Below, in pieces: positions 1 to 64,000 of a stretch of 64,000 nt of DNA. The translations under genes and the position numbers were made by a program. This DNA comes from Candidatus Krumholzibacteriia bacterium. Lineage in GTDB: Bacteria; Krumholzibacteriota; Krumholzibacteriia; LZORAL124-64-63. How positions within the stretch are numbered: position 1 is the stretch's first letter; every line of letters starts with the position of its first letter. Location: positions 5,235 through 69,234 of the forward strand of contig JANTGJ010000002.1 of NCBI GenBank assembly GCA_024762975.1, in the 5' to 3' direction. Under the pieces are notes generated by a model. It ran no database searches. It was not told the origin of the DNA and saw only the letters and a program-made list of their open reading frames with translations.

Positions 1-1178
1 TTGCGACCCGAACCGGCACTGAGCGTGGTGTAGACCGTATCGGCATAGGCATGCCACGCGGCACCGGCGAACGAGTCGGCCTCGCCGATGCGGACCTGGG
101 TAGCTACGGCATCGCACAGCATGCGGACCACCGGATCAGCAGTGGCTCCATCGACGTCCGCGGTACACGTCGCATCGGTCATCAGGTCGCCTGAAACCGT
201 GGCCTGGAGGACCGGCGAATCATATCCCAGATCGCCGCGGAATTGGCCATAGATGGTCTGATCGAGGAGAGTATCTTCCAGTTCGTACGTTGGATCGCCG
301 GAAAAGTCGCTCCAGGCTTCGGTCTCGAGATCTTCTGCGGTCGCAGCGAAGCGGGCCTGCTGCACTCCCTCCGGTGGTACCGTCAGGATCACATTCCTCG
401 TCGCCACCGTCGTCGAGGAATTCTCCACGGAGAACTCGGGTCCAAACAGAGTACGCACCCAGCCCTCCACTACCGGTGATTCCCAGCCACTGGAGGTCGC
501 TTGAACGTAGTAACGGAGAGTGTCATGGTCGGCGGTTGCGGTGCCCAGGTCGAGCACGACCTGTTGCACCGCATACAACTCCGCGACCGGCGCCGTCACG
601 GCACCGATGAAGTTGCGATTGTTGGCCACGAGCAATTCGTCGCCTCGGGTTACTGAAATGTTCAACGTCAGGTAGCGACTGGCCGTCAGCTTGTTTCCCG
701 CGCCGGCAACGACCTGCGGTGTGACGACCGCATCGGGATCCTGATAATTGGTCAGGCTGAAATCACCTGAATTCGTGAAGGCGGTCACGCCGAAGTAGTA
801 GGCCTGGTCGTGATCCTCGATCGGAAATTGCGCGAACGCGCGCGGCTGGGTCGTCGGGGCGAACGATTGCCAGAACTCGTAGCCACTGTCGTATTCGGTG
901 CTGACAATGACATCGTAGGCCGAGATTCCGTAGCCCGGAAGCTGCTGCCAGGTGACGGTGTACAGCGAATCTCCCCGCGTGGCCTGGATGTCCATGGGGG
1001 TTCCGGCGAGCGGGCCGTCGGCGTCGAAGGGATTCTCGAAGACCGGCTCTGCGGGCTTGCTCTCGCAGCCGGCGATCCACAGGGCTCCCGCAGCGATGAG
1101 CGCCAGCGCGAGGGCGACGGTCCAGACGCCGAGTCTGGTATTTCCCGAGTCATTCCGAGCCTGCTTGCCGATGTGCAT
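1..1178 (-). CDS. Putative lipoprotein, 3'-truncated at the window edge (N-terminal MHIGKQARNDSGNTRLGVWTVALALALIAAGALWIAGCES...).
   Basis: Reverse-strand ORF runs open from ATG at 1176-1178 to the window edge. GGAGAG sits upstream of the ATG. Signal peptide with LWIAGC lipobox. High third-position GC typical of coding. Absent from the ORF track only because its stop codon lies outside the window. Confidence 0.55.
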   Translation of the reverse strand, partial: MHIGKQARNDSGNTRLGVWTVALALALIAAGALWIAGCESKPAEPVFENPFDADGPLAGTPMDIQATRGDSLYTVTWQQLPGYGISAYDVIVSTEYDSGYEFWQSFAPTTQPRAFAQFPIEDHDQAYYFGVTAFTNSGDFSLTNYQDPDAVVTPQVVAGAGNKLTASRYLTLNISVTRGDELLVANNRNFIGAVTAPVAELYAVQQVVLDLGTATADHDTLRYYVQATSSGWESPVVEGWVRTLFGPEFSVENSSTTVATRNVILTVPPEGVQQARFAATAEDLETEAWSDFSGDPTYELEDTLLDQTIYGQFRGDLGYDSPVLQATVSGDLMTDATCTADVDGATADPVVRMLCDAVATQVRIGEADSFAGAAWHAYADTVYTTLSAGSGR

Positions 1179-1213
1179 CGTCAATTCTCTCCGGTTTCGA
1201 TGATTGCCGGTAC

Positions 1214-1942
1214 CTAGAACCTGGTTTTCCAGCCGAGGTGCAGCGATGGATCCGGGCTTCCACCGCGATCGAGGTTGCTCCATTGCGGGGGCTGCCCGAC
1301 TCCGGCTTCGATGCCGGGGAAAAGTGTCATCGTGTCCAGCAGGCTCAGCAGGATGGCGCCGCCCGTGATCCACAGGCCGGTGTCCCGGAGCGTCTCGGCG
1401 TCTTCCATGTCGGCATAGGATGCCATGGCCTGGGACCGGTAGTTGGCCGCCTGATCCGGGTTGATCTGCAGACCGTACTGCTCCATGAGCAGGAGGTAGT
1501 CCTTGCGATGATTGCTGCGACTCAGCTCACCGGCGACCGCGGTCAGCAGACCGCCGACCTCGAGCGCGTTGTAGGCCCATCCCCGCAAGTTCTGTCCCGT
1601 ATAGTGCTGGCCCAGGCCGGCGAAGAGCACATTGCCGAGCAGGGCGGTGCGCCGCTTCAGCGGCATCAGACGGACCTCGATCCACTTCCCGTCACCGTCG
1701 GCGAGCAGTTTGACTTTCGATTCGTAGGGCTGATGACCGGGCAGCTCGCAGCGAAGCTCGTACTCGCCGGGCTGCAAATCGAGGGGGCCGTCCAGCGGCA
1801 GGAAGCCGATGGGACGGCCGTCGATGAGGACTTCGACGCCCTCGGGACCGGTGATCTGCAACGGGGCAGCCTCCGCCGTGGCGATCCATCCCGTCGCGGT
1901 GCAGAACAAGCAGAGAGCGAACAGCAGGGACTTCGGGTTCAT
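1214..1942 (-). CDS. PEGA-domain protein: signal peptide, PEGA fold (LQITGPEGVEVLIDGRPIG), C-terminal membrane helix.
   Basis: ATG at 1940-1942 gives MNPKSLLFALCLFCTATGWIATAEA. PEGA motif and hydrophobic C-terminal segment. 35 bp from the downstream gene. Confidence 0.7.
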   Translation of the reverse strand: MNPKSLLFALCLFCTATGWIATAEAAPLQITGPEGVEVLIDGRPIGFLPLDGPLDLQPGEYELRCELPGHQPYESKVKLLADGDGKWIEVRLMPLKRRTALLGNVLFAGLGQHYTGQNLRGWAYNALEVGGLLTAVAGELSRSNHRKDYLLLMEQYGLQINPDQAANYRSQAMASYADMEDAETLRDTGLWITGGAILLSLLDTMTLFPGIEAGVGQPPQWSNLDRGGSPDPSLHLGWKTRF

Positions 1943-2150
1943 GCCGAATCGTATCCTGTCACGGGTTCGAGGATCGGTCACGCCGGGTGCCGGATTTCCC
2001 GGACCGCCGGCCGTGCGATCAGTGTCTGGCCTTTGCGAATCAGGGCCTAGTATAGGACAAGCATTCACGGCTTGCCCAGAAAAACCCGGGTACCGCCGCG
2101 GAGCCTCTGCAACGCCGGTATCCGCCGAACGTTCCCGGTGGTTCGCCGGG

Positions 2151-2612
2151 TCAGGCACGATGGTATGGCTTTCCGCGCAGGATGCTGTGGCCCCGGTAGA
2201 TCTGCTCGACCAGCAGCATGCGCGCCATCTCATGGGTCCAGGTCATCGCCGACAGGCGCACACGCCGCGTCGCCCGGGCGAATACTTCATCGCTCAGTCC
2301 GTCCGGGCCGCCGATCACGAAGACCGGGCTGCCGTGGGCCCCCAACAGCTTCGAGAATTGCATCGAGGTCAGGTCCTCGCCGTGTTCATCCAGGGCGATG
2401 ACCGGATTGCCGGAACCGGTGTTGCCCAGTTTCGCGATCAGCTCGCGGTTCTCCCGGTCCGGGGACGAGTCCTTGATCTCGGTGACCTCGACCCGTGCCA
2501 GGGGACGCAGGCGCTTCAGATAGTCCGCCGTAAGATCCGAGAGGCACGAATTCTTCATCTTGCCGACAGCGACGATTCGGATCAACGCGATCTCCCTTCC
2601 CGGAGGTGGCAA
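2151..2612 (-). CDS. rlmH: 23S rRNA (pseudouridine1915-N3)-methyltransferase RlmH (SPOUT family).
   Basis: IRIVAVGKMK...ADYLKRL...VIALDEHGE...FVIGGPDGLSDEV matches RlmH over the full length. TTG start at 2612; an alternative TTG near 2585 follows GGGAAGGGAG. Confidence 0.85.
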   Translation of the reverse strand: MPPPGREIALIRIVAVGKMKNSCLSDLTADYLKRLRPLARVEVTEIKDSSPDRENRELIAKLGNTGSGNPVIALDEHGEDLTSMQFSKLLGAHGSPVFVIGGPDGLSDEVFARATRRVRLSAMTWTHEMARMLLVEQIYRGHSILRGKPYHRA

Positions 2613-2929
2613 TAAAACGAGAGAAATTTCGTCCGTAATTTGTCATCCTGTTGTCATCATTGATCGAACAGGCATCGGTAAGGGTTTCCAAACATTCTCT
2701 TGACACTCGTTCGTATCAACTGCCTTATTGGGCCACGAGTTGCGCGGAACAGCAACTGTTTTGGAGGCCAGCCGCCGCGGCGTGCTGGATCGCATCTCCT
2801 GGCTGTCCGGGTCCCGACGTTCTGACTGCCGAAAAGCCGAATCACGTCGCCGCAATCCGGTATTCGTGATCTCGGCCCCGACAGTCTGCATGATGAGGGC
2901 TCCCGGCGCAATCGGAACCGGGACATTCC

Positions 2930-3427
2930 ATGGACACAATGCTTCCGATGGGATCTGTCGACGTTGGTATGAATGGCCACTTCGCCACGGTCCTGATTTT
3001 CGTGTTGATCGGGTTCTTTTTCGCGGCAGTGGCGCTGATCGTGGCCAAGCTGCTGCGGCCCCACGATCCCAATCCGACCAAATTGACCACCTATGAATGC
3101 GGTGAAGAGACTCGCGGTTCCTCCTGGATCCGTTTCAACGTGCGATTCTACCTGGTCGCCCTGTTCTTCATCGTTTTCGATGTCGAGGTCATCTTTCTGT
3201 ACCCCTGGGCGGTCGTTTTCAAACATCTGCTTCCCCTGCCCGAGCTGGGGGTCCTGGTCTTCTGGGAAATGGTCATCTTCCTGGTCATTCTCAGCCTCGG
3301 CCTGGCCTATATCTGGGTGAAAGGCGATCTGGACTGGGTCAAGAAACTGGTCGATCGCGCTGAGGATGAGCCGCCCCGCAGGAATCCCCTTCTGAAGTCC
3401 GTAACCAACGAGGAGGGATCCCAGTGA
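2930..3427 (+). CDS. nuoA: NADH-quinone oxidoreductase subunit A.
   Basis: Three-helix membrane protein with YECGEE...[13 protein letters not shown] signature. First gene of the nuo operon. An alternative ATG at 2969 gives MNGHFATV.... Confidence 0.85.
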
Positions 3428-4050
3428 GCAGGGACTCCAAGACTCCGCCCGAAGGCTACGATGTGGATCGCGAGCATATGCTCGATTTCCAGGTTCCCAA
3501 GCAGTTGCAGCAGGTGCTCGAGGATGACGGCAGGGGCGACGGCAAGAACTATCTGCTGACGACACTGGATGAAGTGTTCAATTGGGCCCGGCTGTCGAGC
3601 ATCTGGCCCGTGACCTTCGGTCTGGCCTGCTGTGCCATCGAGATGATGGCGACTTCGGCGACGCGCTACGATATCGACCGCTTCGGAGCCGGCGCTTTCC
3701 GGGCCACTCCGCGCCAGGCCGACCTGATGATCGTCTCGGGTACCGTGACCGCGAAAATGGCCACCCGTCTGAAGAGAATCTACGATCAAATGCCGGAACC
3801 GAAATGGGTCATCGCGATGGGCAGCTGCGCCATCGGTGGCGGACCCTATTTCAAATACGGCTATCACGTGGTCAAGGGCGTGGACCTGCTGGTCCCCGTC
3901 GATGTGTACGTGCCCGGCTGCCCGCCGCGCCCGGAAGTGCTGCTGGAGGGCCTGATGCGCCTGCAGGACAAAATTCGGGGACGCGAAGGCAAGTTGCAGG
4001 CTCCGAAGTGGGTCAGCGACTACGCGCAGAAGATTCCTTACCGCAAGTAG
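3424..4050 (+). CDS. nuoB: NADH-quinone oxidoreductase subunit B.
   Basis: [10 protein letters not shown]...[10 protein letters not shown]...VPGCPPRP are the Cys ligands of cluster N2. GTG start overlaps the nuoA stop. Confidence 0.95.
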
Positions 4051-4078
4051 CGTTGCTGAAGAATTGAGGCGAGCAGGA

Positions 4079-4720
4079 ATGGAACAGAAAGCGATCTACG
4101 AGAAGCTGGTGGAAAAATTCGGCGAGGGCGCACTCGGTTTTCTGGAAGAGGGCCCCGAGCCGGTTGCGGATATTGCGCCGCAGAAGATCGCCGAGGCCGC
4201 ACTTTATCTGCGTGACGAAGCGGGCTTGGAATTCGACCAGTTGATGTGCCTGTCGGGCCTCGACTGGGACGGATTCGACGAGAACGGCAAGGGTAAATCC
4301 GTCGCGATCCTCGGGTATGACGTGGGAGGACAGCCGGAGACCAGCGACCGCGTCGGCGAAGGGGATCTGGGCGTGGCGTACCACCTGTACAGTCACGGAC
4401 AGAGGCACAAGTTCACGATGCGCGTTCGCGTACCGCGCACGGCTCCGACCCTGCCTTCGGTGGCGGGCGTTTGGAGTACCGCCGGCTGGCACGAGCGCGA
4501 GGCCTACGATCTGGTAGGCATCACTTTCGAGGGTCATCCGGATCTGCGGCGCATCCTGCTGGAAGAGGAGTGGGAGGGCCATCCGTTGCGCAAGGACTAC
4601 GTGATGCCGGACCGCTGGGGCCAGGTGCCCCTGGACGGCAAGAATTTGGCGAAGAACCCGTTCCCCGCGACCGAGCCCGATCCGAGCGGATCCGCTCCGG
4701 CCGCGCCGACGGAGGACTGA
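4079..4720 (+). CDS. nuoC: NADH-quinone oxidoreductase subunit C.
   Basis: MEQKAIYEKLVEKFG...WHEREAYDLVGITFEGHPDLRRILL matches the NuoC/30 kDa subunit. ATG at 4079; the ORF track extends 5 codons further upstream. Confidence 0.9.
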   Translation: MEQKAIYEKLVEKFGEGALGFLEEGPEPVADIAPQKIAEAALYLRDEAGLEFDQLMCLSGLDWDGFDENGKGKSVAILGYDVGGQPETSDRVGEGDLGVAYHLYSHGQRHKFTMRVRVPRTAPTLPSVAGVWSTAGWHEREAYDLVGITFEGHPDLRRILLEEEWEGHPLRKDYVMPDRWGQVPLDGKNLAKNPFPATEPDPSGSAPAAPTED

Positions 4721-4723
4721 TCC

Positions 4724-5902
4724 ATGGCCAACCAGGAGACCAAGATGAACAGCGGTTGGGCCGATCAGGACCATGTCCCCGGCATCAAGTCCGAGCTCAT
4801 GGAACTGAACATGGGACCGCAGCACCCGGCCACGCACGGGGTGTTGCGCCTGTTGCTGGAAACCGACGGCGAGATCGTCCACAAGTGTACTCCGGTACTG
4901 GGCTACCTGCACCGCTGTGCCGAAAAGATCGCCGAGGGCATCAATTACAAGCAGTTCGTGCTCTATACCGATCGATTCGACTACCTGGCGCCGGTGTGCT
5001 GCAACCACGCCTACGTCACGGCGGTTGAAAAGCTGATGGATGTCGAAGTGCCCGAGCGGGCCGAGCACCTGCGCGTGATCACGGCCGAGTTGTCGCGGAT
5101 CGCCAGCCATCTGATCGCCCTGGCTACCTTCGGTCTGGACATGGGCGCCTGGACGCCGCTGCTGTACTGTTTCCGCGAGCGCGAGGCGATCCTGGATCTG
5201 CTCGAGCGGATCGCCGGCGGCCGGATGCTCTACAACTTCTTTGTTCCCGGCGGTGTGCGCTACGATGTGCCGGATGAGAAGTGGACCGCAGACGTGCTCG
5301 AGTTCGTCACGATGCTCGAAACCAAGAAGGTCAAGGATTACAACCAGCTGCTGAGCTACAACAAGATCTTCATCGAGCGTCTGGCCGACGTGGGCGTGAT
5401 CAGCCAGCAGGACGCATTCGACTATGGCAGCACCGGCCCGGTGCTGCGCGGCTCGGGCGTCAGTTTCGATTGCCGCAAGGACGATCCCTACTCGGTCTAT
5501 CCCAAATTCGATTTCGAGGTACCGGTCGGACGGGGCGAGATGGGGACGGTGGGTGACTGCTGGGACCGTTATATGGTTCGGGTCCGCGAGATCGAGCAGT
5601 CCTGCCGTATTATCCGCCAGGCCGTCGACACCATGCCCGGCGGCGAGGTGCACGCGATCGGCCTGACCAAACCGGTCAAGCTGCCGGCCGGAGCCGCCTA
5701 TTCGCGTACCGAGAGCAGCAAGGGCGAGCTGGGACACTACATCATCTCGGACGGCGGCCAGATGCCTTTCCGTAACAAGGTCCGCTCGCCGTCCTTCTGT
5801 AACCTTCAGATCATCGAGAAGATCGGCGTCGGCCAGATGGTCAGTGACCTCGTGGCCTTCATCGGATCGCTGGACATCGTACTCGGGGAGATTGATCGCT
5901 GA
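4724..5902 (+). CDS. nuoD: NADH-quinone oxidoreductase subunit D.
   Basis: NMGPQHPATHGVLRL... matches the 49 kDa subunit. GGAGGA precedes the ATG. Separate from nuoC, not fused. Confidence 0.95.
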   Translation: MANQETKMNSGWADQDHVPGIKSELMELNMGPQHPATHGVLRLLLETDGEIVHKCTPVLGYLHRCAEKIAEGINYKQFVLYTDRFDYLAPVCCNHAYVTAVEKLMDVEVPERAEHLRVITAELSRIASHLIALATFGLDMGAWTPLLYCFREREAILDLLERIAGGRMLYNFFVPGGVRYDVPDEKWTADVLEFVTMLETKKVKDYNQLLSYNKIFIERLADVGVISQQDAFDYGSTGPVLRGSGVSFDCRKDDPYSVYPKFDFEVPVGRGEMGTVGDCWDRYMVRVREIEQSCRIIRQAVDTMPGGEVHAIGLTKPVKLPAGAAYSRTESSKGELGHYIISDGGQMPFRNKVRSPSFCNLQIIEKIGVGQMVSDLVAFIGSLDIVLGEIDR

Positions 5903-6954
5903 TGAATATCCTCACCGAAATGATCCGCGGCTGGTTCGGGCCCGACAAGATGTCGGATCAGATGGTGCTCATTCTGTCTGCGGTGACCCTGGCGACGCTG
6001 ATGTTTGTCGTCATGGCGCTCTGTGCGCTGGTTTTCACCTGGATGGAGCGCAAGGTCGCCGGATTCATCCAGAGCCGCTACGGGCCCATGCGCACCGGTC
6101 GCTGGCACGGTTGGGCGCAGGCGGTGGCCGACATGCTGAAGATTCTCGGCAAGGAAGACATCATTCCCGCAGAGGCGAATCGCTTCTTTTTCTCCTTTGC
6201 GCCGATCCTGGTTCTGCTGGGCTCGTTGCTGGCATGGGCTGCGATTCCCTGGTCGCCGAATTTCGTGTCGGCCGATCTGGATCTGGGACTCTTCTACATC
6301 TTTGCCGTCAGCTCGTTGGCGATCATCGGTATCCTGATGGCCGGCTGGGCCTCGAACAACAAGTGGGCGCTGTATGGAGCCGCGCGCGGTGCGGCGCAAA
6401 TGGTCAGTTACGAGATCCCGCTGGCGCTGGCCTGTATTCCGGTCGTGATGTACACCGGCTCGCTGAACACCTCGGATATCGTGATCGCGCAGCAGGGCGG
6501 CGTCCTGAACTGGTTTCTCTTCCGCAATCCGTTCATTTTCGTGGCGTTCTTCATGTACTTCATCGCCTCGATCGCCGAGACGAATCGCGGACCGTTCGAT
6601 ATGCCGGAGACCGAATCCGAGCTCGTGGCCGGCTACCATACCGAGTACACCGGCATGCGCTTCGCGTTCTTCTTCCTGAGCGAGTACGCCAACCTGTTCC
6701 TGGTTTCGTTGATCGCATCCATGGTCTTCCTGGGTGGCTGGTGGTCGCCGATTCCGGGGACGGACTTCGCTCCGGCGCTGACCTTCATCATCAAGGGCGT
6801 ACTGATGGTGTTGCTGAATATGTGGGTGCGTTGGACGTTGCCGCGGGTTCGCGTCGATCAGCTGATGTACCTGTGCTGGAAAGTGATGATTCCCGTTTCG
6901 CTGACCTGCGTGGTCGGCGCGGGGCTCTGGATGATGTGGAGAGGCCAGGCCTAG
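5902..6954 (+). CDS. nuoH: NADH-quinone oxidoreductase subunit H.
   Basis: Polytopic membrane protein matching NuoH/ND1 motifs (RYGP, EYAN). ATGA overlaps the nuoD stop. No nuoE, nuoF or nuoG between D and H. Confidence 0.95.
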   Translation: MNILTEMIRGWFGPDKMSDQMVLILSAVTLATLMFVVMALCALVFTWMERKVAGFIQSRYGPMRTGRWHGWAQAVADMLKILGKEDIIPAEANRFFFSFAPILVLLGSLLAWAAIPWSPNFVSADLDLGLFYIFAVSSLAIIGILMAGWASNNKWALYGAARGAAQMVSYEIPLALACIPVVMYTGSLNTSDIVIAQQGGVLNWFLFRNPFIFVAFFMYFIASIAETNRGPFDMPETESELVAGYHTEYTGMRFAFFFLSEYANLFLVSLIASMVFLGGWWSPIPGTDFAPALTFIIKGVLMVLLNMWVRWTLPRVRVDQLMYLCWKVMIPVSLTCVVGAGLWMMWRGQA

Positions 6955-7007
6955 TCGGCCGGTCTTCACGATAGAGTTGGACGGGGCGCAAGCCCGAGGA
7001 GATTTCG

Positions 7008-7562
7008 ATGGCCCGTTACTTCGTGGACATCTGGCAGGCGGTCAGTTCGGCCATGGTCGGCATGTCGATCACCATCAAGCATATCTGGAAGAAACCGGTG
7101 ACGCTGCAGTACCCGGAGGAGCGACAGGTCCTGTCGCCGCGCTTCCGTGGCTTCGTGCACAACGACATGAACAAGTGCGACGCATGCCAGATCTGTGCGC
7201 GGACCTGCCCGGTCGACTGCATCTATATCGAGACCGAGGGCAAGGGCAAGGATCGCTGGCTGACACGCTACGCGATCGACTACAACAAGTGCATCTGGTG
7301 CTCGATGTGCACCGAGGGCTGCCCGGCCAACTCGATCACGATGAGCCACGACTACGACCACTCGGTCTACTTCCGCGAGTCGCTGGTCTATGAGTACGTC
7401 GATCCGACGGTGAAGAAGATTCCGTGCCACAAGGAAAAACGCATCGAGCTGGGCTACCACGTCATGGTGAAGCCGGAGAAGAAGAAGCCTGTGGAGAAGC
7501 CAGCCGCCGAGAAGCCCGCTCCCGAGAGTACCGAGGCCGACGACAAGGGAGAGACGAAGTGA
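7008..7562 (+). CDS. nuoI: NADH-quinone oxidoreductase subunit I (2x[4Fe-4S] ferredoxin).
   Basis: Two CxxCxxCxxxCP motifs (CDACQICARTCP, CIWCSMCTEGCP). Lys- and Glu-rich C-terminal tail. Confidence 0.95.
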   Translation: MARYFVDIWQAVSSAMVGMSITIKHIWKKPVTLQYPEERQVLSPRFRGFVHNDMNKCDACQICARTCPVDCIYIETEGKGKDRWLTRYAIDYNKCIWCSMCTEGCPANSITMSHDYDHSVYFRESLVYEYVDPTVKKIPCHKEKRIELGYHVMVKPEKKKPVEKPAAEKPAPESTEADDKGETK

Positions 7563-8116
7563 CCGCTGCCGATCTGATCTTCTACGCCCTGGCCGCGCTG
7601 ACGCTGGTGCCGGCGCTGTGGGTGGTGGGCTCACCGAATATCGTCCATGCGGGTTTCAACCTGTTGCTGACGCTACTGGGTGTGGCCGGCCTGTTTGCCT
7701 GGCTCGGCGCCGATTTCCTGGCCGTCGCACAATTGATGGTCTACATCGGCGGTGTGCTGGTACTGGTGCTCTTTACGGTGATGATGACACGCGTGCCGCA
7801 GGCCAGGGAAGCGGATAGCGGGGCGAAGAGAGCGATCCTGCCCGGCCTCTTCGCCCTGGGCGTACTGGTCGTGCTGTTGCTGGTGGCCACGGGCACGCAC
7901 TGGGGCGCGCCGGCCCTGACCGATGCGCAGCCGACGACCGCCGAGATCGGTGCGAATTTCATGACCAGCTACATCTTCCCGTTCGAGTACGTCTCGCTGG
8001 TGCTGCTGGCTGCGCTGATCGGCGCGGCCATCCTGATTCGCGAGCCGCGGGGGACCGAAGAGGATGACGAGGCCGGCGCCGCCGTCGAGACTGCCGAAGA
8101 GGAGGTGCAGTCATGA
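7559..8116 (+). CDS. nuoJ: NADH-quinone oxidoreductase subunit J.
   Basis: GTG at 7559 overlaps the nuoI stop (GTGA). Membrane protein in the ND6 position. The ORF-track N-terminal extension lies inside nuoI. Confidence 0.85.
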   Translation: MTAADLIFYALAALTLVPALWVVGSPNIVHAGFNLLLTLLGVAGLFAWLGADFLAVAQLMVYIGGVLVLVLFTVMMTRVPQAREADSGAKRAILPGLFALGVLVVLLLVATGTHWGAPALTDAQPTTAEIGANFMTSYIFPFEYVSLVLLAALIGAAILIREPRGTEEDDEAGAAVETAEEEVQS

Positions 8117-8424
8117 TGGACGTCGGACTGAGCCATTTCGTGGTCGTTTCCGCGCTGCTTTTCTGCCTGGGCCTGTTCGCGGTGATGAAGCGCCGCAATG
8201 CGGTCGGGATCCTGATGGGGGTCGAGCTGATTCTGAACTCGGCGAACCTGAACTTCGTGGCCTTCTCACGCTACGTGCAACACACGATCGACGGTCAGAT
8301 CATGGCCACCTTCGTGATCGTCCTGGCGGCGGCCGAAGCCGCCGTGGCGCTGGCCATCGTGCTGGCGATGTTCCGCAATTTCGGCAACGTGAACGCCGCG
8401 ACGGCCACGAGCCTGAAGCGATAA
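8113..8424 (+). CDS. nuoK: NADH-quinone oxidoreductase subunit K.
   Basis: About 100 aa with three helices matching ND4L. ATGA overlaps the nuoJ stop. Confidence 0.95.
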   Translation: MMDVGLSHFVVVSALLFCLGLFAVMKRRNAVGILMGVELILNSANLNFVAFSRYVQHTIDGQIMATFVIVLAAAEAAVALAIVLAMFRNFGNVNAATATSLKR

Positions 8425-8440
8425 GGGAGTAGTCGAGGAC

Positions 8441-10579
8441 ATGAACCTTGCGATGAGCGAAAACGCCATCATCACCTGCGCCCTGGCGATCCTGGTGCTG
8501 CCGCTGGCGTCCTACGCGCTGACCTTCTTCTTCGGGAAGAAGCTGCCGCGCAAGGGCGACTTCATCGGCGTCACATTCGTGGGCGCGGCGTGGCTGCTGG
8601 CCATCCGCATCTTCCTGCAATTCTGGCAGCAGTCGGATCCGTCCTTCCGTGTCGAGGCGGGCTTCACCTGGGTGGATCTGGGTGGTTTCTCGATCGATGC
8701 GGGGATCCTGGTCGACGGCATGACCAGCGTGATGCTGATGGTCGTCACGACCGTCAGCTTCTTTGTACACCTGTACTCGACCGGGTACATGCACGGCGAC
8801 CGGCGCTACGAGCGTTTCTTCGCCTTCCTGGGCTTCTTCACCTTCTCCATGATCGGCATCGTACTGTCGAACAACCTGTTCTTCCTGTACGTGTTCTGGG
8901 AGCTGGTGGGTCTGGCCTCGTATCTGCTGATCGGGTTCTTCTTCCACAAACACTCCGCTGCCAACGCCAACAAGAAGGCCTTCCTGACCAACCGTGTCGG
9001 TGATTGGGGCTTCTGGCTGGGCATTCTGACCTTTTTCACAGCCACCGGTACGCTCAATTATTTTGAGCTCTTCGCTCACGTGCACGCCGGTACGATCCAG
9101 GGCACGTTGTTGACCTTCGCCGGATTGGGCCTGTTCATGGGCTGCCTGGGCAAGTCGGCGCAGATGCCTTTGCACATCTGGCTGCCGGACGCGATGGAGG
9201 GCCCGACTCCCGTGTCGGCCCTGATTCATGCTGCGACGATGGTCGCTGCCGGTGTGTATATGGTTGCGCGCCTGTTCCCACTGTTCGGCCCCACCGCGTT
9301 GTTGGTCGTCTGTTATGTGGGTGGGATCACGGCTTTCGTTGCCGCGACGATCGCGCTGGTGAAAACCGACTTCAAACGCGTTCTCGCGTTCTCGACTCTC
9401 AGTCAGCTGGGCTACATGGTCATGTCGCTGGGCGCGGGGGACTCGGTCAACGCGATGTTCCACCTGACGACCCACGCCATGTTCAAGGGCCTGCTGTTCC
9501 TGACCGCCGGTTCGGTGATTCACGCCGTACACTCGCAGGAAATCACCGACATGGGTGGGCTGCGCAAGAAGATGCCGATCACGTTCCTCACCTACATGGT
9601 GGGTACCCTCGCGCTGGCCGGCGTGCCGGGGCTGTCGGGCTTCTATTCGAAGGACGGCATCCTGGGTTCGACCTTGGCCATGGGTATGGTCAACGGGCAC
9701 TACCTGCCGTTCATTCTGGGCATCGTGGCCGCACTGTTGACTCCGTTCTACATGTTCCGCCTGACGTTCCGGGCCTTCTTCGGGAAACCGGCCGATCAGG
9801 AGCGCTACGATCACGCTCACGAGTCTCCCTGGACGATGACCGTTCCGTTGATCGGGCTGGCGATCCTGGCGATCTTCGTTTCGGGTTTCAATACGGCCGA
9901 CAAGGGCTGGTTCAGCAAGTTCGCTGCGCCCTATGACGTGGCGGCGATCGCTGCGCAATACCCGATCGAGAGCGCCGGACATCATCTGGTTGTCGCGGAA
10001 CATGCCGGTGAATCGCACGCCGAGGCCGCACACGCCGAGATGGTGGACCCTCATGGCGGCGAGCACGCGGTGGCCGAAGGTCATGGCGAGGAACATGGCG
10101 GCCATCACGACATCCACCACACCGCACACGTGCGTGCCATGATGATGTCCATCGCGATGGTCATTCTGGGGATTCTCGGTGCCTGGTGGGTCTACTTCCT
10201 GCACCGCATCGATCCTTCAAAGCTGCAGGCCCGGTTGCCCGGCGTCTATCGGGTGTTGCAGGGACAGTATTTCTTCGATGAGTTGTACGCGGCCACGGTC
10301 TACCGCTTCACCTTGTGGTGGTCCCATTTGTGCTCCGCTTTCGATCGCATCGTTGTCGACGGTATCGTGAACGGAACCGGCTATCTGACCCGTATGGTCA
10401 GCTTTGTTTCGGGCTCGTTCGACAGGTACGTTGTCGACGGCGCGGTCAATGGTGTCGCCGCGGTGCTGCAGGGCGCCGGCGAAGGTTTTCGACGTGTTCA
10501 GACCGGTCGCATCCAGACATACCTGGTGTATGTCGCGGCCTCGGTCCTGATCCTGATTCTGATCTATCGAGTCTTGTAG
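8441..10579 (+). CDS. nuoL: NADH-quinone oxidoreductase subunit L, with a His-rich insertion (about aa 512-565).
   Basis: 712 aa antiporter-like subunit matching ND5 (WLPDAMEGPTPVSALIHAATMV). Unusual segment HHLVVAEHAGESHAEAAHAEMVDPHGGEHAVAEGHGEEHGGHHDIHH. Confidence 0.95.
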   Translation: MNLAMSENAIITCALAILVLPLASYALTFFFGKKLPRKGDFIGVTFVGAAWLLAIRIFLQFWQQSDPSFRVEAGFTWVDLGGFSIDAGILVDGMTSVMLMVVTTVSFFVHLYSTGYMHGDRRYERFFAFLGFFTFSMIGIVLSNNLFFLYVFWELVGLASYLLIGFFFHKHSAANANKKAFLTNRVGDWGFWLGILTFFTATGTLNYFELFAHVHAGTIQGTLLTFAGLGLFMGCLGKSAQMPLHIWLPDAMEGPTPVSALIHAATMVAAGVYMVARLFPLFGPTALLVVCYVGGITAFVAATIALVKTDFKRVLAFSTLSQLGYMVMSLGAGDSVNAMFHLTTHAMFKGLLFLTAGSVIHAVHSQEITDMGGLRKKMPITFLTYMVGTLALAGVPGLSGFYSKDGILGSTLAMGMVNGHYLPFILGIVAALLTPFYMFRLTFRAFFGKPADQERYDHAHESPWTMTVPLIGLAILAIFVSGFNTADKGWFSKFAAPYDVAAIAAQYPIESAGHHLVVAEHAGESHAEAAHAEMVDPHGGEHAVAEGHGEEHGGHHDIHHTAHVRAMMMSIAMVILGILGAWWVYFLHRIDPSKLQARLPGVYRVLQGQYFFDELYAATVYRFTLWWSHLCSAFDRIVVDGIVNGTGYLTRMVSFVSGSFDRYVVDGAVNGVAAVLQGAGEGFRRVQTGRIQTYLVYVAASVLILILIYRVL

Positions 10580-10656
10580 GAGCGTTCGAACAATGACCAG
10601 AAACGAACGAGTTCGCTACGAGAGCTGCTGTGTAACCCCCGAGAGGAGCGCCACGC

Positions 10657-12180
10657 ATGGGTGAGCACATTCTTTCCTGGATGACCTTTTTCCCGGTCAT
10701 CGGGGCGGCTGTGATCGCATTCATTCCGTCGGAACGGAAAGAGATCATCAAGACGGTGGCCGCCGCGGCAGCCGCAATACCGCTGGTGCTGGCTGTCCAG
10801 CTCTACATCGGATTCGACCGGGGCACTTCGGCGTTCCAGTTCGTAGAGCACTACACCTGGATCAAGAGCTTCCACATCGAGTACTTCATGGGCGTCGATG
10901 GCCTGAGTGTACCGATGATGTTGCTGACGGCGTTGTTGTCGTTCATCTGCATCATTGCTTCCTGGAGAATCGACAAGGCCGTGAAGGGCTACTTCGCGCT
11001 GTTCCTGATTCTCGAGACGGGAATGTTCGGTGTCTTCAGCGCGTTGGATTTCTTCCTGTTCTATGTGTTCTGGGAAGTGATGCTGTTGCCGATGTACTTC
11101 CTGATCGGCATCTGGGGCGGACCGCGTCGCGAGTACGCCGCGATCAAGTTCTTCCTGTACACACTGGCCGGTTCCGTGCTGATGCTGCTGGCTATGATCG
11201 CCTTCTATCTGAATGTGAGCGATCCGGTCACCGGCGGTCACACTTTCAACATGCTGCACATGTTCAATCAGGCCAATCACAGCGAGTGGCTGCAGTTGAC
11301 CAATGTCCGGCATCTGATCTGGCTGGGCCTGTTCATCGGTTTTGCGATCAAGGTTCCTATCGTACCGTTCCATACCTGGTTGCCCGATGCCCACGTCGAG
11401 GCGCCGACAGCGGTCTCGGTCATTCTGGCCGGCGTGCTGCTGAAGATGGGAACGTACGGTATCCTGCGGATCAGCTACCCGATGCTGCCGGACGCCGCCC
11501 AGTGGTTCGCCTATCCGATGGTCATTCTCGGAGCGATCAACATCCTGTATGGCGCGTTCTGCGCCATGGCGCAGACGGACATGAAAAAGCTTGTTGCCTA
11601 CTCGTCGGTCAGTCACATGGGTTATGTGCTGTTGGGTATGGGCGCGATGTGCAAGGTCGGCGTGGATCTCCAGAGCGCGCAGGCTGCGATCAACGGCGCC
11701 GTCTTCCAGATGTTCAACCACGGTACGATCACGGCCATGATGTTCCTCGGTGTGGGTGTCATCTACGATCGCGCCCACCATCGCGAGATCAACGGCTTCG
11801 GTGGGCTGGGCATGCAGATGCCGGTCTACACCAGCTTCTTCAGCTTCGCGCTGTTCGCCGCTCTGGGCCTGCCGGGCCTGAGCGGCTTCATCAGCGAAGC
11901 GATGATCTTCATGGGCACCTTCCCGGCCTACCGTACGGTTGCGATGGTCAGCGCGCTGGGCATCGTGATCGGCGCCGCCTACGTGTTGTGGATGTTGCAA
12001 CGTGTCTTCCTGGGCCCGAAGAACGACAAGTACGACTCGCTGCCGGACATCAACGCCCGCGAGATGTTCACGCTGGTGCCGATCGGTATCATCGTGCTGT
12101 TGCTGGGTGTGTACCCGATGCCGGTACTGAATCTGATGAAGGTGTCGCTGACGAATCTGATCAAGGTGGTGGCCGGATGA
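10657..12180 (+). CDS. nuoM: NADH-quinone oxidoreductase subunit M.
   Basis: 507 aa, ND4-like (WLPDAHVEAPTAVSVILAGVLLKMG). GAGAGGAG precedes the ATG. Confidence 0.95.
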   Translation: MGEHILSWMTFFPVIGAAVIAFIPSERKEIIKTVAAAAAAIPLVLAVQLYIGFDRGTSAFQFVEHYTWIKSFHIEYFMGVDGLSVPMMLLTALLSFICIIASWRIDKAVKGYFALFLILETGMFGVFSALDFFLFYVFWEVMLLPMYFLIGIWGGPRREYAAIKFFLYTLAGSVLMLLAMIAFYLNVSDPVTGGHTFNMLHMFNQANHSEWLQLTNVRHLIWLGLFIGFAIKVPIVPFHTWLPDAHVEAPTAVSVILAGVLLKMGTYGILRISYPMLPDAAQWFAYPMVILGAINILYGAFCAMAQTDMKKLVAYSSVSHMGYVLLGMGAMCKVGVDLQSAQAAINGAVFQMFNHGTITAMMFLGVGVIYDRAHHREINGFGGLGMQMPVYTSFFSFALFAALGLPGLSGFISEAMIFMGTFPAYRTVAMVSALGIVIGAAYVLWMLQRVFLGPKNDKYDSLPDINAREMFTLVPIGIIVLLLGVYPMPVLNLMKVSLTNLIKVVAG

Positions 12181-12220
12181 TCGCACAGGTTTTCCGGTAC
12201 TGCTCAAGGAGCGTTCCTCA

Positions 12221-13747
12221 ATGGAACTGTTGAATCTGAACATCCCGAGTTGGTCGGATCTGGCGTACTGGCGCCCCGAGGCGATCCTGTGCGGCACCTT
12301 CCTGGCCGCGTTGCTGGGAGACCTGATCGGGCGCGGTAGGCGACCGGCGATCTCCTTCGTGATCTCGGTCTTTGGTCTGATCACCGCCGGTGCGTATTCG
12401 GTGGCCGCCGTGCTGCACGGCGGCGCAGCCCACACGATCATGGGCGATCTGATCATCGTCGACGGTATGGCCGCTTTTTTCCGTCTGTTGTTCATTCTCG
12501 CCGGTCTGGCCACAGTGCTTTTCTCGTGGACGGCCGAAGAAATCATGGGCCGCAAACGTGAGAACAAGGCCGAGTTTTTCTACCTGACCGTCCTGATGAC
12601 CGCGGCGATGATGGTCATGGCCGAAGCCCGCGACCTGCTGATGCTGTTTCTGTCGATGGAAGCGGTCGGCCTGGTCAGCTACGTGATGGCCGGCTACATG
12701 CGCACCTCGCTGCGCAGCACCGAGGCCTCGCTGAAGTATGTCATTTTCGGCGCGGTTTCGAGCGGGATCATGCTGTACGGCCTGTCGCTGCTGTACGGCA
12801 TGACCGGTGCGATGACTTTCGACGGCATCCGTGCGGGATTGCTCGCCGGTGAGGTGAATGGTCTGTCGCTTCTGATCACGGTGATCCTGATTCTGGCGGG
12901 GATGAGCTACAAGATCGCCGCAGTGCCCTTCCACTTCTGGTGCCCCGATGTGTATGAAGGTGCACCGACGCCGGTCGCCGCGATTTTCTCGGTCGGCCCG
13001 AAGGCAGCCGGTTTTGCGCTGATGATCCGGTTTTTCTACACGACCCTGGCTGCCGGCGCCGATCCTTCAGCCAGCGCCCCGCTGATCGAGCTGATCAACT
13101 GGCCGCTGCTGATGGCCGTGATCGCGGCCGTGACGATGACCTATGGCAACCTCGTCGCGCTGCGGCAACTGAACGTCAAACGAATGCTGGCCTATTCGAG
13201 CATCTCCCACGTGGGATACCTGCTGATGGGCTTCGTGCTGCTGACGGATGCCGGGCTGGCTGCCATCCTGTTCTACCTGGCGGTCTACACGCTGATGAAC
13301 CTGGGTGCGTTCTTCGTCGTTGTTGCGCTGAACAACCATATCAAGAGCGAGGAACTGGACGACTACGCGGGCATCGGGTTCCGAGCTCCGTGGCTGGGCA
13401 CGATGATGGTCATCTTCCTGGCCTCGTTGACCGGAGTGCCGCCGTTTGCCGGGTTTGCCGGAAAGTTCTACGTTTTCACCGCGGTCATGGACCGGCAGTG
13501 GTTCTGGCTGGCCATTCTGGCGGCGCTGAACTCGGTCGTCGGCCTGTACTACTACTTCCGCGTGGTCAAGGCGATGTTCCTGACACGGCCCGCCGAGGGC
13601 GCGGACACTACGCCGCTGAAAATCCACTGGCTGCAGTACACGGTCTTGGCGGTACTGGCCGTTCCGACCCTGGTGCTGGGGTTCTGGTTCGGACCGTTGA
13701 AGGTCCTGGCGGATCAGGCGATCGGGTTGTTGAGTACGGGGATGTAA
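12221..13747 (+). CDS. nuoN: NADH-quinone oxidoreductase subunit N.
   Basis: 508 aa, ND2-like (FHFWCPDVYEGAPTPVAAIFSVGPKAAGFAL). Last gene of the operon. Confidence 0.95.
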   Translation: MELLNLNIPSWSDLAYWRPEAILCGTFLAALLGDLIGRGRRPAISFVISVFGLITAGAYSVAAVLHGGAAHTIMGDLIIVDGMAAFFRLLFILAGLATVLFSWTAEEIMGRKRENKAEFFYLTVLMTAAMMVMAEARDLLMLFLSMEAVGLVSYVMAGYMRTSLRSTEASLKYVIFGAVSSGIMLYGLSLLYGMTGAMTFDGIRAGLLAGEVNGLSLLITVILILAGMSYKIAAVPFHFWCPDVYEGAPTPVAAIFSVGPKAAGFALMIRFFYTTLAAGADPSASAPLIELINWPLLMAVIAAVTMTYGNLVALRQLNVKRMLAYSSISHVGYLLMGFVLLTDAGLAAILFYLAVYTLMNLGAFFVVVALNNHIKSEELDDYAGIGFRAPWLGTMMVIFLASLTGVPPFAGFAGKFYVFTAVMDRQWFWLAILAALNSVVGLYYYFRVVKAMFLTRPAEGADTTPLKIHWLQYTVLAVLAVPTLVLGFWFGPLKVLADQAIGLLSTGM

Positions 13748-13775
13748 ATCGCAGCACGACTTGACTGGTTTGTGG

Positions 13776-13805
13776 AACGCCCCCCGACTCGAGTCGGGGG
13801 GCGTT
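13776..13805. terminator. Perfect 30-bp GC-rich palindrome (AACGCCCCCCGACTC|GAGTCGGGGGGCGTT) between the convergent nuoN and S9-peptidase genes. Likely a bidirectional terminator hairpin.
   Basis: Read directly from the sequence. No U-tract on either side, which is common in high-GC genomes. Confidence 0.45.
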
Positions 13806-13865
13806 CTCCTGGGAACTTCCGTTCACGGCGCCACATCGGCCACGGCGCCGTCATCCGTAACGGGC

Positions 13866-16409
13866 CTACTCCCAGCGCGCCTCCCAGGCCGCGCCCTCTC
13901 CCCGACAATACCGGTCAAACCATTCCAGTATCATCGTGCGGTGCGCGACGCGATTGTCCCAGGTACCGCTGATGCCGTGATCCTCACCGGGGAACAGGAC
14001 CATCTCGACCGGCCGGTCCAGCAACGACAGCGCGGTGAACAGCTGTCTCGATTCGCCGGGTGTGACGTTCGAGTCCGCCTCGCCGTGCAGCAGCAGCAAT
14101 GGCGTGTGGATCCGGTCGGCCCGGAACAGTGGGGAGTGGTCGATGAAATACTGCGGATCACTCCACGGCGTGGCGCCGGCCAGGGCCATGTCGCCGTACG
14201 TCCAGCCCCAGGTGCCCTGGCCCCAGTAGGTGGCCAGATCACTGATGCCGTACATCGAGACGGCGGCGGCGTACAGATCCGTGAAGGTGACCAGGTACTC
14301 GGTCATGAAACCGCCGTAGGAGCCGCCGTAGATGCCGACGGCCTGGCGGTCCAGCCACGGATTCGCATCCAGTGTCTGCTCCGTCGCGGCGACGATGTCG
14401 GCGGCCGCAGCCGGACCCCAGTCGCCCGCGTGGTAGTCGGCGAACTCGTCGCCGAAGCCATAGGCGCCACGCGGGTTGACCACCAGCACCGCATAGCCGT
14501 TGGCGGCGAAGAACTGGTGCGTGCCGTTGAAACCCTGCAGCGTGGGTACCGAGCCGGCGTAGTAATAGACGATCAACGGGCAATTGCCGCTCGGGGGCGC
14601 GGCACAGACCGCGCGGCCGGCCTCGTCGGCGCGGACGGGGGGATACAGCCAGGATTCGATGTGCGTTCCGTCCTCGGCCGTGACTTCAACCGACTCGGGA
14701 CGGCTCCAGGTCCACCGGGCGGACCAGTCGGCCGCGTAGTCCTCGAGCAGGCGGCTCGATCCGGAAGTGCGGCCTCGGTACAGCGCACCGGGCGCCTCGG
14801 CGGTCGAGGCCGTGTAGACAACCCGGTCACCGTCGGGGCTGACGGCGAGCGATCCGAGCGATCCGCCCTGCAGTTCGATCCCGTGCGTTTCCCAGCTCTT
14901 GTTCGGATCGAGACGGAACAGTTCCACTCGCGATCCGGTGGTGGCTTCGACCAGCAGGCGTCCCTGCGCATCGAAGCGGGGCAGGCCGCCGCCTACGTCG
15001 TAGGCCTGCGGTGCCTCTTTCGTGACCCGTCGGAAATCGCGGGAGGCCAGGTCCAGTGCCCAGACCTGCTTGTTGTAGACATTGTGTTCGGCGTGGTCGC
15101 CGCCGACTTCCTCGGGCGGACCGAGAAAGGCCAGAGTCGCGCCGTCGGGCGAGGCGGCCAGACCCTGCGGCCGAACTTCCCACCCTCCGGTGAACGAGGT
15201 CAGCAACTCGTCCGTCCCCTCGGTCAGGTCCAGGCGGTGAATCTCACTGCTGAACCAGGGACGCTCCTTCTGCGGAGCGGTGTGCGCATAGAATACGCTT
15301 TGACCGTCGGCGGAGAAAACCGCGTCATCCAGGACCCGGTCCGCCGGTGTGGTCAGCAGTCGACGAGCGCCGCCGGCGAGGTCCAGCAGATGCAGATGCG
15401 GTCGGGGCGTGTAGTCGGCGACCTCACCGCGCAGGTGGACAACGCGCCGATTTCCGGACTCGGGTTCGGCCGCATCCAGCCCCGCAGTGGAGGAGAAGAG
15501 CAGAAATTTGCCGTCCGGACTGATTCGTACGAAGCCCAGGTCCGGCTCCTGGCGCAATACGGTGCGCAACGGTCCGGTCGGTCCCTGCCAGATGAGCAGG
15601 TCGGCACCCTCGGCACCGTGGCGAATCAGCAACAGGTCATGGCTGTCGGGAAAAAATCCGGCCGGGGTACATTTCCCGCCGCCCAGATCGGATGCCAGCA
15701 ATTCGCCGTCCCAGTTCAGAACGTCCAGCCGGTTCAACAGAGGCTCGCGCCGCGATAGCTTGCGCAGGATCAGCTTGCCGTCATCGCTGATGGCCAGCCC
15801 GGCCGATCGGGGCTGGGAGGCCAGGAACCCGAATTCGGTCAGGGCGGAGTTCCGGACCAGGGACCAGGTCGGCGGCATCTCGTTGTCGGTAACGGCGCTC
15901 AGGGCCGGCGTTCCCACGCTGCGGCCCTGGATGGTGTACCATCCGGCGCGCAGCGTCTGGGTGGCGGAGTAGAAATCTTCGTCCTCGGTTCCCGTTGCCT
16001 GGACGCCGTCGACGAACAAGGCGCGGCCGCCGGCCAGCCTCAGCGTGATCTCACAGCGCGCAGGGACGCGCAATACGGACGAGATCCAGTAGATTCCGCT
16101 TTCACCGGGTGGCACGGCGCCCTGGGCATCGCAGGCGATCGTTTTCCAGCGCAGGGAGCGGTCGGGCGCGAACGAGAGCTTCTGGTCGGCATCGGGCAGG
16201 AACTTGTCGGGTGTGATTTCCAACACATCGTGGAATTCGCCGCGCGGAAAAGCGGCTTCCTCCGCCTGCGGCGGCAGCGGCAGCGGGCCGAGCAGCAGTA
16301 CCTCGCCCGGGACGAGCGTGTCGGCGGGGGCTTCGGCGGCGGATCCGGACGCCGGCACGATGCCGAGGGCCAGGAGGCTGAGGATTACAAGGGTCTTGCG
16401 CAAGGGCAT
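13866..16409 (-). CDS. Secreted S9-family serine peptidase (acylaminoacyl-peptidase or dipeptidyl-peptidase type): N-terminal PA14-like and TolB-like beta-propeller region, C-terminal alpha/beta-hydrolase.
   Basis: ATG at 16407-16409 gives signal peptide MPLRKTLVILSLLALGIVPASGSA. Nucleophile elbow GGSYGG, then LLLLHGEADSNV...DHGI supplies the Asp and His of the triad. Confidence 0.85.
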   Translation of the reverse strand: MPLRKTLVILSLLALGIVPASGSAAEAPADTLVPGEVLLLGPLPLPPQAEEAAFPRGEFHDVLEITPDKFLPDADQKLSFAPDRSLRWKTIACDAQGAVPPGESGIYWISSVLRVPARCEITLRLAGGRALFVDGVQATGTEDEDFYSATQTLRAGWYTIQGRSVGTPALSAVTDNEMPPTWSLVRNSALTEFGFLASQPRSAGLAISDDGKLILRKLSRREPLLNRLDVLNWDGELLASDLGGGKCTPAGFFPDSHDLLLIRHGAEGADLLIWQGPTGPLRTVLRQEPDLGFVRISPDGKFLLFSSTAGLDAAEPESGNRRVVHLRGEVADYTPRPHLHLLDLAGGARRLLTTPADRVLDDAVFSADGQSVFYAHTAPQKERPWFSSEIHRLDLTEGTDELLTSFTGGWEVRPQGLAASPDGATLAFLGPPEEVGGDHAEHNVYNKQVWALDLASRDFRRVTKEAPQAYDVGGGLPRFDAQGRLLVEATTGSRVELFRLDPNKSWETHGIELQGGSLGSLAVSPDGDRVVYTASTAEAPGALYRGRTSGSSRLLEDYAADWSARWTWSRPESVEVTAEDGTHIESWLYPPVRADEAGRAVCAAPPSGNCPLIVYYYAGSVPTLQGFNGTHQFFAANGYAVLVVNPRGAYGFGDEFADYHAGDWGPAAAADIVAATEQTLDANPWLDRQAVGIYGGSYGGFMTEYLVTFTDLYAAAVSMYGISDLATYWGQGTWGWTYGDMALAGATPWSDPQYFIDHSPLFRADRIHTPLLLLHGEADSNVTPGESRQLFTALSLLDRPVEMVLFPGEDHGISGTWDNRVAHRTMILEWFDRYCRGEGAAWEARWE

Positions 16410-16703
16410 GATGGCTCCCGGGTTCGGGTTCTCCAGAGGGTGGATAGGCAAGAATAGCGTGCTCGAGAGGCGAGTTCAATGTTCCGCCTCGGACTCCGTG
16501 GCTCATCGTACAGCGAACCGTACCGGGAATCCAGCGGTGGACTGCGGTTGCCGGATGGCTCCGGTTTGGCTAGGATTCAGTGAAAGTAGAGGAGGAGTTT
16601 CGTTCGACCGCAGGAAAGGGATCACGCGAATTTCCTACATCGCCATAGCTGAAGTTTTCCCAGCCCGGCTGCCTACACCGGATCCGTAGCTCTCCGCGGA
16701 TTT

Positions 16704-16772
16704 GGCACGGCGAAAGGCCGCTACGGTTTCGCCGGAAACGGCGGAATCAGCTCCCGAATTTGGAAGGAAAAC
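16704..16772 (+). promoter_or_regulatory. Structured moaA leader with two short GC stems capped by GAAA(G) loops. Candidate molybdenum-cofactor-sensing or other cis-regulatory RNA.
   Basis: cggcGAAAGgccg (16708-16720) and cgccgGAAAcggcg (16730-16743) lie just before GGAAGGA and the moaA ATG. ctccc at 16751 could pair with the RBS. No covariance model was run. Confidence 0.25.
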
Positions 16773-17780
16773 ATGTTCGAACTCACCTCAGCCGGGGCGG
16801 GCTCGTCGCCCTTGGTACCCTTGATCGACCGCCAGGGACGGCGCCTGGACTACCTGCGCCTGGCCGTCACCGACCGCTGCAATCTGCGGTGCCGCTATTG
16901 CATGCCCGCTGAGGGGGTGCCCGACGCCGGTCACGACGCGATCCTGCGCACCGGGGAAATGGTGCGTCTGGCCGGCCTGTTGTGTGGTCACGGGATCGGT
17001 CGCATCCGTATCACCGGCGGTGAGCCGCTGGTGCGCAAAGGGGTCGTTGGTCTGATCTCGGAGCTGGCAGCCCTGCCCACGGAGCCCGAGATCCTGCTGA
17101 CCACCAACGGTCTGCTGCTCAGCGAGAACCTGGCCGCCCTGCAGGCAGCGGGCCTGCGCCGCATCAACCTGAGCCTCGATTCCCTGGATCCCGCCAAATG
17201 GGAGCGCATCACCCGCCGCCGGGGGTTTGATCGAGTTCTGAATGCAATCGACGCGGTGTTGGCCGCCGGCCTGGGGCTGAAGATCAATATGGTGGTTCTG
17301 CCGGGCATCAACGACGACGAGTTGGCCGCTTTTGCGGATCTGACCCGGCAGCATCCCGTCACTGTACGCTTTATCGAGGCCATGGGGTTCGACGGCTCGG
17401 GGCGTCCGATGCGGACCCTGAGCGGGGATGCGATCATCGCGGAACTGGAGACCCGCTATTGCCTGGAGCCCATCCCGCGGGCGCAGGGGGCGGTCGCCGA
17501 CGAGTTCGTGATCCCCGGCCATGCAGGTCGGATCGGGGTGATCCGTGGACACCATCGGACCTTCTGCAGCGACTGCACCCGCCTGCGCATCGACGCGCGC
17601 GGGTATTTGCGGACCTGCCTGTACGGACAGCCCGTGGTGGATCTGAAAGCGATGGTGCGCGCGGAGGCGAATGACGAGCAGATCCTGGCGGCAATCCGTG
17701 GCGCTCTGGCCCGGCGGCACGCCAACGGTTTCGAGGCTGCGGCTCTGCGGTTGGACAGCATGGCGAGTATCGGCGGTTGA
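16773..17780 (+). CDS. moaA: GTP 3',8-cyclase MoaA (radical SAM, molybdenum cofactor biosynthesis).
   Basis: CNLRCRYCMP radical-SAM motif. C-terminal CSDCTRLRIDARGYLRTCLY is the second cluster site. Full-length match to MoaA. Confidence 0.95.
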   Translation: MFELTSAGAGSSPLVPLIDRQGRRLDYLRLAVTDRCNLRCRYCMPAEGVPDAGHDAILRTGEMVRLAGLLCGHGIGRIRITGGEPLVRKGVVGLISELAALPTEPEILLTTNGLLLSENLAALQAAGLRRINLSLDSLDPAKWERITRRRGFDRVLNAIDAVLAAGLGLKINMVVLPGINDDELAAFADLTRQHPVTVRFIEAMGFDGSGRPMRTLSGDAIIAELETRYCLEPIPRAQGAVADEFVIPGHAGRIGVIRGHHRTFCSDCTRLRIDARGYLRTCLYGQPVVDLKAMVRAEANDEQILAAIRGALARRHANGFEAAALRLDSMASIGG

Positions 17781-17797
17781 ATCGGGCCGCATCGGCG

Positions 17798-17840
17798 GGC
17801 ACGACAAAGAATGGCACGACAAAGGATGGCACGATGGGCG
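17798..17840 (+). repeat. 2.8 copies of a 15-bp tandem repeat (ggcacgacaaagRat) across the moaA stop and the MOSC start.
   Basis: ggcacgacaaagaat / ggcacgacaaaggat / ggcacgatgggcg. The third copy contains the ATG of the MOSC gene. Confidence 0.5.
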
Positions 17841-18295
17841 TTCTGAAAGCGATTTGCATCAGCGCGGAAAAGGGTACGGTCAAGACCCCGGTGCCGGTGG
17901 CGGTCCTGAAACCCGAACACGGACTCGAGGGCGATGCTCACGCCGGCAAGTGGCACCGCCAGGTCTCCCTGCTCCCTGCAGAAAGCATTGGAAAAGTGCG
18001 CGCGCTCCTGCCGGAACTGGCTGATGGCGCCTTTGCCGAGAACCTGATCACCGAAGGAGTCGACCTGGCGGGAGTGGCCATCGGCGACCGGATTACCGTG
18101 GGCGAGGCCGTCCTCAAAGTCACCCAGATCGGCAAGGAATGCCACCAGGGGTGCGCTATCCGCGAGATTACCGGCGACTGTATCATGCCCCGGGAAGGGA
18201 TCTTTTGCCGGGTGTTGGCGGGAGGAAAAATCGCCCCGGGCAGCACCGTGGACCTCGAGAGCGGACTCCAGGACCGTTCGTTTCCCGCCTTGTAG
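17834..18295 (+). CDS. MOSC-domain protein (MoCo sulfurase C-terminal-like).
   Basis: MGVLKAICIS...LEGDAHAG...QVSLLPAESI...CHQGCAIREITGDCIMPREGIFCRVL matches the MOSC beta-barrel family. Placed between moaA and the molybdate transporter. Confidence 0.8.
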   Translation: MGVLKAICISAEKGTVKTPVPVAVLKPEHGLEGDAHAGKWHRQVSLLPAESIGKVRALLPELADGAFAENLITEGVDLAGVAIGDRITVGEAVLKVTQIGKECHQGCAIREITGDCIMPREGIFCRVLAGGKIAPGSTVDLESGLQDRSFPAL

Positions 18296-18315
18296 GGGAC
18301 CGGGAGCGCAGACCT

Positions 18316-19482
18316 ATGCCGCAGCCTGTCCCGCATTGGCGATGGAAGAAAGAGATCAGTGGCGCTGTTGGTGATCTGGGCATCACCATTCCCTTGGCCT
18401 ACGCCCTGGTGGTGACCGCCGGATTCCCGCCCGGGCGAATTTTTTTCTTGTGGGGGACAGCGTACGTCCTGACGGGTCTGTTCTACCGTGTGCCGGTCAG
18501 TATCCAGCCTCTGAAGGCCATGGCGGTGATCGTCATTTCCGGCACCGTGAGTCCGTCCGTTTTGACCACGGCTGCGGTGGGGTACGGAATCCTGTTCCTG
18601 CTGCTGGCGGTTACCGGTGTGGTACCCCTGATTCGCAAGGCTTTCAGTGAGCCCCTGGTGCGAGGTGTGCAACTGGGGATCGGACTGATGTTGGCTCGCA
18701 AGGCGTGGGGCCTGGTGTCCGGGCATCCGTTCCTTCTGCGGGGCTCGGAGGTTCCGGGTTGGATTTCCTGGGTGGCGGTGCTGCTCATCGTGGTCCTGCT
18801 GGTGCTCCCCCGATTGCGGTCACGGCCCGGAATCGTGCTGGGTGTTCTGGCCGCGGGTCTGGCCAGCGGTGTCATCCTGGGCCGGGGGGAGGTGGCTGCC
18901 GGCCCGCCCGGCGGCGTGATTGCATGGACCCCACCGCAATGGCATCTGCTGGGCCCGGCGTTCTTCCTTCTCATGCTGCCCCAACTGCCCCTGACACTGG
19001 GCAACGCTGTGATCGCCGAGGAAGATGTTTGCCGGATCAGTTTCGGGGAACGCGCCGGACGCGTGACGGTGGCGCGACTGGCCGGTTCCATCGGCCTGCT
19101 GGATGTGGCGATGGGCCTTCTGGGTGGTTTCCCGGTCTGTCACGGCGCCGGCGGCAGCATGGCCCATGCCCGTTTTGGAGGTCGCACCGGGCGGACGACG
19201 ATTCTCCTGGGGGGGATCTACGTCCTGCTGGCAGTGATTCCATCCGGGGCGGACTTCCTCTTCCTGATTCCGGTGCCGCTCCTGGGGGCTCTGCTGCTGG
19301 GCGTCAGTTGGGGTATGATCCGTTTGGTGGCTCTGCTGCCGGACCTGCAACAGACGGCCATTGCGGTGACGGTTGGCCTGGTAGGATTTTTCGTACGCAA
19401 TCTGGCGATTGCCCTGGCGGTGGGCTGGGTGCTGCAGATGCTGTTGAATCACTGGAGACGGAGTCGAGAGCCGGTCTCGTAG
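18316..19482 (+). CDS. MOT1-family molybdate transporter.
   Basis: Two MOT1 signature motifs: VPVSIQPLKAMAVIV and FPVCHGAGGSMAHARFGGRTG. About 10 predicted TM helices. ATG at 18316. The upstream ORF-track extension overlaps the MOSC gene and is rejected. Confidence 0.8.
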   Translation: MPQPVPHWRWKKEISGAVGDLGITIPLAYALVVTAGFPPGRIFFLWGTAYVLTGLFYRVPVSIQPLKAMAVIVISGTVSPSVLTTAAVGYGILFLLLAVTGVVPLIRKAFSEPLVRGVQLGIGLMLARKAWGLVSGHPFLLRGSEVPGWISWVAVLLIVVLLVLPRLRSRPGIVLGVLAAGLASGVILGRGEVAAGPPGGVIAWTPPQWHLLGPAFFLLMLPQLPLTLGNAVIAEEDVCRISFGERAGRVTVARLAGSIGLLDVAMGLLGGFPVCHGAGGSMAHARFGGRTGRTTILLGGIYVLLAVIPSGADFLFLIPVPLLGALLLGVSWGMIRLVALLPDLQQTAIAVTVGLVGFFVRNLAIALAVGWVLQMLLNHWRRSREPVS

Positions 19483-19503
19483 TCGTGTACGGCCGCCTTG
19501 CGT

Positions 19504-21315
19504 CTATTTCTTTTTCCCCGCCCCACCGGGTTTCTTTTTCCTGGTTTTTGCCGCTTTTGCTGGCTTGCGAGGTTTGTGTCCCGCTGCAGTTTCCTGGCGC
19601 GGCGGCCGGGAACGCCTACCCTGGCCACCGGCGGTCCCTCGACGCCCGCTCTGGCCATCCCGCGCCCGGGAAAACCGGATCACTTTTCCACCGATCCGGG
19701 CCGTCTGGAGCTTCGCGATCATGCCCTCGGGAATATCGTCCGGCATTTCGACCGTCGAGTAATTCGGATAGATTCGCACCTGCCCGATGAACCGGCTACG
19801 GATCCCCGTCTCGCCGGTAATGGCGCCCACGATGTTCCGCACTTCGATTCCGTCCTCGGAGCCGACCTCGATCCGGAAGAGCGCCATATTGGCGGGCCCG
19901 CCGCGGCGACCCCCGCCCCCGCCGCCGCCGCGACGATCCCCGCGGCCGTCCCGGCGAGCCGGCGGATCATCCCACCGCCCGATCTGCAGATCCGGAGTCA
20001 TGTCCGCCCGCAACGGCTTGTCCTGCTGGGCCAGGCAGAGCGCACTGGCCGCCAGCTGGATGATGTCGATCTCCAGCGACTCCATCAATTCGAAGGCCAA
20101 AGTCTCGAAGAAATCCTGACGCTCTTCGGCCATCACACCGGCGAGTTTCTCCTGGAATTTCTCGACGCGCCGGGCCGTCACCTCATCGTGTGTCGGCAGT
20201 TCCATCGGTTTCAGTTTCTGGCGTGTGACCCGCTCGATGGTCTGCAGCACGCGACGCTCGCGGGGCCCCAGAAAAAGGATCGCCTTGCCCGCCCGTCCGG
20301 CCCGGCCGGTGCGGCCGATCCGGTGCACATAGGCGTCCAGGTCGCCCGGCAGGTCGTAGTTGATCACCAGTGAAATCCGGTCCACGTCCAGGCCGCGGGC
20401 GGCGACATCGGTAGCAACGACCAGATTCACCTGTCCGTTCTTGAGCCGCTTGATCGTACGCTCGCGTGCTCGCTGATCCATGTCCCCGTTCAGGGCGGCC
20501 ACATCGTAGCCGCGCGCGGACAGTTTCTCGGCCAGTGAGGTGGTCTCCAGGCGCGTGCGGGTGAAGATGAGCACACCGTCGTAGGACTCGCTCTCGAGGA
20601 TCCGGGCCAGCGCCTCGAATTTCACGAACGGCCGCAACACCAGATAAGCCTGGTCGATGTTGTCCGCCGTGATCGTCTTGGCCTCGATGCGCATCTCCAC
20701 CGGGTCGTTCAGGTGGCGATTGCAGATGTGCCGGATCTGCGGCGGCATGGTGGCCGAAAAAAGAGCCAGCTGCCGTTCCGCGGGTGCGAGCGCCATGATG
20801 GCTTCCACCTCGTCGACAAACCCCATGCGCAGCATCTCGTCCGCCTCGTCCAGCACGATGCTGTGAATGCCGTCCAGTTTCAGCGTGCCGCGATCCAGGT
20901 GATCCTGGATCCGTCCCGGCGTTCCGACGATGACCTGCGGTCCTCGACGCAGCTGATTGAACTGGAAGGAGTAGCGCTGTCCGCCGTAGATCGGACATAC
21001 GTGGAATCCGGGCAGGTGACGGGCGAAGCTCTGGAACGCTTCGGCAACCTGGATGGCCAATTCGCGGGTCGGCGCCAGGACCAGGACCTGGGGATAGGTC
21101 CCCTTCAGGTCGATTCGCGCCAACAGGGGCAGCGCAAAGGCGGCCGTCTTGCCGGTGCCGGTCTGGGCCAGGCCCAGCACATCGCGACCTTCGAGCAACG
21201 GAGGGATGCACGCGGCCTGGATGGGCAGCGGAGTCTCGTAGCCCATTTCCTGAACGGCGCTCAACAGAGCGGGGGGCAGGTTCAACTCATTGAACCCGAC
21301 TTGATCCTGGGACAT
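19504..21315 (-). CDS. DEAD-box ATP-dependent RNA helicase (DeaD/CsdA-like) with DbpA-type RNA-binding domain and a C-terminal RGG/Gly-rich plus Lys-rich tail.
   Basis: Q-motif, AQTGTGKT, DEAD, SAT and HRIGRTGRAG motifs. C-terminal ...RRDGRGDRRGGGGGGGRRGG... then ...KPRKPAKAAKTRKKKPGGAGKKK. Confidence 0.95.
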   Translation of the reverse strand: MSQDQVGFNELNLPPALLSAVQEMGYETPLPIQAACIPPLLEGRDVLGLAQTGTGKTAAFALPLLARIDLKGTYPQVLVLAPTRELAIQVAEAFQSFARHLPGFHVCPIYGGQRYSFQFNQLRRGPQVIVGTPGRIQDHLDRGTLKLDGIHSIVLDEADEMLRMGFVDEVEAIMALAPAERQLALFSATMPPQIRHICNRHLNDPVEMRIEAKTITADNIDQAYLVLRPFVKFEALARILESESYDGVLIFTRTRLETTSLAEKLSARGYDVAALNGDMDQRARERTIKRLKNGQVNLVVATDVAARGLDVDRISLVINYDLPGDLDAYVHRIGRTGRAGRAGKAILFLGPRERRVLQTIERVTRQKLKPMELPTHDEVTARRVEKFQEKLAGVMAEERQDFFETLAFELMESLEIDIIQLAASALCLAQQDKPLRADMTPDLQIGRWDDPPARRDGRGDRRGGGGGGGRRGGPANMALFRIEVGSEDGIEVRNIVGAITGETGIRSRFIGQVRIYPNYSTVEMPDDIPEGMIAKLQTARIGGKVIRFSRARDGQSGRRGTAGGQGRRSRPPRQETAAGHKPRKPAKAAKTRKKKPGGAGKKK

Positions 21316-21455
21316 GCGAGGTCTCCGATGGGACGGGAATACGCAAGAGGCGTGCGGCAGACAGGTTCAAAGGAAGTAAATATCTGGGAAAAATCCACAA
21401 AAAGGGCCGATCGGGGCCTTGATTCCCGGAATCTCCAGGCGGGCCTCCGGCGAAA

Positions 21456-21638
21456 TCAGTCGGCTCTTCGAAATATCCAAAGCCCCACACTGGCGAGAAA
21501 TATTCCGACAAATACTCCGGTGAATTGGCGGTGGCCAAAGACGGTGCCATTGCCGATACCCAGGGTATCTGCGAGGATCGAGATCCCCAGAAGCACAGTT
21601 CCAATGACCAGAAGGGCGTTTCCCGTCATTCGCTGCAT
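21456..21638 (-). CDS. Putative small membrane protein (60 aa, two TM helices).
   Basis: MQRMTGNALLVIGTVLLGISILADTLGIGNG...GVFVGIFLASVGLWIFRRAD. AAGGA lies 13 nt upstream. No homology claimed. Confidence 0.35.
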   Translation of the reverse strand: MQRMTGNALLVIGTVLLGISILADTLGIGNGTVFGHRQFTGVFVGIFLASVGLWIFRRAD

Positions 21639-21778
21639 ATGTGTCACGGTTTCCTTGGCCGATGTCCTACCCTGCGTTGTCCCTCCGATCGGAGAATAAC
21701 ACAAGTTGTGCTTCGAGTGAACAATTCCTGTCCCCCGATTCCCGGCAGTCGAGTCGGGGCCGCGATCCTCCCGGTCAG

Positions 21779-23566
21779 TTATTCCGGGCGGTACAACCGG
21801 TCAATAATGTCCTTGTAGTGCTTCATGATCACTCTGCGCTTGATCTTCAGTGTGGGGGTGATCTCGCCGCGCGGCAGGCTGAAGGGATTTTCCAGCAGGT
21901 GGAATTTCTTGATCCGCTCGAAGCGGGCCAGTCCTCCGGATTGGCGCTGGATCCGATCACGGAAGAATTCGACGACGTTGGCGTTGCGCAACAGATCGGC
22001 GCGGTCGGCGAATTTGATCCGTTGTCCGGTCGCCCAGGTTTCCAGGGCTTCGAATGAGGGCGAGATCAGCGCTCCCACGAAGCGACGACCGTCCCCCACG
22101 ACGGCGATCTGCTCGATATAGTGATCCTTGCCGATCTGCATCTCGATGTTGGCCGGTGCGATGTTCTTGCCGCCGCTGGTAATGATCAGGTCCTTGATGC
22201 GATCGGTCACCCGCACAAAGCCGTCGGGAGTGATCTCTCCGACATCCCCGGTTTTCAGCCAACCGTCTTCGGTGAAGGTCTCCGCCGTGTCTTCGGGGCG
22301 ATTCCAGTAGCCCAGCATCACATTCGGCCCGCGGACCTGGATCTCACCGGCGTCCCCGATGCGCACTTCGCAGCCCTTCACGGGCTTGCCGACGGTTCCG
22401 AACCGGAGGCCGCTGCGGCTGTTGCACGAGATCATGGGCGCCGTCTCGGTCAGGCCATAGCCCTGGCAGACGAGCAGTCCGGCAGCGAAGAAAGCTTCCT
22501 CGATCTCCTTTGCCAGCGCAGCACCGCCGGCGGCAAAGAAATTTTTCGGACCGCCGACCACGGCGCGGATCTTTCCCAGAACCAGCCGATCGGCGAGAAA
22601 GTGCCGCAAGTGCAACCACGGCGAGATCCTCTGGTGGTCGAGACGGCGATGCTGATAGATGCCGCCGACGCGCAGGGCCCATTCGAAAAGCCGGCGCCGG
22701 GCCGGGCTGCCCCTCTCGACACGGTCGAACATCGCGGCGTGGATCTTCTCGTACAGGCGCGGAACGCCGGACATGGCTGTCGGTTTGACTTCGGCCATGG
22801 CCTCGACGATCCGCTTGGGGTCCAGCAGATAGCAGTTGGTGGCGCCCTGGTGAAATACGCAGAAGGTCCAACTGCGCTCGAAGGAATGGCTGAGCGGCAG
22901 GAAACAAAGCGAACGATCGTCGGGACCGACCTCGAAGCGGTCATTCACGGCCGCGATCTGGTGGAAAATATTGGCGTGGTTCAGCATCACGCCTTTCGGA
23001 TCACCGGTCGTACCGCTGGTGTAGATAATCGTCAGAAGATCCTGCGGGCGAATGGCGGACTGGCGCGCGGCAATCTCGTCGGCATGGGGCAGGTTCTCCG
23101 CGGCGGCCGCCCAGGCGGCGAAACTCTCGTAGCCCGCACTCGAATCACAGGCCTCGTCCTCGATCACCAGAATCGTCTTGAGGTCCGGCAACTCGTTCCG
23201 CACTTCGCGCACGGCCTCGAGCTCCTGCTTGCCGCCGACGAACAGCACCTGAACCTGGGCGTCGCGCACGATGTGCGCCACCTGAGGTCCGGTGAGGGTG
23301 GGATAGAGAGGCACGACGACAGCCTGTGCGCGCTGGATGCCGAAATCGGCGATCGACCAGGCGGGGCGGTTCCAGGACATGATCCCCACGCGGTCGCCGG
23401 GCTGAATTCCCAATTCGACCAGGCCCATCGCCACGGCATCGACCGACCGGTTCATCGCCGCGTACGAGATGTCCCGCCAGATTCCGGACGCGCGAAAGCG
23501 CAGGGCGGGATGATCCCCCAATTCCGCGGCACGGTCCGCGAGCATCGATGGCAAATTCGAGTACAT
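21779..23566 (-). CDS. Long-chain-fatty-acid--CoA ligase (AMP-dependent synthetase, FadD-type).
   Basis: TSGTTGDPKGV AMP-binding motif, GYGLTET, ITSGGKNIAP. ATG at 23564-23566. The ORF-track extension lacks support. Confidence 0.9.
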   Translation of the reverse strand: MYSNLPSMLADRAAELGDHPALRFRASGIWRDISYAAMNRSVDAVAMGLVELGIQPGDRVGIMSWNRPAWSIADFGIQRAQAVVVPLYPTLTGPQVAHIVRDAQVQVLFVGGKQELEAVREVRNELPDLKTILVIEDEACDSSAGYESFAAWAAAAENLPHADEIAARQSAIRPQDLLTIIYTSGTTGDPKGVMLNHANIFHQIAAVNDRFEVGPDDRSLCFLPLSHSFERSWTFCVFHQGATNCYLLDPKRIVEAMAEVKPTAMSGVPRLYEKIHAAMFDRVERGSPARRRLFEWALRVGGIYQHRRLDHQRISPWLHLRHFLADRLVLGKIRAVVGGPKNFFAAGGAALAKEIEEAFFAAGLLVCQGYGLTETAPMISCNSRSGLRFGTVGKPVKGCEVRIGDAGEIQVRGPNVMLGYWNRPEDTAETFTEDGWLKTGDVGEITPDGFVRVTDRIKDLIITSGGKNIAPANIEMQIGKDHYIEQIAVVGDGRRFVGALISPSFEALETWATGQRIKFADRADLLRNANVVEFFRDRIQRQSGGLARFERIKKFHLLENPFSLPRGEITPTLKIKRRVIMKHYKDIIDRLYRPE

Positions 23567-23691
23567 GGAGCCCCCGTAGTCAATGGAACAGCATCGCGAT
23601 AGTATATGCTGATGCGGCGGCAATTCCCATGGCGGAAGTGCAGATTTTCCGTTGTGGTGCGGGGGTGGGAAGTCGGAGGTGGCTTGAACCA

Positions 23692-23728
23692 ATGAAAAGG
23701 GCCCCGGGGTGAGTTCACCTCGGGGCCC
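23692..23728 (-). terminator. Rho-independent terminator for the lipoprotein gene: GC hairpin gggccccgagg...cctcggggccc followed by UUUUCAUU on the minus strand.
   Basis: 10-bp stem with one mismatch and a T-tract in the transcribed orientation, 48 bp after the stop at 23776. Confidence 0.55.
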
Positions 23729-23775
23729 GATCGAAGCGGCCGATCCACAAGCCGGACCGGCCGGTGTGCCTGGGA

Positions 23776-25380
23776 CTATTTCTTGGTCAGACCGCCGTTC
23801 TTGTCATAGATCGATCCGGTCTGCAGCTCGGCCTGGAACTCCATCACGCGTTCGATGGTCACATCCGCTCCCCCATCGGTGACGACCAGATCGAATACGT
23901 GCCACCAGCCTGTGAGGTCGGCATTGGTCAGTGAGAGGTCGGCCGCGGCGTACTGCCGAACTTCACCGGCGGCTTCCAGCTGGACCGAAGCGCCCGACGC
24001 CTTGAGGCCCGCACTGTCGTCGTCGGAATAGTTGTGCACCCAGTACTGGAACCGGCCCTCATACAGGCGCGTCCCGGAGATTACTTCAGGTCCATAGGAA
24101 CTGGTGTCGTCCGTATCGAGCGCAGCGAAGGGGTCCTGGCTCAGATCACCCTCGTTGCTGTAGTAGAGCTGGTAGTAATCGTAGCCGTCATCCCAGGTCA
24201 TTGGAATGTACAGGTGCGAATCGAGATCCGAAGGATTCTCACCCCAGGTCAGGCTGATCGTGTAGGCAGGCACGCGCAGCACGAGCGGGTTGACCAGCAG
24301 GACGGGACAAACTTCCTCCACGGTGACCATCTGCGGATCGCTGGCGCGACTGCCGGAAACGGCCCACACGTTCGTCACCGAGTTCTTCAGGGCATTGACG
24401 GTGTAGGTGCCGTCGGAGGCGGTATAGGTGTCGGCCATGATGGCGGCATCCACGCCCTGGCTCAGAACCCGGGCGCCGCTGACCGGATCCCCCTGATCAT
24501 CGACCACGGTACCGGTAATGCTGCAGATGTCGGTGACCGGTACGTCCCAGTTCCAGGTCGTGAAGTGAGCCACATCGGCGGTGTAGGTGTTGTCGGTCAG
24601 GGTCGCTTCGCCTTCTTCTTTCCATACGCCTTCGGTCTCGTCGTAGTACCACATCGGGATGGTCGCCGGTGCGGTGGCAGCCTTCTTGGGACTGATCGAG
24701 AGACTGAGCTGGGCGGTCGTGCCGTCGGCGAGGGACAACGGAGCCTTGTTCTCGCCCGTCATCTTGACGGTCATGAAACCGTAGCTGACCAGCGGTACTT
24801 CCGAGCCGTCGTCGCGGATGCCCTCGAAATTGCCGGGGAAGGTACCGTAGAAGTTGTCATCATCGGTGCCCATGGCGTTGATCTCGACGTTGACATTGCC
24901 GGTATAGGGATCGCCCGCACCGGTAACAAACCCGTTGGCTGCGAAATCCACGGCTCCGGTTCGATCGCTGGTCGCGACTTCGCCGCCCGCGGTGGCGTCG
25001 ACGGTTCCGGTTTCCACTGCCATCAGCACCACATTGGGGTAGTGGGTCGCGGCGGTCGTACGCACATCGGCCAAGCGGAAGGTGGACATGTAGCCGTCGT
25101 TGCTGAACTCGATCAGCGCTTCGCCTTCGGGCACGGCGGCCAGCACGAAGTAGCCGTCCTCGTTCGTTGTGGTGCTCAGCGTTCCCGTGGCCACATCGGC
25201 ACCACTCATCGGAGACCCGTTGGCCCGCATGACGATGCCGGAAACCGAACCGACATGGCCGCCGGTGTTGTTGCCGCCGCCATCGGGTTCGGTCGGGTTG
25301 TTGTCATCCGAGCAGCCGAATACCAGAGCCAGGCTCATGGTCAGAGCGAACAGCATCATCAGAATTTTGGTCGTTTTCAA
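23776..25380 (-). CDS. Secreted lipoprotein with two carboxypeptidase-regulatory-like beta-sandwich domains.
   Basis: TTG start at 25380 with GGAGG 11 nt upstream. MKTTKILMMLFALTMSLALVFGCS lipobox. GIVMRANGSPMSGADVATG...DGYFVL and ITGTVVDDQGDPVSGARV...DGTYTV segments. Confidence 0.75.
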   Translation of the reverse strand: MKTTKILMMLFALTMSLALVFGCSDDNNPTEPDGGGNNTGGHVGSVSGIVMRANGSPMSGADVATGTLSTTTNEDGYFVLAAVPEGEALIEFSNDGYMSTFRLADVRTTAATHYPNVVLMAVETGTVDATAGGEVATSDRTGAVDFAANGFVTGAGDPYTGNVNVEINAMGTDDDNFYGTFPGNFEGIRDDGSEVPLVSYGFMTVKMTGENKAPLSLADGTTAQLSLSISPKKAATAPATIPMWYYDETEGVWKEEGEATLTDNTYTADVAHFTTWNWDVPVTDICSITGTVVDDQGDPVSGARVLSQGVDAAIMADTYTASDGTYTVNALKNSVTNVWAVSGSRASDPQMVTVEEVCPVLLVNPLVLRVPAYTISLTWGENPSDLDSHLYIPMTWDDGYDYYQLYYSNEGDLSQDPFAALDTDDTSSYGPEVISGTRLYEGRFQYWVHNYSDDDSAGLKASGASVQLEAAGEVRQYAAADLSLTNADLTGWWHVFDLVVTDGGADVTIERVMEFQAELQTGSIYDKNGGLTKK

Positions 25381-25677
25381 TGGATCGTACCTCCGGTTGT
25401 GTCAACAAATCGAGAGCGCAATTGCCTACCGCGACCCGGGGCGAGAAGAAGTCGGGTACGCCCCGGCACGGTACGCATTTCAAATGTCACGAGCATCATA
25501 GACTGGAATGGTGCCGGTTGACCAGCTTTGATCGACCGGCGATCCGAAGCATTTTCGGTGCCATCTTGTCGCGGCACGAGGCGATCGAATCCCTTGACCC
25601 ACGCCGTGCGGGACAGCATTCTTGCCGGACCCCCGAACCGTCCCCTTTCGGCCTCTGCGCCGCGCAAAGGAGCACCG

Positions 25678-27756
25678 ATGCGTATCTCGTCCCTAGCCGT
25701 TCTCATTCTCTTTTTGCTGTCTTTGGCTGCGGTGACGGTCGCCGCCGGCGAAGATCCCTATCTCTGGCTGGAGGAGGTGGAAGGTGAAAAAGCCCTGGCC
25801 TGGGTGCAGGAGCGCAGCAACCAGGATACCGCGGAATTGGAGGCAGTCCCCGAATTCCAGAAAATTCACGAGGAACTGCTGGAAATCTACAATTCGAGTG
25901 AACGAATTCCCTACGCCGGAGTGGCTGGAGAGTACCTCTACAACTTCTGGCAGGATGCTGACCATGTGCGCGGCATCTGGCGCCGCACCCGTCTGAAGAG
26001 TTACCTCTCGGACGAGACCGAATGGGAATTGGTGCTGGATATCGATGCGTTGGCCGAGGCCGAAGGCGAAAACTGGGTGTGGAAGGGCGCACAGGGGCTG
26101 TATCCGGAGTATACCCGCTACCTGGTCTCGCTCTCGCGAGGTGGCGGCGACGCCGTGGTCGTGCGCGAATTCGATGCCACGACGAAGACCTGGGTTGAAG
26201 GCGGTTTCGAATTGGCCGAGGCCAAGTCCAATATCTCCTGGCGGGATAGAGACACGGTGTGGCTCGGAACCGATTTCGGCGAGGGATCGCTGACCGATTC
26301 GGGATATCCGCGGATCGTGAAATTGTGGACGCGCGGCACCGACCTGTCCGCCGCAGAGACGATCTTCACCGGCGAGACGACGGATGTTTCGGCGAGTGGG
26401 TATACCGTGCATACGCCCGAAGGAAACTACGACGTCGTGTCGCGTACGCCCGAGTTTTTCCGGGGCATGACCTACCTGTACCGTGGCGGCGAGTTGATTC
26501 GGCTCGGCTTTCCCGACGACGCGAGTTTCAACGGGATTTTCCGCGGTCAGCTGATGGTCAATCTGCGCAGCGACTGGACTCCCGCGGGCCGGACCTATCC
26601 TTCGGACGCGCTTCTGGCGATCGATCTGGAAAAATTCCTCGGTGGTGCCCGGGATTTCGATCTGCTGTTCGAGCCCGGTGAGCGTGTCAGCCTGGCCGGC
26701 TCGGCGACAACCGAGAACTTCCTGCTGTATACGACGCTCGACAACGTCACCAGCCGCCTCTACAAACTGACCTTCCAGGACGGGAATTGGAAGCGCAGCG
26801 AGGTCGCGCTGCCCGGGTTGGGCAGTGCCGGCGTGTTCGGGACCAGTGACTCCAGCGACGACTATTTTCTGACCTATACCGACTTCCTGACACCGGCGAG
26901 CCTGTACTACGTCGGCGAGAACGGGAAGCCGGAGTTGGCCAAGAGTTCGCCCGCGTTTTTCGACACCGAGGGCATGAAGGTCCAACAGTACGAAGCGCAA
27001 TCCAAGGACGGGACGATGATCCCGTACTTCCTGGTCACCCCCCGGGGATTCCAGGCCGACGGTAAGAATCCGACGATGTTGTACGGCTATGGCGGATTCG
27101 AGATCAGCATGCGGCCGCGCTACAGCGGGACCACGGGGCGGGCCTGGGTCGAACGCGGTGGCGTGTATGTACTGGCCAACATCCGCGGCGGTGGCGAATT
27201 CGGACCCAAGTGGCACAAGGGAGCCGTGCAGGAGAATCACCAACACAACTTCGATGACTTCATTGCCGTGGCCGAGGATTTGATTCAGCGGAAAATCACT
27301 TCCCCCCGCCACCTGGGCATCGTCGGCGGATCGCAGGGCGGCCTGCTGGTCGGCGGTACCTTCGTGCAGCGTCCCGAACTGTTCGAGGCCGTCGTTTGCC
27401 AGGTGCCGCTGCTGGACATGAAGCGATTCAACAAGCTACTGGCCGGAGCGAGTTGGATGGCGGAATATGGCAACCCGGATACGGAAGACTGGGACAACTT
27501 CATGAAATTCTGGTCGCCCTACCAGAATCTGGATGCGAAGAAGGACTATCCGAAAGTCTTCTTCACGACCTCGACCCGGGATGACCGGGTTCACCCGGGC
27601 CACGCGCGCAAGATGGTCCGTTGGTTCGTGGATCACGACAAACCGGTCTACTACTTCGAGAACACCGAAGGCGGCCACGCCGGCGCTGCGAACCAGAACC
27701 AACGAGCCTACATGTGGTCCCTGACCTACGCCTATCTGTGGAAGATGCTGCGCTAG
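25678..27756 (+). CDS. Prolyl oligopeptidase (S9A family).
   Basis: AAAGGAG before ATG 25678. Signal peptide MRISSLAVLILFLLSLAAVTVAA. Beta-propeller plus GGSQGGLLVG nucleophile motif. C-terminal DDRVHP...GGHAG typical of POP. Confidence 0.9.
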   Translation: MRISSLAVLILFLLSLAAVTVAAGEDPYLWLEEVEGEKALAWVQERSNQDTAELEAVPEFQKIHEELLEIYNSSERIPYAGVAGEYLYNFWQDADHVRGIWRRTRLKSYLSDETEWELVLDIDALAEAEGENWVWKGAQGLYPEYTRYLVSLSRGGGDAVVVREFDATTKTWVEGGFELAEAKSNISWRDRDTVWLGTDFGEGSLTDSGYPRIVKLWTRGTDLSAAETIFTGETTDVSASGYTVHTPEGNYDVVSRTPEFFRGMTYLYRGGELIRLGFPDDASFNGIFRGQLMVNLRSDWTPAGRTYPSDALLAIDLEKFLGGARDFDLLFEPGERVSLAGSATTENFLLYTTLDNVTSRLYKLTFQDGNWKRSEVALPGLGSAGVFGTSDSSDDYFLTYTDFLTPASLYYVGENGKPELAKSSPAFFDTEGMKVQQYEAQSKDGTMIPYFLVTPRGFQADGKNPTMLYGYGGFEISMRPRYSGTTGRAWVERGGVYVLANIRGGGEFGPKWHKGAVQENHQHNFDDFIAVAEDLIQRKITSPRHLGIVGGSQGGLLVGGTFVQRPELFEAVVCQVPLLDMKRFNKLLAGASWMAEYGNPDTEDWDNFMKFWSPYQNLDAKKDYPKVFFTTSTRDDRVHPGHARKMVRWFVDHDKPVYYFENTEGGHAGAANQNQRAYMWSLTYAYLWKMLR

Positions 27757-27788
27757 ACGGGATTCCTCTAGAGCCTGTACTTCGACCA

Positions 27789-27830
27789 CCCCTGACCGGC
27801 TTTGCAGCCGGTCGGGGGTTCGCTGTTTCC
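27789..27830 (+). terminator. Terminator hairpin after the prolyl oligopeptidase gene: 13-bp stem, UUGC loop, then UUCGCUGUUUCC.
   Basis: ccccugaccggcu-uugc-agccggucggggg with one G-U pair, 33 bp after the stop. Confidence 0.5.
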
Positions 27831-27915
27831 GGGATGTGGCCGCCGCCCGCCTCCAATCCCCCGATCGGGCGGGCGGCGACCGCCTGTTCTGCTGGGGCGA
27901 TCCCGTGGACCGGCT

Positions 27916-28584
27916 CTAGCGGAACAGCGCCTTGATGCTGTCGAGCGTGATCGGTTCGCTCGCTACCGGCGACGGGGTCGAGATCGTGTCGACAAGGATC
28001 TGCTGAACGTCCGTGTACGGTGGAATGTCGAGATAGATGTGTTCACGATCCGGGTTCGGTTGCAGCACCCAGTACTCTACCCGCCGGCCCGGTTCGGTGG
28101 GGAGGATGTCGGCCAACTGGCCGTAGCTCGGGTTGGTCCACGAGCCGTCCATCGGATCCGGGCCGACGACACTGTTGACCCAGGGAGTGCCCTGCCCACC
28201 GTAGGTGATCTGGATCCAGAGGTGTTTGTAGGGGTATTCGTCGATCCAGTTGACCAGGTAGAAGTCGATCTGGCCCGGTTCTTCGAGCGTGAAGGCCTCG
28301 CCCGGCCGCCAGAAGACGGTGTCGGTGAAGTGCGCGTGGGTGAATGCGTTGCCCAGCGTGTGTGCCCCGCCATCACCGACCGTGACCAACTGGTCGGGCG
28401 GGTAGTTGTAGTGGTTGTACGGGTCGACTGTAAAGTCGGTGACGAAATCCCATTCGGCCATCACCGTCAGTTCGTCGCCCCGGAACTCGGGCGGCAGGAA
28501 GTCGTCGGCCATGGCCAAGTTGCATCCAAGCGCTGCGGCGGTCAGTGCCGCCGTCGTGATCAGGAATCTCTGGAACCATCCCAT
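27916..28584 (-). CDS. Hypothetical secreted protein (222 aa).
   Basis: ATG at 28582-28584 after AGGGGGAAA. Signal peptide MGWFQRFLITTAALTAAALGCNLAMA. Aromatic-rich (NHYNYPPDQ, WIDEYPYKHLW). No family recognised. The upstream part of the ORF-track ORF is non-coding. Confidence 0.65.
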   Translation of the reverse strand: MGWFQRFLITTAALTAAALGCNLAMADDFLPPEFRGDELTVMAEWDFVTDFTVDPYNHYNYPPDQLVTVGDGGAHTLGNAFTHAHFTDTVFWRPGEAFTLEEPGQIDFYLVNWIDEYPYKHLWIQITYGGQGTPWVNSVVGPDPMDGSWTNPSYGQLADILPTEPGRRVEYWVLQPNPDREHIYLDIPPYTDVQQILVDTISTPSPVASEPITLDSIKALFR

Positions 28585-28812
28585 GTCGTTTCCCCCTCTG
28601 GTTTCGTTCGTTGAAACACCGGATTCGTGCGGCCCGGTGGAGTCCCCCGGGCCTTCCCTCGCCCCGGTCGTTTTCCGGTGCTGACGAGTCTTACAAAAAA
28701 ATTTCGGACCGAACCGGTGAGCGTCCGGGCCAAATCGGCTTGTCCCCAATTGCGGGCGGTGATAGGTTCGGAAATCGAACAGGGACGGAACGAATGAGAA
28801 GAGGAGGACGCC

Positions 28813-30498
28813 ATGGAGCGAGTCTGGCACCGCCAATACGAAGAGGGTGTCCCGACATCGGTACCCGCTTCGGAGCAGACCGTGGTCGATGCGATGTACC
28901 GGTCCGCCGAGCGCTTTGCCGATCGCCCCGCCCTGAGCTTCAAGGGCAAGACCTTCACCTACGCCAGATTGCGCGAGATGGTCGACCGGCTGGCCACCGG
29001 GCTGGCGGATCTGGGAGTGGAAAAGAACAGTCGTGTCGCCTTGTGGTTGCCGAATCTGCCGCAGATGGTGATCGGCTACTACGCGACGCTGCGCCTGGGC
29101 GCGCAGGTGGTCAACACGAACCCGCTCTACGTCGAGCGCGAGATCGAACATCAGTTCAACGATGCCGGGGTGACGCACGTCATCACACTCGATTACCTGT
29201 GGATGGGCAAGCTGCGCGGCATCCGGGACAGGACCCGGGTCGAGCACGTCATTGTCACCTCGATTCCCGACTATCTGCCCTTCCCGCTGAACTTCCTGGC
29301 TCCGCTGAAGCTGCGCAAAACCGGACAGATCGCGAAGGTGAAGCGGGAGCCGGGTGTCCACTTGTTCAAGGAAGTGCTGCGCGATCACGCCCCGAATCCG
29401 CCCGCGGTCGAAGTGCGGCCCGGCGACCTGGCGCTGCTGCAATACACCGGCGGTACGACCGGGGTCAGCAAGGGTGCGATGCTGACACACGCCAACGTCG
29501 AAACGAATGCTCGCCAGTGCGCCGCCTGGTTCCCGTTCGTGCGCGAGGGAGAGGAAGTGTTGCTGGGCTGTCTGCCCTACTTCCACGTCTTCGGCATGAC
29601 GGTTTCGATGAACTGGCCGATCCTGGTCGGTATGCACATCGTGCTGGCACCGAATCCCCGTGACATTTCCGACCTGGTCAAGAGTATCACGAAACAGAAG
29701 GTCACGATTTTTCCGGCCGTACCGGCACTCTATGTCGCGATCAACGAATTTCCGGGCGTGGACCAGCTGGATCTGTCCAGTATTCGCGGCTGTTTCTCGG
29801 GCTCGGCGCCGTTGCCGGTCGATGTACTGGAACGATTCGAGCGTATGACCGGCGGCAAGATCACCGAGGGCTTCGGCCTGACCGAGACTTCACCCGTGAC
29901 GCATGCCAATCCGCTGAACGGCCTGCGCAAGCCCGGTACCGTGGGCGTCCCGTTTCCCGGAACGGATTCGAAGATCGTCGACGTCCAGGACGGGGATTCG
30001 GAAATGCCGGTCGGCGAGGCCGGAGAGCTGATCATCAGGGGACCGCAGGTCATGGCCGGCTACTGGAATCGTCCCTCGGCGACGGCCCAGACCTTGCGCG
30101 ACGGTTGGGTCTATACCGGCGATCTGGCCATCGCCGACGAGGACGGCTACGTGCAGATCGTCGGCCGCAAGAAGGACATGATCGTCGTCAGCGGCTTCAA
30201 TGTGTATCCCGACGAGGTGGACGCGGTGCTGATCTCGCATCCGGCCGTCCTGGAGTGCGCCACGATCGGCATCCCCGATCCCAAGCGCGGTGAGACCGTC
30301 AAGTCGTTCCTCGTCCTGGTCGAGGGGCAATCGGTGACGACCGAGGAAATCCGCGAGTTTTGCAAGAGCCAGCTGGCGCCCTACAAGGTGCCCTGGTATG
30401 TGGAGTTCCTCGATGAATTGCCCAAAAGCAGCATGATGAAAATCCTGCGCAAGGACCTGCGCGCCCAGGAGACCGGCGAACAGCCGGAAGAGGCCTGA
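28813..30498 (+). CDS. Long-chain-fatty-acid--CoA ligase (FadD-type), paralogue of 21779-23566.
   Basis: GAGGAGGA RBS. YTGGTTGVSKGA AMP motif, GFGLTET, VVSGFNVYP. Confidence 0.9.
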   Translation: MERVWHRQYEEGVPTSVPASEQTVVDAMYRSAERFADRPALSFKGKTFTYARLREMVDRLATGLADLGVEKNSRVALWLPNLPQMVIGYYATLRLGAQVVNTNPLYVEREIEHQFNDAGVTHVITLDYLWMGKLRGIRDRTRVEHVIVTSIPDYLPFPLNFLAPLKLRKTGQIAKVKREPGVHLFKEVLRDHAPNPPAVEVRPGDLALLQYTGGTTGVSKGAMLTHANVETNARQCAAWFPFVREGEEVLLGCLPYFHVFGMTVSMNWPILVGMHIVLAPNPRDISDLVKSITKQKVTIFPAVPALYVAINEFPGVDQLDLSSIRGCFSGSAPLPVDVLERFERMTGGKITEGFGLTETSPVTHANPLNGLRKPGTVGVPFPGTDSKIVDVQDGDSEMPVGEAGELIIRGPQVMAGYWNRPSATAQTLRDGWVYTGDLAIADEDGYVQIVGRKKDMIVVSGFNVYPDEVDAVLISHPAVLECATIGIPDPKRGETVKSFLVLVEGQSVTTEEIREFCKSQLAPYKVPWYVEFLDELPKSSMMKILRKDLRAQETGEQPEEA

Positions 30499-30512
30499 AA
30501 AGAAGGATCTCG

Positions 30513-31967
30513 ATGAGTGCAACCGACAGACCCCGCATCCTGGTGGGTCCGTTCCTGGAACCACAGTGGTCGGAGTACATGGGGCAGGCCTTTGACGATT
30601 TCGACACGCTGACTTTCGGCGCCTGGGAGGGAAGCGACCTGCGCACGGGGCTGAATCCGGTCCTGAACGATATCCTGGCCGTGCTGCCGGAGGGATGGAC
30701 TCCGGATCTCTTCGTACTGTGGCGTCCGGAATACGGTACCATTCCGCGCGGTCTCGAGGACGCTCCGTTTCCCACCTCGGCCTGGATCAGTGACTGGTAT
30801 CTCGCGTTTTCCGATTGCCTCGAGGCCGCCTGGAGAGTCGATACGCTGGTCACCGGCACGCGCGGCGAGCGCATCTACCGGGCCGCCGGTTTCGACCACG
30901 TGATCGCCCTGCCCATGCTGGGGTACGATCCACGATTGGACGGACAATTCGGCCTGCCGCACGCCGAGCGCGATATCGATGTCTACTGCGGCAGCAATCC
31001 GAACTGGAAGGTCCACGCCGAGCGGGCGCGAGTGCACGAACGCATGCGCCAGTTGCCGGATTCCGTGAATCTGATCGAGGGCGGCTTCGTCGATCGTGAG
31101 GAGTTCAATCGTCGGATGGGGCGGGCGAGGATTTTCGTCAACCAGACGGTGATCGGCGAGATCAACATGAAGGTCTACGAGGCCACGGCGTCGGGCACCT
31201 GTCTCTTCGTCGAAGACACCAATCTGGATATACGCGACTACCTGACGGACGGCGAGTCGGTGGTACTCTTCAATCGCGACAATATCAACGGGAAGTTGCT
31301 GTACTATCTCGAGCACGAGGACGAGCGGGCTCGCATTGCCGATGCCGGTCGCGAACGGATGAAACCGTACACCTACCGCACCAATGCCCGGACCATCGTC
31401 GAACGGCTACTGGCCCGGGGCCTGCGCTCCGGGGGGAGGCCCATCGTCGAACTGTCGGCTCGTGAGCGTCTGGAAGGACTGGCGGGTTTCGGGCTGCGCC
31501 ACAACGGGGGCGACTGGCTGGCGCTGCTGCCGCTTTGCGCCGAACTGGGCCCCGAACCTCGCCCACAGCTGATTCTGGCCTGCGCCCAGTACGCCGCACG
31601 GGTGCTGACCCGGGCGCCCGGGGTGTGGAGCGACCCACAGATACTTCGGGCCTTCGCGGCGGTGGCGAACGCCGCGCCCCATTACCTGCCGGCCTGGTAT
31701 TGTTGGACGAAGATCGCCGTCGAACACCTGGAGCCGGGGACCGGTGCCCGGGCACTCGAGCGCACCGAGGAAATGCTGCGGAGCGGTTGCCCTGTTCCCT
31801 TCTCGATGGCCGATCCCTACTTGGCCATGGAGCAGAATCGCCGTTTCATCTTCGAGCGGACGGCCTGGGAGGCCTTGGAAGCGGGCAAGTCCATCGACGA
31901 TGCGCTGCGGCCCCTCCTGCTCGAGGAATTGGTCGAGGTCCGCGCCAAATTGACGGCCCGTTCCTGA
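30513..31967 (+). CDS. CgeB-like glycosyltransferase (DUF3880 / GT1-like C-terminal domain).
   Basis: IDVYCGSNPNWKVHAERARVHERM...RIFVNQTVIGEINMKVYEATASGTCLFVED...LYYLEHEDERARIADAGRERM...HTYRTNA matches the CgeB family. About 150-aa extra C-terminal region. Confidence 0.75.
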   Translation: MSATDRPRILVGPFLEPQWSEYMGQAFDDFDTLTFGAWEGSDLRTGLNPVLNDILAVLPEGWTPDLFVLWRPEYGTIPRGLEDAPFPTSAWISDWYLAFSDCLEAAWRVDTLVTGTRGERIYRAAGFDHVIALPMLGYDPRLDGQFGLPHAERDIDVYCGSNPNWKVHAERARVHERMRQLPDSVNLIEGGFVDREEFNRRMGRARIFVNQTVIGEINMKVYEATASGTCLFVEDTNLDIRDYLTDGESVVLFNRDNINGKLLYYLEHEDERARIADAGRERMKPYTYRTNARTIVERLLARGLRSGGRPIVELSARERLEGLAGFGLRHNGGDWLALLPLCAELGPEPRPQLILACAQYAARVLTRAPGVWSDPQILRAFAAVANAAPHYLPAWYCWTKIAVEHLEPGTGARALERTEEMLRSGCPVPFSMADPYLAMEQNRRFIFERTAWEALEAGKSIDDALRPLLLEELVEVRAKLTARS

Positions 31968-32044
31968 GAGGCAACATTTTCCGTCGCTCGCGCGTCTGAA
32001 GGCGTGTTGTATCCCTCGTTCGCCTATTCCGGAGACGAAATTGC

Positions 32045-33313
32045 ATGACGATCCATCGAACGCTGCTGGCTTCCGTACTGATGTTGCTGATCGCTTCGGT
32101 TGCCGCCGGCGTTGCCGCCGAACCGAACCCCTCGGCCGGTTTCATTCACGCCACCGTGACCTGGCCCTCGGGCCAATCGCGCAGCGGCTACCTGCGTTGG
32201 GAGAATGAGGAAGCGTATTGGGACGATCTGTTCCACAGCGGTTACCGCGATGCCGTCTGGGGCGAATACGTGGATCTGGACGAGATGAAAAAGCTGAAGC
32301 GGGACGAATATTTCAAGACCCATGGGCTGCTCGATCGACTGGCTTATGCATTGAACGAGGACGATGACGATGTACTGGGCCGGCTGATTTTTGTGAGCCG
32401 TTTCGGAGACCTTCGCGCCATCGAGATCCACGACGGCGACGACGATTTCGTTGTCACTGCCGATGGAGCCCGGCATCAGATTGGCGGATATGCACGCGAC
32501 GCCGGTTCGCCACTGCTGCTGTACGTGGCCGGGGAGGACCAGCCGAAACGGATTCGCTGGAACGATCTGGCGAGGATCGAATTCTCACCTGCGCCGGTCG
32601 ACCAGGAACCGTATGCGGAGCGTCTGTGGGGCACACTGGAGACGACCGGCGGCACCTTCGAGGGCTTCATTCAGTGGGACAAATCGGAGAATACGAGCCG
32701 GGACGAACTGGATGGCCAGGACGACGAAGGCAACGACGTGGAATTGCCCATGGGGCGGATCCGCTCGATCTCCAAGACCCGTCAGAACACCGCGCGTGTC
32801 GAAACGACGGATGGCCGGATTCAGGTGCTCCGAGGTACGAACGATGTGAATTCGGACAACCGCGGCATCATGATCGAGGTCGAGGAAGTGGGTAAGATCA
32901 CCGTTCCCTGGAATCGATTCGAGCGCGTGACCTTTGAAAGCGGCCACGGCAGCGGCCGGGGGCGGGAATCCTATGATCACGCCGCGACCCTGTCCGGGAC
33001 GCTGCGAACGCACGAGGGGGAAGCGATGTCGGGGCAGCTGGTGCTGGATCTGGACGAGGGCTTTGCCTGGGACCTCTTCAACGGCACGGATCGCGACGGA
33101 TTGGACTACGACATTCCGCTGCACGAGATCGTTCGTCTGCAACCGGGGGATGAGGGGACCTGTCGGGTGACGCTTCGGTCGGGAGCCGAGCTGGTGTTGC
33201 AGGGGCAGCAGGACACGGGTATCCGGAATCGCGGGGCCCTGGTCTTTGCAGGCGACGGACGACCCGAGCATGTGGTCTGGAGTCGCATCGAATCGATCGA
33301 ACTGGATCCCTAG
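32045..33313 (+). CDS. Hypothetical secreted protein with internally repeated acidic modules.
   Basis: Signal peptide MTIHRTLLASVLMLLIASVAAGVAA. Three related segments of about 90 aa (…GDLRAIEIHDGDDDFVV…, …GTLETTGGTFEGFIQWDKSE…, …GTLRTHEGEAMSGQLVLDLDE…). Unusually rich in Asp and Glu. Confidence 0.7.
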   Translation: MTIHRTLLASVLMLLIASVAAGVAAEPNPSAGFIHATVTWPSGQSRSGYLRWENEEAYWDDLFHSGYRDAVWGEYVDLDEMKKLKRDEYFKTHGLLDRLAYALNEDDDDVLGRLIFVSRFGDLRAIEIHDGDDDFVVTADGARHQIGGYARDAGSPLLLYVAGEDQPKRIRWNDLARIEFSPAPVDQEPYAERLWGTLETTGGTFEGFIQWDKSENTSRDELDGQDDEGNDVELPMGRIRSISKTRQNTARVETTDGRIQVLRGTNDVNSDNRGIMIEVEEVGKITVPWNRFERVTFESGHGSGRGRESYDHAATLSGTLRTHEGEAMSGQLVLDLDEGFAWDLFNGTDRDGLDYDIPLHEIVRLQPGDEGTCRVTLRSGAELVLQGQQDTGIRNRGALVFAGDGRPEHVVWSRIESIELDP

Positions 33314-33317
33314 CCCG

Positions 33318-34439
33318 CTAGAGCATCCCGGCCTTGCGCGCCAGAGCCTCGCATTTGTCGGCAATCAAGGCGTACTCCGGCAGGCTGGGAATCAACTCGG
33401 TCACACGCCGGCCGACCGGAATCGCCTCGACGATACGTCGCGTGTTGACCAGGATCTGGCATTCGATTTTCAGCAACAGCGGATCCTCGCCGAAGCGGCG
33501 CTTGGCTTCGTTCAGCACCGGTTCGGCGGCGGAATAGTCCTTCTGCGAAAGCATCAACTGTAGCCGGCCGGTCCAGCCGAAGAGCCAATCCGGATTCTCG
33601 CGCGTGGTGCGCTGCATTACCTGCAGGGCCTCGTCGATGCGATCGTCCTCGGCATACAGTTTGGCCAGCATCACGCGCACGCGGCTGAGGATCGGGCCAT
33701 CGCCCTGGTGGGCGTGCAACTCCTCCAACCAGGGAATCGACTCGCGCGCCCGGCCCTCCTGGATCAGGATGTACGCCAACTCGAGTCGCGCTTTCCAATC
33801 GTCCGGATTCTCCTGTACCTTGCGCCGAACCAGGCGCCCGTAGAACTCGTTGCGTGCGTCATTGTGTTCCTTGCTGCCCACATAGCCGTAGTGATGAACC
33901 GGGACCTCGAGCAGGGCGGCGGTCAGGCCCAGACGTTCCATCGAGGGCGCGAGATCCTCGTGCACGCGGCCTTCCCAGTAGAGGCCGTCGCGGACCGGGA
34001 GCAGGCGGTACTGCTCGGCGGCGAAAAAGCCGGTCTGTCCGCGTTCCTCGTCCGGATAGCGACCGCTGACCGGTTGCCACTCCTGATGCTCCTGCCGGTT
34101 GTAGTAGTTCCACTGGGCACAGAGGTAGCAGTGGTCGCGTGACCCGAGGGTCGCTTCGCGAAGCGTGGAAAAATCAGAACGCGCGATGCGCTCGTCGATA
34201 TCCAGGACGAAGGCCCAGTCGCCCGTCGCCGCGGCAAGCGACGCGTTGCGCGCGGCAGCGAAATCGTCATCCCACTCGTGGTGCAGTACACGAGCGCCGG
34301 CGGCCTCGGCCAAGGCGACCGTGTCGTCCGTGGAGCCGGTATCCACGAGCACCATCTCGTCGAAGAGGTCGCGGTGGTGTTCAAGAAAGGCCGTGATTTC
34401 GGCGGCCTCGTTTTTGGCGATCGCGATCAGGGACAGCAT
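33318..34439 (-). CDS. Family-2 glycosyltransferase with C-terminal TPR repeats.
   Basis: LSLIAIAKNEAAEITAFLEH...VLVDTGSTDDT...VLDIDERI are GT2 DxD-type motifs. The C-terminal half is TPR-like helical repeats. Confidence 0.85.
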   Translation of the reverse strand: MLSLIAIAKNEAAEITAFLEHHRDLFDEMVLVDTGSTDDTVALAEAAGARVLHHEWDDDFAAARNASLAAATGDWAFVLDIDERIARSDFSTLREATLGSRDHCYLCAQWNYYNRQEHQEWQPVSGRYPDEERGQTGFFAAEQYRLLPVRDGLYWEGRVHEDLAPSMERLGLTAALLEVPVHHYGYVGSKEHNDARNEFYGRLVRRKVQENPDDWKARLELAYILIQEGRARESIPWLEELHAHQGDGPILSRVRVMLAKLYAEDDRIDEALQVMQRTTRENPDWLFGWTGRLQLMLSQKDYSAAEPVLNEAKRRFGEDPLLLKIECQILVNTRRIVEAIPVGRRVTELIPSLPEYALIADKCEALARKAGML

Positions 34440-34629
34440 TCGCTTCTCCCGGAGAAGGTGGTTGGATCCGGGGGACGGGTATCAAGTGGCGTGCCGGAAT
34501 CGGCCCCTGGAGAAGATGGTAACACGCAGTGCGGGAACGAGTTGCAATCCGCGGGTCGTGGGTATGCCAGGAGTGGTGAGGAAACGGCAAATTTTCGGGC
34601 ACCGGGCGGTCAGGATCCTCGGATCCGTG

Positions 34630-36441
34630 TTACCGCAGCAGGACACGGAATTTGAGCGTAAATCGGGGCGCTCCGGACGGTCCGAGGGCGGGAAACACAC
34701 CCCCCGGAGTGATCCGCAGGTGCGTGATCTGCTTGTCGCAGCCGTTCGCGTCGATGCGGGGACGATAGCGCCAATTTCGACCGTTGCGTGAGAACTGCAG
34801 GTCATCCCGGCGATTGCGCAGGCCCCGGTAGTCGAAGACCAGTCCGCTCGTCGGGGAGCCGTCCTGGAACAGGACCGGTCCCGATCCGGCTCCGTCGATA
34901 TCCTCGACGCAGAGCGAAGTGCCCACCGGAACGGGGACGGTCAGCACTACCGATCCATCATCCACATCACTGGGCAACTGGTTCGATACTTCCACCGTGT
35001 AGAGGAGATGGGCGCCGGGGATGGCCTTGGGATTCGAGGTGCCGTTGACCGGGTCGTCCTGGACCTCGGTAAACTGTACGGCCACGACTTCGGCGGGCAG
35101 ACCGTCGACGGTGAAGGTGTGGGAGTCGCTGTTGTCGGCGAGGTCGTAGTCGAACTCCACGCCGGACACGGTGCCGGACACCGTTTGGCTTCCGGCGGCG
35201 GAGAACGTCGGTCGTACCTGGAGGTCAAAGCCCTGCGTCGATCCGGCCGGCAGGGACGACGGCGCGCGGAAAACGAAGGTCGGCGCGGAGGAGGAGTCCA
35301 TCAACCAGCCGTCACTGGCACCCAGCACGGTCAGGTCGGACGAAAGTGTAACCGTCACCTGCACCGGACCGGATTCTTCACTGGGACCGGCATTGTTCAC
35401 ATCGACGCGGATCAACCCATCGCGATCGACGGCCAGGGTCGAGGGAGTCGAGAGGCGTAGCGACAGGTTGGCGCTGGGCGCGTTCGAAACCGCGATCACC
35501 TCGGCCGACAGCAGGACCAGGTCCTGCCCCGAGCGGTACACCGCCGTTGCGCTCGAATCCCCCGCGTGCAGCAGCGGGCCAATATCGTAGACGTCGAAAT
35601 CCACGCCCCATTCGGATGTGCTGCCCAGCACATTGATCGTCGAGTTGAACTGGTTGTTGGCCGGATTGTAGCCGTCGGACAACGCCGTGCCATTGAAGAG
35701 CATGCTTTCGCTGAATCCGCCCAGCGCGTTCGAGTTCTCCGAATCGCCCTCCCAGGTCAAGTGGCTGGCCTGACCACTGATGCCGCTGGCGGCGATGCGG
35801 AAATTGTTCATCGTCAAGGAAATCTCGCCGCCGCGGTAGTATTCGAACCCGTCATAGATGTTTACGATCTGGTTGGGTCCGCCCGGCTGGTTGTAGACGA
35901 CGATCAATGACCAGCCGGCCACAACGGCCTGCACGGGGCAGTGCGGCCAGTCGGTATTGACGCTCAGTCCGGAGAAGGTGTAGACGCCGTTGCCCTTGGC
36001 CGCGACCTGGGCGGTCACGTCCTCGAAGCCGGAAAAGAAATCGTAGTCGTTGCCGTTGTAGCTGAAAGTCTCGGTAAAGATCCGGTCGGCCTGTACTGCC
36101 TGACCATCGAAGACGACATCCTGGTCCGGCATCGTCTGCGTCGACCACCCGTTATTCGAGTAGGAGCCGGCCCAGTACAGATAGGCGGCCTCAACCGAAG
36201 CTCCGGCCGGGATGCCGCTCAGCAGACCGCTGTCCGAACCGCCGACGGCGCAGGCATCGCCGGAATTCGAGGACGTGCGCAAGGTGCCGCCGGTGCCTAC
36301 GTAGTCGACCGCCCCGGCGTGGGTGCGGTACAGCGATAGCGGCGTGCCCGCCCGAGCGGTTTCGGCGCCGACCAGCAACGCGATCGCCAACAGTGCGGCA
36401 ACCGGGATCCAAGGGAGTCTGTGATCAATGCAGCATCGCAC
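34630..36441 (-). CDS. Secreted protein (603 aa): N-terminal beta-rich domain of about 300 aa of unclear family, one DUF11-type repeat, and a C-terminal tail.
   Basis: GTG start at 36441. Signal peptide ending ETARA. DUF11 block NGTSNPKAIPGAHLLYTVEVSNQ... shared with the 355-aa protein. Ends FTLKFRVLLR. Confidence 0.8.
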   Translation of the reverse strand: MRCCIDHRLPWIPVAALLAIALLVGAETARAGTPLSLYRTHAGAVDYVGTGGTLRTSSNSGDACAVGGSDSGLLSGIPAGASVEAAYLYWAGSYSNNGWSTQTMPDQDVVFDGQAVQADRIFTETFSYNGNDYDFFSGFEDVTAQVAAKGNGVYTFSGLSVNTDWPHCPVQAVVAGWSLIVVYNQPGGPNQIVNIYDGFEYYRGGEISLTMNNFRIAASGISGQASHLTWEGDSENSNALGGFSESMLFNGTALSDGYNPANNQFNSTINVLGSTSEWGVDFDVYDIGPLLHAGDSSATAVYRSGQDLVLLSAEVIAVSNAPSANLSLRLSTPSTLAVDRDGLIRVDVNNAGPSEESGPVQVTVTLSSDLTVLGASDGWLMDSSSAPTFVFRAPSSLPAGSTQGFDLQVRPTFSAAGSQTVSGTVSGVEFDYDLADNSDSHTFTVDGLPAEVVAVQFTEVQDDPVNGTSNPKAIPGAHLLYTVEVSNQLPSDVDDGSVVLTVPVPVGTSLCVEDIDGAGSGPVLFQDGSPTSGLVFDYRGLRNRRDDLQFSRNGRNWRYRPRIDANGCDKQITHLRITPGGVFPALGPSGAPRFTLKFRVLLR

Positions 36442-39400
36442 GAGTCGACTCCTGGTTGAAACGAATGCGGAAGCGCAGGTAGGGTCCGTGCGCGGTGTAC
36501 TCGCCGGCCGTCAGATCGTGGTCGACGAAGCCGGCGAAGTTGTAGCCGAGGCTCAGCCAAACGTCCTCGAGCAGGCGGTACCCGCAACTTGCGCCGCTGT
36601 TCCACCTGCCGACCCCCGAGCCCCATCCGTGCAGCCAGTTTGCGTGCACGGCGGCATCCCATCGCCGACGGAAGAATGTGCGAGCCTCCAGCCCGGTGCG
36701 ATCGGTGAAGCTGTCGTAGCGGCGCCCGGAGAGGAACTCGCGCTGATAGCGGGCACCGTACATCCCCGAGATCTGCAGCCAACGGGAGTGCCTCCAGGTC
36801 AGATTCGCGTTCTGGACAATGCGCCAGTTTTCACCGGCAAACACCGCGTCACGAACATCCTGCGTGCGGAAGTTGAATTTCTGGAGCAACAACCAGGGTG
36901 ATTCCTGCGGCCGCCAGGCCCAGCCCAGCCCCAGATCCAGGTGCGTCTGGTGACCGCCGTCGCGACGGTCGTTGCCCTGCAGTTTCAGGCTGGCCAGCAG
37001 TCCCGTCGCCGCGGTGGGCTCGACGAACAAGCCGCCGTACAGGCCCCACTTGTCTTCGTCCCACGAGTTGCGGTACTCGGCGCGCTGATCCCACAGCCAG
37101 CTCTTGCCGCGCCAGGCGGCACCCAGACTGACGGCGGTGAAATCCTCGGACCCGCTCGATGCGGTGGTAGCGAAGGGCGAAGTCGCCGCCGAATCGGAGG
37201 CGGCGCGGCTTCCGTCCGACCACCCGTGATCCAAACCACCGTCGACGCTCCAGGCCTCGTTGATGCGCCAGGTCTGCTTCATTCCCAGATTCGAGAATAC
37301 GCGGCGTCCGGCCTCGGTCATTTCGTCCTGCCGCGAAGTCAGGAACTGGGCCCCGGTCCAGGGTGCGGTCTTCATGCCCAGGCGCAGGCTGCTGCGATCG
37401 GCCGGTTGGCCGTGGACCCATTCCTGGGTGGCGAACAGGGTCTGGTTGCGCAACGCCTCGAATTCCACGCCCAGGGTCGAGCGGGTCGGGAAATCCGGGT
37501 TGTTGTCGTTCGATCCCAACGACTGCTCGCGGCCCGCCTGAAGGCGCAGGCGATGCTGCCAAAGCTGCAACGAAGTCCCCGTCACGAGCTGATTCGAGAT
37601 GTTCTCGTGTCCGCCGGCCAGGGAATCACCCGCGTGACGCAGTCCCAGATTGGTGCGCAGGCGACGGCTCTGCCAGCTCCATTTCATCTCGGCCACACGG
37701 CGTTCGGCTGCTGCGACGAGATTGTCCAGGCGGTACAGGACGACGTCGGTGCGCATGCTCTGGCGCAGGCGCCAGCTACCCTCGGCGCCCAGTTTGCGCG
37801 TGCCGACCTGTCCGCCGCGGATCTGGCCCAGACCGAAGCCCGATTCCAGTTCCCGGAAGTAGGCGCGACCCTGCAGCGTACCGGCGTGTCGCGAGAGTTC
37901 GGACCAGAAGGCCTGGTGTTCGCCCTCCGCATCGGTGTTGGTCCAGGCCGCCTCGGTCTTCCAGCGCGTGGCCGGACCGAGGTCCCAGCGCAGATCCAGA
38001 CCCAGCAGATCGCCGCCGCCGGGACCGGTGTCGCCTTCCCGGATCCCGGTCGCACCGGCCTCGACGGGTCCGCCGCGTGGGCGCACGTGGGCGCGGCCAC
38101 CTACCGAGACGGCGGACTGGTTCTCGTCCCAGGTCTCGTACTCGGCCACGATCCAGCGCGGGTTCAGATCCTGGTCCTGACTGGTGACCGGTTCCTTGAA
38201 ATGGATCGTACCGGCGGCGTAGTCGATCTCATAGTCGATGAATCGTGTCAACGTGCGCTGCGAGTGGACGATTTCGCTGCGGAATCGATCGCGTACCTCG
38301 AGAGTGATCTTCTCCGAATGCGTGACGATCTGCTGTCTGGACAGGCGGTACAGACCGGAAGTGCCGTCACCGCGGATCTCGTCGCGCAGGTAGGCATGGT
38401 GGGTGCGACTGGCAAAGGCGGTGTAGCCCAAATTGCCGCGTTGCAGTTCCGATTTTACGCCGGTCAGGGTGCGCTGGTACCGCGAGAGTTCCGTCACGGT
38501 CAGGCCGGTCTGGAAATCGCCGAACAGGGCATAGAACTGCTCGCGCTCGAGTTTTACGTACAGTTTCTCGGCGCTGGGAGCCTCCTGGCCTTCGGTTACC
38601 GCGTCGGCGTAGACGGTGTAGTAGGCGTCCGGGTCGATGGCGGCGAAAAGGTTCGTTTCAGGCCCCGCGCCCGGTTTGCGACTGTCGTAGGCCATCGTCG
38701 CCAACCAGGTGCCTTTCAGGCGGCCCTTGGCGAAAAAGGCGAGGCGGTTCTCACGATAGAAGCCGTCGTCGCCGTCGGCGGCGCGGAAGGTTTCGAGATT
38801 CCCCGAAACCTGCGCGTATCCCGCGGTGCCTGCGGCCAGACCGACCAGGACCCAGTCGCGATCCTGCGGCTTCAGCCAGACGCGCATCTCTTCCTCGTGA
38901 TCCAGCAGTGGCAGTGTAACGAGAGCCTCGCCGGCCTGGGAAGTGGGCTCGAGTCGCAATCGCGCGATGCCGCCGGCTTCGACCAGGTAGCTCGGCCGTC
39001 GGTCCTGCAATCCCGATAGTGAGCGACGATCCTCGGCATTGCGATCGCGCAGGGCCAGAAAGGGTGCGCCCACGGAGTACTGGCCGACCACGCCCTCACG
39101 TGCGGGGTATCCCTGCGCATCCTTCAATCGTACGGCGATCTCAGGCGGTGTCTTGCCGTCGGCGACCAGGCGCGACAGCGCGGGTACCCACTCGGCATAG
39201 ACGGGAGGACCGGAATAGTGGATCGACCGCTGCTCGCGTTCGACGACCCCACCGGTGCCATCGTACCAGGTGATCTCGAGGGCATTGTCGCCCTCCACCA
39301 GATCGACACCGTTCCAACGGCTCAGGGCCGTGTTCCCATTCGGCGAGACTTCCGTGCCCGCCCAGGCGAGCGGTCCGACCGCCGCTCCGTTCAATCGCAC

Positions 39401-42274
39401 CACTACCTGATCGCCGGGGAGGTGCAGCACGGCGATTTTCAATGTGGGCAACGGAGGCAGATGGCCTTCGGTCGGCCAAAGAATCGAGCGCCCGGGCGAG
39501 GCTGCAGCGAGCCAGGCTGCATCGAATACCGGCGCGGCGGGAGGTAGGTCATCTGTCGAGTTTTCAGCCGAGGGCCAATCTTCTCCCGGTCGCAGACCCT
39601 TCAATTCGAGTTGCTGCCGGTGATGATCCCGGACCGGCTCTTCCGGCAGGACGTGGAGTGTGCGCTCGGACATCACCTGTAGCGACACGCGCCGATTGCG
39701 GGCGCGGCCCTCGACCGTCGAGTTGTCGGCGATCGGTTGCGACGGGCCCATTCCCTGCACGGACATCTGTCCGGGGTCAAGCCCCAGGTGCGCTGCCAGG
39801 TAGTCGCCGACCGCATGCGCACGGGCCAACGAGAGTACCCGGTTGTCCGTGTAGACCGGGTGGGCACCGGGACGAATGCGCTGGCTGTCCGAGTGTCCGG
39901 TGACCTGGATGCTGCTGATTTCCAGGCCCTCGAGTCTTGTCGCCAGCGAATCGATTCGCGCCCGGTCCTCCGCCGACAACTCGGCGCTCAGGGACGGAAA
40001 CTGCGGGTGCAGTACCATCTCGGGTTGCCGGATGTGCCGCGTTTCGGGCACCAGATTGACGATCGTGCGCGCCGGCTCCGTCCGACAATTTCTTTGTTGC
40101 GGGGAGTCGAATACAGCCAACGCCTGCAGTTCGAGACTGGACCGCGTCGAAGTCGAATCGGCGCGGGCTCCGAAATCCAGCCGCTGCGCCCAATCACCCT
40201 GTACGTCTCCCAAACGCCAAACCAGTACGCTGCCGTGATTCTCCGGATCCGCAATGGGCAGCGTGTCCAGGCGGGAGGTCCCGGGCTCGTATCGCACGCC
40301 GTCCGGAAGCAGCGCCGTCAACCGGACGTTGCGCAGGGGCACTCCGGCACCGCCCAGCTCGATTCGGGCCGTCAATCGATCGCGCTCGAGGGTCGTGGCC
40401 AGATCCAATGCGATGTTGCCCTCGGTGGGCGGGCGCAGGTGGACCTCGAAATCCGTCCGCCACACGGTCCCGCCCTGCAGATCCAGTATCCGGGCATAGG
40501 GGTGTTCGGCCTTGTGCGGGTCCGGTGAGCGGGCGCCGGCGGCGTAGCGCGCAGGCAGTGTGGCCAGATCCATCTGGACGACATGGGCTCCCGGGAGGAT
40601 GCCGGACAGGTGGTAGCGGCCCTGGGCGTCCGTCACGGCGAAAGCGCCCGATTCAAGGAGGATTCGTACGCCGGCGATCCCCTGCGTAGCAAGCGTGTCG
40701 GTGCCGGCAGTGGACAACGAATCACCCGGGCACCTCGACGTCGTGACCCTGCCCAGGAGGGTACAGGTCTCGCCGAAGAGATCCGGTACGACCCGAACGC
40801 GTGCGCTGGCGGTCATCGATCGTATCTGTGCCCAGCGCGCCCAGGCCCGATTGACGGCTTCACCCGCGCGTGCGCCCGGTACGACCTCGGTCACGTAGCG
40901 GACCTGGATCTCGTCGCCCGCTGCCAGCTCCGGAACGGTCCATCCCAGAGTGCGGCCGTCAGGCGATACGGAGGGGTCGGCAAAGGCTTCCTCGCCGCGC
41001 CGTGTGGATCCGGATCGATAGCGGAATCCGGCAGGCAGCTCGTCGTAGAGCGTCAGGTCTTCGGCGTCATCGTCACTGCGATTCTGAACCGTGACCAGGT
41101 ACTCGACGAAGTCACCGATGGCCGCCGATGGCTTGGCCGCCGCCTTGGTCACGAAGAGATCGGTGTTCAGCACGTCCAGCGGCACGTCGACCCTCAGCGG
41201 CTCTTCGCCCGAATACAGGAATGGTGCCCCATAGCTGGCTTCGGCATGCAGCTGATAGGGAGAGCCGGGTACATCCCGCAGGGCATCGATCGCCAGCCGG
41301 GATGGAGCCAGATATCCCGGCGGAGCCTCGACCTGCAGGATGTATTCGCCCGGCTGCACTCGTGGGAAGCGGTAGGTGCCGTCGTCGAGATCGTACGAGA
41401 TTCCGCCGTCGTCCAGCAATGAACGGCCGGTCGTGATACTGGCGGGAAAGGCACTCACGCCATCATCGCCCAGGACGCGGGCCGGCAGTCCGGTGGTGGA
41501 TTCCAGCAGCGTGATCCGAGCACCGTCGATGGGTTCGCCGCTGCGCGAGTCGAAGACACGGCACAGTGGATCGAAAACGCCGGTCGCCTCGGCCCGGTCC
41601 GTGGCATCCTGGACATCGACATATTCGGCGCGGATCGGTGCGCCGGGTTCGACGGAGAAAAGACCGTCGCGCGTTTGCATGGCCGTGTTGCGGTCGGACT
41701 GCAGGTATCCGGTGAAGATCCCGCTGGCGGGTTCCGTTTCCAGCAATCTCAACAATTCCCGGTCGCCGTTCGCAGCCTGGAAGACCTCGACCAACACCGT
41801 TTCCCGCACCCCGGCGTCCCGGTTCTGGTCGGCGTCCTCCACACTCAGGAAAACGGCTTCGCCCTGGCGAAAACGATCGCCGGCAACCAACGGTACGGGC
41901 GTTCCCAGATCGATCGGATCGTCGCCCTCGCGGGGGGGCGGCAAGGCCAGCCAGGGACCCTCGGGAAGGCCGCTGGCACTGTAGTCGGTCGGTGCGACGG
42001 GGAAGGCGACGGCGCCGCGGGTGGGGGCCGCGATACGCATCAATTCGAGAACCGCATTCGTGGCCGGCGAGGCGACGGTCAGGGCCACTGTATTGGATAC
42101 GGCGACCCGATCGTCACGGTCACCGGCCGCGAAACTCACTTGGGCGGTATTGACGATGCTGGCTCCGGGCGTTGTCGGCGCAACAACCTGACCGACCGCA
42201 GGGCCTCCCACGAACAGGAGACCCAACAGGAGGATCGGTGTTCCTACCGCAATGCCGAAGCGAGTCGTCAAATC
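36425..42274 (-). CDS. Giant (about 1949 aa) outer-membrane protein with N-terminal DUF11 and Cna-B/carboxypeptidase-regulatory-like surface domains, a central OmpA-like peptidoglycan-binding domain, and a C-terminal predicted beta-barrel of about 900 aa.
   Basis: Likely TTG start at 42272-42274 (GGGCAGG RBS) giving signal peptide MTTRFGIAVGTPILLLGLLFVGGPAVGQ; the longest ORF starts at GTG 42373. DUF11: FVTKAAAKPSAAIGDFVEYLVTVQNRSDDDAEDLTLYDELPAGF. OmpA-like: ISSIQVTGHSDSQRI...NRVLSLARAHAVGDYL...NRRVSLQV. C-terminus ...LRFRIRF is typical of OM beta-barrels. Confidence 0.85.
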   Translation of the reverse strand, partial: DLTTRFGIAVGTPILLLGLLFVGGPAVGQVVAPTTPGASIVNTAQVSFAAGDRDDRVAVSNTVALTVASPATNAVLELMRIAAPTRGAVAFPVAPTDYSASGLPEGPWLALPPPREGDDPIDLGTPVPLVAGDRFRQGEAVFLSVEDADQNRDAGVRETVLVEVFQAANGDRELLRLLETEPASGIFTGYLQSDRNTAMQTRDGLFSVEPGAPIRAEYVDVQDATDRAEATGVFDPLCRVFDSRSGEPIDGARITLLESTTGLPARVLGDDGVSAFPASITTGRSLLDDGGISYDLDDGTYRFPRVQPGEYILQVEAPPGYLAPSRLAIDALRDVPGSPYQLHAEASYGAPFLYSGEEPLRVDVPLDVLNTDLFVTKAAAKPSAAIGDFVEYLVTVQNRSDDDAEDLTLYDELPAGFRYRSGSTRRGEEAFADPSVSPDGRTLGWTVPELAAGDEIQVRYVTEVVPGARAGEAVNRAWARWAQIRSMTASARVRVVPDLFGETCTLLGRVTTSRCPGDSLSTAGTDTLATQGIAGVRILLESGAFAVTDAQGRYHLSGILPGAHVVQMDLATLPARYAAGARSPDPHKAEHPYARILDLQGGTVWRTDFEVHLRPPTEGNIALDLATTLERDRLTARIELGGAGVPLRNVRLTALLPDGVRYEPGTSRLDTLPIADPENHGSVLVWRLGDVQGDWAQRLDFGARADSTSTRSSLELQALAVFDSPQQRNCRTEPARTIVNLVPETRHIRQPEMVLHPQFPSLSAELSAEDRARIDSLATRLEGLEISSIQVTGHSDSQRIRPGAHPVYTDNRVLSLARAHAVGDYLAAHLGLDPGQMSVQGMGPSQPIADNSTVEGRARNRRVSLQVMSERTLHVLPEEPVRDHHRQQLELKGLRPGEDWPSAENSTDDLPPAAPVFDAAWLAAASPGRSILWPTEGHLPPLPTLKIAVLHLPGDQVVVRLNGAAVGPLAWAGTEVSPNGNTALSRWNGVDLVEGDNALEITWYDGTGGVVEREQRSIHYSGPPVYAEWVPALSRLVADGKTPPEIAVRLKDAQGYPAREGVVGQYSVGAPFLALRDRNAEDRRSLSGLQDRRPSYLVEAGGIARLRLEPTSQAGEALVTLPLLDHEEEMRVWLKPQDRDWVLVGLAAGTAGYAQVSGNLETFRAADGDDGFYRENRLAFFAKGRLKGTWLATMAYDSRKPGAGPETNLFAAIDPDAYYTVYADAVTEGQEAPSAEKLYVKLEREQFYALFGDFQTGLTVTELSRYQRTLTGVKSELQRGNLGYTAFASRTHHAYLRDEIRGDGTSGLYRLSRQQIVTHSEKITLEVRDRFRSEIVHSQRTLTRFIDYEIDYAAGTIHFKEPVTSQDQDLNPRWIVAEYETWDENQSAVSVGGRAHVRPRGGPVEAGATGIREGDTGPGGGDLLGLDLRWDLGPATRWKTEAAWTNTDAEGEHQAFWSELSRHAGTLQGRAYFRELESGFGLGQIRGGQVGTRKLGAEGSWRLRQSMRTDVVLYRLDNLVAAAERRVAEMKWSWQSRRLRTNLGLRHAGDSLAGGHENISNQLVTGTSLQLWQHRLRLQAGREQSLGSNDNNPDFPTRSTLGVEFEALRNQTLFATQEWVHGQPADRSSLRLGMKTAPWTGAQFLTSRQDEMTEAGRRVFSNLGMKQTWRINEAWSVDGGLDHGWSDGSRAASDSAATSPFATTASSGSEDFTAVSLGAAWRGKSWLWDQRAEYRNSWDEDKWGLYGGLFVEPTAATGLLASLKLQGNDRRDGGHQTHLDLGLGWAWRPQESPWLLLQKFNFRTQDVRDAVFAGENWRIVQNANLTWRHSRWLQISGMYGARYQREFLSGRRYDSFTDRTGLEARTFFRRRWDAAVHANWLHGWGSGVGRWNSGASCGYRLLEDVWLSLGYNFAGFVDHDLTAGEYTAHGPYLRFRIRFNQESTRAMLH

Positions 42275-42329
42275 ATACCTGCCCAGATCGGAGCCGGTCC
42301 GTCGGGACCGGCTCCGAGTGTTGTCGTTG

Positions 42330-43397
42330 CTACTGGATGAGAACCTGGAAATCGGCCTGCACCGAACCGGCACCGGCCACGGTGCCGAAGTTCACGCGCA
42401 CGTGCGTGACATTCGGGTCGCTGCCGTCGCCGCTGTCGGCCGGGATGTAGGTCCAGGTCGTGCCGCCATCGTTCGAGAACGTGACGCCGGCACCCAGCGG
42501 GTTGGAAATGACCGAGCCGACCACAAAGGCGGTGTTGGCCGGGATCGCATCCGCGACGACCACGTTGTCGGCATCGGCGCCGCCCGTGTTGGCCACGGTC
42601 AGGTTGTAGCCCATGATCGCGCCGGGGATGGCCTTCGGGTTGACCAGGCCGTTGAACGGATCGCTGGCCACGGCCGAGCTTTTCGTCACGGTCAGGGCAG
42701 CGGAGACGACCAGGAACTGGTCCACGGCCGAGAAGCGTCCGTCCTGCGCGGCGTCGGCAGTACCGGCACCATCGGCGAACACAATCTGGACGGTGTTCGG
42801 ATCGTCGGCGATCGCGGCGTCGTCCGCGGCGATGGCTGCGCCCGCAGCGCCCACGCCGCCGCCGGCGGCCGTCTGCACGACCAGGTTGTAGTTGGCGACC
42901 TCGGCATCGGCCGCGGCCAGGGGAATGTCACCGACCACGAAGACCGTGATCGACGTGTCCATCGCCAGTTCGTCCACGTAGGTCTGTGTGTCCGTGGCCG
43001 GCTCGTAGGTCGAGTTGCCGTTGGCGTCGACATAGATGGCAACGCCCGTGGCGTCGAAGTCGTCGGCGGCGTCGGCCAGGCTGCTCAGCGCGTAATCCTG
43101 CACCGTGTTACCGGTGTTGGTAACCGACCAGGTCATGTACATGCCCGTGGCTCCGGGGACTACGTTGACCGAGCCGCCGTCCAGGACCGCTACGGTCAGA
43201 TCGACGCGGTTGTCGACCACGAAGGTGGCCGTGTTACTGGCGATCTGGGTCTGTGCCACGGAGCCGACCGTGAAGTCGACGGTGGCGGTGTTGCCGATGG
43301 TCGTTCCCGAGGGCGTGCCGGTGGCCAGCGCCAGCTGAGCCGAGCCCGCGATCAGGATCGTCATCATCAGAGCGATCAGTTTTGCGTTCCGTTGCAT
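42330..43397 (-). CDS. Secreted DUF11-repeat protein (355 aa).
   Basis: AGGAGG RBS. Signal peptide MQRNAKLIALMMTILIAGSAQLALA. C-terminal DUF11: LTVTKSSAVASDPFNGLVNPKAIPGAIMGYNLTVANTGGADADNVVVADAIP...ends FQVLIQ. Confidence 0.8.
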   Translation of the reverse strand: MQRNAKLIALMMTILIAGSAQLALATGTPSGTTIGNTATVDFTVGSVAQTQIASNTATFVVDNRVDLTVAVLDGGSVNVVPGATGMYMTWSVTNTGNTVQDYALSSLADAADDFDATGVAIYVDANGNSTYEPATDTQTYVDELAMDTSITVFVVGDIPLAAADAEVANYNLVVQTAAGGGVGAAGAAIAADDAAIADDPNTVQIVFADGAGTADAAQDGRFSAVDQFLVVSAALTVTKSSAVASDPFNGLVNPKAIPGAIMGYNLTVANTGGADADNVVVADAIPANTAFVVGSVISNPLGAGVTFSNDGGTTWTYIPADSGDGSDPNVTHVRVNFGTVAGAGSVQADFQVLIQ

Positions 43398-43424
43398 TTC
43401 TGCCTCCTGCAGTTGTGCCCTCTG

Positions 43425-43916
43425 CTATTGCAGCAGGGCGGTGTAAGCCACTGATCCGGTCGCGCCGGGCTGCAGTGGTTCGTCGAACGTCCAGCGGATG
43501 TGCGTGCAGTCCGAAGCCAGGGCGGGACGGTCGCTCCCGTTCGTGGCCGGTACACGCAGGGCGGCCAGCTCCCCGAAGCTGCGGCCGTTGTCGATCGAAT
43601 AGGTGACCCGGGCTCCGGCCGGCGGGGTATCTGCCGATTGGAACTCCATGTGTTTCGGGATGGGATTGGTGATGAAGACGTCCTCAGCCGGTTCCTGACC
43701 GTAGTTGCGGTACTGCAGCGTGAAGATCACCTCATCACCGGGAATGACCTTCGTCGCCAGCAGGCGCCGGGTAACCTGTGTCCCGTCGGCCAGCGTTTCG
43801 TGGGTCTCGATCTCGGCGGTCGAGCTCAGCTCGATCGTGCCGCCATCGAGGCTGTCATCGGCCGCCGCAAGGGCCGGCAGCGCGAGAATCAGTACTGTCC
43901 AGATCAGTTGCTTCAT
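43425..43916 (-). CDS. Secreted single-DUF11-domain protein (163 aa).
   Basis: AGGAGG RBS. ATG at 43914-43916. Signal peptide MKQLIWTVLILALPALAAA. ...GDEVIFTLQYRNYGQEPAEDVFITNPIP...ends YTALLQ. Confidence 0.75.
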   Translation of the reverse strand: MKQLIWTVLILALPALAAADDSLDGGTIELSSTAEIETHETLADGTQVTRRLLATKVIPGDEVIFTLQYRNYGQEPAEDVFITNPIPKHMEFQSADTPPAGARVTYSIDNGRSFGELAALRVPATNGSDRPALASDCTHIRWTFDEPLQPGATGSVAYTALLQ

Positions 43917-43978
43917 CGCGTTTCCTCCTGTTCGGGGTTCCTTCGCAATTTCCTTCAAAGCAATCAATGGCCTCTCCA

Positions 43979-44974
43979 TTATTGAATCCTTACCTGGAAG
44001 GTGATGGTCTGGGGGGACGCCCCGGCAGGTACGTCGCCGAGCGCGACGAACACGGTACTCGTGCTGGTCTCGTCGATGTCGCCCGGGTCGGCGTCCTTGG
44101 TGTCGGTCAGGATGGATCCGTTCAGCGTGAGCGAGGCCGGGATGTAGGTGGTGTGATCGGGGATGGGGTCGGACAGGACGAGGCTGCGCGCAGTGCCCGT
44201 CCCGGTCACCGTCATGCGCAGGGTATAGGTGATGATCGCGCCCGAGACCGGCAGGTCGCCGCCATCGGGGTTCCGCACCGTAGCCGACTTCTCCAGGTCG
44301 ACGGAGACGGTGACGACCTCGTAGGCGCCGGTGACTTCACCGAATCCGCCGCTGCGGCCGATTACGGCGTCAGAACCTCCGTCGCCCGCGCCGTGGATCA
44401 CGGTGCCGGGGGCGCCATAGCCCAGGCTCGATCCGACCGCCAGTTTGCATGAACCCTGTGCTCCGGCCGGGGCCTCGACCGGCATATCGCAGACCAGGAA
44501 CAGGACCAGCGACTGGTCGGCGACGAGTTCGGGATCGTTCACGCCCTGAACATAGAGCTCGTCGCGGCTGGGGTCGAAGCGGCCGTCCGTATCGGTATCG
44601 AGATAGATGCGCAGCGTTTCCGGGTCGAAGTCGTCACCGGCCAATGCGGTCAGGCCGGTCAGGTGGAAAATCTGGCTGCCGTTGCCGGTGTTCAGCAGGC
44701 GGAAGGTCAGGGGCTCGTCGAGATCGCCGACGAAGACGGGCAGCTCGGCCGCGTCCTGCCATTCCACGACGAAGTCGAGCACCTCGTCGACCTGAACGGT
44801 CGACCAGTTGCTTGGCGTCGTGAAATCAACATCGCTTTGCGTGTACGTCATCACTGCCTGACTGATGAGCTCGGTTCCAGCCGGAGTGCCGAGCGCAAAA
44901 GCAGTGGTGCAGTTGAGGCAAAGCATGAGGGTCAAGGCCAGCAGCCTTGCCGGGCGTCTCATGGCAACCAACAT
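43979..44974 (-). CDS. Secreted DUF11-repeat protein (about 330 aa).
   Basis: Signal peptide M(LVAM)RRPARLLALTLMLCLNCTTAFA. Start at 44974 or 44962. C-terminal ...AIITYTLRMTVTGTGTARSLVLSDPIP...ends FQVRIQ. Confidence 0.75.
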   Translation of the reverse strand: MLVAMRRPARLLALTLMLCLNCTTAFALGTPAGTELISQAVMTYTQSDVDFTTPSNWSTVQVDEVLDFVVEWQDAAELPVFVGDLDEPLTFRLLNTGNGSQIFHLTGLTALAGDDFDPETLRIYLDTDTDGRFDPSRDELYVQGVNDPELVADQSLVLFLVCDMPVEAPAGAQGSCKLAVGSSLGYGAPGTVIHGAGDGGSDAVIGRSGGFGEVTGAYEVVTVSVDLEKSATVRNPDGGDLPVSGAIITYTLRMTVTGTGTARSLVLSDPIPDHTTYIPASLTLNGSILTDTKDADPGDIDETSTSTVFVALGDVPAGASPQTITFQVRIQ

Positions 44975-45334
44975 TCTTCTCGCAGGACCGTCCGGGGGAA
45001 GCAGGGCGAGTTCCTCTCCAGTCGCGCTGTGACTGATTCGCTGTCGAATCAAGCGCGATCCGGGCGGCTGTCGTGTCGCGACAGGTCGTCCTTGACCTGC
45101 CTCGTTGTTCCTTGTCAGGTATCGGAATGGCGCGTCGTGGAGTTGATTGAGGCGAATCTGTGATCTTTGGTAAGGCGAAGCCTCGGGGCGGGTAAGGTTC
45201 GCCTTAGCCGAAAGCGAGTGAAGTCACGCCGGGTCGGATCTGGACAAAAGGACCGGAACACGGTTCAATGGCGGCGGTATCAATTCGTCAGGGCTTCCGA
45301 AGGGGGAGCCGTTTCTCCTACCGGGAGTCATGCC

Positions 45335-45946
45335 ATGAAGACCACTACGAAATGGATCCTGCCGGGCGCAGCCCTGTTGCTGCTGATCCCCGCCATTGCA
45401 TCCGCCATCGTCGAAAAGAAGAGCGGTACCGAATATCCCGATACGATCGAGGTCGGTGAAGTGACCGGCAGCGTAAAATTGGTTGCCACGGGCGTCGGCC
45501 TGCGCGAGAAGACCTTCCTGAAGGTGGATGTCTACACGATCGTTTCGTACATGCCCGAGGGGACCGAACTGGGTGAGGATGCGGGTTTGGGCCTGGTGAT
45601 GCTGGACGGGCCGAAGCGTCTGCAGATGGACCTGCGACGCGGCTTCTCGCGCGAAAAGCTGATCAACGCCTTCATCGAGGGGATTGATGCGAACTACGAC
45701 GACACTTCGGCGTTCGATGCGGACCTGGAGACGTTCCAGAACTATTTCACGCGGGATGCGCAGGACCAGGATCGAATCATCTTCGACTACTGTCCCGAGC
45801 GGGGTCTGACCACCGAATTGAACGGTGAAACCGTTGGCACCATCGAGAACAAGAGTTTCGCACAGGCGCTGTGGACCGTGTGGTTCGGTAAGAAACCCGC
45901 GAACAAGGATCTCAAGAAGGCCCTGCTGTCGGAAATCGAAAGCTGA
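45335..45946 (+). CDS. Chalcone-isomerase-like periplasmic protein.
   Basis: Signal peptide MKTTTKWILPGAALLLLIPAIASA. GVGLREKTFLKVDVYTIVSY is typical of the bacterial chalcone-isomerase-like fold. Confidence 0.75.
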   Translation: MKTTTKWILPGAALLLLIPAIASAIVEKKSGTEYPDTIEVGEVTGSVKLVATGVGLREKTFLKVDVYTIVSYMPEGTELGEDAGLGLVMLDGPKRLQMDLRRGFSREKLINAFIEGIDANYDDTSAFDADLETFQNYFTRDAQDQDRIIFDYCPERGLTTELNGETVGTIENKSFAQALWTVWFGKKPANKDLKKALLSEIES

Positions 45947-45950
45947 TTCC

Positions 45951-46451
45951 GTGACCGACACTTCCGGACTTCCACGGAGCGATGCGCGCCAGGCAATGGA
46001 ACTGGCGCGCACCGCTCAGGCCCGCTTCGAAACACTCGAGGCCGCGGCCGCGAAACACGGCCTGGACCTCGAACGCATCGCAGCCTGCGGTGAGGGCGTT
46101 CTGGCGGGCATCCACGCCGGTCCGCATCAGGAAGACGTGATGTGGATCCTGGAGATTGCGACGGCGATGCTTACGACCGTGATGGCGGTCTCGGGCGAGC
46201 CGGTACCGGTATCCCAACAGGTCGACCCGGCGTCCTTCGGTATGGCTGTGCTGCGCGATCTGCAAACCGCCGCAGCAGAAACAGGCCGGGTCTGGTCGAG
46301 CCTCGAAGCGGCTGCGGCGGAGAGCCTCAAGCAGGCCGATACGGATCGGTACACCCACCTGGAAACGTTTTGGGCCCTGAGTCGCGCCACCGCCTCGTGC
46401 GAGCTGGGCTGGGCGCGCTCGCTGGCCGAAGAGGGCGAATCCGACCTCTGA
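45951..46451 (+). CDS. Hypothetical all-alpha protein.
   Basis: In-frame GTG at 45951 or ATG at 45996 (MELARTAQARF...). Ala-rich helical. Between two confidently called genes with good codon bias. Confidence 0.5.
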   Translation: MTDTSGLPRSDARQAMELARTAQARFETLEAAAAKHGLDLERIAACGEGVLAGIHAGPHQEDVMWILEIATAMLTTVMAVSGEPVPVSQQVDPASFGMAVLRDLQTAAAETGRVWSSLEAAAAESLKQADTDRYTHLETFWALSRATASCELGWARSLAEEGESDL

Positions 46452-46467
46452 GCCGGGAGAACATCCC

Positions 46468-47604
46468 ATGAAAATTATCGTACTGGGAGCCGGCCTGGTC
46501 GGCGGTCCGATGGCCATCGATCTGGCCGCGGACGATCGCTTCGATGTCACCGTTGCCGACATCGACCCGCTGGCGTTGCGCAACCTGACGACGCGCGCAG
46601 CGATCACCCCCCGGGAGGCCGACCTTTCGCAGCCGCAGAACGTCACAAAGCTGGTGGCCGACTACGACTACGTGGTTTCGGCGGTACCTGGATTTCTGGG
46701 GTTCCGCACTCTCGAAGCGATTCTGCACGCCGGCAAGAATGTCGTCGACATCGCGTTCTTCCCCGAAGATCCGTTCGAGCTGGATTCCCTGGCCCGGAAA
46801 CAGGGTGTGACCGCGATCATGGATTGCGGAGTCTTCCCGGGCATGGGGAGCGCGCTCGTGGGACGTGCGGCGCGCCGGTTGGACGAAGTCAACGATCTGC
46901 TGGTCTACGTCGGCGGCCTGCCGGTCGTGCGCACCTGGCCCTGGGAGTACAAGGCCGTATTTTCGCCGATCGACGTGATCGAGGAATACACGCGCCCGGC
47001 GCGTTATGTCGAGAACGGTACGCTGGTCACCCGCGCGGCGCTCTCCGATCCCGAACTGATCGAGTTTCCCCAGGTCGGTACTCTGGAGGCCTTCAACACC
47101 GATGGCCTGCGCTCGCTGCTGACGACCCTGGACGCGCCGAACATGAAAGAAAAGACGCTGCGTTATCCCGGTCACATCCAGAGAATGGCCGTGCTGCGCG
47201 AGTGCGGGTTTTTCAATGAGGAAGAGATCGAGGTGCGAGGCCACCGGATACGACCCCTCGATGTGACCGCCGAGCTGCTGTTCCCGATGTGGAAGCTGGA
47301 AAAGGGCGAAAACGAATTTACGCTGCTGCAGATCCACATCGCCGGAGTGCAGGATGGCAGGCCGACACGCTACCGCTACGACATGCTGGATTTCTACGAT
47401 GCTCAAAGGGACATCACGAGTATGGCGCGCACGACCGGCTATACCGCGACCATGGCCTTGCGCATGCTGGTCGAGGGGAAGTACACGAAGACGGGGATCT
47501 CGCCGCCGGAGTACCTGGGTCGCGTGCCGGGCTGCTGCGCCTACCTGCTGGAAGGATTGGCGGAGCGGGGCATCGAGTATCGCGAGACAATCGACCAGGA
47601 CTGA
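46468..47604 (+). CDS. Saccharopine-dehydrogenase-family NAD(P)-binding oxidoreductase (LysDH or carboxynorspermidine-dehydrogenase-like).
   Basis: MKIIVLGAGLVGGPMAIDLA Rossmann motif plus saccharopine-DH C-terminal domain. GGGAGA RBS. Confidence 0.9.
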   Translation: MKIIVLGAGLVGGPMAIDLAADDRFDVTVADIDPLALRNLTTRAAITPREADLSQPQNVTKLVADYDYVVSAVPGFLGFRTLEAILHAGKNVVDIAFFPEDPFELDSLARKQGVTAIMDCGVFPGMGSALVGRAARRLDEVNDLLVYVGGLPVVRTWPWEYKAVFSPIDVIEEYTRPARYVENGTLVTRAALSDPELIEFPQVGTLEAFNTDGLRSLLTTLDAPNMKEKTLRYPGHIQRMAVLRECGFFNEEEIEVRGHRIRPLDVTAELLFPMWKLEKGENEFTLLQIHIAGVQDGRPTRYRYDMLDFYDAQRDITSMARTTGYTATMALRMLVEGKYTKTGISPPEYLGRVPGCCAYLLEGLAERGIEYRETIDQD

Positions 47605-47609
47605 GTTCC

Positions 47610-50069
47610 CTATTTGGCGAGAGTCATCCGGCCGGTGAAAGAGCCCTGCTGCGTCTGCAGTCGATACAGGTAGACGCCGCTGGCTACCTCGCGCCCCACG
47701 GCGTCTCTTGCGTTCCAAACGACCTGGTGTCGTCCCGCCGGCAGATTCCCGTCCATCAATTGTGCGATGCGCCGGCCCCGGATATCGTAGATCCCGAGGC
47801 GCACCCGCGTCGAGGCGGGCAATTCGAATTCGATGCGTGTGGTCGGGTTGAAGGGGTTGGGGCGATTACCCAGCAGGCGCACGGTGGCCGGTGGAGTCCC
47901 GTTCGTTTCCGGTTCCGTTTCGACGGGCGCGACCCCGTTGCTGCCGACCTCCACGATGCCCAGGTAGGGGATCATGTTGAATCCCGAAATGGTCACGTCC
48001 AGATCCTGACCCGTCGCGGGAGAGGACGCCAGTACGACCGCGACCTGGCCCGAGCTGTCGGCCTGGCCCGATCCATAGAGAATGCCGCCGCCGGTCAGGG
48101 CCACCCGCGCGCCGGCGACCTCCTGTCCCGCCGCCGCGATCTTCAGCGTCCAGTTCGAGGCGCCGGCCGGCAGGGTGGAAGTGTCGAGGATCTCGAATAT
48201 CCCCGGTGGTGCGGTGCGTACCTGCAGGGAGCAGTCCCCGAATACCACATTCTGCTCCATTACCCGAGTGGCTACGGGCAGTCCGGAGTACAGATCCAAT
48301 ACCTTCATCAGACCGCCGTAGTAGAGCGAACCGATCGATGTGGCCCGCTCCTGGACCAGAAGCTCGACGATCTCGGTTTGCATCACCGTGGGGGGGACCC
48401 AGGGGGTCGGCGAGGTGGCCGAAACGACGGCGATGGCGCCCAGCGGCTGGTTCGGTGTCCCGGCCTGCATCCACGACTCGGCGAAACACGGATCCAATGA
48501 GAAATCGCCGTTGGAACAGGAGACATCCACGACCCAGGGCCAGCGTGAGCCATTGGCCAGTCGCGCGACGTCCAGGTTCGTGAAGGGGACGCTGACCCAC
48601 GAGGTGCCGGTCCCATGCCCGAGATAGTTGATCAGCGAGCACCCCTCCTCGACAGCGGTCCGAATGCCGGTGCGGCTGCCGCCGAGGCTCTGGTATTGCC
48701 GGTCGACCGTGTCGAACCCGTAGTCGAGCAGGTCGGCGCGCAGATTCTCGAGACGTTCGAAGTCGGCCGGCACACCTTCATCGCTGCCGATGCCCACGGC
48801 CCGGCGCAGCCACTTCCCGTCGCCTCCGTCGTTGAACTTTTCGTACGCGATGAACTTGCTGACCTGCGTTGCCACCTGCTGCGACGTCTGGGCCGGGATC
48901 CGGGACACGTAGATATCGGGATATTCGTCATCACCTGCCAGCAAGGCATAGCGGCTGTCCGAGTCCGAGCCGTCGTATCGCCCCACGTGCGGCGGGATGG
49001 CGGCATGGTCCCCGACCAGGATGACCCAGGTCAGTCCGGCCGCCTCTTGGAACTTGCCGCGCAAGTAGTTGGTAATCTCCTCGGCGGTCGTGCCGGTCTG
49101 GGCCGTGCTGGCGACCTGCGCATCGATCCCGAGCCGGCGCTTCCATTCCAGCAGCGGCTCCAGATCATCGATGAACGCCGGATTTGAAACCAGCAGCAGG
49201 CGGCCACGCGTCGGCAGGGGAGCGTACTTCTCGTTCGCCGAGGGCGCTTGTGCCGCAAATGCTTCGGCATACACCTGCGAAAACTCGCTGCTCGTGGAGG
49301 CACCGATCGATTTGGTCGGCGATCCGCCCCGCGCGGTGATCTCCAGGCGGAGAATGCGGCTGACGAGCAGCTTGCCCGAGCCCGCATCGTAGCGCACCGG
49401 TTGCAGGCGCAGATTCACTCCCGATTGGTCTCGCAGTCGGAAGGACTCGCCCAGCACGTAGGGTCCGGGAGGCCAGACGCCACCGGAAGCGTAGAAATCC
49501 GAAAATACGACCGGCGCCGTGGCCGGATCGCGGTCCCGCTCCAAATGCCCCAGCGAGGGGACGACCGGGGCGGTCGAGAACTCGGCGACCTCGTGGCGCA
49601 CGACCTTCACTTCCAGATCGGCGCCGGCCGGGATCGGCAGGTTTGCCGCCAGAATCGGTACCTCGGGCATGCCCGCGCGCCGCAACAGGTGTTCGCCGGG
49701 CAACAGCACACGCCCGGCGCGGCGTCCCGCGCTCCAGATCGGTTCGTAGTGGAATCCGGGAATCTCGAGGTCGACCCGCCAGGTCTTTTCGTCGAGGGCT
49801 TCGATTGCCATCTGCGGTCCGCGGATCGATCCGCCGTCCAGCGAGGTCCAGCCCGTGGACAATCCGGCGCTGCCCATGGTTCCGACCAGGGTATCGGGGT
49901 CCGTCAGGGGCGCCCATACGGAACCCCCCGGCGATCGGGCCGCCAGGACCGCGGGATTCGAGGGAGTGCGGTGAGCCATGAAGCCCGGCGGGCTCGAAAT
50001 CAGCCATGTGCCTGCGCCCAGACCGGCCGCAAGCAGGGATACCGACAGGATCGAGACGATTCGCTTCAA
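47610..50069 (-). CDS. Peptidase C25 (gingipain-like cysteine peptidase) with C-terminal Por/T9SS-type sorting domain.
   Basis: TTG start at 50069. Signal peptide MKRIVSILSVSLLAAGLGAG. Gingipain-like propeptide and catalytic region (GDHAAIPPH..., NYLGHGTGTSW, SCSNGDF). C-terminal NRPNPFNPTTRIEFEL...GIYDIRGRRI...GVYLYRLQT...RMTLAK. Confidence 0.85.
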   Translation of the reverse strand: MKRIVSILSVSLLAAGLGAGTWLISSPPGFMAHRTPSNPAVLAARSPGGSVWAPLTDPDTLVGTMGSAGLSTGWTSLDGGSIRGPQMAIEALDEKTWRVDLEIPGFHYEPIWSAGRRAGRVLLPGEHLLRRAGMPEVPILAANLPIPAGADLEVKVVRHEVAEFSTAPVVPSLGHLERDRDPATAPVVFSDFYASGGVWPPGPYVLGESFRLRDQSGVNLRLQPVRYDAGSGKLLVSRILRLEITARGGSPTKSIGASTSSEFSQVYAEAFAAQAPSANEKYAPLPTRGRLLLVSNPAFIDDLEPLLEWKRRLGIDAQVASTAQTGTTAEEITNYLRGKFQEAAGLTWVILVGDHAAIPPHVGRYDGSDSDSRYALLAGDDEYPDIYVSRIPAQTSQQVATQVSKFIAYEKFNDGGDGKWLRRAVGIGSDEGVPADFERLENLRADLLDYGFDTVDRQYQSLGGSRTGIRTAVEEGCSLINYLGHGTGTSWVSVPFTNLDVARLANGSRWPWVVDVSCSNGDFSLDPCFAESWMQAGTPNQPLGAIAVVSATSPTPWVPPTVMQTEIVELLVQERATSIGSLYYGGLMKVLDLYSGLPVATRVMEQNVVFGDCSLQVRTAPPGIFEILDTSTLPAGASNWTLKIAAAGQEVAGARVALTGGGILYGSGQADSSGQVAVVLASSPATGQDLDVTISGFNMIPYLGIVEVGSNGVAPVETEPETNGTPPATVRLLGNRPNPFNPTTRIEFELPASTRVRLGIYDIRGRRIAQLMDGNLPAGRHQVVWNARDAVGREVASGVYLYRLQTQQGSFTGRMTLAK

Positions 50070-50200
50070 GAGGCAGCGCTTTCACCGCGAGAGATGCACG
50101 GCGGTCCACCGGGTGTGGGCCGCTCCTGCAATCCGCATCGGCCGCCGCGAGAGCGGCTTGACAGGAATCCCCGTCGAATCAGGGTTTTCGATGGGGTGTG

Positions 50201-51121
50201 TCAGCGCAGAACGCGTGCGGATCCGCCCGAGATTTCCAGCGCCTGGACAGGTCCCCCATAGTGCTTCGACATGCCGGCGTCGATGCACCAGACCTGCTGT
50301 TGGCAGTGCGTATCGATGCCGCCCTCCTGCACCGTGTGCCCGACAACCATCCGGTCGACGTCCAGGGCTTCGAGGACCGCGGCCAGCATCGCGCAATCGG
50401 TGCTGTCGGGTTCATCCGAGTACATCCGCTCCCAGGTAGGGCTTTCTCCGGTATGGATCAGGGGCGGGCAGTCTCCCCGGCCGACGATCCAGTTTTTCAC
50501 TTGCCGGTTGAGCTTGTCGAGCCCGTATTCGAGGTGCGCCAGGGTAATTCCGCCGTGGACAAAGAGGGTCCGGCCGACGATGACATACAGATCCTGCTGC
50601 GCGAGCTGCCGGGCATAGCGGCCGCCGGGGCGGAACACGGCCACGCGACCTCTTTGCTCGGGCGGGTAGGCGAGCAGCAACGAGTCACACCCGCTTTCGG
50701 GCGGAGCGAATTCGGCAAAATCGAGGAACCCGCCCTCGGTGACGTACCGCAGATCCAGGCGTACATTCATCAGTTCGTGATTGCCGTTCAGGATGTGGAC
50801 CGCGCCGCCGGCTGCCGCAGCCTCCGTCTGCAGACGCGCCAACAGGTCCAGGATCGCCTGTTCTTCGTCGCCGCGATCCAGCTGGTCGCCGGTCTGTACG
50901 ACAACCAGCCGCCCGCCGATCCAGCGGTCCTGCTCGTCGATCGCGCCGCCGAGCCGCAGTGCTTTGCGGGTGGACTGGAGATCACCGTGCAGGTCGCCCA
51001 GGGCTACGACGCGTTCAGCCGCAGGGTAGCGCATCCATTCGCCCGCGGGGGCGGCGGCCGAAGACCCTGCCAGGACGAGGAAAGCGATCAGCAGCGGAAA
51101 GCGGCGTACGAAGCGGGCCAT
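50201..51121 (-). CDS. Secreted metallophosphoesterase (calcineurin-like phosphoesterase).
   Basis: Signal peptide MARFVRRFPLLIAFLVLAGSSAAA. GDLHGD, GDQLDRG, GNHE, VHGG, GHT motifs. Confidence 0.8.
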   Translation of the reverse strand: MARFVRRFPLLIAFLVLAGSSAAAPAGEWMRYPAAERVVALGDLHGDLQSTRKALRLGGAIDEQDRWIGGRLVVVQTGDQLDRGDEEQAILDLLARLQTEAAAAGGAVHILNGNHELMNVRLDLRYVTEGGFLDFAEFAPPESGCDSLLLAYPPEQRGRVAVFRPGGRYARQLAQQDLYVIVGRTLFVHGGITLAHLEYGLDKLNRQVKNWIVGRGDCPPLIHTGESPTWERMYSDEPDSTDCAMLAAVLEALDVDRMVVGHTVQEGGIDTHCQQQVWCIDAGMSKHYGGPVQALEISGGSARVLR

Positions 51122-51251
51122 CGATTGGACCTCCGGATTGTGGTTGCCGCGCAGTGTAGCTCTCCGGCGTGGGCTTGCCAAGCGGTGGCCGCGGTTGACC
51201 CGCCGGCCGACTTCCGTTAGCGTCCGCCGAACGACCCTCCCGATCCGGAGC

Positions 51252-52124
51252 ATGACGATGAAGGAACCACCGCGCCGATCCGATCCCGGTGCTCACGACT
51301 ACGATCCGGAGTTGCATCGGTGCCTCCTGTGCGGCAGCAGCGATCTGCGCGCCCATCATCGCGACAGCAAGGGGCGGCGGATCCAGCGTTGCTTCGGATG
51401 CGGAATCCAGTTCATGAATCCGCAGTATACCGATTCCTACCTGACCGCTTACTACGCTCGCTATTACGCCGCCGGCGACGAGGACGAAGAGGCCCATCGC
51501 TACCAGCATGATACCAATCTGGATCTGCTCGAAAATCGCACCGATGGGCCGGGAAGACTGCTGGATATCGGCTGTGGGCAGGGGCACCTGCTGCGCGCTG
51601 CCCGCGATCGAGGCTGGCAGGTCACGGGCTACGATGTCGATCCGGCGACGGTCCGCAAAGTGGCGGCCGAGCACGACCTCGAGATCCTGGCGGGCGATCT
51701 GCTCACGCTGGACCTACCCGATCGAGCTTTCGACGTCATCACCCTGAATCATGTGCTGGAACATCTCAAGCAGCCGGCGCCGCTGATTCGACGCATCGGT
51801 GAGCTTTTGGCCCCCGGGGGCCTGCTGTTGATCTCGGTGCCCAACATCGCGGGGCTGTCGAACCGCCTGAAATTCCGGCTCGAGAAGCTGCGACTGCGTC
51901 GCAAGGGAATTGGCGCCTACTACGATGCCGATCACCATTTGTGGTACTTCGCGCCCGATACGCTCCAGCGTTTTCTGGAGAGCCGCGGGTTCGAGATCCT
52001 GCACCGGCAAAGTGCTCCGAAAGTACGCAGGGGAGAGGCGGCCTGGAAACGAAACTGGCGCCGCAGGACGACGGACCGGCTACTGCAACGCTCCTCATTC
52101 CTGATGATCTGCGGTCGTCGCTAG
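51252..52124 (+). CDS. Class I SAM-dependent methyltransferase with N-terminal Zn-ribbon.
   Basis: CLLCGSS...CFGCG zinc ribbon. LLDIGCGQGHLL SAM-binding motif I, VITLNHVLEHL. Confidence 0.8.
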   Translation: MTMKEPPRRSDPGAHDYDPELHRCLLCGSSDLRAHHRDSKGRRIQRCFGCGIQFMNPQYTDSYLTAYYARYYAAGDEDEEAHRYQHDTNLDLLENRTDGPGRLLDIGCGQGHLLRAARDRGWQVTGYDVDPATVRKVAAEHDLEILAGDLLTLDLPDRAFDVITLNHVLEHLKQPAPLIRRIGELLAPGGLLLISVPNIAGLSNRLKFRLEKLRLRRKGIGAYYDADHHLWYFAPDTLQRFLESRGFEILHRQSAPKVRRGEAAWKRNWRRRTTDRLLQRSSFLMICGRR

Positions 52125-52777
52125 TTGTGCCCGGATTCCTGCGCGGGCAGATGCAACTGTTGCCGGATGCTTTGCTGCACCTCGTCGATGCTCTGCGTTC
52201 CGTCGACGGTGACGATCAACTCCTTGCGAGCGAAGATGTCCAGCACCGGCCGTGTCTTCTCGTGAAAGTCGTCCAGTCGCGAACGGATCGCCTCCTCGGT
52301 ATCGTCCTGGCGACTGACCAGTTCGCCGCCGCACACGTCGCAGGTGTTCGCCACCTCGGGGCGGTGCAGGAAGAGGTTATAGTCCAGGCCGCACCGGGAG
52401 CAGTATCGCCGGGACAACACGCGGTGCATGACGATCTCATAGGGGACATCGATATTGATCACCGCGTCGATGTCGTAGCTTTCGAGGAAAAACTCGGCCT
52501 GTGCTCCATTGCGCGGAAAGCCGTCCAGGATGAATCCGTAGTTCCAGTCATGTTGGCTGAGGCGGCGTCCGACGATTTCGGCGACCACCTCGTCGGTGAC
52601 CAATTCACCGGCAGCGACCGTGCGTTTGACGCGCGCACCCAGTTTGGTGTGGTTCTGGATGTTCCAGCGAAAGAGATCACCAACCGAGATATGCACGAGA
52701 TCGAAATCCTTCGCCAGGATCTTGGCCTGCGTGCCTTTGCCGCTGCCCTGGACACCCATGATCACATACTTGTTCAT
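52121..52777 (-). CDS. adk: Adenylate kinase (long form with zinc-binding LID domain).
   Basis: GVQGSGKGTQA P-loop. GFILDGFPRN. LID CSRCG...CDVCGG. 4-bp convergent overlap with the methyltransferase. Confidence 0.95.
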   Translation of the reverse strand: MNKYVIMGVQGSGKGTQAKILAKDFDLVHISVGDLFRWNIQNHTKLGARVKRTVAAGELVTDEVVAEIVGRRLSQHDWNYGFILDGFPRNGAQAEFFLESYDIDAVINIDVPYEIVMHRVLSRRYCSRCGLDYNLFLHRPEVANTCDVCGGELVSRQDDTEEAIRSRLDDFHEKTRPVLDIFARKELIVTVDGTQSIDEVQQSIRQQLHLPAQESGHN

Positions 52778-52908
52778 TCCTGGTCCCTTCCTTTGGCAAG
52801 CCGGTCCGCATAGATCCCGGGGCGGCGAAGTGGCGGTCGTGGAAAGGTTTCCCCGTTAGTCACTCTTGTAATTGGAAAAAACAACAATGGAATACCTCGC
52901 CTCCGGTC

Positions 52909-53754
52909 TCATTCTCTGTCGTCCGATTGCTGTATCCAGTCACAATAGAGCTCCGGTCTGCGGTCGCGGAGAAAGAGTTTCCGGCCGTGGGACCGGGCAA
53001 CCAAATCGAGGTCCACATCACAGTAGAGGATCTCATCGGTTCCTTGTCCGGCCCTCGCTACAACGCGACCCTCAGGGGAACAAACAAACGAATCTCCCGC
53101 AAACGTCAGCTTGTCTTCTCTTCCTACACGGTTGCATAGGGCAATCCAGTAGCCGTTCTGAAAAGCCGTTACTCTCATTTCTGCTTCATAGAGACCCTCG
53201 GGCCATTCGCCAATCGAGCCAGCCTGGGGAACGATCACCAGGTCAGCGCCTTTGACTGCCAATGCACGCATATATTCCGGGTAGTGACGGTCATAGCAGA
53301 TCGCAACACCGAGCCTGCCGAATCGAGTCTCATAGATGGGTGCTCCGGTATCGCCCGGAGTATAGTAGCCTTGCTCATGGAAGTACTCGTATTCGGTGAT
53401 ATGGATCATTCGAGTAATTCCCAGAATGGTCCCATCCGCATCGATGACGGGAGAAGAATCGAAAGTCTGCCCGGGATTGTTTTCATCCTGCTCGAATACA
53501 TTCAGGACAATGACCACACCCAATTCAGCGGCCAACGAGCAAAAGGCATCTGTGGTCGGACCCGGCACGGACTCGGCGTGAGCCAGGCTGTCCAGAGTCG
53601 CTGGAGCTTGCGGGTAGAATCGGCTAAAAGCCAACTCGGCGAACGTGATGACCTGGGCACCGTTTGTCGCGGCTTCGCGGGCAGCGGCCAACCCGCGGGA
53701 CAGGTTGCCATCCTGATCCTCGGTGGCATGTTGTTGAACGAGGGCGATTCTCAT
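52909..53754 (-). CDS. Carbon-nitrogen hydrolase (nitrilase superfamily; N-carbamoylputrescine-amidase or omega-amidase type).
   Basis: MRIALVQQ... with catalytic E (FAELA), K, and C (VAICYD) triad positions. Sits in a region of roughly 52% GC by eye (not computed) versus about 65% in flanking DNA. Confidence 0.9.
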   Translation of the reverse strand: MRIALVQQHATEDQDGNLSRGLAAAREAATNGAQVITFAELAFSRFYPQAPATLDSLAHAESVPGPTTDAFCSLAAELGVVIVLNVFEQDENNPGQTFDSSPVIDADGTILGITRMIHITEYEYFHEQGYYTPGDTGAPIYETRFGRLGVAICYDRHYPEYMRALAVKGADLVIVPQAGSIGEWPEGLYEAEMRVTAFQNGYWIALCNRVGREDKLTFAGDSFVCSPEGRVVARAGQGTDEILYCDVDLDLVARSHGRKLFLRDRRPELYCDWIQQSDDRE

Positions 53755-54117
53755 GACATCTCCAGATCCATTTCAGGACGATGGCACTATCAGGTCCCGG
53801 CATTTCGATCGTTACGGAGGGACGCGCGGCCAGGATACTTCTGTTGATATGCTCAGACCGTCGGTCCATGCCGCTGAATTGTTTCATGATCTTTTTGACT
53901 GCGGCAACTGCTTTCTTTCATTCCTGTTCTTCCCGGACCCGTCCGGGTCAACGGTACAAACTCCTGATCAAGTCCCAACTGGGAGCATCCGTGGGAACGC
54001 CGGGTCCCCAGCCCAGAGTCACGGTGAGGTCGTAATTTACCAGAGGTTCTTCCAGGTAGACCTGGATATGGACATAGTGAATATCCGGGAAGGTTTGATC
54101 GAAGTTCGAATCCCCGG

Positions 54118-55395
54118 TCAAATGGTAATGGGCGAGTCTCCTGGCATGTCTCCTTCGATGATCGCCTGAGCCATTCCCTGTCCCGCCAAACGACCGGTCG
54201 TCCATGCGGCCTGGAAATTGAATCCTCCCGTGATGCCATCGATATCCAGCACCTCGCCGGCCAGATACAGGCCGGGGCAAATTCGGCTGGACATGGTTTT
54301 CAGATCGACCTCGCGCAGGGAGACGCCGCCGCAGGTAACAAACTCGTCCTTGTTCGTAGATTTGCCGTCGACGGACATTCGAGTGTCTTTCAACAGTCCC
54401 GTCAGCCGGCGCCGCGGCTTTTTGCCCAACTCGGCCCAGCGGCATTCGGCCGGGATGCCGGCGCGACGGGCGAGTTCCTCCCACAATCGGCGCGGCAGGT
54501 CTCCGGCATCCGGACGCGCACCAAATACGCTTTTGCGTGGATGGGCTTCGGCCCATTCGAGCAGGACCGTGTCGAGTGCCTCACGGCTCCGATCCGGCAG
54601 CCAATCCACCCCCAACTCGAATCGATAGTCGACCGCGTGGAAATCCCTTGCGCCCCGTGCCGAGAGTTTCAGTACGCCCGGACCGCTGACGCCCCAGTGC
54701 GTCAGCAGCAACGGACCACGCTCCGTCAACGACCTGGCGGGCAGTTCGGAACCAATGGCGCGCACAATCACCGGGTCGACCACAACGCCAGCCAATTCAT
54801 GCCACGCCGGATCCGGGACATGGAAGGTGAAAAGCGAGGGGACCAGCGGTTGGATCGTATGCCCAAGCGAGCGTGCCAGCTCGTGGCCCCCTCCGGCCTC
54901 GTTGCCGCCGGTGGCCAATAGTGTGCAGAGGGTCGAAAGTCGGGATCCGTCGTCGAGTGTCGCGCTTAAACCGTCGCCGGAGCGTTCGAGGGCCGTCACA
55001 GCGCGCCGTGTGCGCACCTCGACACCCATTTCACGGGCTGCACCGCGCAGACACTCGACGATGGTGCCCGAATCGTCCGTTACCGGGAACATCCGCCCGT
55101 CCGCTTCGGTCTTCAACTCGACTCCGCGCTCTGCAAACCAGTCCACGGTGTCCTGCGCTCCCCAGCGTGTCAAAGGGCCGATCAGTTCGCGACCTCCGCG
55201 AGGATAGAAGCCGGAAAACTCGCGCGCATCGAAGCAGGCGTGGGTGACGTTGCACCGGCCGCCCCCGCTGATGGCGACCTTGCGAAGCAGTCTGCCCTGC
55301 TTCTCCAGCAGGACCACCGGCAGATCGGGCCGGGATTCGCGGGCGGCGATGGCCCCGAAAAAGCCTGCCGGGCCGCCACCGATGACAAGAATCAT
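54118..55395 (-). CDS. HI0933-family FAD-dependent oxidoreductase (BaiN/aminoacetone-oxidase-like flavoprotein).
   Basis: MILVIGGGPAGFFGAIAA dinucleotide-binding motif, GGGRCNVT, C-terminal ...FNFQAAWTTGRLAGQ. Confidence 0.9.
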   Translation of the reverse strand: MILVIGGGPAGFFGAIAARESRPDLPVVLLEKQGRLLRKVAISGGGRCNVTHACFDAREFSGFYPRGGRELIGPLTRWGAQDTVDWFAERGVELKTEADGRMFPVTDDSGTIVECLRGAAREMGVEVRTRRAVTALERSGDGLSATLDDGSRLSTLCTLLATGGNEAGGGHELARSLGHTIQPLVPSLFTFHVPDPAWHELAGVVVDPVIVRAIGSELPARSLTERGPLLLTHWGVSGPGVLKLSARGARDFHAVDYRFELGVDWLPDRSREALDTVLLEWAEAHPRKSVFGARPDAGDLPRRLWEELARRAGIPAECRWAELGKKPRRRLTGLLKDTRMSVDGKSTNKDEFVTCGGVSLREVDLKTMSSRICPGLYLAGEVLDIDGITGGFNFQAAWTTGRLAGQGMAQAIIEGDMPGDSPITI

Positions 55396-55526
55396 GCTAC
55401 ACTCCGACGGGATCCGGGTGATCCGCGGCGATCCGGCCGTTCAGGAGACCGTGCCGCGAGGCGATCGTATGGCGCATCATGCCACCGGGGAGAGTGTGTG
55501 CCAATGGGCGAAATCACTTGACCGGA

Positions 55527-55555
55527 TTGACGCGGCGCACAGCGATCGGTACAAT
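55527..55555 (+). promoter_or_regulatory. Near-consensus sigma70-type promoter: TTGACG, 17 nt, TACAAT, about 100 nt upstream of the beta-helix/T9SS-cargo cluster.
   Basis: -35 at 55527-55532, -10 at 55550-55555. Followed by an A7T3 tract at 55583-55592 and GAGAGGGGA before ATG 55664. Confidence 0.45.
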
Positions 55556-55663
55556 GATCCACGGGGGTTCCCATTTCGCGCTAAAAAAATTTCCGAAATT
55601 CGCGATCTCGCCTTTCGCCACAAGAAAACCAATATCGCTCCACACTGATTGAGAGGGGATCTC

Positions 55664-56953
55664 ATGCTGTCTTCGATATCTCGCAACGTGGTGCTGCCTT
55701 GCCTGGTAGTCCTCGTGAGCGCCGCAGTGGCTGGCGCCGATATCATTCCAGTCACCGTCGAGAGCGGGCTCGCCGGAGCCCTGTCCGACGCGGTTGCCGG
55801 CGATGAGTTGGTGCTTGCCTGCGGTACCTATCATGAACAGGGACTGGATGTTGTCGCCGGCGTGACGATTCGAAGTGATTCGGGCGAAGCCGGTTGTGTC
55901 GAACTGGTCTCCGACGGAACCGAGCCCATCCTGTACCTGCGGGATCTCGGGGCGACGACCCGGTTGCAGGGACTGGTGCTGCGGGCCGAGGTCGCCGAGG
56001 GCGGGCTGGTCACCGAATGCGGTGGTGCGTTGCTCTGCGAGGCCGCATCGCCCCTGGTTCAGGACTGTGAATTCCGCGACCTGCAGGCGGTCTATGGCGC
56101 TGCTGTTTTCTGCCGCACGGAATCCTCGCCCGAATTGATCGGGTGCCGATTCACGGACAACTCGGCCGTCGCGATCGGCGGAGCCCTGGCTTGCGTCGAC
56201 GCCAGTATGCCGACGCTGAACGATTGTCTGCTGGCGCGCAACAGCGCGGGATCGACCGGTGGCGCGATCCACGCCGCTGCGGGTTCCCGACCCGCCCTGA
56301 CCGGCTGCACCCTGGCTCAGAATTCGAGCGCGCACGGCGCGGCTCTCTCGGGTTGGGACCTCTCACAGTCGTCGCAGACGCGCGTCATCTGGGCCGAACA
56401 GGATGGCGCCGAGGCCTGGCTGGGAGATGACCTCAGCGTGCCGACCCTGGCATGCAGCGACCTGTACGCCAACGGCGGCGGCGATTGGACCGGAGCCCTG
56501 GCGCCTCAGGCCGAAGCCGGAGGTAATCTCTCTGCCGATCCGTTGTTCTGCGGGGCCGCTGCCTACACGCTGGATGAGACCAGCCCCTGCATCGAAGCCG
56601 GCTCGGGTTGTGGCGGGATCGGCGCCTTCGACGTGGGCTGTGCGAACGGCAGCGGCGTGGAGCAGGAGCTGCCGCAGTTCTCGAATCTGAATTCCGTGTC
56701 TCCCAATCCTTTCAACCCCCGCACTCGAATCAGTTTCGATGTTGCGCGCGATAGTCACGTCGGCATCGAGGTGTACGACCTGGCCGGCCGACTCATCCGC
56801 CGCCTGCTGGATGAGACGATGACGCGTGGTACGCACGAGCTCTTCTGGAGCGGAACGGATGACGAGAGTCGCTCGGTGGCGGCCGGAGTCTATTTCGTTC
56901 GACTGCAAACCGAAGACAATGTTGCTGTACAACGAGTCACTCTGGTCAAGTAG
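55664..56953 (+). CDS. Secreted right-handed parallel beta-helix protein with C-terminal Por/T9SS-type sorting domain.
   Basis: Signal peptide MLSSISRNVVLPCLVVLVSAAVAGA. Repetitive beta-helix turns (NSAGSTGGAIHAAAGSRPALTGCTLAQNSSAHGAAL). C-terminal SPNPFNPRTRISFDV...YDLAGRLIR...GVYFVRLQT...RVTLVK. Confidence 0.8.
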   Translation: MLSSISRNVVLPCLVVLVSAAVAGADIIPVTVESGLAGALSDAVAGDELVLACGTYHEQGLDVVAGVTIRSDSGEAGCVELVSDGTEPILYLRDLGATTRLQGLVLRAEVAEGGLVTECGGALLCEAASPLVQDCEFRDLQAVYGAAVFCRTESSPELIGCRFTDNSAVAIGGALACVDASMPTLNDCLLARNSAGSTGGAIHAAAGSRPALTGCTLAQNSSAHGAALSGWDLSQSSQTRVIWAEQDGAEAWLGDDLSVPTLACSDLYANGGGDWTGALAPQAEAGGNLSADPLFCGAAAYTLDETSPCIEAGSGCGGIGAFDVGCANGSGVEQELPQFSNLNSVSPNPFNPRTRISFDVARDSHVGIEVYDLAGRLIRRLLDETMTRGTHELFWSGTDDESRSVAAGVYFVRLQTEDNVAVQRVTLVK

Positions 56954-56986
56954 CCGAGCCGTCATCCCGGCCGAAGGGGGTTTGAA

Positions 56987-59071
56987 ATGAAGAACAAGAT
57001 CGAAATCCAATGGGCGGCATTCGGACTACTCATCGTAGCCGCATTGATCGTAACTGCGGTGCTGCTGGGCGCCGCCGGAGGCGCCTTTGCCTCCGTCGAG
57101 GACCATTTGCCGGTGGTACAGGTCGAGTTCCCCAACCTGGGCGGAAATTCGGCCAAGACCGTTCCGACGAACCTGACGGTAGGCATACTGGGTGCGGATG
57201 CGGATGCGGCCGGTGCGCTACCCTGGAAATTCCGCACGCTGTGGGTGCCGGCTGAAACACCTTCGGGGGATCCGATCCAGATCCGTTCCGTGTATGAGCA
57301 ATATATGGATGAATTGATCCGCTGGGACGATGCCCGCTGGAGCGAGTGGCTCGAATACCCGCAGGATGGCAGTACCCCCCAGTTGAACTTCGACGGGCTG
57401 GAAGATGGCTCGAACTGGCTACTGGCCGCTCAGGTCATGGATCACAATGGCGCCGTAAGCCTGGAGCGCGGCTACCAGCGCGAAGTGGCGAATTTCCACG
57501 TCAATGCGATCGCCTATGTTCCCGTTGTCGTGTTGCAGGAAGAGTACCTGGGGGCGGCCCCGAATCCGTATCCGTCCGACCAGGTCGCGGTCGGGCAGCC
57601 GCTGACGTTTTTCTGGTATGCGGACGCCTCGGCATATAATGGTACGATCGTATCCTACCGACACGGCTGGGATCTCATCGACTCCGAGGACCCGATGGAT
57701 CCGGGCTGGTCGGTGCCCGCGGGAACCGAGCCGCAAAACCTGATTTCGACCGAACGGACATTTTCCGCCGGTGGGCTGCACTATTTCCATCTGCGCGTCG
57801 AGGACAACAGCGGCACGGTGCTGATCTACCGCTGGTCCCTGGACGTGGTTCCCTATGTCCCGTATGAAATGCAGCGTCCGCTGGTCTTCATCGATCAGGT
57901 GATCGATGACAACTCGAACCGCTGGCTTGACGAATCGGGCAACCCGCGCGACCACGAAGTCTACCGGGATGCGTTCTGGCAGTTCCTCGAAGGCCAGGAT
58001 GGCGCCAGTGGCTTCGATTGGGACCGCGACCGCTTCGGCCAGAACCAGGTCGTGCGCTACGAAGATCTGGTCGGCTATCGTGTCGTGCTCTGCAACGCTC
58101 GTTTGCATACCGAGCAGTTGATGTTGTCGCAGTTCCGGGCCGAGAACGATGTGGATCGCTACGTCTGGCTGCACGCCTACCAGAACGGTGGCGGCAACCT
58201 GATGCTGGTCGGTGATTCCAGTCTCGATTCATTCATCGAGGTGAAACCGAATTACTGGGTGCCGCACGTGTTCGATTCGACGCAACCGCCGGTGATGGGG
58301 TATGAGACCAGTTTCGGACTGGCCACTCGACCCGATGGCAGCGTCATCGCTCGCGGGCCACGGATGTACCCTTCGGCAACCGTGGGCATCGAGACCCTCG
58401 ACTGGTCGACGAACGCTTCGAAGACGGCCTATGGTCGCCAGGTTCGTCTGGACCAGGATCGCAAGGCCGAGTGCGCCGCTCTCAAAGGCGTGGTTCTGGA
58501 TTCGTCGTTCCGCACTCGTCATGGGATCTCCGGTGCGGTGTTGGCTGACACGCTGCTGGGAGACGCTCTGATCGATTGGCAGGACCAGGCCGACGAAGCC
58601 GCCGCGACACTGGAGCTGAATTCGAGTGTCTTCCCGTTCCGAAACGATGAGTTCGTCGACGCGGATATCAGTTCCCGGGGTGTGACCGTGAACCCGCAAA
58701 CCTGTGCCGGCGCGCCGAACGACGAATGCATCGAACCGATGTACCGCGGCATTTCACGCATGGACTACATTCGCCAGTACAAATGGGCTCAGGGTGATAC
58801 GGGCTGGCCGCTGAGCCAACATACCGCGGCCGAACTGCAGGACGATCTCTGCGGTCCGCTGGCGCTGACGGACTACGAAGGTCATGCCCTGGCCTCGGCA
58901 AAAACGAATGCCCAGACCTACGGTTTCCTGTCGTACAAGACCGCCGGTGCCAAGCCGAGCGGCAAGGCAGACGTGTACTGGGGATTTGATCCCTACCGCT
59001 TCGACCATGAGAAATCGATGCAGGCCGTACGTTGGGCCTTGGACTATTTCGGATTGCAGTTGAACCCGTGA
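56987..59071 (+). CDS. Hypothetical membrane-anchored or secreted protein (694 aa).
   Basis: N-terminal signal-anchor AAFGLLIVAALIVTAVLLGAAGGAFA. No recognisable family. 33 bp after the previous gene and 20 bp before the next. Confidence 0.7.
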   Translation: MKNKIEIQWAAFGLLIVAALIVTAVLLGAAGGAFASVEDHLPVVQVEFPNLGGNSAKTVPTNLTVGILGADADAAGALPWKFRTLWVPAETPSGDPIQIRSVYEQYMDELIRWDDARWSEWLEYPQDGSTPQLNFDGLEDGSNWLLAAQVMDHNGAVSLERGYQREVANFHVNAIAYVPVVVLQEEYLGAAPNPYPSDQVAVGQPLTFFWYADASAYNGTIVSYRHGWDLIDSEDPMDPGWSVPAGTEPQNLISTERTFSAGGLHYFHLRVEDNSGTVLIYRWSLDVVPYVPYEMQRPLVFIDQVIDDNSNRWLDESGNPRDHEVYRDAFWQFLEGQDGASGFDWDRDRFGQNQVVRYEDLVGYRVVLCNARLHTEQLMLSQFRAENDVDRYVWLHAYQNGGGNLMLVGDSSLDSFIEVKPNYWVPHVFDSTQPPVMGYETSFGLATRPDGSVIARGPRMYPSATVGIETLDWSTNASKTAYGRQVRLDQDRKAECAALKGVVLDSSFRTRHGISGAVLADTLLGDALIDWQDQADEAAATLELNSSVFPFRNDEFVDADISSRGVTVNPQTCAGAPNDECIEPMYRGISRMDYIRQYKWAQGDTGWPLSQHTAAELQDDLCGPLALTDYEGHALASAKTNAQTYGFLSYKTAGAKPSGKADVYWGFDPYRFDHEKSMQAVRWALDYFGLQLNP

Positions 59072-59091
59072 TTTTGTGGGAGAGGTCATTT

Positions 59092-59526
59092 ATGAACCGG
59101 ATTATTCGCATCAGTACTGTCTTCCTCGTCGCGCTTGCCCTGCTGGCGGGTGCGGCGGGGAATGGACGGGCCGACACTGTCGATTCGGCGTTGTTCGTAC
59201 TCAATACCCAGTACCTCAGTCCGGTCGGTGGCGCGGAGTTGCCCGCCACGCATCGACTGGGGGCCTGCGCCCCGAACCCCTTCAATCCCGCGACGACGAT
59301 TGGTTTCTCCCTGGCGAATCGAGCCCAGGTCGAATTGATCGTCTACGACCTGACCGGTCGCCGCGTGCGTACTCTGCTGGCCGGCCGTTGGGTCGAGGCC
59401 GGCGATCACGAAGCGAAGTGGCGCGGGATCGACGAACAGGGGCGTGAAGTCGCCGCCGGTGTCTATCTGGCCCGTTTCCGGGCCGGTGAAATTACCGCTA
59501 CGCGTCGCATGACGCTGATCAAGTAA
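59092..59526 (+). CDS. Small secreted protein (144 aa) that is essentially only a signal peptide plus a Por/T9SS-type sorting domain.
   Basis: GGGAGAGG RBS. MNRIIRISTVFLVALALLAGAAGNGRA. APNPFNPATTIGFSLA...YDLTGRRVRTLL...GVYLARF...RMTLIK. Only about 40 residues between the signal peptide and the sorting domain. Confidence 0.7.
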   Translation: MNRIIRISTVFLVALALLAGAAGNGRADTVDSALFVLNTQYLSPVGGAELPATHRLGACAPNPFNPATTIGFSLANRAQVELIVYDLTGRRVRTLLAGRWVEAGDHEAKWRGIDEQGREVAAGVYLARFRAGEITATRRMTLIK

Positions 59527-59583
59527 ATCGAAATTGACATGGGGCCCGACCGGGTCGGGCCCGATCAGGGATGGGGTAGCGAT

Positions 59584-61815
59584 ATGCAGAATCGAATGAT
59601 TTGGATCCTGGTCGCGGCGCTGATCGTGACCGGAACCACCGCCGCCCGGGCAGATGACCCGCGAATCGAAAACCTGGTGGTGCAGCAGCGAAGCGGCAGC
59701 TACGAGGTGGAGATCCAGTACGACCTGAACTGTCTCGAATGCGACTCGGTCTACGTCCAGGCCTTCTGCTCCGTGGACGGCGGGGCGACCTGGCCGTTGG
59801 CCTGCCGCACTGTCAGCGGCGATATCGGAGCGTTCGTGCGGCCGGGAACCGGACTGACCGCGGTCTGGGATGCTGCGGCGGATCTGCCGGGCATCTACAC
59901 CGAATCGGCGCGCGTCCGGGTGGTCGCCGCCGAATTCTATCCGGCGCCCTACGTGGCCGGCCTGTGGCGCAGCTCGTTGGACGACAAGAACAAGGTGGCT
60001 TTCGCCAAGGCGGACACTTTCAGCTTCGCACAGAACGACACGATCGCCTTCGGCGAGTCGTTCCGGCTGGGCTGGGATGTCACCGCCCCGGTGGCCGAGG
60101 CCCTCACACCCGAGATGGTTGCCGCGAGGGACACGGTGGTTCCCTACGACGATGCCCTGTTGGGCTACCAGTACCTGCTTCCCGGCGAAGTGGACTGGCA
60201 GCCGCGTCTCTTCGATGAGAGCACCGGTGACAGCGTGCTGTATTTCGCACCGACCGAGAGTGTGGCCTTCTTCAATGACGGCAGCGGCCCGGATGCCCGT
60301 CACCGGTTGTTGGAAAACGGATTCCACCGCATTCAGCTCAATGCACTGGATATTGTCGGCTCCGAGATTCCCACACAGGGCCGGGATTTCTGGTTCGTGG
60401 TGAACTATGATCCCGAGACCCTCGTGCTGGATGGCGAGACGGATTGGGAGCATCCCGAGGATCCGCAGCTCTATCCGTATTATGTGTCGCTGGATGACCC
60501 CTTGCAGATCAAGGTTCCTTTCGTTTCGGGGGAGCGGATCCCGGATCGCAGCTACGTCGTCTGCAAGGCGCTGATGCGGGATGACGCTCGCGATCTGCTT
60601 CTGGATCCTGGCCACGAAGTCGGATTGAGTGGCTACGTCGAGGGAACCAGTACCCTGCTCAACGGTGCTTTGTACTCGTTCCAGACGCCCAGTTCCCAAG
60701 CCGACGTGGCGCCGACCTGGCCGGCCGGGCCGAACGGGTGGACAGCCGACACGCTCGGCTTCCTGGTCGCTCCATCGACTCAGATGACCGTCAATCTGCG
60801 CGCCGTGGATGAGCACGGCCGACGCGACGGAACTCCCGCGCAATTGACGTTCGACGTGGGCTATCCTCCCTGTGTGCAGTGCCTGGAGGTCGTATCTGCG
60901 GGCGAGGCCTCCGCTTTCGACGCGAGCACGGCCTGCTACACGCCCGGCGAGGCCCATCCTTGCTTCGGCGACACCGCGGTTTTCTATGTGAAGGAATCCG
61001 CTGGGACGGCCATCGCCGGCCGCGAGTACCTCTGGCAGGAACCTGATCTTTCCTTCCTGGCGATCGATCGTGAGAGCCTGTCGGCCGAGGTCGTCGAAGA
61101 CACGCTGGGGTTGGGTGCGACCGCATACCTGATTCCGATGACGACCTACGCGATGGAAACTCTCTACCACGGCCGCGACGACTCTCGCGAAAGTTGGCAG
61201 GATCCGATTCGACGGATCGGGGCCTGGCGTTCGCAGATCGATCACGATTGCGATCCGAACAATGACCTGATTGACGGCGGCGGGTATGACGATCTGTCGC
61301 TGCCGAACTGGGGAAACTCGTACGAGGGTGACCTGACGATCGGCGCAGATGGGGTTTGGAGAAATCGCGTTCGCGTGCACATTCCCACGAGTCTGTTGAC
61401 CGGCGGCGTCAGCAACTACCGGCTGCAGTTATTCGTGAATCATATCTGGGGCCCTGGCGTGCCATTCGACCTCAACCACCCGCTCATCGATGTCCTGTAT
61501 GGGATTTCGATCCGCGAGGCCGGGCTGGCCCGGATCTCGGCAATCGCACTGGACCAGACGATCTGCATGACCACACCGTTGCGACCCGGATCCTATCATA
61601 CGTTCCACAATCTCCGTCCCGACGGCGATCAGTTGGGGGCATATCAGACCTGGCGAGATTGTTCCGGTTTGTCCGGAGTCTCGAGTTCGATTCCGTTGGC
61701 TGATCTGGCCATGATGAGTTCGGGCGGGGTTCCGGCCGAACGCTACTATCGCATCGTGATTCAGGCCGGCTCCGGGACCGGAGAGGATGTCGAGTGTGTA
61801 GGTACCGGGTTCTAG
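59584..61815 (+). CDS. Hypothetical secreted Cys-containing protein (743 aa).
   Basis: Signal peptide MQNRMIWILVAALIVTGTTAARA. Multiple Cys pairs (NCLECDS...FCSVDG...LACRT; PPCVQCLEV; DHDCDP). No recognisable family. Confidence 0.7.
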   Translation: MQNRMIWILVAALIVTGTTAARADDPRIENLVVQQRSGSYEVEIQYDLNCLECDSVYVQAFCSVDGGATWPLACRTVSGDIGAFVRPGTGLTAVWDAAADLPGIYTESARVRVVAAEFYPAPYVAGLWRSSLDDKNKVAFAKADTFSFAQNDTIAFGESFRLGWDVTAPVAEALTPEMVAARDTVVPYDDALLGYQYLLPGEVDWQPRLFDESTGDSVLYFAPTESVAFFNDGSGPDARHRLLENGFHRIQLNALDIVGSEIPTQGRDFWFVVNYDPETLVLDGETDWEHPEDPQLYPYYVSLDDPLQIKVPFVSGERIPDRSYVVCKALMRDDARDLLLDPGHEVGLSGYVEGTSTLLNGALYSFQTPSSQADVAPTWPAGPNGWTADTLGFLVAPSTQMTVNLRAVDEHGRRDGTPAQLTFDVGYPPCVQCLEVVSAGEASAFDASTACYTPGEAHPCFGDTAVFYVKESAGTAIAGREYLWQEPDLSFLAIDRESLSAEVVEDTLGLGATAYLIPMTTYAMETLYHGRDDSRESWQDPIRRIGAWRSQIDHDCDPNNDLIDGGGYDDLSLPNWGNSYEGDLTIGADGVWRNRVRVHIPTSLLTGGVSNYRLQLFVNHIWGPGVPFDLNHPLIDVLYGISIREAGLARISAIALDQTICMTTPLRPGSYHTFHNLRPDGDQLGAYQTWRDCSGLSGVSSSIPLADLAMMSSGGVPAERYYRIVIQAGSGTGEDVECVGTGF

Positions 61816-61870
61816 CCCGGCGCAGAGGAAGAGTCTGAATTATCGCGGACAATCGGTGGTGCCTCGACCC

Positions 61871-61908
61871 ATGTGTCCGGTCGACTGCTTGCAGTGGACC
61901 GGACACAT
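61871..61908. terminator. 12-bp perfect inverted repeat (atgtgtccggtc...gaccggacacat) with a 14-nt loop, between convergent genes.
   Basis: Read directly from the sequence. Followed by TTTAC on the plus strand. Confidence 0.4.
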
Positions 61909-61923
61909 TTACCGCGGCACAAT

Positions 61924-62946
61924 CTACTGGAATCGACCGATTCCCAGGTCCCGGATTGTCTCGAGCAACTTTTCGTGTACGTGTCCGTTGCTGACGATCA
62001 CTCCCAGATTGTTTTCCAGCTGATACCCGTGTTTGAACTCCAGTTCCTTGCCCCGGATGTCCGTTACGCGCCCACCTGCCTCGGTGACCACGAGCACGCC
62101 GCCGGCGTGGTCCCAAATCTTCTCGCGGTACTTCCCGTCGCGCGGCAGGCGCAGGTAGGCCTCGGCTTCGCCGCGACTGACGACCGCGTACTTGGTCTGG
62201 CTGTCCAGGCGAGCCGGTTCGGCGGCGATTTGCAGGGATTCGGCGATGCGCGCGGCGTCGCCGTGGGAGGAATGCGCGGCTTCGACCGATTCACAGAAGC
62301 GGATCCGCGTCGGGTCGGTCTGCGGGCTGACGTGCACCGGTACGGCCCGGTCGTCACCAATCAGCGGCAATGACCACGCGCCCTGGCCGCGGATGGCACA
62401 CAGCAGGCTACCGTCGCCGCGATCGGCCACGTCGTTCGACAGGATCGGACCGAGATTGGGGCAACCCAGGATCGCAACCTCGATCTCCCCGTCGAGGATC
62501 AGCGCCAGCGAAACGGCGTACTGCATCTTGCGCAGGAAGCCCTTGGTACCGTCGATCGGGTCCAGGGTCCAGTAGCGGGGCGAGTGGTCCTTGGCGCCGC
62601 CACGGTCGATCCACCGGCAGACGTCGTCCAGGTTCACGTCCGGAGTCAGCTCGGCAACATGTCCGACCACCCGCTGTGCCAGGGCCTCGTTGCCGGTCTC
62701 GCGCAGCGCGGTCGAGTCTTCTTCACCGATCACCGGGTCCGCAGGGAAGACTTCACCCAGCGCGCGGCAAACCAGGGCCTGACTGCCGAAGTCGGCTACG
62801 GTGACCGGGCTGCGGTCCTTCTTCTGCAACTCGCCCAGGTCGATCTGCGCCTGCACCGTGCGGCACAGCTGTCCGGCTTGGCGCACGGCCGCCAATCCGG
62901 TTTCGAGTTCCTGTGCCAAAGGATGATCCTGCCAGGGACGGTTCAT
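61924..62946 (-). CDS. 3'(2'),5'-bisphosphate nucleotidase (HAL2/CysQ-type inositol-monophosphatase family).
   Basis: WTLDPIDGTKGF and WDHAGG metal-binding motifs. ATG at 62946 with GGAG 9 nt upstream; alternative ATG at 62961. Confidence 0.85.
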   Translation of the reverse strand: MNRPWQDHPLAQELETGLAAVRQAGQLCRTVQAQIDLGELQKKDRSPVTVADFGSQALVCRALGEVFPADPVIGEEDSTALRETGNEALAQRVVGHVAELTPDVNLDDVCRWIDRGGAKDHSPRYWTLDPIDGTKGFLRKMQYAVSLALILDGEIEVAILGCPNLGPILSNDVADRGDGSLLCAIRGQGAWSLPLIGDDRAVPVHVSPQTDPTRIRFCESVEAAHSSHGDAARIAESLQIAAEPARLDSQTKYAVVSRGEAEAYLRLPRDGKYREKIWDHAGGVLVVTEAGGRVTDIRGKELEFKHGYQLENNLGVIVSNGHVHEKLLETIRDLGIGRFQ

Positions 62947-62951
62947 TCCAG

Positions 62952-64000
62952 TTACTCCCATTCGATGGTTCCGGGTGGCTTGCTCGTCAAATCGTATGCC
63001 ACACCGCTGATGCCGGGCAACGCGCCGATCGACTGAGCCAATTCCTTCAGCAGAGCGATCGGCAGCTTCGCGGCTGTCGCTGTCATTGCGCGCTCGCTGT
63101 GGATCGGACGCAAAATGCACAATTCGGTTCCCTTGCCCCCGACCCGCAATGGCACCAGTACCGTCGGACACTGCCAGACCTCGCTGTACAGTCCGTGACG
63201 GCGTAGGCCGTCCATCATCAGGAAGTCGCACTCTCGCAGCAGGTCAAGGCGGTCACGGGTCATCTCGGCCGGCAGCAGCCGGACGTCGTTCGGCAACTTG
63301 TCGCCGAGCCACCACAGCGAACGGTTCAGTCCGCCGATCGTCTTGAACAGGGTACCGGAGGCCTGCTGCAGTTTGTCCCAGTCGGCCTCGCCGGCGTCGA
63401 AACCGCCCGCCAGCAGCACCGGGTGTTCGTAGCTGCGCAGGTCGGCCTTGACGCCGACGGACTTGATCGGCAGGGGGGCCGCCTGCAGGCCGTAGCCCTG
63501 CGCGGCAAGGGCCACGGCCGGCGAGATCCGGGCCAACTCGTCCTCGCCCGCGACCTGGCCGTTCGAGCAAAGCAGCCGTACGCCCAGGCCGGGGCCGGGA
63601 AAGGGGTGCCGCCAGATCATATCGTGGGGGATACCCATCAGCTCGCCGAGTTCACGGACCTCGACCTTGTAAAGGTCGGCCAACGGTTCGATGATCTTCC
63701 CGGCGGCGATCATCTCCTCGATGATCGGAACGCGGTTGTGGTGCGTTTTGATCGTGTCGGCGCGCTTGGTGGCACCGCTCTCGATGGTGTCGGGGTAGAT
63801 CGTACCTTGGCCCAGGAGGTGATTCTCAATGCCCAGGCGACGCGCCTCGCTCTCGAATACCTCGATGAAGGTGTCACCGATCGCGCGGCGTTTTTCCTCG
63901 GGTTCGATCCTGCCGGCCAGCGCGTTCAGAAAGGTGTCCGTGGCGTCGATGAAGTGGAAATTCCGTCCCAGGCCCAGATCGTTGAACATCTCGACGACGG
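62952..64000 (-). CDS. guaA: GMP synthase (glutamine-hydrolysing), C-terminal ATP-pyrophosphatase and dimerisation domains. 5' end lies beyond the window.
   Basis: ...IGDTFIEVFE...GTIYPDTIES...IKTHHN...MIWRHPFPGPGLGVR...DFLMMDGLRR...VAYDLTSKPPGTIEWE matches the GuaA C-terminus, including the terminal EWE. The ORF continues open to position 64000. Confidence 0.85.
   Translation of the reverse strand, partial: VVEMFNDLGLGRNFHFIDATDTFLNALAGRIEPEEKRRAIGDTFIEVFESEARRLGIENHLLGQGTIYPDTIESGATKRADTIKTHHNRVPIIEEMIAAGKIIEPLADLYKVEVRELGELMGIPHDMIWRHPFPGPGLGVRLLCSNGQVAGEDELARISPAVALAAQGYGLQAAPLPIKSVGVKADLRSYEHPVLLAGGFDAGEADWDKLQQASGTLFKTIGGLNRSLWWLGDKLPNDVRLLPAEMTRDRLDLLRECDFLMMDGLRRHGLYSEVWQCPTVLVPLRVGGKGTELCILRPIHSERAMTATAAKLPIALLKELAQSIGALPGISGVAYDLTSKPPGTIEWE

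What the first reader, a model, noticed from the sequence alone, without database searches (positions are those of the whole stretch)
16452..19482. Compact molybdenum module: structured leader, moaA, MOSC protein, MOT1-family molybdate transporter.
moaA, a MOSC-domain protein and a transporter carrying both MOT1 signature motifs (PLKAMA...; CHGAGG...FGGRTG) are packed with 53- and 20-bp gaps. MOT1-type molybdate carriers are mostly described in plants and algae and are much less characterised in bacteria than ModABC. The 320-bp region upstream of moaA has no ORF. It ends in two GC stems with GAAA-type loops and a possible anti-RBS just before the start codon. That fits a cofactor-responsive leader, by analogy with Moco RNA elements upstream of moaA in other bacteria. 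I cannot confirm the Moco motif by eye.
Basis: partly seen in the sequence, partly recalled or inferred. Interest (0 to 1): 0.65.

Follow-up and report, generated by a model that had tools for sequence, protein, structure and literature searches.

The report
Variant Moco riboswitch, moaA–MOSC–MOT1 operon
A three-gene operon for making and supplying the molybdenum cofactor (MoaA, a small MOSC protein and a plant-type MOT1 molybdate carrier) sits behind a real Moco-family riboswitch, and that riboswitch belongs to a rewired subclass with no P3 stem that standard Rfam annotation mostly misses.

Summary
moaA (16773-17780), a 153-aa MOSC gene (17834-18295) and a 388-aa PF16983/MOT1 transporter gene (18316-19482) lie 53 and 20 bp apart. 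Rfam RF01055 (Moco/Tuco riboswitch) matches 16645-16785 at 37.0 bits, just above its 36-bit threshold.

The match is real. Of 80 genomic loci encoding relatives of the transporter, 27 carry the same RNA in front of moaA. The 3' strand of helix P1 covers the ribosome-binding site and ends one base before the AUG, and no terminator follows. That fits a translational OFF switch.

The module is not new: the same arrangement was described in Caldithrix abyssi in 2017.

The aptamer type appears to be new. It lacks P3 (the literature's "tungsten-cofactor" signature) and carries linked changes in the junction core: AGGG>ACGG, a 3-nt YAG insert before CUCCC, loss of the J1/2 G, and a shorter J5/1. A pattern for this core found 71 metagenomic copies. 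All 71 are full-length aptamers, and moaA follows in all 70 variant loci (metagenomic and genomic) with enough downstream sequence. Most come from marine Marinimicrobia. Only 2 of 20 tested reach Rfam's threshold.

Whether the ligand contains Mo or W is unresolved.

The parts
16452..16644 (+). Upstream part of the moaA leader / divergent intergenic region (the S9 peptidase gene runs leftwards from 16451). No element identified.
   Evidence: No Rfam match above chance. No sigma-70-like promoter or terminator. The ORFs listed here overlap the peptidase gene and are not credible.
16645..16785 (+). Moco/Tuco-family riboswitch aptamer (RF01055), P3-less, with a variant junction core
   Evidence: RF01055 37.0 bits against gathering score 36. 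96.6 bits with a covariance model built from 8 aptamers, the window's own among them. The helices covary in 65 distinct variant homologues.
16655..16660 (+). P1 5' strand (UUUUCC), the anti-RBS strand; followed by J1/2 'CA' (16661-16662) where canonical aptamers have 'GA'
   Evidence: cmscan alignment. The minimum-energy fold forms this helix. J1/2 starts with G in 23/23 canonical and 2/65 variant RNAs.
16663..16718 (+). P2 (GCCCGGCUGCC / GGCGAAAGGC) with a tetraloop-receptor-like CCUACA...CACGG element and a 10-bp distal hairpin (16678-16705) that is longer here than in relatives
   Evidence: P2 pairs covary.
16719..16724 (+). J2/4 'CGCUAC': only 5-6 nt where P3 would be, so P3 is absent. C16724 replaces the conserved first G of AGGG.
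   Evidence: The P3 model positions are deleted in the cmscan alignment. Alignments A3 and A4.
16725..16748 (+). P4, a 10-bp helix capped by a GAAA tetraloop (16735-16738)
   Evidence: The six inner pairs, which the search pattern did not fix, covary across the variants.
16749..16751 (+). 3-nt insert 'AGC' (within AUCAGCUCCC) that defines the variant junction; canonical RNAs read GC-CUCCC
   Evidence: 71 metagenomic matches to the pattern TACGGT-N6-GGAAAC-N6-ATYAGCTCCC, all with 6/6 spacing.
16753..16763 (+). P5 (CC / GG) with loop CGAAUUU; followed by J5/1 'AA', one A shorter than canonical
16762..16771 (+). Purine-rich ribosome-binding site GGAAGGAAAA. Its last six bases (16766-16771) are the P1 3' strand. 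The AUG is at 16773.
   Evidence: Read directly from the sequence. P1 pairing.
16773..17780 (+). moaA, GTP 3',8-cyclase (radical SAM; first step of molybdopterin synthesis)
   Evidence: TIGR02666 323.4 bits against a 284 cutoff. PF04055 and PF06463. CNLRCRYC motif, C265/C268/C282 and a C-terminal GG.
17798..17834 (+). 15-nt tandem repeat (GGCACGACAAAGAAT x2.5) filling the moaA-MOSC spacer; it contains the AAGGA RBS of the MOSC gene
17834..18295 (+). Stand-alone MOSC-domain protein, 153 aa
   Evidence: PF03473 53.3 bits. Resembles the C-terminal half of MoaC/MOSC fusion proteins: NF011069 179 bits, below its full-length cutoff. Related to YiiM structures, E 2e-4. A MOSC gene recurs in about half of the homologous operons.
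18316..19482 (+). MOT1-family (PF16983) anion transporter, 388 aa, with the SLC26/SulP-type 7+7 fold and no STAS domain
   Evidence: PF16983 130.9 bits in 2 stretches. AlphaFold model pLDDT 90.9. Best solved match is the SLC26Dg transmembrane domain, TM-score 0.75-0.78 at 17% identity.
18493..18531 (+). MOT1 motif 1 region (PVSIQPLKAMAVI, residues 60-72), on the first beta-strand/half-helix element of the model
   Evidence: Invariant P60, Q64, P65, L66, K67 and M69 in 30 homologues. Strand 63-65 and helix 67-74 in the model.
19123..19191 (+). MOT1 motif 2 region (GGFPVCHGAGGSMAHARFGGRTG, residues 270-292), on the second beta-strand/half-helix element of the model
   Evidence: Invariant G270, G271, F272, P273, C275, H276, G277, G279, G280, T291 and G292. 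Strand 274-276 and helix 278-286 in the model.

Best explanation
This is one operon, moaA-MOSC-MOT1, under a cis-acting riboswitch that senses the metal-pterin cofactor. When the finished cofactor (Moco, or its tungsten analogue) is plentiful, it binds the aptamer at 16645-16785 and stabilises helix P1. The 3' strand of P1 (16766-16771) is part of the ribosome-binding site and ends one base before the moaA AUG, so translation initiation is blocked. No terminator follows, so control is translational, as in E. coli moaA. When cofactor is scarce, P1 opens and moaA is translated. Expression of the downstream MOSC and transporter genes presumably rises too. Each has its own RBS, so that step would need polarity or changed mRNA stability and is inferred, not shown. 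MoaA starts pterin synthesis. The MOT1-type carrier is an SLC26-fold secondary transporter without a STAS domain, with its two family motifs at the predicted anion site. It most likely imports molybdate, and possibly tungstate. The small MOSC protein most likely handles sulfur or the cofactor late in maturation; this is the weakest assignment. The aptamer is a distinct structural subclass of the family: it has no P3 and the multi-helix junction is remodelled.
For: Shown here.
- RF01055 hit at gathering score.
- The same RNA precedes moaA in 27 of 80 genome loci chosen only because they encode a MOT1 relative, always on the same strand 1.05-1.25 kb upstream of the transporter gene.
- Helices are supported by covariation in 65 distinct variant sequences: 25 of 33 pairs change on both sides; 83.8% of cells are paired against 71.3% in shuffles (0 of 500 shuffles as high) and 29-45% when partners are slid.
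- P1 overlaps the RBS and there is no terminator.
- In marine variants the AUG itself lies inside the P1 3' strand.
- moaA follows in 70 of 70 variant loci with enough downstream sequence.
- Typical downstream content is moaA, MOT1, MoaC-Mog, MoeA and MOSC.
- Protein identities and the transporter fold.

From the literature.
- The E. coli moaA Moco RNA is a genetic OFF switch that needs Moco synthesis (PMC2408646).
- Plant and algal MOT1 proteins are high-affinity molybdate carriers that lack STAS (PMC10385300).
Against: - No ligand binding, reporter or transport data exist for this RNA or for any bacterial PF16983 protein that I could find.
- The Rfam score is only 1 bit above threshold, and several nucleotides that are near-invariant in canonical aptamers are changed. 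Identical ligand specificity therefore cannot be assumed.
- P3-less aptamers are attributed to the tungsten cofactor in the literature (PMC2408646, PMC11725836).
- The two closest transporter relatives (L002 at 83% and L003 at 68% identity) have no riboswitch, so the linkage is not obligatory.
- The published eukaryotic MOT1 motifs are only partly matched: about 13 of 19 and about 6 of 10 specified positions (my count from the motifs and the sequence).
- How the two downstream genes are co-repressed is inferred.
Confidence: 0.72

Rival explanations
1. The same architecture, but dedicated to tungsten. The P3-less aptamer senses the tungsten cofactor (Tuco/Wco) and the MOT1-type carrier imports tungstate for tungstoenzymes.
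For: - P3 is absent.
- Regulski et al. found that P3-less RNAs track tungsten metabolism in 17 of 19 organisms and associate with MPT-synthesis genes such as moaA (PMC2408646).
- The same rule was applied to Eubacterium limosum (PMC11725836).
- The relatives are mostly anaerobic or sediment FCB-group lineages.
Against: - No tungsten-specific gene (tupABC, wtpABC, AOR family) is in the window or in 52 downstream proteins from homologous operons.
- P3-plus and P3-less aptamers control the same moaA-MOT1 operon type within Calditrichota: L009, L031 and L033 have P3, L006 and L007 do not. P3 therefore does not track operon content here.
- Most variant copies are in water-column Marinimicrobia. Seawater is rich in molybdate and tungsten use there is thought to be uncommon; this is general knowledge and was not tested.
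- The P3 rule is a correlation, never a binding measurement.
Confidence: 0.17
2. The remodelled junction has changed the ligand. The variant aptamer senses a different pterin species (cPMP, metal-free MPT, MPT-AMP or a dinucleotide form) rather than mature Moco or Tuco.
For: - Three junction strands that are near-invariant in canonical RNAs change together.
- In other riboswitch classes, changes in core nucleotides have marked a switch of ligand (general knowledge).
- The variant is tied strictly to moaA, the first pathway step (70 of 70).
Against: - The controlled genes are the same as for canonical aptamers: moaA plus the rest of the Moco pathway and a transporter. There is no genomic hint of a different effector.
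- L103 and L121 keep the canonical J1/2 'GA' together with the variant P4/P5 junction, which suggests gradual structural drift within one function.
- The P4 tetraloop, P2 receptor, P5 and the UCCCG...UUGG core are retained.
Confidence: 0.07
3. The Rfam hit is a chance or decayed match and the leader is not a functional riboswitch; or the transporter carries sulfate or another anion unrelated to the cofactor.
For: - The score is only 1 bit above threshold.
- The thermodynamic fold is not exceptional (z = -1.6).
- Some sources name relatives 'SulP family sulfate permease'.
Against: - Five genomic and 71 metagenomic copies of the same variant are known (65 distinct sequences), with compensatory changes and invariant placement before moaA.
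- There is no SulP (PF00916) hit for this protein, and PF16983 scores 131 bits.
- The transporter gene sits inside Moco operons in at least 28 loci across several phyla.
Confidence: 0.04

Closest known systems
E. coli moaA Moco riboswitch (Rfam RF01055; Regulski et al. 2008, PMC2408646)
   Same: Same family model with the P1-P2-P4-P5 architecture, a GAAA tetraloop on P4, and the UCCCG...UUGG core. Same position directly upstream of moaA. Same expression platform, with the RBS inside or adjacent to the P1 3' strand, giving a translational OFF switch.
   Different: No P3 here. The junction core is altered: J1/2 GA>CA, AGGG>ACGG, a 3-nt insert before CUCCC, and J5/1 one A shorter. P2 has an internal loop and a long distal hairpin. 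The Rfam score is 37 bits, against 70-86 bits for canonical relatives.
P3-less 'Tuco/Wco' riboswitches (Regulski 2008; Eubacterium limosum, PMC11725836)
   Same: P3 is absent and the RNA is associated with an MPT-synthesis gene.
   Different: Canonical P3-less relatives (for example L006, L007, L012) keep the standard AGGG / GCCUCCC / GGAAAGGAG core, which this RNA does not. There is no tungsten-specific gene context here.
Caldithrix abyssi Cabys_2007-2011 locus (Kublanov et al. 2017, PMC5317091)
   Same: A Moco riboswitch upstream of a locus encoding MoaA, a PF16983 predicted molybdate transporter and a MOSC protein, in an FCB-group bacterium.
   Different: The Caldithrix-type operon also encodes MoaC and MoeA. 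In the related loci read here, gene order is moaA-MOT1-moaC/mog-moeA-MOSC with a canonical aptamer core. The window has only three genes, with MOSC before the transporter, and the variant aptamer.
Eukaryotic MOT1 molybdate transporters (Chlamydomonas and Arabidopsis; PMC10385300)
   Same: Same Pfam family (PF16983 x2). No STAS domain. Both signature regions are recognisable: QP(L/M)K and P.CHG(A/S)GG...FG(A/G)R.G.
   Different: The published motifs are matched only in part. The bacterial protein is shorter (388 aa). Substrate, affinity and direction of transport are untested.
SLC26Dg / SulP transporters (PDB 5da0, 5iof)
   Same: Same 7+7 inverted-repeat fold (TM-score 0.75-0.78), with the anion site formed by two opposed half-helices. 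This implies an elevator-type secondary transporter.
   Different: 17% identity, no STAS domain, and different motifs at the binding site.

Membership tests
Moco/Tuco riboswitch (Rfam RF01055) | Reaches the family's curated covariance-model threshold | tested here: met
   37.0 bits against gathering score 36, full-length match to model positions 1-135. Borderline.
Moco/Tuco riboswitch (Rfam RF01055) | P1, P2, P4 and P5 helices supported by covariation in homologues | tested here: met
   In 65 distinct sequences of the same subclass, P1 changes on both sides in 6/6 pairs, P2 in 9/10, P2b in 4/4 and inner P4 in 6/9; 0 of 500 shuffles reach the observed score. P5 (2 bp) is invariant and so uninformative.
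Moco/Tuco riboswitch (Rfam RF01055) | GAAA tetraloop on P4 with an 11-nt-type receptor in P2 | tested here: inconclusive
   The GAAA loop is present (16735-16738). The receptor reads CCUACA...CACGG instead of CCUAAG...UAUGG. An AC platform is a known natural receptor variant (PMC3300017), but docking was not tested.
Moco/Tuco riboswitch (Rfam RF01055) | Conserved junction nucleotides (CUCC-GA-GCC; A-GGG; GCC-UCCC; GG-AAA-GGAG) | tested here: not met
   The window reads UUCC-CA-GCC; A-CGG; AUC-AGC-UCCC; GG-AA-GGAA. The same changes recur in 65 distinct RNAs, so this is a subclass, not decay.
Moco/Tuco riboswitch (Rfam RF01055) | Lies in the 5' leader of Moco synthesis, transport or utilisation genes | tested here: met
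   Directly upstream of moaA-MOSC-MOT1. moaA follows in 70 of 70 variant loci.
Moco/Tuco riboswitch (Rfam RF01055) | Cofactor-dependent repression / ligand binding | not testable with these tools
   Needs reporter genetics. Direct binding has not been shown even for the E. coli RNA because the cofactor is unstable (PMC2408646).
'Tuco' (tungsten-cofactor) subclass of RF01055 | Absence of the P3 stem | tested here: met
   Only 5-6 nt lie between P2 and P4 (16719-16724), and the P3 model positions are deleted.
'Tuco' (tungsten-cofactor) subclass of RF01055 | Organism or operon carries tungsten-specific genes (tupABC, wtpABC, AOR-type enzymes) | tested here: inconclusive
   None in the 64-kb window or in 52 downstream proteins of homologous operons. 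The rest of the genome is not available.
MOT1 molybdate transporter family (PF16983) | Two PF16983 domains above Pfam's threshold, and a better match than SulP | tested here: met
   130.9 bits against a 30-bit cutoff, 2 stretches; no PF00916 hit at E<0.01.
MOT1 molybdate transporter family (PF16983) | Published signature motifs PXPVQPMKX(I/L)(A/G)AXA and FGXMPXCHG(S/A)GGLAXQ(Y/H)XFG(A/G)RXG (PMC10385300) | tested here: inconclusive
   The window has PVSIQPLKAMAVIV and LGGFPVCHGAGGSMAHARFGGRTG. There is no exact regular-expression match. By my count about 6 of 10 and 13 of 19 specified positions are identical. The QP(L/M)K and P.CHGAGG...FGGR.G cores are invariant in 30 bacterial homologues.
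MOT1 molybdate transporter family (PF16983) | SulP-like membrane core without a STAS domain | tested here: met
   The 388-aa model is entirely a 7+7 transmembrane core (pLDDT 90.9) and matches SLC26 transmembrane domains only.
MOT1 molybdate transporter family (PF16983) | High-affinity molybdate transport | not testable with these tools
   I found no experimental work on any bacterial member. Only predictions exist (PMC5317091, PMC5840216).
MoaA (GTP 3',8-cyclase) | Equivalog HMM above cutoff, N-terminal CX3CX2C, C-terminal cluster cysteines and a GG tail | tested here: met
   TIGR02666 323.4 bits against 284.05. CNLRCRYC; C265/C268/C282; the protein ends ...SIGG.
MOSC domain proteins | PF03473 above threshold with the conserved cysteine | tested here: met
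   53.3 bits against 22.7. The Cys in GKECHQGC aligns to the cysteine in the PRQPCSK segment of a solved YiiM structure. That this is the conserved MOSC cysteine is from general knowledge. Function untested.

The most novel reading that the evidence does not exclude
The moaA leader represents an uncatalogued structural subclass of the Moco/Tuco riboswitch, defined by ACGG, an AUYAGC insert, loss of the J1/2 G and absence of P3. The subclass is common in Marinimicrobia and related FCB-group bacteria and is largely invisible to Rfam RF01055. Its remodelled junction reflects a different way of recognising the metal-pterin, and possibly a different Mo/W or pterin-form selectivity. That would break the simple rule that P3-less aptamers sense the tungsten cofactor.
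Probability: 0.3. Interest if true: 0.7.

Novelty: new variant of a known kind. Interest (0 to 1): 0.5.

Why it matters
The Moco riboswitch is one of the few widespread classes with no solved structure (still 'of unknown structure' in a December 2024 review, PMC11672702) and no direct binding data. The only accepted subclass marker, presence or absence of P3, is a correlation. A second, well-populated natural subclass with coordinated changes in three junction strands does three things.

1. It points to the nucleotides likely to line the ligand pocket or to compensate for one another.
2. It gives a natural test of the rule that P3-less aptamers sense the tungsten cofactor, because it occurs in molybdate-rich marine water-column bacteria.
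3. It shows that standard annotation under-counts cofactor-regulated operons in abundant marine lineages: only 2 of 20 copies pass Rfam's threshold.

For the proteins, riboswitch linkage in about 28 loci is the best available evidence that bacterial PF16983 carriers serve cofactor synthesis. It also marks these genes as candidates for the 'no known Mo transporter' genomes noted in comparative surveys (PMC6147048).

The module as such is ordinary and already predicted in Caldithrix abyssi.

Tried and rejected
- Chance Rfam match: rejected by homologues and covariation.
- Moco-II motif (RF01713): a different Rfam family, not hit in any scan.
- Another Rfam family claiming the variant: none. A marine copy gives only RF01055, at 19.6 bits.
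- A specific new pairing for the variant junction, either GCU/AGC as in the window's minimum-energy fold or C16724 with the inserted G: not supported. The middle position does not covary, and the key bases were fixed by my search pattern. The free junction columns show only lineage clusters.
- Solved structure of a MOT1 relative by sequence: none.
- AFDB fold search for a direct comparison with plant MOT1: the library was unavailable.
- Naming the source organism from exact-sequence clusters: the entries carry no names. Taxonomy therefore rests on the nearest relative, a Krumholzibacteriia MAG with 83% identity in the transporter, and on FCB-type genes in the window (T9SS sorting domain, C25 peptidase).
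- Promoter search in the leader: nothing found. The sigma-70 consensus may not apply to this lineage.
- modABC, tupABC, wtpABC or Mo/W enzymes in the window: none among 35 proteins scanned.
- Riboswitch upstream in the two closest transporter relatives, L002 and L003: absent even with filters off.

Full report
**1. What is there**

Region 16452-19482 holds three same-strand genes behind a long untranslated leader.

- moaA (16773-17780) passes the NCBIfam equivalog model for GTP 3',8-cyclase: TIGR02666, 323 bits against a 284 cutoff. It has the radical-SAM CX3CX2C motif, the C-terminal cluster cysteines and the terminal Gly-Gly.
- The mechanical ORF list starts the next two genes too early. The credible starts are ATG 17834 for a 153-aa MOSC protein (PF03473, 53 bits) and ATG 18316 for a 388-aa PF16983/MFS_MOT1 protein (131 bits, two stretches).
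- Each start is preceded by a purine-rich ribosome-binding site, and the gaps are exactly 53 and 20 bp.
- An independent public assembly of the identical sequence has the same three gene calls.
- The operon is bounded by a divergent S9 peptidase gene (13866-16451, minus strand) and a convergent DeaD helicase gene (19504-21315, minus strand).

**2. The leader is a Moco-family riboswitch**

A whole-window Rfam scan returns a single hit: RF01055 at 16645-16785, 37.0 bits against a gathering score of 36. The alignment shows the following elements.

- P1: UUUUCC 16655-16660 paired with GGAAAA 16766-16771.
- P2, with a long distal hairpin.
- No P3. Only CGCUA(C) separates P2 from P4.
- P4, with a GAAA tetraloop at 16735-16738.
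- P5, 2 bp.

The minimum-energy fold reproduces P1, the P2 hairpin and P4, although its energy is not exceptional (z = -1.6).

The P1 3' strand is part of the GGAAGGAAAA ribosome-binding site and ends one base before the AUG. No terminator-like hairpin follows. The design is therefore the same as at E. coli moaA, where the RNA acts as a Moco-dependent OFF switch (PMC2408646).

**3. Comparative support**

The transporter has about 1,600 detectable relatives, mainly in Calditrichota, Marinimicrobia/Fidelibacterota, KSB1, Gemmatimonadota and Ignavibacteria. A genome-collection scan seeded with a 30-sequence alignment gave 80 loci. The nearest is a Krumholzibacteriia MAG at 83% identity.

I built a covariance model from eight Rfam-confirmed aptamers. 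It finds the RNA in 27 of the 80 loci, always on the gene strand and 1.05-1.25 kb upstream of the transporter gene, with moaA in between.

The usual operon is moaA, MOT1, MoaC-Mog fusion, MoeA and MOSC, sometimes with MoeB and MoaE. The window carries a shortened version with MOSC moved forward.

The two closest relatives (L002, L003) lack the RNA even with filters off, so the linkage is frequent but not obligatory.

**4. Prior knowledge of the module**

- Kublanov et al. (PMC5317091) reported a Moco riboswitch upstream of a Caldithrix abyssi locus encoding MoaA, a PF16983 'predicted molybdate transporter', MoaC, MoeA and a MOSC protein.
- Marietou et al. (PMC5840216) predicted PF16983 proteins of sulfate reducers to be molybdate carriers.
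- Reviews note putative bacterial MOT1 members (PMC10385300).
- A 2018 survey of Mo utilisation still listed MOT1 as eukaryote-only and found 278 Mo-using bacteria with no known transporter (PMC6147048).
- I found no experimental study of a bacterial member.

The module is therefore a new member of a predicted kind.

**5. The aptamer is a variant**

Canonical relatives score 70-86 bits with Rfam. The window, L004 and L005 score 37-43 bits. The model-based alignment shows why. Five of the 28 RNAs share a package of changes at positions that are otherwise near-invariant. They are the window, L004 and L005 (GC about 0.6) and L011 and L042 (GC about 0.4).

- The first base of P4: AGGG becomes ACGG.
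- A 3-nt insert: GC-CUCCC becomes AU(C/U)AGCUCCC.
- One A is lost between P5 and P1.
- The G of the J1/2 'GA' is lost.

A metagenome scan with a pattern specific to the P4 part of this package (TACGGT-N4-9-GGAAAC-N4-9-ATYAGCTCCC) returned 71 contigs, all with 6/6 spacing. All 71 are full-length aptamers by the covariance model (41.9-92.6 bits).

Together with the five genomic copies they give 65 distinct sequences with strong covariation in P1, P2, P2b and the inner P4 pairs, none of which the pattern fixed.

J1/2 was also not in the pattern. Its first base is G in 23 of 23 canonical RNAs and in only 2 of 65 variants. All variants lack P3. Many marine members carry an extra hairpin inside the P5 loop.

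moaA follows in 70 of 70 variant loci with at least 300 nt of downstream sequence. In the marine members the AUG itself lies in the P1 3' strand.

Names attached to near-identical proteins place the marine carriers in Candidatus Marinimicrobia.

Rfam's own model recognises only 2 of 20 tested variants at threshold. It gives a typical marine copy 19.6 bits, and no other family matches that copy.

The literature I could search describes only the P3-plus and P3-less subclasses. Moco-II is a separate motif. The tertiary structure was still unknown in late 2024.

I therefore regard the junction variant as an undescribed subclass. The caveat is that my search covers open-access text only.

**6. Mo or W?**

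By the published rule, a P3-less aptamer senses the tungsten cofactor. The evidence here does not settle this.

Against a tungsten-only reading:
- There is no tungsten-specific gene in the window or in 52 downstream proteins of homologous operons.
- P3-plus and P3-less aptamers control the same operon type within Calditrichota.
- The variant is abundant in water-column Marinimicrobia.

For it:
- The 2008 correlation (PMC2408646).
- The sediment or anaerobic habitat of many relatives.

I give the tungsten reading about 0.17.

**7. The proteins**

The transporter model is confident (pLDDT 90.9). It superposes on SLC26/SulP transmembrane domains (SLC26Dg, TM-score 0.75-0.78, 17% identity) and has no STAS domain.

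The two family motifs (residues 60-72 and 270-292) fall on the two short strand/half-helix elements (63-74 and 274-286). In this fold those elements form the anion site; that placement is inferred from knowledge of the fold. The core residues are invariant in 30 homologues.

The published eukaryotic motifs are matched only in part.

The MOSC protein resembles the MOSC half of MoaC-MOSC fusions and the YiiM structures, and it keeps a cysteine at the aligned position. It recurs in about half of the operons. Its role is not established.

**8. Verdict**

- The module is ordinary for FCB-group bacteria.
- The riboswitch belongs to a distinct subclass that standard annotation mostly misses, and that is the part worth following up.

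Noticed in passing
L091:7644-8381 (minus strand); same slot in L082, L084, L088, L092, L102, L119, L128, L134, L145, L148, L151: In the Marinimicrobia operons under the variant riboswitch (moaA, MoaC-Mog, X, MoeA, MoeB, MoaE), gene X is a 245-aa TauE/SafE (TSUP, PF01925) membrane protein. It sits where the MOT1 carrier sits in other lineages. It is a candidate alternative molybdate/tungstate permease.
   Followed up: partly
window 17798-17834: A 15-nt tandem repeat (GGCACGACAAAGAAT, 2.5 copies, 95% match) fills the moaA-MOSC spacer and carries the MOSC ribosome-binding site. Its meaning is unknown.
   Followed up: no
L009:4747-4913, L031:1682-1849, L033:25-192 versus L006:4832-4966, L007:4780-4913: Within Calditrichota the same moaA-MOT1 operon is preceded by aptamers either with a long P3 hairpin or with none. 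P3 status therefore does not track operon content in this group.
   Followed up: partly
L092, L093, L100, L104 and many other marine loci (alignment A4 columns ~140-173): Most marine variant aptamers carry an extra hairpin of about 25 nt inside the P5 loop (for example CCCGAU-UCCUUGG-GUAAC-UUGGAAU-AAUUUGG). The window and canonical RNAs lack it.
   Followed up: no
L002 (whole locus) and L003:3800-7167: The two closest transporter relatives have no Moco-type RNA. In L003, moaA-MOT1 sits inside a longer operon. In L002 a 419-aa ORF precedes the transporter gene.
   Followed up: partly
window 2930-13747 (+): A complex I operon with NuoA, B, C, D, H, I, L, M and N homologues. NuoD is followed directly by NuoH, so there is no room for NuoE, F and G. 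This is the 11-subunit type, which lacks the NADH-oxidising module.
   Followed up: no
window 34630-45052 (-) and 47610-50069 (-), 55649-56953 (+): A cluster of DUF11/DUF3344 surface-protein genes that includes a 1,982-aa ORF (36425-42373), plus a C25 (gingipain-type) peptidase and a protein with a T9SS Por_Secre_tail sorting domain. This fits an FCB-group organism.
   Followed up: no
window 16709-16721: The P2 3' strand can form a local hairpin on its own (CGGC-GAAAG-GCCG). It competes with P2 and could be part of the ligand-free conformation.
   Followed up: no

Follow-up and report, generated by a model that had tools for sequence, protein, structure and literature searches.

Described systems and the present locus

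Chaperone-usher pili combine several small secreted beta-sandwich subunits with one large outer-membrane barrel, the usher, of 24 strands. Their subunits carry an incomplete C-terminal fold, an Ig fold lacking one strand, together with an N-terminal extension; FimH and PapG join a variable domain at the N-terminus to a C-terminal pilin domain that acts only as acceptor, and PapH acts as the terminator. Sortase pili (SpaA, RrgB, EbpB) consist of CnaA/CnaB-type domains with Lys-Asn(-Asp/Glu) isopeptide triads and are tied to peptidoglycan via a basal subunit. In the SpyTag principle, an Asn-bearing strand is supplied separately from the Lys-bearing domain. Autotransporters of types Va and Ve hold a barrel and an Ig-like string in one polypeptide, with a peptidoglycan-binding domain added in type Ve, where intimin and invasin possess a periplasmic LysM domain. 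Since the type Va chain leads inwards through the pore, reaches the periplasm, and continues into the first barrel strand, a periplasmic module is topologically allowed there. SprA/Sov of the type IX secretion system has 36 strands, with SprA passing folded substrates, and Deinococcus SlpA has 30 strands and an N-terminal wall-binding SLH domain. Lastly, Acinetobacter silvestris has a CLIPPER/DUF11 fibrillar adhesin, B9T28_05395, that is depicted with an OmpA-like anchor at its C-terminus (PMC12617251; PDB 9IFR).

Here we describe a locus from a Candidatus Krumholzibacteriia bacterium (assembly GCA_024762975.1, contig JANTGJ010000002.1), where the window, i.e. the whole stretch of DNA that was analysed, comprises 64,000 nucleotides. 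Its minus strand encodes a giant protein with a C-terminal barrel, preceded by the genes of three small DUF11 proteins (A, B, and C) and followed by that of protein E. We propose, as a tentative reading whose probability we place a little below even, that the giant serves in the outer membrane as the platform of a fibre system not described before.

The locus resembles chaperone-usher pili in its small beta-sandwich proteins beside one large barrel, in the incomplete C-terminal fold and N-terminal extension of these proteins, in an acceptor-only protein laid out like FimH and PapG, and in a small conserved domain that, like the usher plug, interrupts the barrel near its beginning. The donor-only terminator corresponding to PapH would be the giant itself, here fused to the usher. 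In contrast to those pili, there is neither a PF00577 match nor a PapD-like chaperone gene, the barrel has about 36-40 predicted strands, the acceptor is a CnaA-like DUF11 domain without two strands, the giant carries its own predicted peptidoglycan anchor, and a conserved Lys/Asp pair in the acceptor domain suggests a covalent lock. The CnaA/CnaB-type domains, the candidate isopeptide residues, and the presumed tie to peptidoglycan are shared with sortase pili, yet both a sortase and an LPXTG motif are missing; the OmpA-like domain would hold the fibre to the wall non-covalently, and an intermolecular isopeptide bond is hypothetical. Because the hosts are diderm, an outer-membrane conduit would also be required, unlike in Gram-positive sortase pili. 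The separate Asn strand and Lys domain would follow the same principle as the split CnaB pair SpyTag/SpyCatcher.

The barrel has roughly three times the size of an autotransporter barrel, to which it bears no sequence relationship; the order of domains departs from that of type Ve, a helical or extended linker is lacking, and a conserved set of partner genes is present. SprA/Sov and SlpA fall in the same barrel size class as the giant and both are among its fold matches, and SlpA likewise couples a giant barrel to the cell wall, but they are unrelated to it in sequence, their TM-scores are only 0.16-0.21, and they have other accessory domains and partner genes. An earlier note on this DNA had held that no comparable topology is described for DUF11 proteins. 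The order of stalk and then OmpA is not wholly undescribed: B9T28_05395 likewise has a DUF11/CLIPPER stalk followed by an OmpA-like anchor in a Gram-negative host (PMC12617251). That adhesin, however, ends at OmpA, carries many tandem CLIPPER repeats, and has no barrel, and partner pilins and truncated domains are undescribed for it.

Gene and start codon

36425..42271, minus strand: giant gene (1948 aa plus stop), start TTG 42271; from the ORF, homologue N-termini, and database product P0001
42191..42271, minus strand: predicted Sec signal peptide, aa 1-27 (MTTR, hydrophobic core, PAVG before Q); read from the sequence and the family pattern
42288..42317, minus strand: perfect 13-bp GC-rich stem-loop, after the stop of C and before the giant's start; from folding energy

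The ORF (36425..42373, minus strand) is one uninterrupted frame of 1982 codons counted from a GTG. The earlier note had preferred a TTG start as the only one to yield a proper signal peptide, and this choice is right, although its coordinate is three nucleotides off: the TTG lies at 42271, not at 42274, where codon 34 is GAT. Since the upstream gene stops at 42330, a GTG start would overlap that gene by 44 nt, and it would also run through the stem-loop, both of which argue for the TTG. The same start is supported by the public database product P0001, which is exactly 1948 aa long and 100% identical, by the nearest homologues, which begin at the same position (P0003: MNAPFGKTILRSLILLGLAWSAAPAGA followed by QTTPG), and by a family-wide pattern of a hydrophobic core, A-x-A, and then a PGTxIxNxA motif. 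The 1948-aa product begins with MTTRFGIAVGTPILLLGLLFVGGPAVG followed by QVVAPTTPG, and its signal peptide is in keeping with the family pattern. The stem-loop has a folding energy of -28.7 kcal/mol (z -3.0); comparable stems of other sequence occur in four loci of the family (L003, L082, L048, and L030), and many loci have no gap at this place.

Domain architecture of the giant

42062..42178, minus strand: N-terminal hairpin, aa 32-70 (PTTPGASIVN41TAQVSF...VSNTVALTV), proposed donor strands; hhalign, hairpin HMM
41549..42061, minus strand: domain D1, aa 71-241, beta-sandwich; AlphaFold2
41171..41518, minus strand: domain D2, aa 252-367, prealbumin/SpaA-like fold; weak Pfam SpaA, AlphaFold2, Foldseek
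40790..41161, minus strand: complete DUF11/CLIPPER domain, aa 371-494; PF01345, family profile against 9ifr
40436..40765, minus strand: domain D4, aa 503-612, CnaB-like (CarboxypepD_reg / SdrD_B); Pfam, AlphaFold2
40010..40423, minus strand: domain D5, aa 617-754, second DUF11-like beta-sandwich; AlphaFold2 strands
39647..40000, minus strand: OmpA-like peptidoglycan-binding domain, aa 758-875 (GHSD795, LSLAR817A, NRRV); Pfam, NCBIfam, PDB
38684..39487, minus strand: two Ig-like domains and a hairpin, aa 929-1196; AlphaFold2
36455..38563, minus strand: C-terminal beta-barrel, aa 1237-1939, ending in YLRFRIRF and a short helix; AlphaFold2, Foldseek
38117..38389, minus strand: most conserved family segment, aa 1295-1385, where invariant columns concentrate

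The ORF check, domain searches, and AlphaFold2 models all recover the giant ORF with the odd domain order that had been noticed from the sequence, and the order itself is correct. Two refinements are needed: the N-terminal region, described as some 750 aa of repeats, is in the AlphaFold2 model composed of five different beta-sandwich domains, and the OmpA-like domain does lie between this region and the barrel, with two Ig-like domains intervening before the barrel.

The stalk begins with a hairpin modelled at pLDDT 61-72, compared with about 90 in the neighbouring domains. D1 has no Pfam match and no lysine. Fold matches of the stalk (Foldseek) include the pilins SpaA, SpaD, and EbpB. The DUF11/CLIPPER domain matches PF01345 over aa 371-477 (58 bits, where the cut-off is 24.6; E 1.4e-15), the family profile matches the CLIPPER crystal structure 9ifr at 2e-10, and a candidate isopeptide triad of K376, D410, and N474 is situated at the expected motifs LFVTK, LYDELP, and AVNRAW. 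A CarboxypepD_reg/SdrD_B match (Pfam) covers about aa 525-570 of D4, and D5 weakly resembles the domains at the C-termini of A and C. The premise that DUF11 and CnaB-like domains must be surface-exposed proves too strong: the N-terminal extension of SusC-type receptors, which consists of CarboxypepD_reg domains, is periplasmic, and so are the strings of Ig-like domains that make up bacterial alpha-2-macroglobulins, which the N-terminal model resembles in fold (Foldseek).

D5 and the OmpA-like domain lie only about 12 residues apart. The latter passes PF00691 at aa 758-860, scoring 55.6 bits where 27.2 is the cut-off (E 6.9e-15), and the match spans positions 2-98 of the 98 in the model. Both this identification and the start with a signal peptide, on which the earlier note had relied, are thus upheld. 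The segment is also matched by at least 25 NCBIfam OmpA/MotB/TssL models and by 57 PDB chains (OmpA, MotB, TssL). In A. baumannii OmpA, residues D271 and R286 bind the diaminopimelate of peptidoglycan. The putative diaminopimelate-binding Asp and Arg of the giant (GHSD795, LSLAR817A) align with GHTD and LSLARA of that protein (3td3).

Low-confidence linkers flank the Ig-like pair (aa 892-917 and 1205-1229), and long flexible linkers occur in the giant's AlphaFold2 models only after OmpA; the family profile matches GH2 Ig-like domains. For aa 880-1948, AlphaFold2 confidently predicted a very large antiparallel barrel (pLDDT 84.2, pTM 0.77), with about 36-40 long strands predicted over roughly 700 aa, as counted from the DSSP of the model. 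Its Foldseek matches are exclusively outer-membrane barrels, at TM 0.1-0.29, and it has no sequence match in Pfam, NCBIfam, or the PDB. The composition includes 11% aromatic residues and 11% Gly, and clear hydrophobic alternation (Kyte-Doolittle), a moderately informative measure, is seen in only 17 of 41 predicted strands. The most conserved segment, which reads GDGTSGLYRLSR...EVRDRFRSE...DYEIDY..GT..FKEPV...NP..IV.EYE, is a small beta insert after the first five or so barrel strands; by analogy with ushers it is possibly a plug, and its profile found nothing above noise in the PDB or Pfam.

Several known barrel classes were considered and rejected. A canonical usher is excluded by the strand number and by the lack of a PF00577 or NCBIfam usher match at E <= 1, FimD appearing among the Foldseek matches only generically at TM 0.15-0.2. 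A classical type Va autotransporter is inconsistent with the unmatched PF03797, the length of the barrel, and the intervening OmpA and Ig-like domains, and a type Ve inverse autotransporter, in which a periplasmic domain is followed by the barrel and then by a C-terminal Ig passenger, with the position of the barrel at the extreme C-terminus and with unmatched intimin/invasin families. For a TonB-dependent or SusC-type receptor, only the CarboxypepD_reg-like domain matches, the plug (PF07715) and the 22-strand barrel (PF00593) being unmatched, and BtuB and Cir are generic fold matches (TM 0.12-0.26, Foldseek). SprA/Sov, matched by Foldseek at E 2e-6 and TM 0.10-0.17, has no match in sequence.

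Family and operon

The giant belongs to a large conserved family distributed across many diderm phyla. Representative clusters (50% identity) matching the barrel at E <= 1e-3 number 3,049, and among the pattern matches in GTDB species genomes, obtained with a pattern built from a 13-sequence alignment, 590 of 600 encode relatives, giving a count of at least 590 species genomes. Hosts include Geomonas, Geomobilimonas luticola, Povalibacter uvarum, Nitrospirota, Krumholzibacteriota, and Lentisphaeria, as well as Myxococcota, Woeseiaceae, Burkholderiales, and Zetaproteobacteria. Hundreds of independent genomes and metagenomes, complete chromosomes included, encode proteins of this architecture and length (1,700-2,400 aa). 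In long homologues the hairpin stays N-terminal and the stalk, which can reach 2,000 aa or more, is lengthened by tandem D1-D2 duplications, cadherin domains, or DUF7933 domains; some of them have two or three OmpA copies. The OmpA-like domain is an optional cassette, present in 38 complete genes and cleanly missing from 17 (n=55); one shorter homologue without it, P0037, has 1672 aa. No experimental study of any family member or of this DUF11 system was found in the literature searched, where apparent matches concerned DUF1102, DUF1134, and Chloroflexota grappling hooks instead.

The gene order A-B-C-giant, or a near variant of it, is kept in about 50 of the 55 loci with a complete gene. In the window, the partner genes are as follows.

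43979..44974, minus strand: protein A (331 aa), with signal peptide, hairpin, middle domain, and C-terminal truncated DUF11
43425..43916, minus strand: protein B (163 aa), with signal peptide and a single truncated DUF11
42330..43397, minus strand: protein C (355 aa), a paralogue of A, with hairpin bearing N36, middle domain, and truncated DUF11
34630..36441, minus strand: protein E (603 aa), with signal peptide, DUF3344, complete DUF11, and C-like truncated C-terminal domain

The start of the gene for E, a protein without a hairpin that we propose as a tip adhesin, overlaps the giant's stop by 17 nt, and orthologues of E lie downstream of the giant gene in two further loci (L003 and L023). 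Neighbouring genes encode DUF11 proteins, DUF3344, and glycosyltransferases, with no chaperone domain among them here or in loci L001-L005.

Truncated DUF11 domains and N-terminal hairpins

In A, B, and C alike, the C-terminal domain aligns with positions ~5-94 of the 128-position DUF11 HMM and runs to the last residue, and Pfam coverage of the truncated domains stops at HMM positions 64-81 of 114. By these alignments, the domains end exactly before the last two strands of the fold, in protein A after strand 7. The beta1 Lys and the catalytic Asp/Glu are nonetheless invariant in A (34/34; K229 and D269) and C (53/53; K239 and D283), though the strand with the partner Asn is missing; in B the catalytic acid is absent.

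An Asn is found instead in the N-terminal hairpins, in 50 of 53 C proteins and most giants, and the hairpin of the window's protein A has Ser at this position. Since the giant has no Lys in aa 1-375, its hairpin Asn is without a nearby partner in cis. With signal peptides excluded, the hairpins of A, C, and the giant are homologous (hhalign P 96-98.7%, E 5e-9 to 2e-16), and a hairpin HMM matches 32/33 A proteins, 49/52 C proteins, and 58/85 giants. It matches none of 59 B proteins, whose N-terminus has no detectable homology to the hairpins, so that B fits less readily into a fibre. Correspondence with the missing strands is statistically insecure: the giant's hairpin aligns with DUF11 HMM positions 104-125 (strands 8-9) weakly, at E 0.005, and that of C in a different register (hhalign). 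A narrow HMM of strands 8-9 from the giant's own DUF11 domain did not detect the N-terminal hairpins, isolated hairpins are unrecognised by Pfam, and no pattern of co-variation was seen between the hairpin residue of A and the lysine of B. The tip-like proteins encoded downstream (601-1659 aa) have the truncated domain at the extreme C-terminus, a layout as in two-domain tip adhesins such as FimH, and only one of 13 matches the hairpin HMM.

The proteins thus divide into three classes, namely donor-only, donor-plus-acceptor, and acceptor-only, a pattern suggestive of an usher-like fibre that does without a chaperone and whose parts are joined by strand complementation. Alternatively, the hairpin and truncated DUF11 of A and C could close in cis, as circular permutations.

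A proposed fibre system and its alternatives

In the reading that we tentatively prefer, the giant would be exported by Sec and its C-terminal barrel inserted in the outer membrane, with a lumen probably wide enough for folded beta-sandwich domains, and the OmpA-like domain would bind peptidoglycan in the periplasm. Proteins A and C and variable downstream proteins such as E would be secreted subunits. Each would obtain the DUF11 strands that it lacks from the N-terminal hairpin of its neighbour, in trans, by donor-strand complementation, and a Lys-Asn isopeptide bond may lock the join in A and C. As E-type proteins would accept a hairpin and have none to give, they would sit at the tip; A and C would be both donor and acceptor. 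The giant would be donor only, its hairpin plugging into the last subunit and so terminating and anchoring the fibre. The CnaA/CnaB-type stalk of the giant, which is mechanically robust, would then carry the load to OmpA and on to the cell wall, making the giant conduit, terminator, and cell-wall anchor in one.

The earlier note posed a choice between a periplasmic N-terminal region and a chain that threads its own barrel, and this is the right dichotomy. We favour, as the least certain step, passage of the stalk, or at least its distal part, through its own barrel, given the variable stalk length and cadherin inserts of homologues. The chain would then run from the outside through the lumen to the periplasmic OmpA, to Ig-like domains at the barrel rim, and to the first barrel strand, leaving the distal stalk exposed at the surface. 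A stronger formulation, which we regard as unlikely, is that the locus represents a new class of diderm pilus with sortase- and chaperone-free polymerisation and a spontaneous intermolecular Lys-Asn isopeptide lock, where the giant would combine usher, terminator, threaded stalk, and peptidoglycan anchor. The two-strand hairpin would there insert in the neighbour's truncated CLIPPER domain, as a natural SpyTag/SpyCatcher.

The same fibre could also be built with the giant's whole N-terminal 1,200 aa in the periplasm, much like the periplasmic domains of ushers, secretins, LptD, and BamA or the extension that SusC has at its N-terminus, a somewhat unlikely arrangement in our estimation. Only A, B, C, and E would then cross the barrel, at whose periplasmic mouth the base of the fibre would be capped by the giant's hairpin, and OmpA would hold the assembly to the wall. 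For an outer-membrane protein this topology is the simplest, as the N-terminus of the barrel is periplasmic and OmpA necessarily so, and it agrees with the periplasmic location of CarboxypepD_reg in SusC-type receptors, the resemblance to periplasmic alpha-2-macroglobulins, the short gap between D5 and OmpA, and the confinement of long flexible linkers to the region after OmpA. Homologue stalks of 2,000 aa or more are, however, hard to fit in the periplasm, tandem duplications and cadherin and isopeptide-type adhesin inserts are typical of surface stalks, and load-bearing CnaA/CnaB domains have no obvious periplasmic role unless they carry tension from outside.

It is improbable that no fibre exists and that the giant is a peptidoglycan-tethered giant porin or envelope staple, like Deinococcus SlpA or OmpA, with A, B, and C as accessory proteins of the envelope in which hairpin and truncated DUF11 complete each other in cis. 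SlpA (8ae1, 8agd) is among the top fold matches and shares the order of an N-terminal wall-binding module and then a huge barrel, two thirds of the members keep the OmpA domain, and cis complementation is compatible with such a role. Left unexplained by it are the acceptor-only proteins, with diverse N-terminal domains and the same truncated C-terminal domain, the giant's donor hairpin with no acceptor or lysine nearby, and the third of the family without a wall-binding domain, and the Foldseek TM to SlpA is only about 0.2.

A self-contained autotransporter-like adhesin, whose N-terminal passenger is exported via its own barrel beside functionally unrelated neighbours, would account for the type Va order of passenger and C-terminal barrel and for the varying stalk lengths of homologues. 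We deem it very improbable in view of the unmatched autotransporter barrel and linker families, the count of about 36-40 strands and not 12, the OmpA and Ig-like domains separating stalk from barrel, and the A-B-C-giant synteny kept across phyla together with the hairpin motif that the giant shares with A and C. Fusion of two or three genes (adhesin, OmpA protein, porin) by frameshift or misassembly, which the unusual gene length and ambiguous start might suggest, is refuted to the point of negligible probability by the single unbroken frame and the recurrence of this architecture in independent genomes.

Significance

The family described here is unnamed, its core is covered by no Pfam model, and the corpus searched contained no published study of it; it includes cultivable Geomonas, Geomobilimonas, and Povalibacter, so that its topology is directly testable in cultured organisms. 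If the proposed system is real, it would add one more pilus-assembly pathway to the short Gram-negative list, would show how bacteria with an outer membrane deploy isopeptide-stabilised domains of Gram-positive type across it, and would include one of the largest single-chain barrels known. More practically, a naturally split CLIPPER domain could serve as a protein-ligation tool.

Gene start and N-terminal domains of the giant protein

The giant protein is encoded in a single, unbroken minus-strand frame (36425..42373) with two candidate starts. The earlier note had placed a TTG at 42274; codon 34, at that position, is GAT, and the in-frame TTG lies 3 bases away at 42271. Initiation at this TTG yields a 1948-aa protein with the N-terminus MTTRFGIAVGTPILLLGLLFVGGPAVG followed by QVVAPTTPG, in which a short, charged n-region leads into a hydrophobic core and then a cleavage site of small residues. 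A start at GTG 42373 would overlap the upstream gene (TAG stop 42330) and require translation across a perfect 13-bp stem-loop. Since the entry in the public protein collection (P0001) is exactly the 1948-aa form, the closest homologs start at the residue equivalent to the TTG, and a hydrophobic stretch with A-x-A is always directly followed by a PGTxIxNxA motif across the family, sequence comparison upholds initiation at the TTG as well as the signal peptide predicted with that start only, as had been proposed.

The GC-rich stem-loop (42288-42317, minus strand; -28.7 kcal/mol, z -3.0) lies between the stop of upstream gene C and the TTG and has no U-tract. Similar stems of other sequence occupy the same place in four related loci (L003, L082, L048, and L030), and the gap is shorter than 25 nt in many others. 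Intercistronic hairpins set subunit ratios in fimbrial operons, and by analogy this one may tune the ratio of subunits to giant.

Three domains of the giant (residue numbering of the 1948-aa form) were securely assigned with Pfam and NCBIfam:

aa 371-477, minus-strand gene: DUF11/CLIPPER domain, 58 bits
aa ~525-570, minus-strand gene: CnaB-like domain (CarboxypepD_reg/SdrD_B)
aa 758-860, minus-strand gene: OmpA-like domain, 55.6 bits (gathering score, 27.2)

By domain content, the giant belongs to both the OmpA-like and the DUF11/CLIPPER families. The only solved structures that its sequence matched were OmpA, MotB, TssL, and YfiB domains, and D795 and R817 (GHSD...LSLARA) align with two residues of A. 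baumannii OmpA that bind peptidoglycan diaminopimelate. AlphaFold2 modelling of aa 25-1224 from a 54-sequence family alignment (pLDDT 85.8) gave, from N to C, a hairpin of lower confidence (aa 32-70), D1 (a beta-sandwich without family match), D2 (prealbumin/SpaA-like), the DUF11 domain, D4 (CnaB-like), D5 (DUF11-like), the OmpA domain, a 25-residue low-confidence linker, and two Ig-like domains. Together with the Pfam and NCBIfam matches, these models bear out the unusual order noticed earlier, namely stalk domains, OmpA-like module, and then C-terminal barrel.

A large predicted outer-membrane-type barrel

The C-terminal 1,069 residues had no sequence match in Pfam, NCBIfam, or the PDB. In the AlphaFold2 model of aa 880-1948 (pLDDT 84.2, pTM 0.77), the Ig-like domains and a second disordered linker are followed by approximately 36-40 long antiparallel strands (aa 1237 to 1939), which end in YLRFRIRF and a short helix; the barrel described in the earlier note is therefore real in prediction, while the size implied there was far too small. 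Foldseek searches of the PDB returned outer-membrane barrels only (BtuB, Cir, SlpA, LptD, SprA, FimD, and MtrB) with E-values near 1e-6, yet with TM-scores of just 0.1-0.29, which argues for a predicted outer-membrane-type barrel whose size and family are absent among solved structures. The best-conserved stretch of the whole family is an insert of ~90 residues (aa 1295-1385) behind the first few strands. Profile searches of the PDB and Pfam matched it to nothing known, and it may recall an usher plug by position, as an analogy only. Classification of the giant as an usher, autotransporter, TonB-dependent receptor, or SprA was rejected on the tests defining membership of each.

Family, hosts, and the OmpA module

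An initial search returned 114 relatives, and BLAST mapping of these resolved two conserved halves (aa ~30-740 and ~900-1948), with the OmpA segment present in ~30 full-length homologs and cleanly absent from ~25 others. Among 55 loci with a complete giant gene, 38 carry OmpA and 17 do not, a ratio skewed towards presence as these loci are those most like the query. Based on these comparisons, OmpA appears to be an optional cassette. When the barrel alone was used in an exhaustive search, 3,049 representative clusters (50% identity) matched, 975 of them at E <= 1e-30; almost every one is 1,700-2,400 aa long and has a C-terminal barrel. Relatives are encoded in at least 590 GTDB species genomes (the first 600 pattern matches listed, one genome per species, included 590 of them). 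Hosts include Desulfuromonadales/Geobacteraceae (e.g. cultured Geomonas and Geomobilimonas luticola), Nitrospirota, Lentisphaeria, Myxococcota, Woeseiaceae, Burkholderiales, Gallionella, Zetaproteobacteria, and Steroidobacteraceae (e.g. Povalibacter uvarum DSM 26723); the closest relative among the matches listed is from Krumholzibacteriota (48% identity). In the literature that we searched, we found no description of this family, its operon, or any barrel-linked DUF11 protein.

The conserved operon and its surroundings

Three genes upstream (A, B, and C) and one downstream (E) flank the giant gene on the same strand:

43979..44974, minus strand: A, secreted DUF11 protein, 331 aa
43425..43916, minus strand: B, secreted DUF11 protein, 163 aa
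42330..43397, minus strand: C, secreted DUF11 protein, 355 aa
34630..36441, minus strand: E, downstream of the giant, 603 aa; DUF3344 and DUF11 followed by a C-like domain

In ~50 of 55 loci across all listed host phyla, with or without OmpA, the genes are arranged as A-B-C-giant or nearly so. A and C are paralogs (~30% identity), B is the counterpart of their C-terminal domain alone, and the C-terminal domain of E resembles that of C. E is also present at a Krumholzibacteriota locus (L023) and a metagenomic locus (L003). It begins 17 nt ahead of the giant stop codon, an overlap that suggests translational coupling. Its N-terminal DUF3344 (E 1e-8) has, to our knowledge, no known function, and a hit below any threshold in NCBIfam (E 0.048) points faintly to the fimbrial protein BcfA.

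Directly downstream of E lies a GT2 glycosyltransferase fused to TPR repeats (33318-34439, minus strand), with a GT1-type enzyme nearby (30513-31967, plus strand); these could serve fibre glycosylation or belong to an adjoining polysaccharide locus. Three distant, Gammaproteobacteria-like loci (L001, L002, and L005) also encode glycosyltransferases a few kb downstream of the giant gene. In all three, the operon has the same more distant neighbours, with PEPCK, phasin, and PhaC on the upstream side and a DEAD-box helicase, a TsaD-like gene, and PhoBR on the downstream side, which indicates vertical inheritance in that lineage, not a mobile island. We also identified an 819-aa gingipain-like Peptidase_C25 protein (47610-50069, minus strand; E 2e-49), which comprises a propeptide, Ig-like domains, and a weakly matched C-terminal Por_Secre_tail/FlgD_ig domain. 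It suggests a type IX secretion system and an FCB-group host, in keeping with Krumholzibacteriota (L023) as the closest genomic relative. The gingipains of Porphyromonas process type V pilins. Upstream of A, two minus-strand ORFs (45224-46012 and 46327-47718) without Pfam match have Arg-rich, low-complexity-looking translations, are overlapped by plus-strand ORFs (45167-45946 and 46468-47604), and are probably not genes.

Split DUF11 domains and N-terminal hairpins

A, B, and C each end in a domain that covers positions ~5-94 of a 128-position HMM built from the complete DUF11 of the giant and stops at the protein's last residue; in Pfam, too, the DUF11 match runs no further than positions 64-81 of 114. 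Strands 8-9, which form the final hairpin, are missing. In CLIPPER domains this region bears the isopeptide Asn (PMC12617251). The strand-1 Lys and catalytic Asp/Glu are retained in every A (34/34) and every C (53/53).

Right behind the signal peptide, A, C, and the giant share a ~40-residue motif (GTxAGTxIxNxAxVxY...SNxVxxxV), and once signal peptides are removed, these hairpins prove homologous to one another (hhalign probability 96-98.7%, E 5e-9 to 2e-16). The hairpin Asn is found in C (50/53), A (23/34), and most giants. Since the giant has a complete DUF11 of its own and no lysine in aa 1-375, its hairpin Asn has no nearby partner in cis. A hairpin HMM matched 32 of 33 A, 49 of 52 C, and 58 of 85 giant ORFs (those missed being mostly truncated at the locus edge), 0 of 59 B, and 1 of 13 tip-like downstream proteins, the single match being an ORF-calling artefact. 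The tip-like proteins (601-1659 aa) have varied N-terminal regions and a truncated C-like domain at the extreme C-terminus.

From this distribution of truncated domains and hairpins, the operon would encode three classes: acceptor-only (E-type and B), donor-plus-acceptor (A and C), and donor-only (the giant). The same logic of tip adhesin, shaft/adaptor, and terminator exists in donor-strand-complemented fibres. The equation of the hairpin with the DUF11 strands that are missing is no more than suggestive: hhalign placed the giant hairpin on DUF11 HMM positions 104-125 (E 0.005), a narrow HMM left the N-terminal hairpin undetected, and Pfam did not recognise isolated hairpins. Alternatively, A and C may close their own DUF11 domains in cis.

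Topology and proposed role

The OmpA domain has to lie in the periplasm, the side from which the first barrel strand must also begin. We lean modestly towards a stalk that runs through its own barrel, the topology of classical autotransporters, in which the N-terminal part passes the barrel. Judging from its geometry, a 36-40-strand barrel should admit folded beta-sandwich domains. In long homologs (2,300-3,000 aa), tandem D1-D2 duplication extends the stalk to up to five module copies; one homolog (P0262) has inserted cadherin domains, another (P0232) inserted DUF7933 domains, and some members have two to three tandem OmpA domains. The hairpin stays at the very N-terminus in the long homologs and in all those named for unusual architecture (P0262, P0232, P0129, and P0227). 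Our lean rests on this variable stalk length and the adhesin-type inserts, which suit surface stalks and are awkward in the periplasm, and on the published CLIPPER adhesin, drawn with adhesive domain, stalk, and then OmpA-like anchor (PMC12617251).

Less likely, well short of an even chance, is that everything N-terminal to the barrel lies in the periplasm. Such an arrangement is usual for outer-membrane machines, and the CarboxypepD_reg domains of SusC-type receptors and bacterial alpha-2-macroglobulins are such folds in the periplasm; the giant's N-terminal model gave fold matches to alpha-2-macroglobulins.

We infer function for the giant and its operon from their sequences, structure models, and genomic setting. 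We hypothesize that the giant would act as conduit, terminator, and wall anchor for a fibre of DUF11 pilins. A fibre or adhesin assembly-and-anchor system, with threaded and periplasmic-stalk versions taken jointly, is probable, and the fibre system with a threaded stalk has by itself slightly under an even chance. A wall-tethered giant porin, with the other operon products as accessory proteins, is improbable, a self-contained autotransporter-like adhesin very improbable, and an artefact can practically be dismissed.

In its working, the system would most resemble a chaperone-usher pathway combined with the way in which Gram-positive isopeptide pili are anchored to the wall. A categorically new, covalently locked pilus class is doubtful; to us the system looks more like a version of the known donor-strand fibres that are built at a barrel in the outer membrane.

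Follow-up and report, generated by a model that had tools for sequence, protein, structure and literature searches.

What would a secreted protein do if it consisted of little more than a sorting domain, and why would it lie between two far larger secreted proteins that carry no such domain? The question is raised by four co-oriented genes (G1 to G4, positions 55664-61815, with inter-gene gaps of 33, 20 and 57 nt) in a 64-kb stretch of DNA from a member of the Krumholzibacteriota, hereafter the window. The genes, their spacing, the promoter, the sorting domains and the hairpin described in a first-pass annotation of this DNA are all present where it had placed them, and the features of the locus are these:

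55527..55555, + strand: sigma-70-like promoter, TTGACG (55527-55532), 17 nt, TACAAT (55550-55555), 109 nt 5' of the G1 start codon
55556..55663, + strand: inferred 5' leader of ~100 nt, read from the sequence
55664..56953, + strand: G1, 429 aa, with signal peptide, putative right-handed beta-helix and T9SS type-A C-terminal sorting domain (CTD)
56987..59071, + strand: G2, 694 aa, with signal peptide or signal anchor, FN3/Ig-like and alpha/beta domains, without a sorting domain
59092..59526, + strand: G3, 144 aa, with signal peptide of ~27 aa, ~23 mature residues containing DSxLFxLNT, and type-A sorting domain (P51-K144)
59542..59562, + strand: GC-rich hairpin in the G3-G4 spacer, 9-bp stem and 3-nt loop, of doubtful function
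59584..61815, + strand: G4, 743 aa, with signal peptide, Ig-like and beta-sandwich domains, without a sorting domain or lipobox
61871..61908, + strand: strong stem-loop with TTTA after it, where G4 (stop at 61815) and an inositol-phosphatase gene (stop at 61924) converge

A single sigma-70-type operon spanning G1 to G4 is plausible, as had been proposed, because the gaps are short, a G-rich Shine-Dalgarno-like motif precedes each of the four starts, the promoter keeps its position in related loci and the G4 stop has a strong hairpin after it. The TTGACG-17-TACAAT promoter agrees with the consensus at 10 of 12 positions, a match that alone is not above chance (two promoter-like sites in the 7.5-kb region against 1.7 expected). 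Of 12 related loci, 11 have a TTGNNN-N16-18-TANNNT element 100-184 nt 5' of the G1-type gene, where random 300-bp windows from these loci give a background of 2% (binomial P ~3e-18). The leader, which gave no match in Rfam, contains AATTTCCGAAATT (55588-55600), an inverted repeat rich in A and T, as well as a Shine-Dalgarno-like site, GAGAGGGGA. For G4, gene callers place the start at 59539, which would give 758 aa; we favour 59584 because the G-rich motif stands there, as it does before all four genes and before the G4 orthologues. The stem-loop at 61871-61908 is the likely operon end, the 130-nt region around it folding at -57.9 kcal/mol (z = -4.2) and none of 200 shuffles folding equally well. 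Within the window the hairpin of the G3-G4 spacer is the only one of its kind, and its suggested role in attenuating read-through is unsupported: it is followed by no U-tract or T-run, a terminator scan gave no call, its folding z-score is only -1.5, and an equivalent hairpin is absent from the four orthologous G3-G4 spacers in which it was sought (L009, L011, L056 and L057). A Rho-independent terminator or attenuator was rejected on the missing U-tract and the lack of conservation.

Relatives of the locus were found within Krumholzibacteriota only. All four genes occur together in six loci, with a further two interrupted by contig ends, and G1-G2 stands alone in at least eight loci and G3-G4 in three (L086-L088, with neither G1 nor G2 nearby and in unrelated genomic context). 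The four-gene cluster of the first-pass annotation is therefore correct as a description of four adjacent genes but not as a unit, since it is separable into two autonomous modules that happen here to lie side by side. Besides the window, 19 loci have G1 5' of a G2 relative of the window type, and the more distant G2 paralogues (31-35% identity) are without G1. G3 is directly 5' of a window-type G4 in 11/11 loci, with a gap of 11-61 nt, and the eight G1-G2 loci that have no G4 have no G3 either; the loci behind these co-occurrence counts lack phylogenetic independence. In each module a CTD protein (G1 or G3) is followed by a CTD-less, Sec-exported partner with multiple Ig domains (G2 or G4).

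The two CTD proteins have hydrophobic N-termini with AxA-type cleavage sites, as read from the translations, and both exceed the TIGR04183 cut-off of 23 (G1, 30.6 bits; G3, narrowly, 24.1 bits), in agreement with the sorting domain originally assigned to them, while both score below the cut-off of 27 for Por_Secre_tail (PF18962; G1, 24.6; G3, 19.2). In each protein the HMM match stops four residues short of the stop codon. G3 also scores 32.5 with FlgD_ig (PF13860, cut-off 27). It was rejected as a flagellar hook-capping protein, since the NCBIfam FlgD equivalogs give at most 25 bits against cut-offs of at least 230 and it has no N-terminal FlgD domain. The C-terminal domains could nevertheless be FlgD_ig-type Ig domains with another use, such as cell wall or envelope binding or oligomerisation, in which case the modules would be envelope complexes unrelated to T9SS. 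The order of the FlgD_ig and Por_Secre_tail scores for G3 and the shortfall of both proteins against PF18962 speak for this, as do the Pfam and NCBIfam scans of the genes in the 64-kb window, in which no T9SS core gene was found, and a literature search that found no paper on T9SS in Krumholzibacteriota. We consider it improbable, however, as the curated TIGR04183 cut-off is passed by both proteins and secreted proteins with nothing else in common (C25 and S8 peptidases, beta-helix and BNR proteins) all carry the domain at their very C-terminal end, a hallmark of sorting signals. The window also encodes a CTD-bearing C25 peptidase, weakly PorU-like (67.6 bits against the PorU cut-off of 420), and a BNR protein encoded by a paralogous locus described below matches the C-terminal region of PorZ.

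Orthologues, purifying selection and a conserved motif mark the 144-aa reading frame of G3 as a real, conserved gene. G3-type mini-proteins measure 137-155 aa, their dN/dS values of 0.10-0.62 indicate purifying selection, and S32, F35 and P51 are invariant in an alignment of 16 sequences. It had been described as having no cargo domain at all, which holds in so far as only ~23 mature residues precede the sorting domain, but these residues carry the motif DSxLFxLNT with its invariant Ser and Phe, and the motif matches the CTD core in its degree of conservation. The suggestion that G3 acts as a decoy found no specific support.

G1 shows weak PMP-like repeat matches and scores 21.8 with Beta_helix (PF13229), below the cut-off of 25.9, and its syntenic orthologue in L002 scores above it (29.8); we propose that G1 is a beta-helix, adhesin-like cargo. 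Neither G2 nor G4 has a match in Pfam or NCBIfam or a sequence relative in the PDB. G2 has two FN3/Ig-like domains (residues ~40-290) and a C-terminal alpha/beta domain whose predicted model resembles ThuA and class-I glutamine-amidotransferase (GATase1)-like folds (PDB 1t0b, 3rht, 4jqs), a resemblance of predicted fold in a part of the model with pLDDT 40-75, with no sequence similarity and no conservation of the cysteine at the expected nucleophile position. In G4 an N-terminal Ig-like domain (residues 27-131) is followed by more beta-sandwich domains in a chain, which has conserved cysteines and an acidic loop, DxDxN..DGGG. The cysteines (four invariant in G2; 13 in G4, of which eight are nearly invariant) fit an extracytoplasmic location for both proteins. 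Both have Sec signals, and neither their N-termini nor the Pfam and NCBIfam profiles revealed a recognisable signal for crossing the outer membrane. Some G2 relatives have a CTD fused to them (two in tandem in L075, as well as P0250, P0251, P0257 and P0358), and because such fusions exist the G2 family seems able to serve as T9SS cargo.

Both modules are accessory paralogues of a phylum-wide, four-gene housekeeping locus, where two large CTD proteins flank lipoproteins of the G2 and G4 types. In ~45 such loci a CTD protein, of 1000 aa, is encoded directly 5' of the G4-type gene, and the G2-type gene lies directly 5' of that for another CTD protein. The lipobox L-x-G-C-RAF is present in 45/45 retrieved housekeeping-type G4 paralogues (P0059-P0103) and the housekeeping G2 paralogues have an AAGC-STNTD lipobox. 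In the 27 window-type G4 proteins, by contrast, the signal peptide is a plain one and the N-terminal Ig domain is not the same; relative to the housekeeping group, the lipobox is lost from the window versions of both G2 and G4. Where G1-G2 occurs alone, G2 has neither a lipid anchor nor a fused CTD nor a mini-CTD protein, and an anchor is therefore not obligatory for the G2 family. The fourth gene of the housekeeping locus encodes BNR propellers and a C-terminal region of which residues 635-744 match the PorZ structure 5m11 (E = 1e-9), so that one of the two large CTD proteins appears to have a PorZ-like architecture.

This comparison also bears on whether G3 is an evolutionary leftover with no function of its own, either a CTD detached from what was once a G2-CTD fusion or what is left of a large CTD protein after truncation. 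G2-CTD fusions do exist and G3 begins 20 nt 3' of G2, in exactly the place of the fused domain, and the position before G4 is held in the housekeeping locus by the 1000-aa CTD protein. Against such an origin, G3 has a signal peptide of its own, a conserved size, purifying selection and invariant residues in its N-terminal motif, and the isolated G3-G4 pairs, in which G3 lies beside G4 without any G2, already largely refute it; we regard it as highly improbable.

Our data are best read, if tentatively, as indicating that G4 receives a sorting or anchoring domain in trans, from G3. G3 would bind G4 through its conserved N-terminal peptide, and the CTD of G3 would then act in trans, taking G4 through the T9SS or docking it there and attaching it to the cell surface. 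G1 may act likewise for G2. An assembly on the cell surface would result, with a probable role in adhesion or glycan binding. The first-pass annotation had suggested an attachment adaptor or a marker for co-secretion, an idea that gains real support from the adjacency in all 11 loci, the three loci without G1 and G2 and the loss of the lipobox, and that is not thereby proven. The modules suggest, again without proof, that a secretion or anchoring tag can come from a separate subunit. Should the lipoproteins of the housekeeping locus face the periplasm, G4 would remain there while G3 exits, and the proposed supply in trans would break down. Counting against this reading are also the G1-G2 loci in which G2 does without any anchor, the shortfall of both CTDs against PF18962 and the scans of the window, which found no T9SS core gene.

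G3 might instead be an independent small T9SS cargo, its 23-residue peptide released or attached at the surface, while G2 and G4 stay in the periplasm (for example as folding, processing or scaffold factors) and the adjacency reflects co-regulation and not a complex. Small CTD proteins are documented, namely Fjoh_0547 of Flavobacterium johnsoniae (112 aa) and PorA (PGN_0123) of Porphyromonas gingivalis (246 aa) (PMC7712824), long contigs of other lineages encode several CTD-only proteins that appear complete (89-146 aa), and the Sec signals of G2 and G4, with no recognisable signal for the outer membrane, are in keeping with a periplasmic location. We consider this unlikely, though a serious contender, since it leaves unexplained the tie of G3 to an anchor-less G4 in every locus, isolated pairs included, the CTDs gained by fusion in G2 relatives, and an N-terminal peptide as conserved as the core of the domain.

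As a further alternative, G3 might serve in regulation or as a decoy in the style of PorA, a CTD protein that would occupy or sense PorV or the translocon and report or tune the secretion flux of the operon's cargo. PorA is itself a small CTD protein, its CTD binds PorV (PMC7712824) and it acts upstream of PorXY-SigP (PMC7712824; PMC12152298). PorA has a FimH-like N-terminal domain of ~135 residues before its CTD (PMC7712824), whereas G3 has only the ~23 mature residues, and on this architecture G3 was rejected as a PorA-type regulator. Its gene belongs to an accessory, patchily distributed module and is not beside core secretion or regulatory genes, and genes for two-component systems or ECF sigma factors do not regularly adjoin it, which leaves such a role only a slim chance.

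Among known systems, Fjoh_0547 and PorA are like G3 in being little beyond a signal peptide and a CTD. They differ in that PorA combines its FimH-like domain with a regulatory role via PorXY-SigP while G3 offers only a conserved 23-residue peptide, and in the strict pairing of G3 with one particular gene for a CTD-less partner, which is reported for neither PorA nor Fjoh_0547 in PMC7712824. With type-A CTD cargo such as the P. gingivalis gingipains and Flavobacterium cargo, G1 and G3 share an N-terminal Sec signal, a C-terminal domain of ~85 residues and the PNPFNP, GVY and terminal K motifs. The host here, however, belongs to Krumholzibacteriota and not Bacteroidota, the domain is FlgD_ig-like and under the PF18962 cut-off, and the genes of the window include none for the core machinery. 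PorU and PorZ are CTD proteins of the attachment complex that are kept at the surface, their uncleaved CTDs docked on PorV or PorQ. The likeness to them lies in the C25 peptidase and the housekeeping BNR protein, neither of which is part of the G1-G4 cluster, and over its whole length the BNR protein scores 48.8 against a PorZ cut-off of 260, far under it. To our knowledge, T9SS export of a CTD-less partner riding on a CTD protein has not been described. Type-B CTD cargo genes adjoin a cognate PorP/SprF-like gene, as with SprB-SprF in F. johnsoniae, and the genomic logic is the same as in the modules described here, a T9SS cargo gene beside the gene of a dedicated partner on which the handling of the cargo depends. 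The partners in SprB-SprF systems are outer-membrane beta-barrels and their cargo carries a type-B CTD, whereas here the partners would be soluble multi-Ig proteins and the CTD is of type A.

Our sequence analysis shows that the four co-oriented genes reported by the first-pass annotation, the spacing given for them (33, 20 and 57 nt at G1/G2, G2/G3 and G3/G4) and the promoter-like TTGACG-17-TACAAT are all present in the sequence, confirming that observation.

Features of the G1-G4 region
55527-55555, plus strand: putative promoter TTGACG-17-TACAAT, by sequence match
55664-56953, plus strand: G1, ORF of 429 aa
56987-59071, plus strand: G2, ORF of 694 aa
59092-59526, plus strand: G3, ORF of 144 aa
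59584-61815, plus strand: G4, ORF of 743 aa
61871-61908, lying between the stop codons of G4 and the convergent inositol-phosphatase gene: stem-loop, long and near-perfect (12+4 bp), then TTTA

Genes called independently on a metagenomic contig of identical sequence (Logan SRR19843167) are the same four, differing only in the start of G4 (59539, 758 aa). This longer form is disfavoured: its N-terminal extension is missing in the G4 relatives retrieved, and it would put the hairpin at 59542-59562 inside the coding sequence. A G-rich Shine-Dalgarno-like motif lies 7-10 nt before each of the four starts, 59584 included, and likewise before those of the G4 orthologues, and there is none at 59539, so the 743-aa form was kept. 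Promoter-like sites number two in the G1-G4 region against 1.7 expected, and a single site is not above chance. Of 12 related loci, 11 have a TTGNNN-N16-18-TANNNT element, often preceded by TGTA, 100-184 nt 5' of the G1-type gene; 300-bp windows drawn at random from these loci give a background of 2% (P about 3e-18). At the 3' end, the region of the stem-loop has a folding z of -4.2; its T-run is short, which is why the consensus terminator scan did not pick it up. The conserved position of the promoter and the strong 3' stem-loop therefore give the G1-G4 unit a plausible beginning and end. The inferred 5' leader contains an AT-rich patch (55573-55605, in a genome of 62% GC) holding an inverted repeat, AATTTCCGAAATT (55588-55600), with the flanks ATTTCGCG and AATTCGCG, which could be a candidate operator. 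Searching 55300-62000 against Rfam gave no match.

The GC hairpin noticed earlier between G3 and G4 does exist (59542-59562; 9-bp stem; centroid free energy about -20 kcal/mol), but the attenuator role suggested for it was not upheld, as no U-tract follows the stem, the terminator scan did not call it and comparative support is lacking. There is no second copy anywhere in the window and no counterpart in four orthologous G3-G4 spacers. Being unique in the window, unconserved and of modest folding score (z = -1.5), it was rejected as a conserved regulatory feature, be it an attenuator or a repeated element. An influence on the stability of the mRNA nearby is possible.

The TIGR04183 model of the T9SS (type IX secretion system) type-A sorting domain (CTD) scores G1 at 30.6 bits and G3 at 24.1 bits (curated cut-off 23), and both fall under the Pfam cut-off for PF18962. 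By TIGR04183, the two products ascribed a sorting domain at first reading thus qualify as predicted type-A CTD proteins. G3 also passes the FlgD_ig cut-off; its identification as FlgD was rejected. G1 is a probable right-handed beta-helix protein, the window copy being sub-threshold and its syntenic orthologue above threshold. For G2 and G4, previously said to be of no recognised family, database searches agreed, with Pfam, NCBIfam and the sequences of the PDB all lacking a match, and the two are not paralogues of each other (BLASTP empty; hhalign of the two family profiles, probability 0.8%). The AlphaFold model of G2 (pLDDT 73) has an N-terminal hydrophobic helix and two confident FN3/Ig-like domains. 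Conserved cysteines are many in G2 and G4, and G4 also has an acidic DxDxN..DGGG loop, features that would fit an extracytoplasmic location. Several G2 relatives (P0250, P0251, P0257, P0358 and a tandem pair in locus L075) carry a fused C-terminal CTD.

G2-family genes with a fused type-A CTD, in tandem in L075
L075:7453-9843: 797 aa
L075:9962-12373: 804 aa

Homologues of G2 and G4 come almost entirely from metagenome-assembled genomes of Krumholzibacteriota, an uncultured phylum, with few carrying other labels. The G2 family comprises 527 representatives (E<=1e-3) among 1.84 billion cluster representatives and is multi-copy in some genomes. Mapping the parts onto 88 loci revealed two recurrent arrangements. 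Type A, the housekeeping locus (about 45 loci, e.g. L003 and L004; L004:4522-15412), adjoins glyQS and PPDK in both loci with flanks examined (L003, L004) and runs from an orphan CTD protein of ~1000 aa, with no sequence relative of solved structure, through a G4-type and a G2-type gene to a BNR double-propeller protein of ~790 aa, the C-terminal region of which matches PorZ (PDB 5m11, residues 635-744, E = 1e-9). Possibly, this locus corresponds to the T9SS attachment complex in a lineage-specific form. Its G4-type and G2-type products are lipoproteins (lipoboxes L-x-G-C-RAFEPE and AAGC-STNTD); with CTD-fused and plain members also seen, the G2 family therefore exists in three forms, having a lipid anchor, a fused CTD or neither. 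Type B, with the order G1, G2, G3, G4, is complete in the window, L009, L011, L056, L083 and L085, is interrupted by contig ends in L057 and L084, and has flanking genes that vary from locus to locus. Both types occur together in one genome in the locus pairs L014/L056, L013/L057 and L040/L011.

G1-G2 occurs without G3-G4 in at least 8 loci, and G3-G4 without G1-G2 in L086, L087 and L088, in unrelated contexts. One of the former, L002 (JGI Ga0675941_000025), is syntenic with window 52909-63989: they share CN_hydrolase and HI0933-like genes on one flank and those for inositol phosphatase and GMP synthase on the opposite flank. It has G1-G2-G2 in place of G1-G2-G3-G4, so the G3-G4 module was either acquired at this fixed position in the chromosome or exchanged there with a second G2. 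The first-pass interpretation receives partial support: a four-gene operon is plausible, as are its ends, but the unit is not indivisible, since G1-G2 and G3-G4 are each found alone.

G3 belongs to a conserved family of 137-155 aa, built of a signal peptide, ~23 mature residues with the motif DSxLFxLNT, a pre-CTD 'LP..xL' segment and the CTD. The description of G3 as a sorting-domain-only protein is right in the CTD, to which a signal peptide is added, but not in the lack of other content, given the short conserved mature region. In an alignment of 16 sequences, S32 and F35 of DSxLFxLNT and P51 of 'LP..xL' are invariant. Pairwise dN/dS is 0.10-0.62 (sole unsaturated pair, dN 0.20, dS 0.64), which together with the family conservation marks G3 as a genuine gene kept by selection, as opposed to a fragment; an evolutionary remnant is scarcely credible, since purifying selection and the G3-G4 pairs found in isolation largely refute it. 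Origin by fission of a G2-CTD fusion was rejected because G3-G4 pairs exist without G2, and derivation through an internal deletion in the large CTD protein is unconvincing, as the N-termini share merely a loose D[ST]xxxL resemblance. Five other proteins of CTD alone (P0114, P0173, P0199, P0200, P0220; 89-125 aa) appear full-length on long contigs (22-558 kb), with a clear signal peptide in P0220 only; ORFs that encode a sorting domain by itself may be common yet overlooked.

No T9SS core genes were found in the 64-kb window, and the literature searched yielded no paper on T9SS in Krumholzibacteriota. That the CTD-type domain serves some purpose other than T9SS signalling in Krumholzibacteriota seems to us quite improbable. 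The 819-aa product of window 47610-50069 (minus strand) combines a C25 propeptide and peptidase domain with a type-A CTD that shares 48% identity with the CTD of G3. It matches the PorU sortase model weakly (67.6 bits, cut-off 420), so two identities are open to it, a cargo resembling gingipains or a PorU that has diverged. Elsewhere in the window, five DUF11-repeat proteins encoded in a row (34630-45052, minus strand) have the look of a further envelope or surface gene cluster; one also has a DUF3344 domain, and one, of 1982 aa, joins DUF11 to CarboxypepD_reg and to an OmpA peptidoglycan-binding domain in its interior. A partial complex I (nuo) operon (2930-13747, plus strand; chains 3, 6 (20 kDa), 1, J, K, L, M, N) and two S9 prolyl-oligopeptidase-family genes (13866-16451 and 25528-27756) are also present.

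CTD proteins and CTD-less neighbours are paired in both locus types: in type A the large CTD protein precedes the G4-type and the G2-type precedes the BNR-CTD protein, and in type B the CTD protein precedes its partner (G1 then G2, G3 then G4). G3 sits 11-61 nt 5' of window-type G4, the form without a lipobox, in all 11 loci, and is missing in 8 loci having G1-G2 but no G4. Two differences separate window-type G4 from the housekeeping form: the lipobox has been lost, and the N-terminal Ig domain is not the same. The pairing, the loss of the lipid anchor in type B and the G2-CTD fusions make assembly with a CTD in trans the most economical reading. We tentatively propose, at somewhat less than even confidence, that the products form a surface assembly dependent on T9SS, to which a separate subunit can contribute the CTD; G3 would be the minimal such subunit for G4. 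The main rival, which we consider rather unlikely, is that G3 is a very small independent cargo, with G2 and G4 as periplasmic helpers; Fjoh_0547, a very small CTD cargo, offers a precedent (PMC7712824). Under the trans-CTD proposal, the conserved N-terminal peptide of G3 would bind tag-less G4 in the periplasm, perhaps as a strand added to the N-terminal Ig domain of G4, and the CTD would then take the folded G3-G4 complex through the type IX translocon and tether it at the surface, in the role that the lipid anchor has in the ancestral paralogue. This full series of steps, with G3 as a detachable sorting and anchoring subunit that binds G4, exports the folded complex and retains it, is, taken as a whole, rather unlikely.

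At present a protein is taken as a T9SS substrate when it has a C-terminal domain covalently attached, and the cargo numbers given in genome surveys rest on this criterion. If a CTD-only protein delivers or anchors a CTD-less partner, cargo inventories across the FCB superphylum are too low, and the many CTD-only mini-ORFs in FCB-group metagenomes would be adaptors for unrecognised cargo. G3 would be the first piggyback secretion or split signal in T9SS, and the secretion signal could be used as a modular adaptor in engineering. Independently of mechanism, G2 and G4 define two orphan, phylum-restricted envelope protein families, and a phylum-wide four-gene locus with a PorZ-like protein is defined. 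As the same family is found lipid-anchored, CTD-fused or with a separate CTD protein, it provides a natural experiment on surface-protein retention.

Among known systems, PorA has a FimH-like domain (PMC7712824) that is absent in G3, so G3 is not a PorA homologue, and a role as a PorA-like regulator or as the decoy first suggested for it is very improbable. Small CTD-only proteins have been described before; the novelty lies in G3 being obligately paired with a specific partner that lacks an anchor, and in the conservation of its N-terminal peptide. The genomic evidence for this observation is solid, and the hypothesis of a sorting domain acting in trans is clear and open to test; if correct, it would be new.
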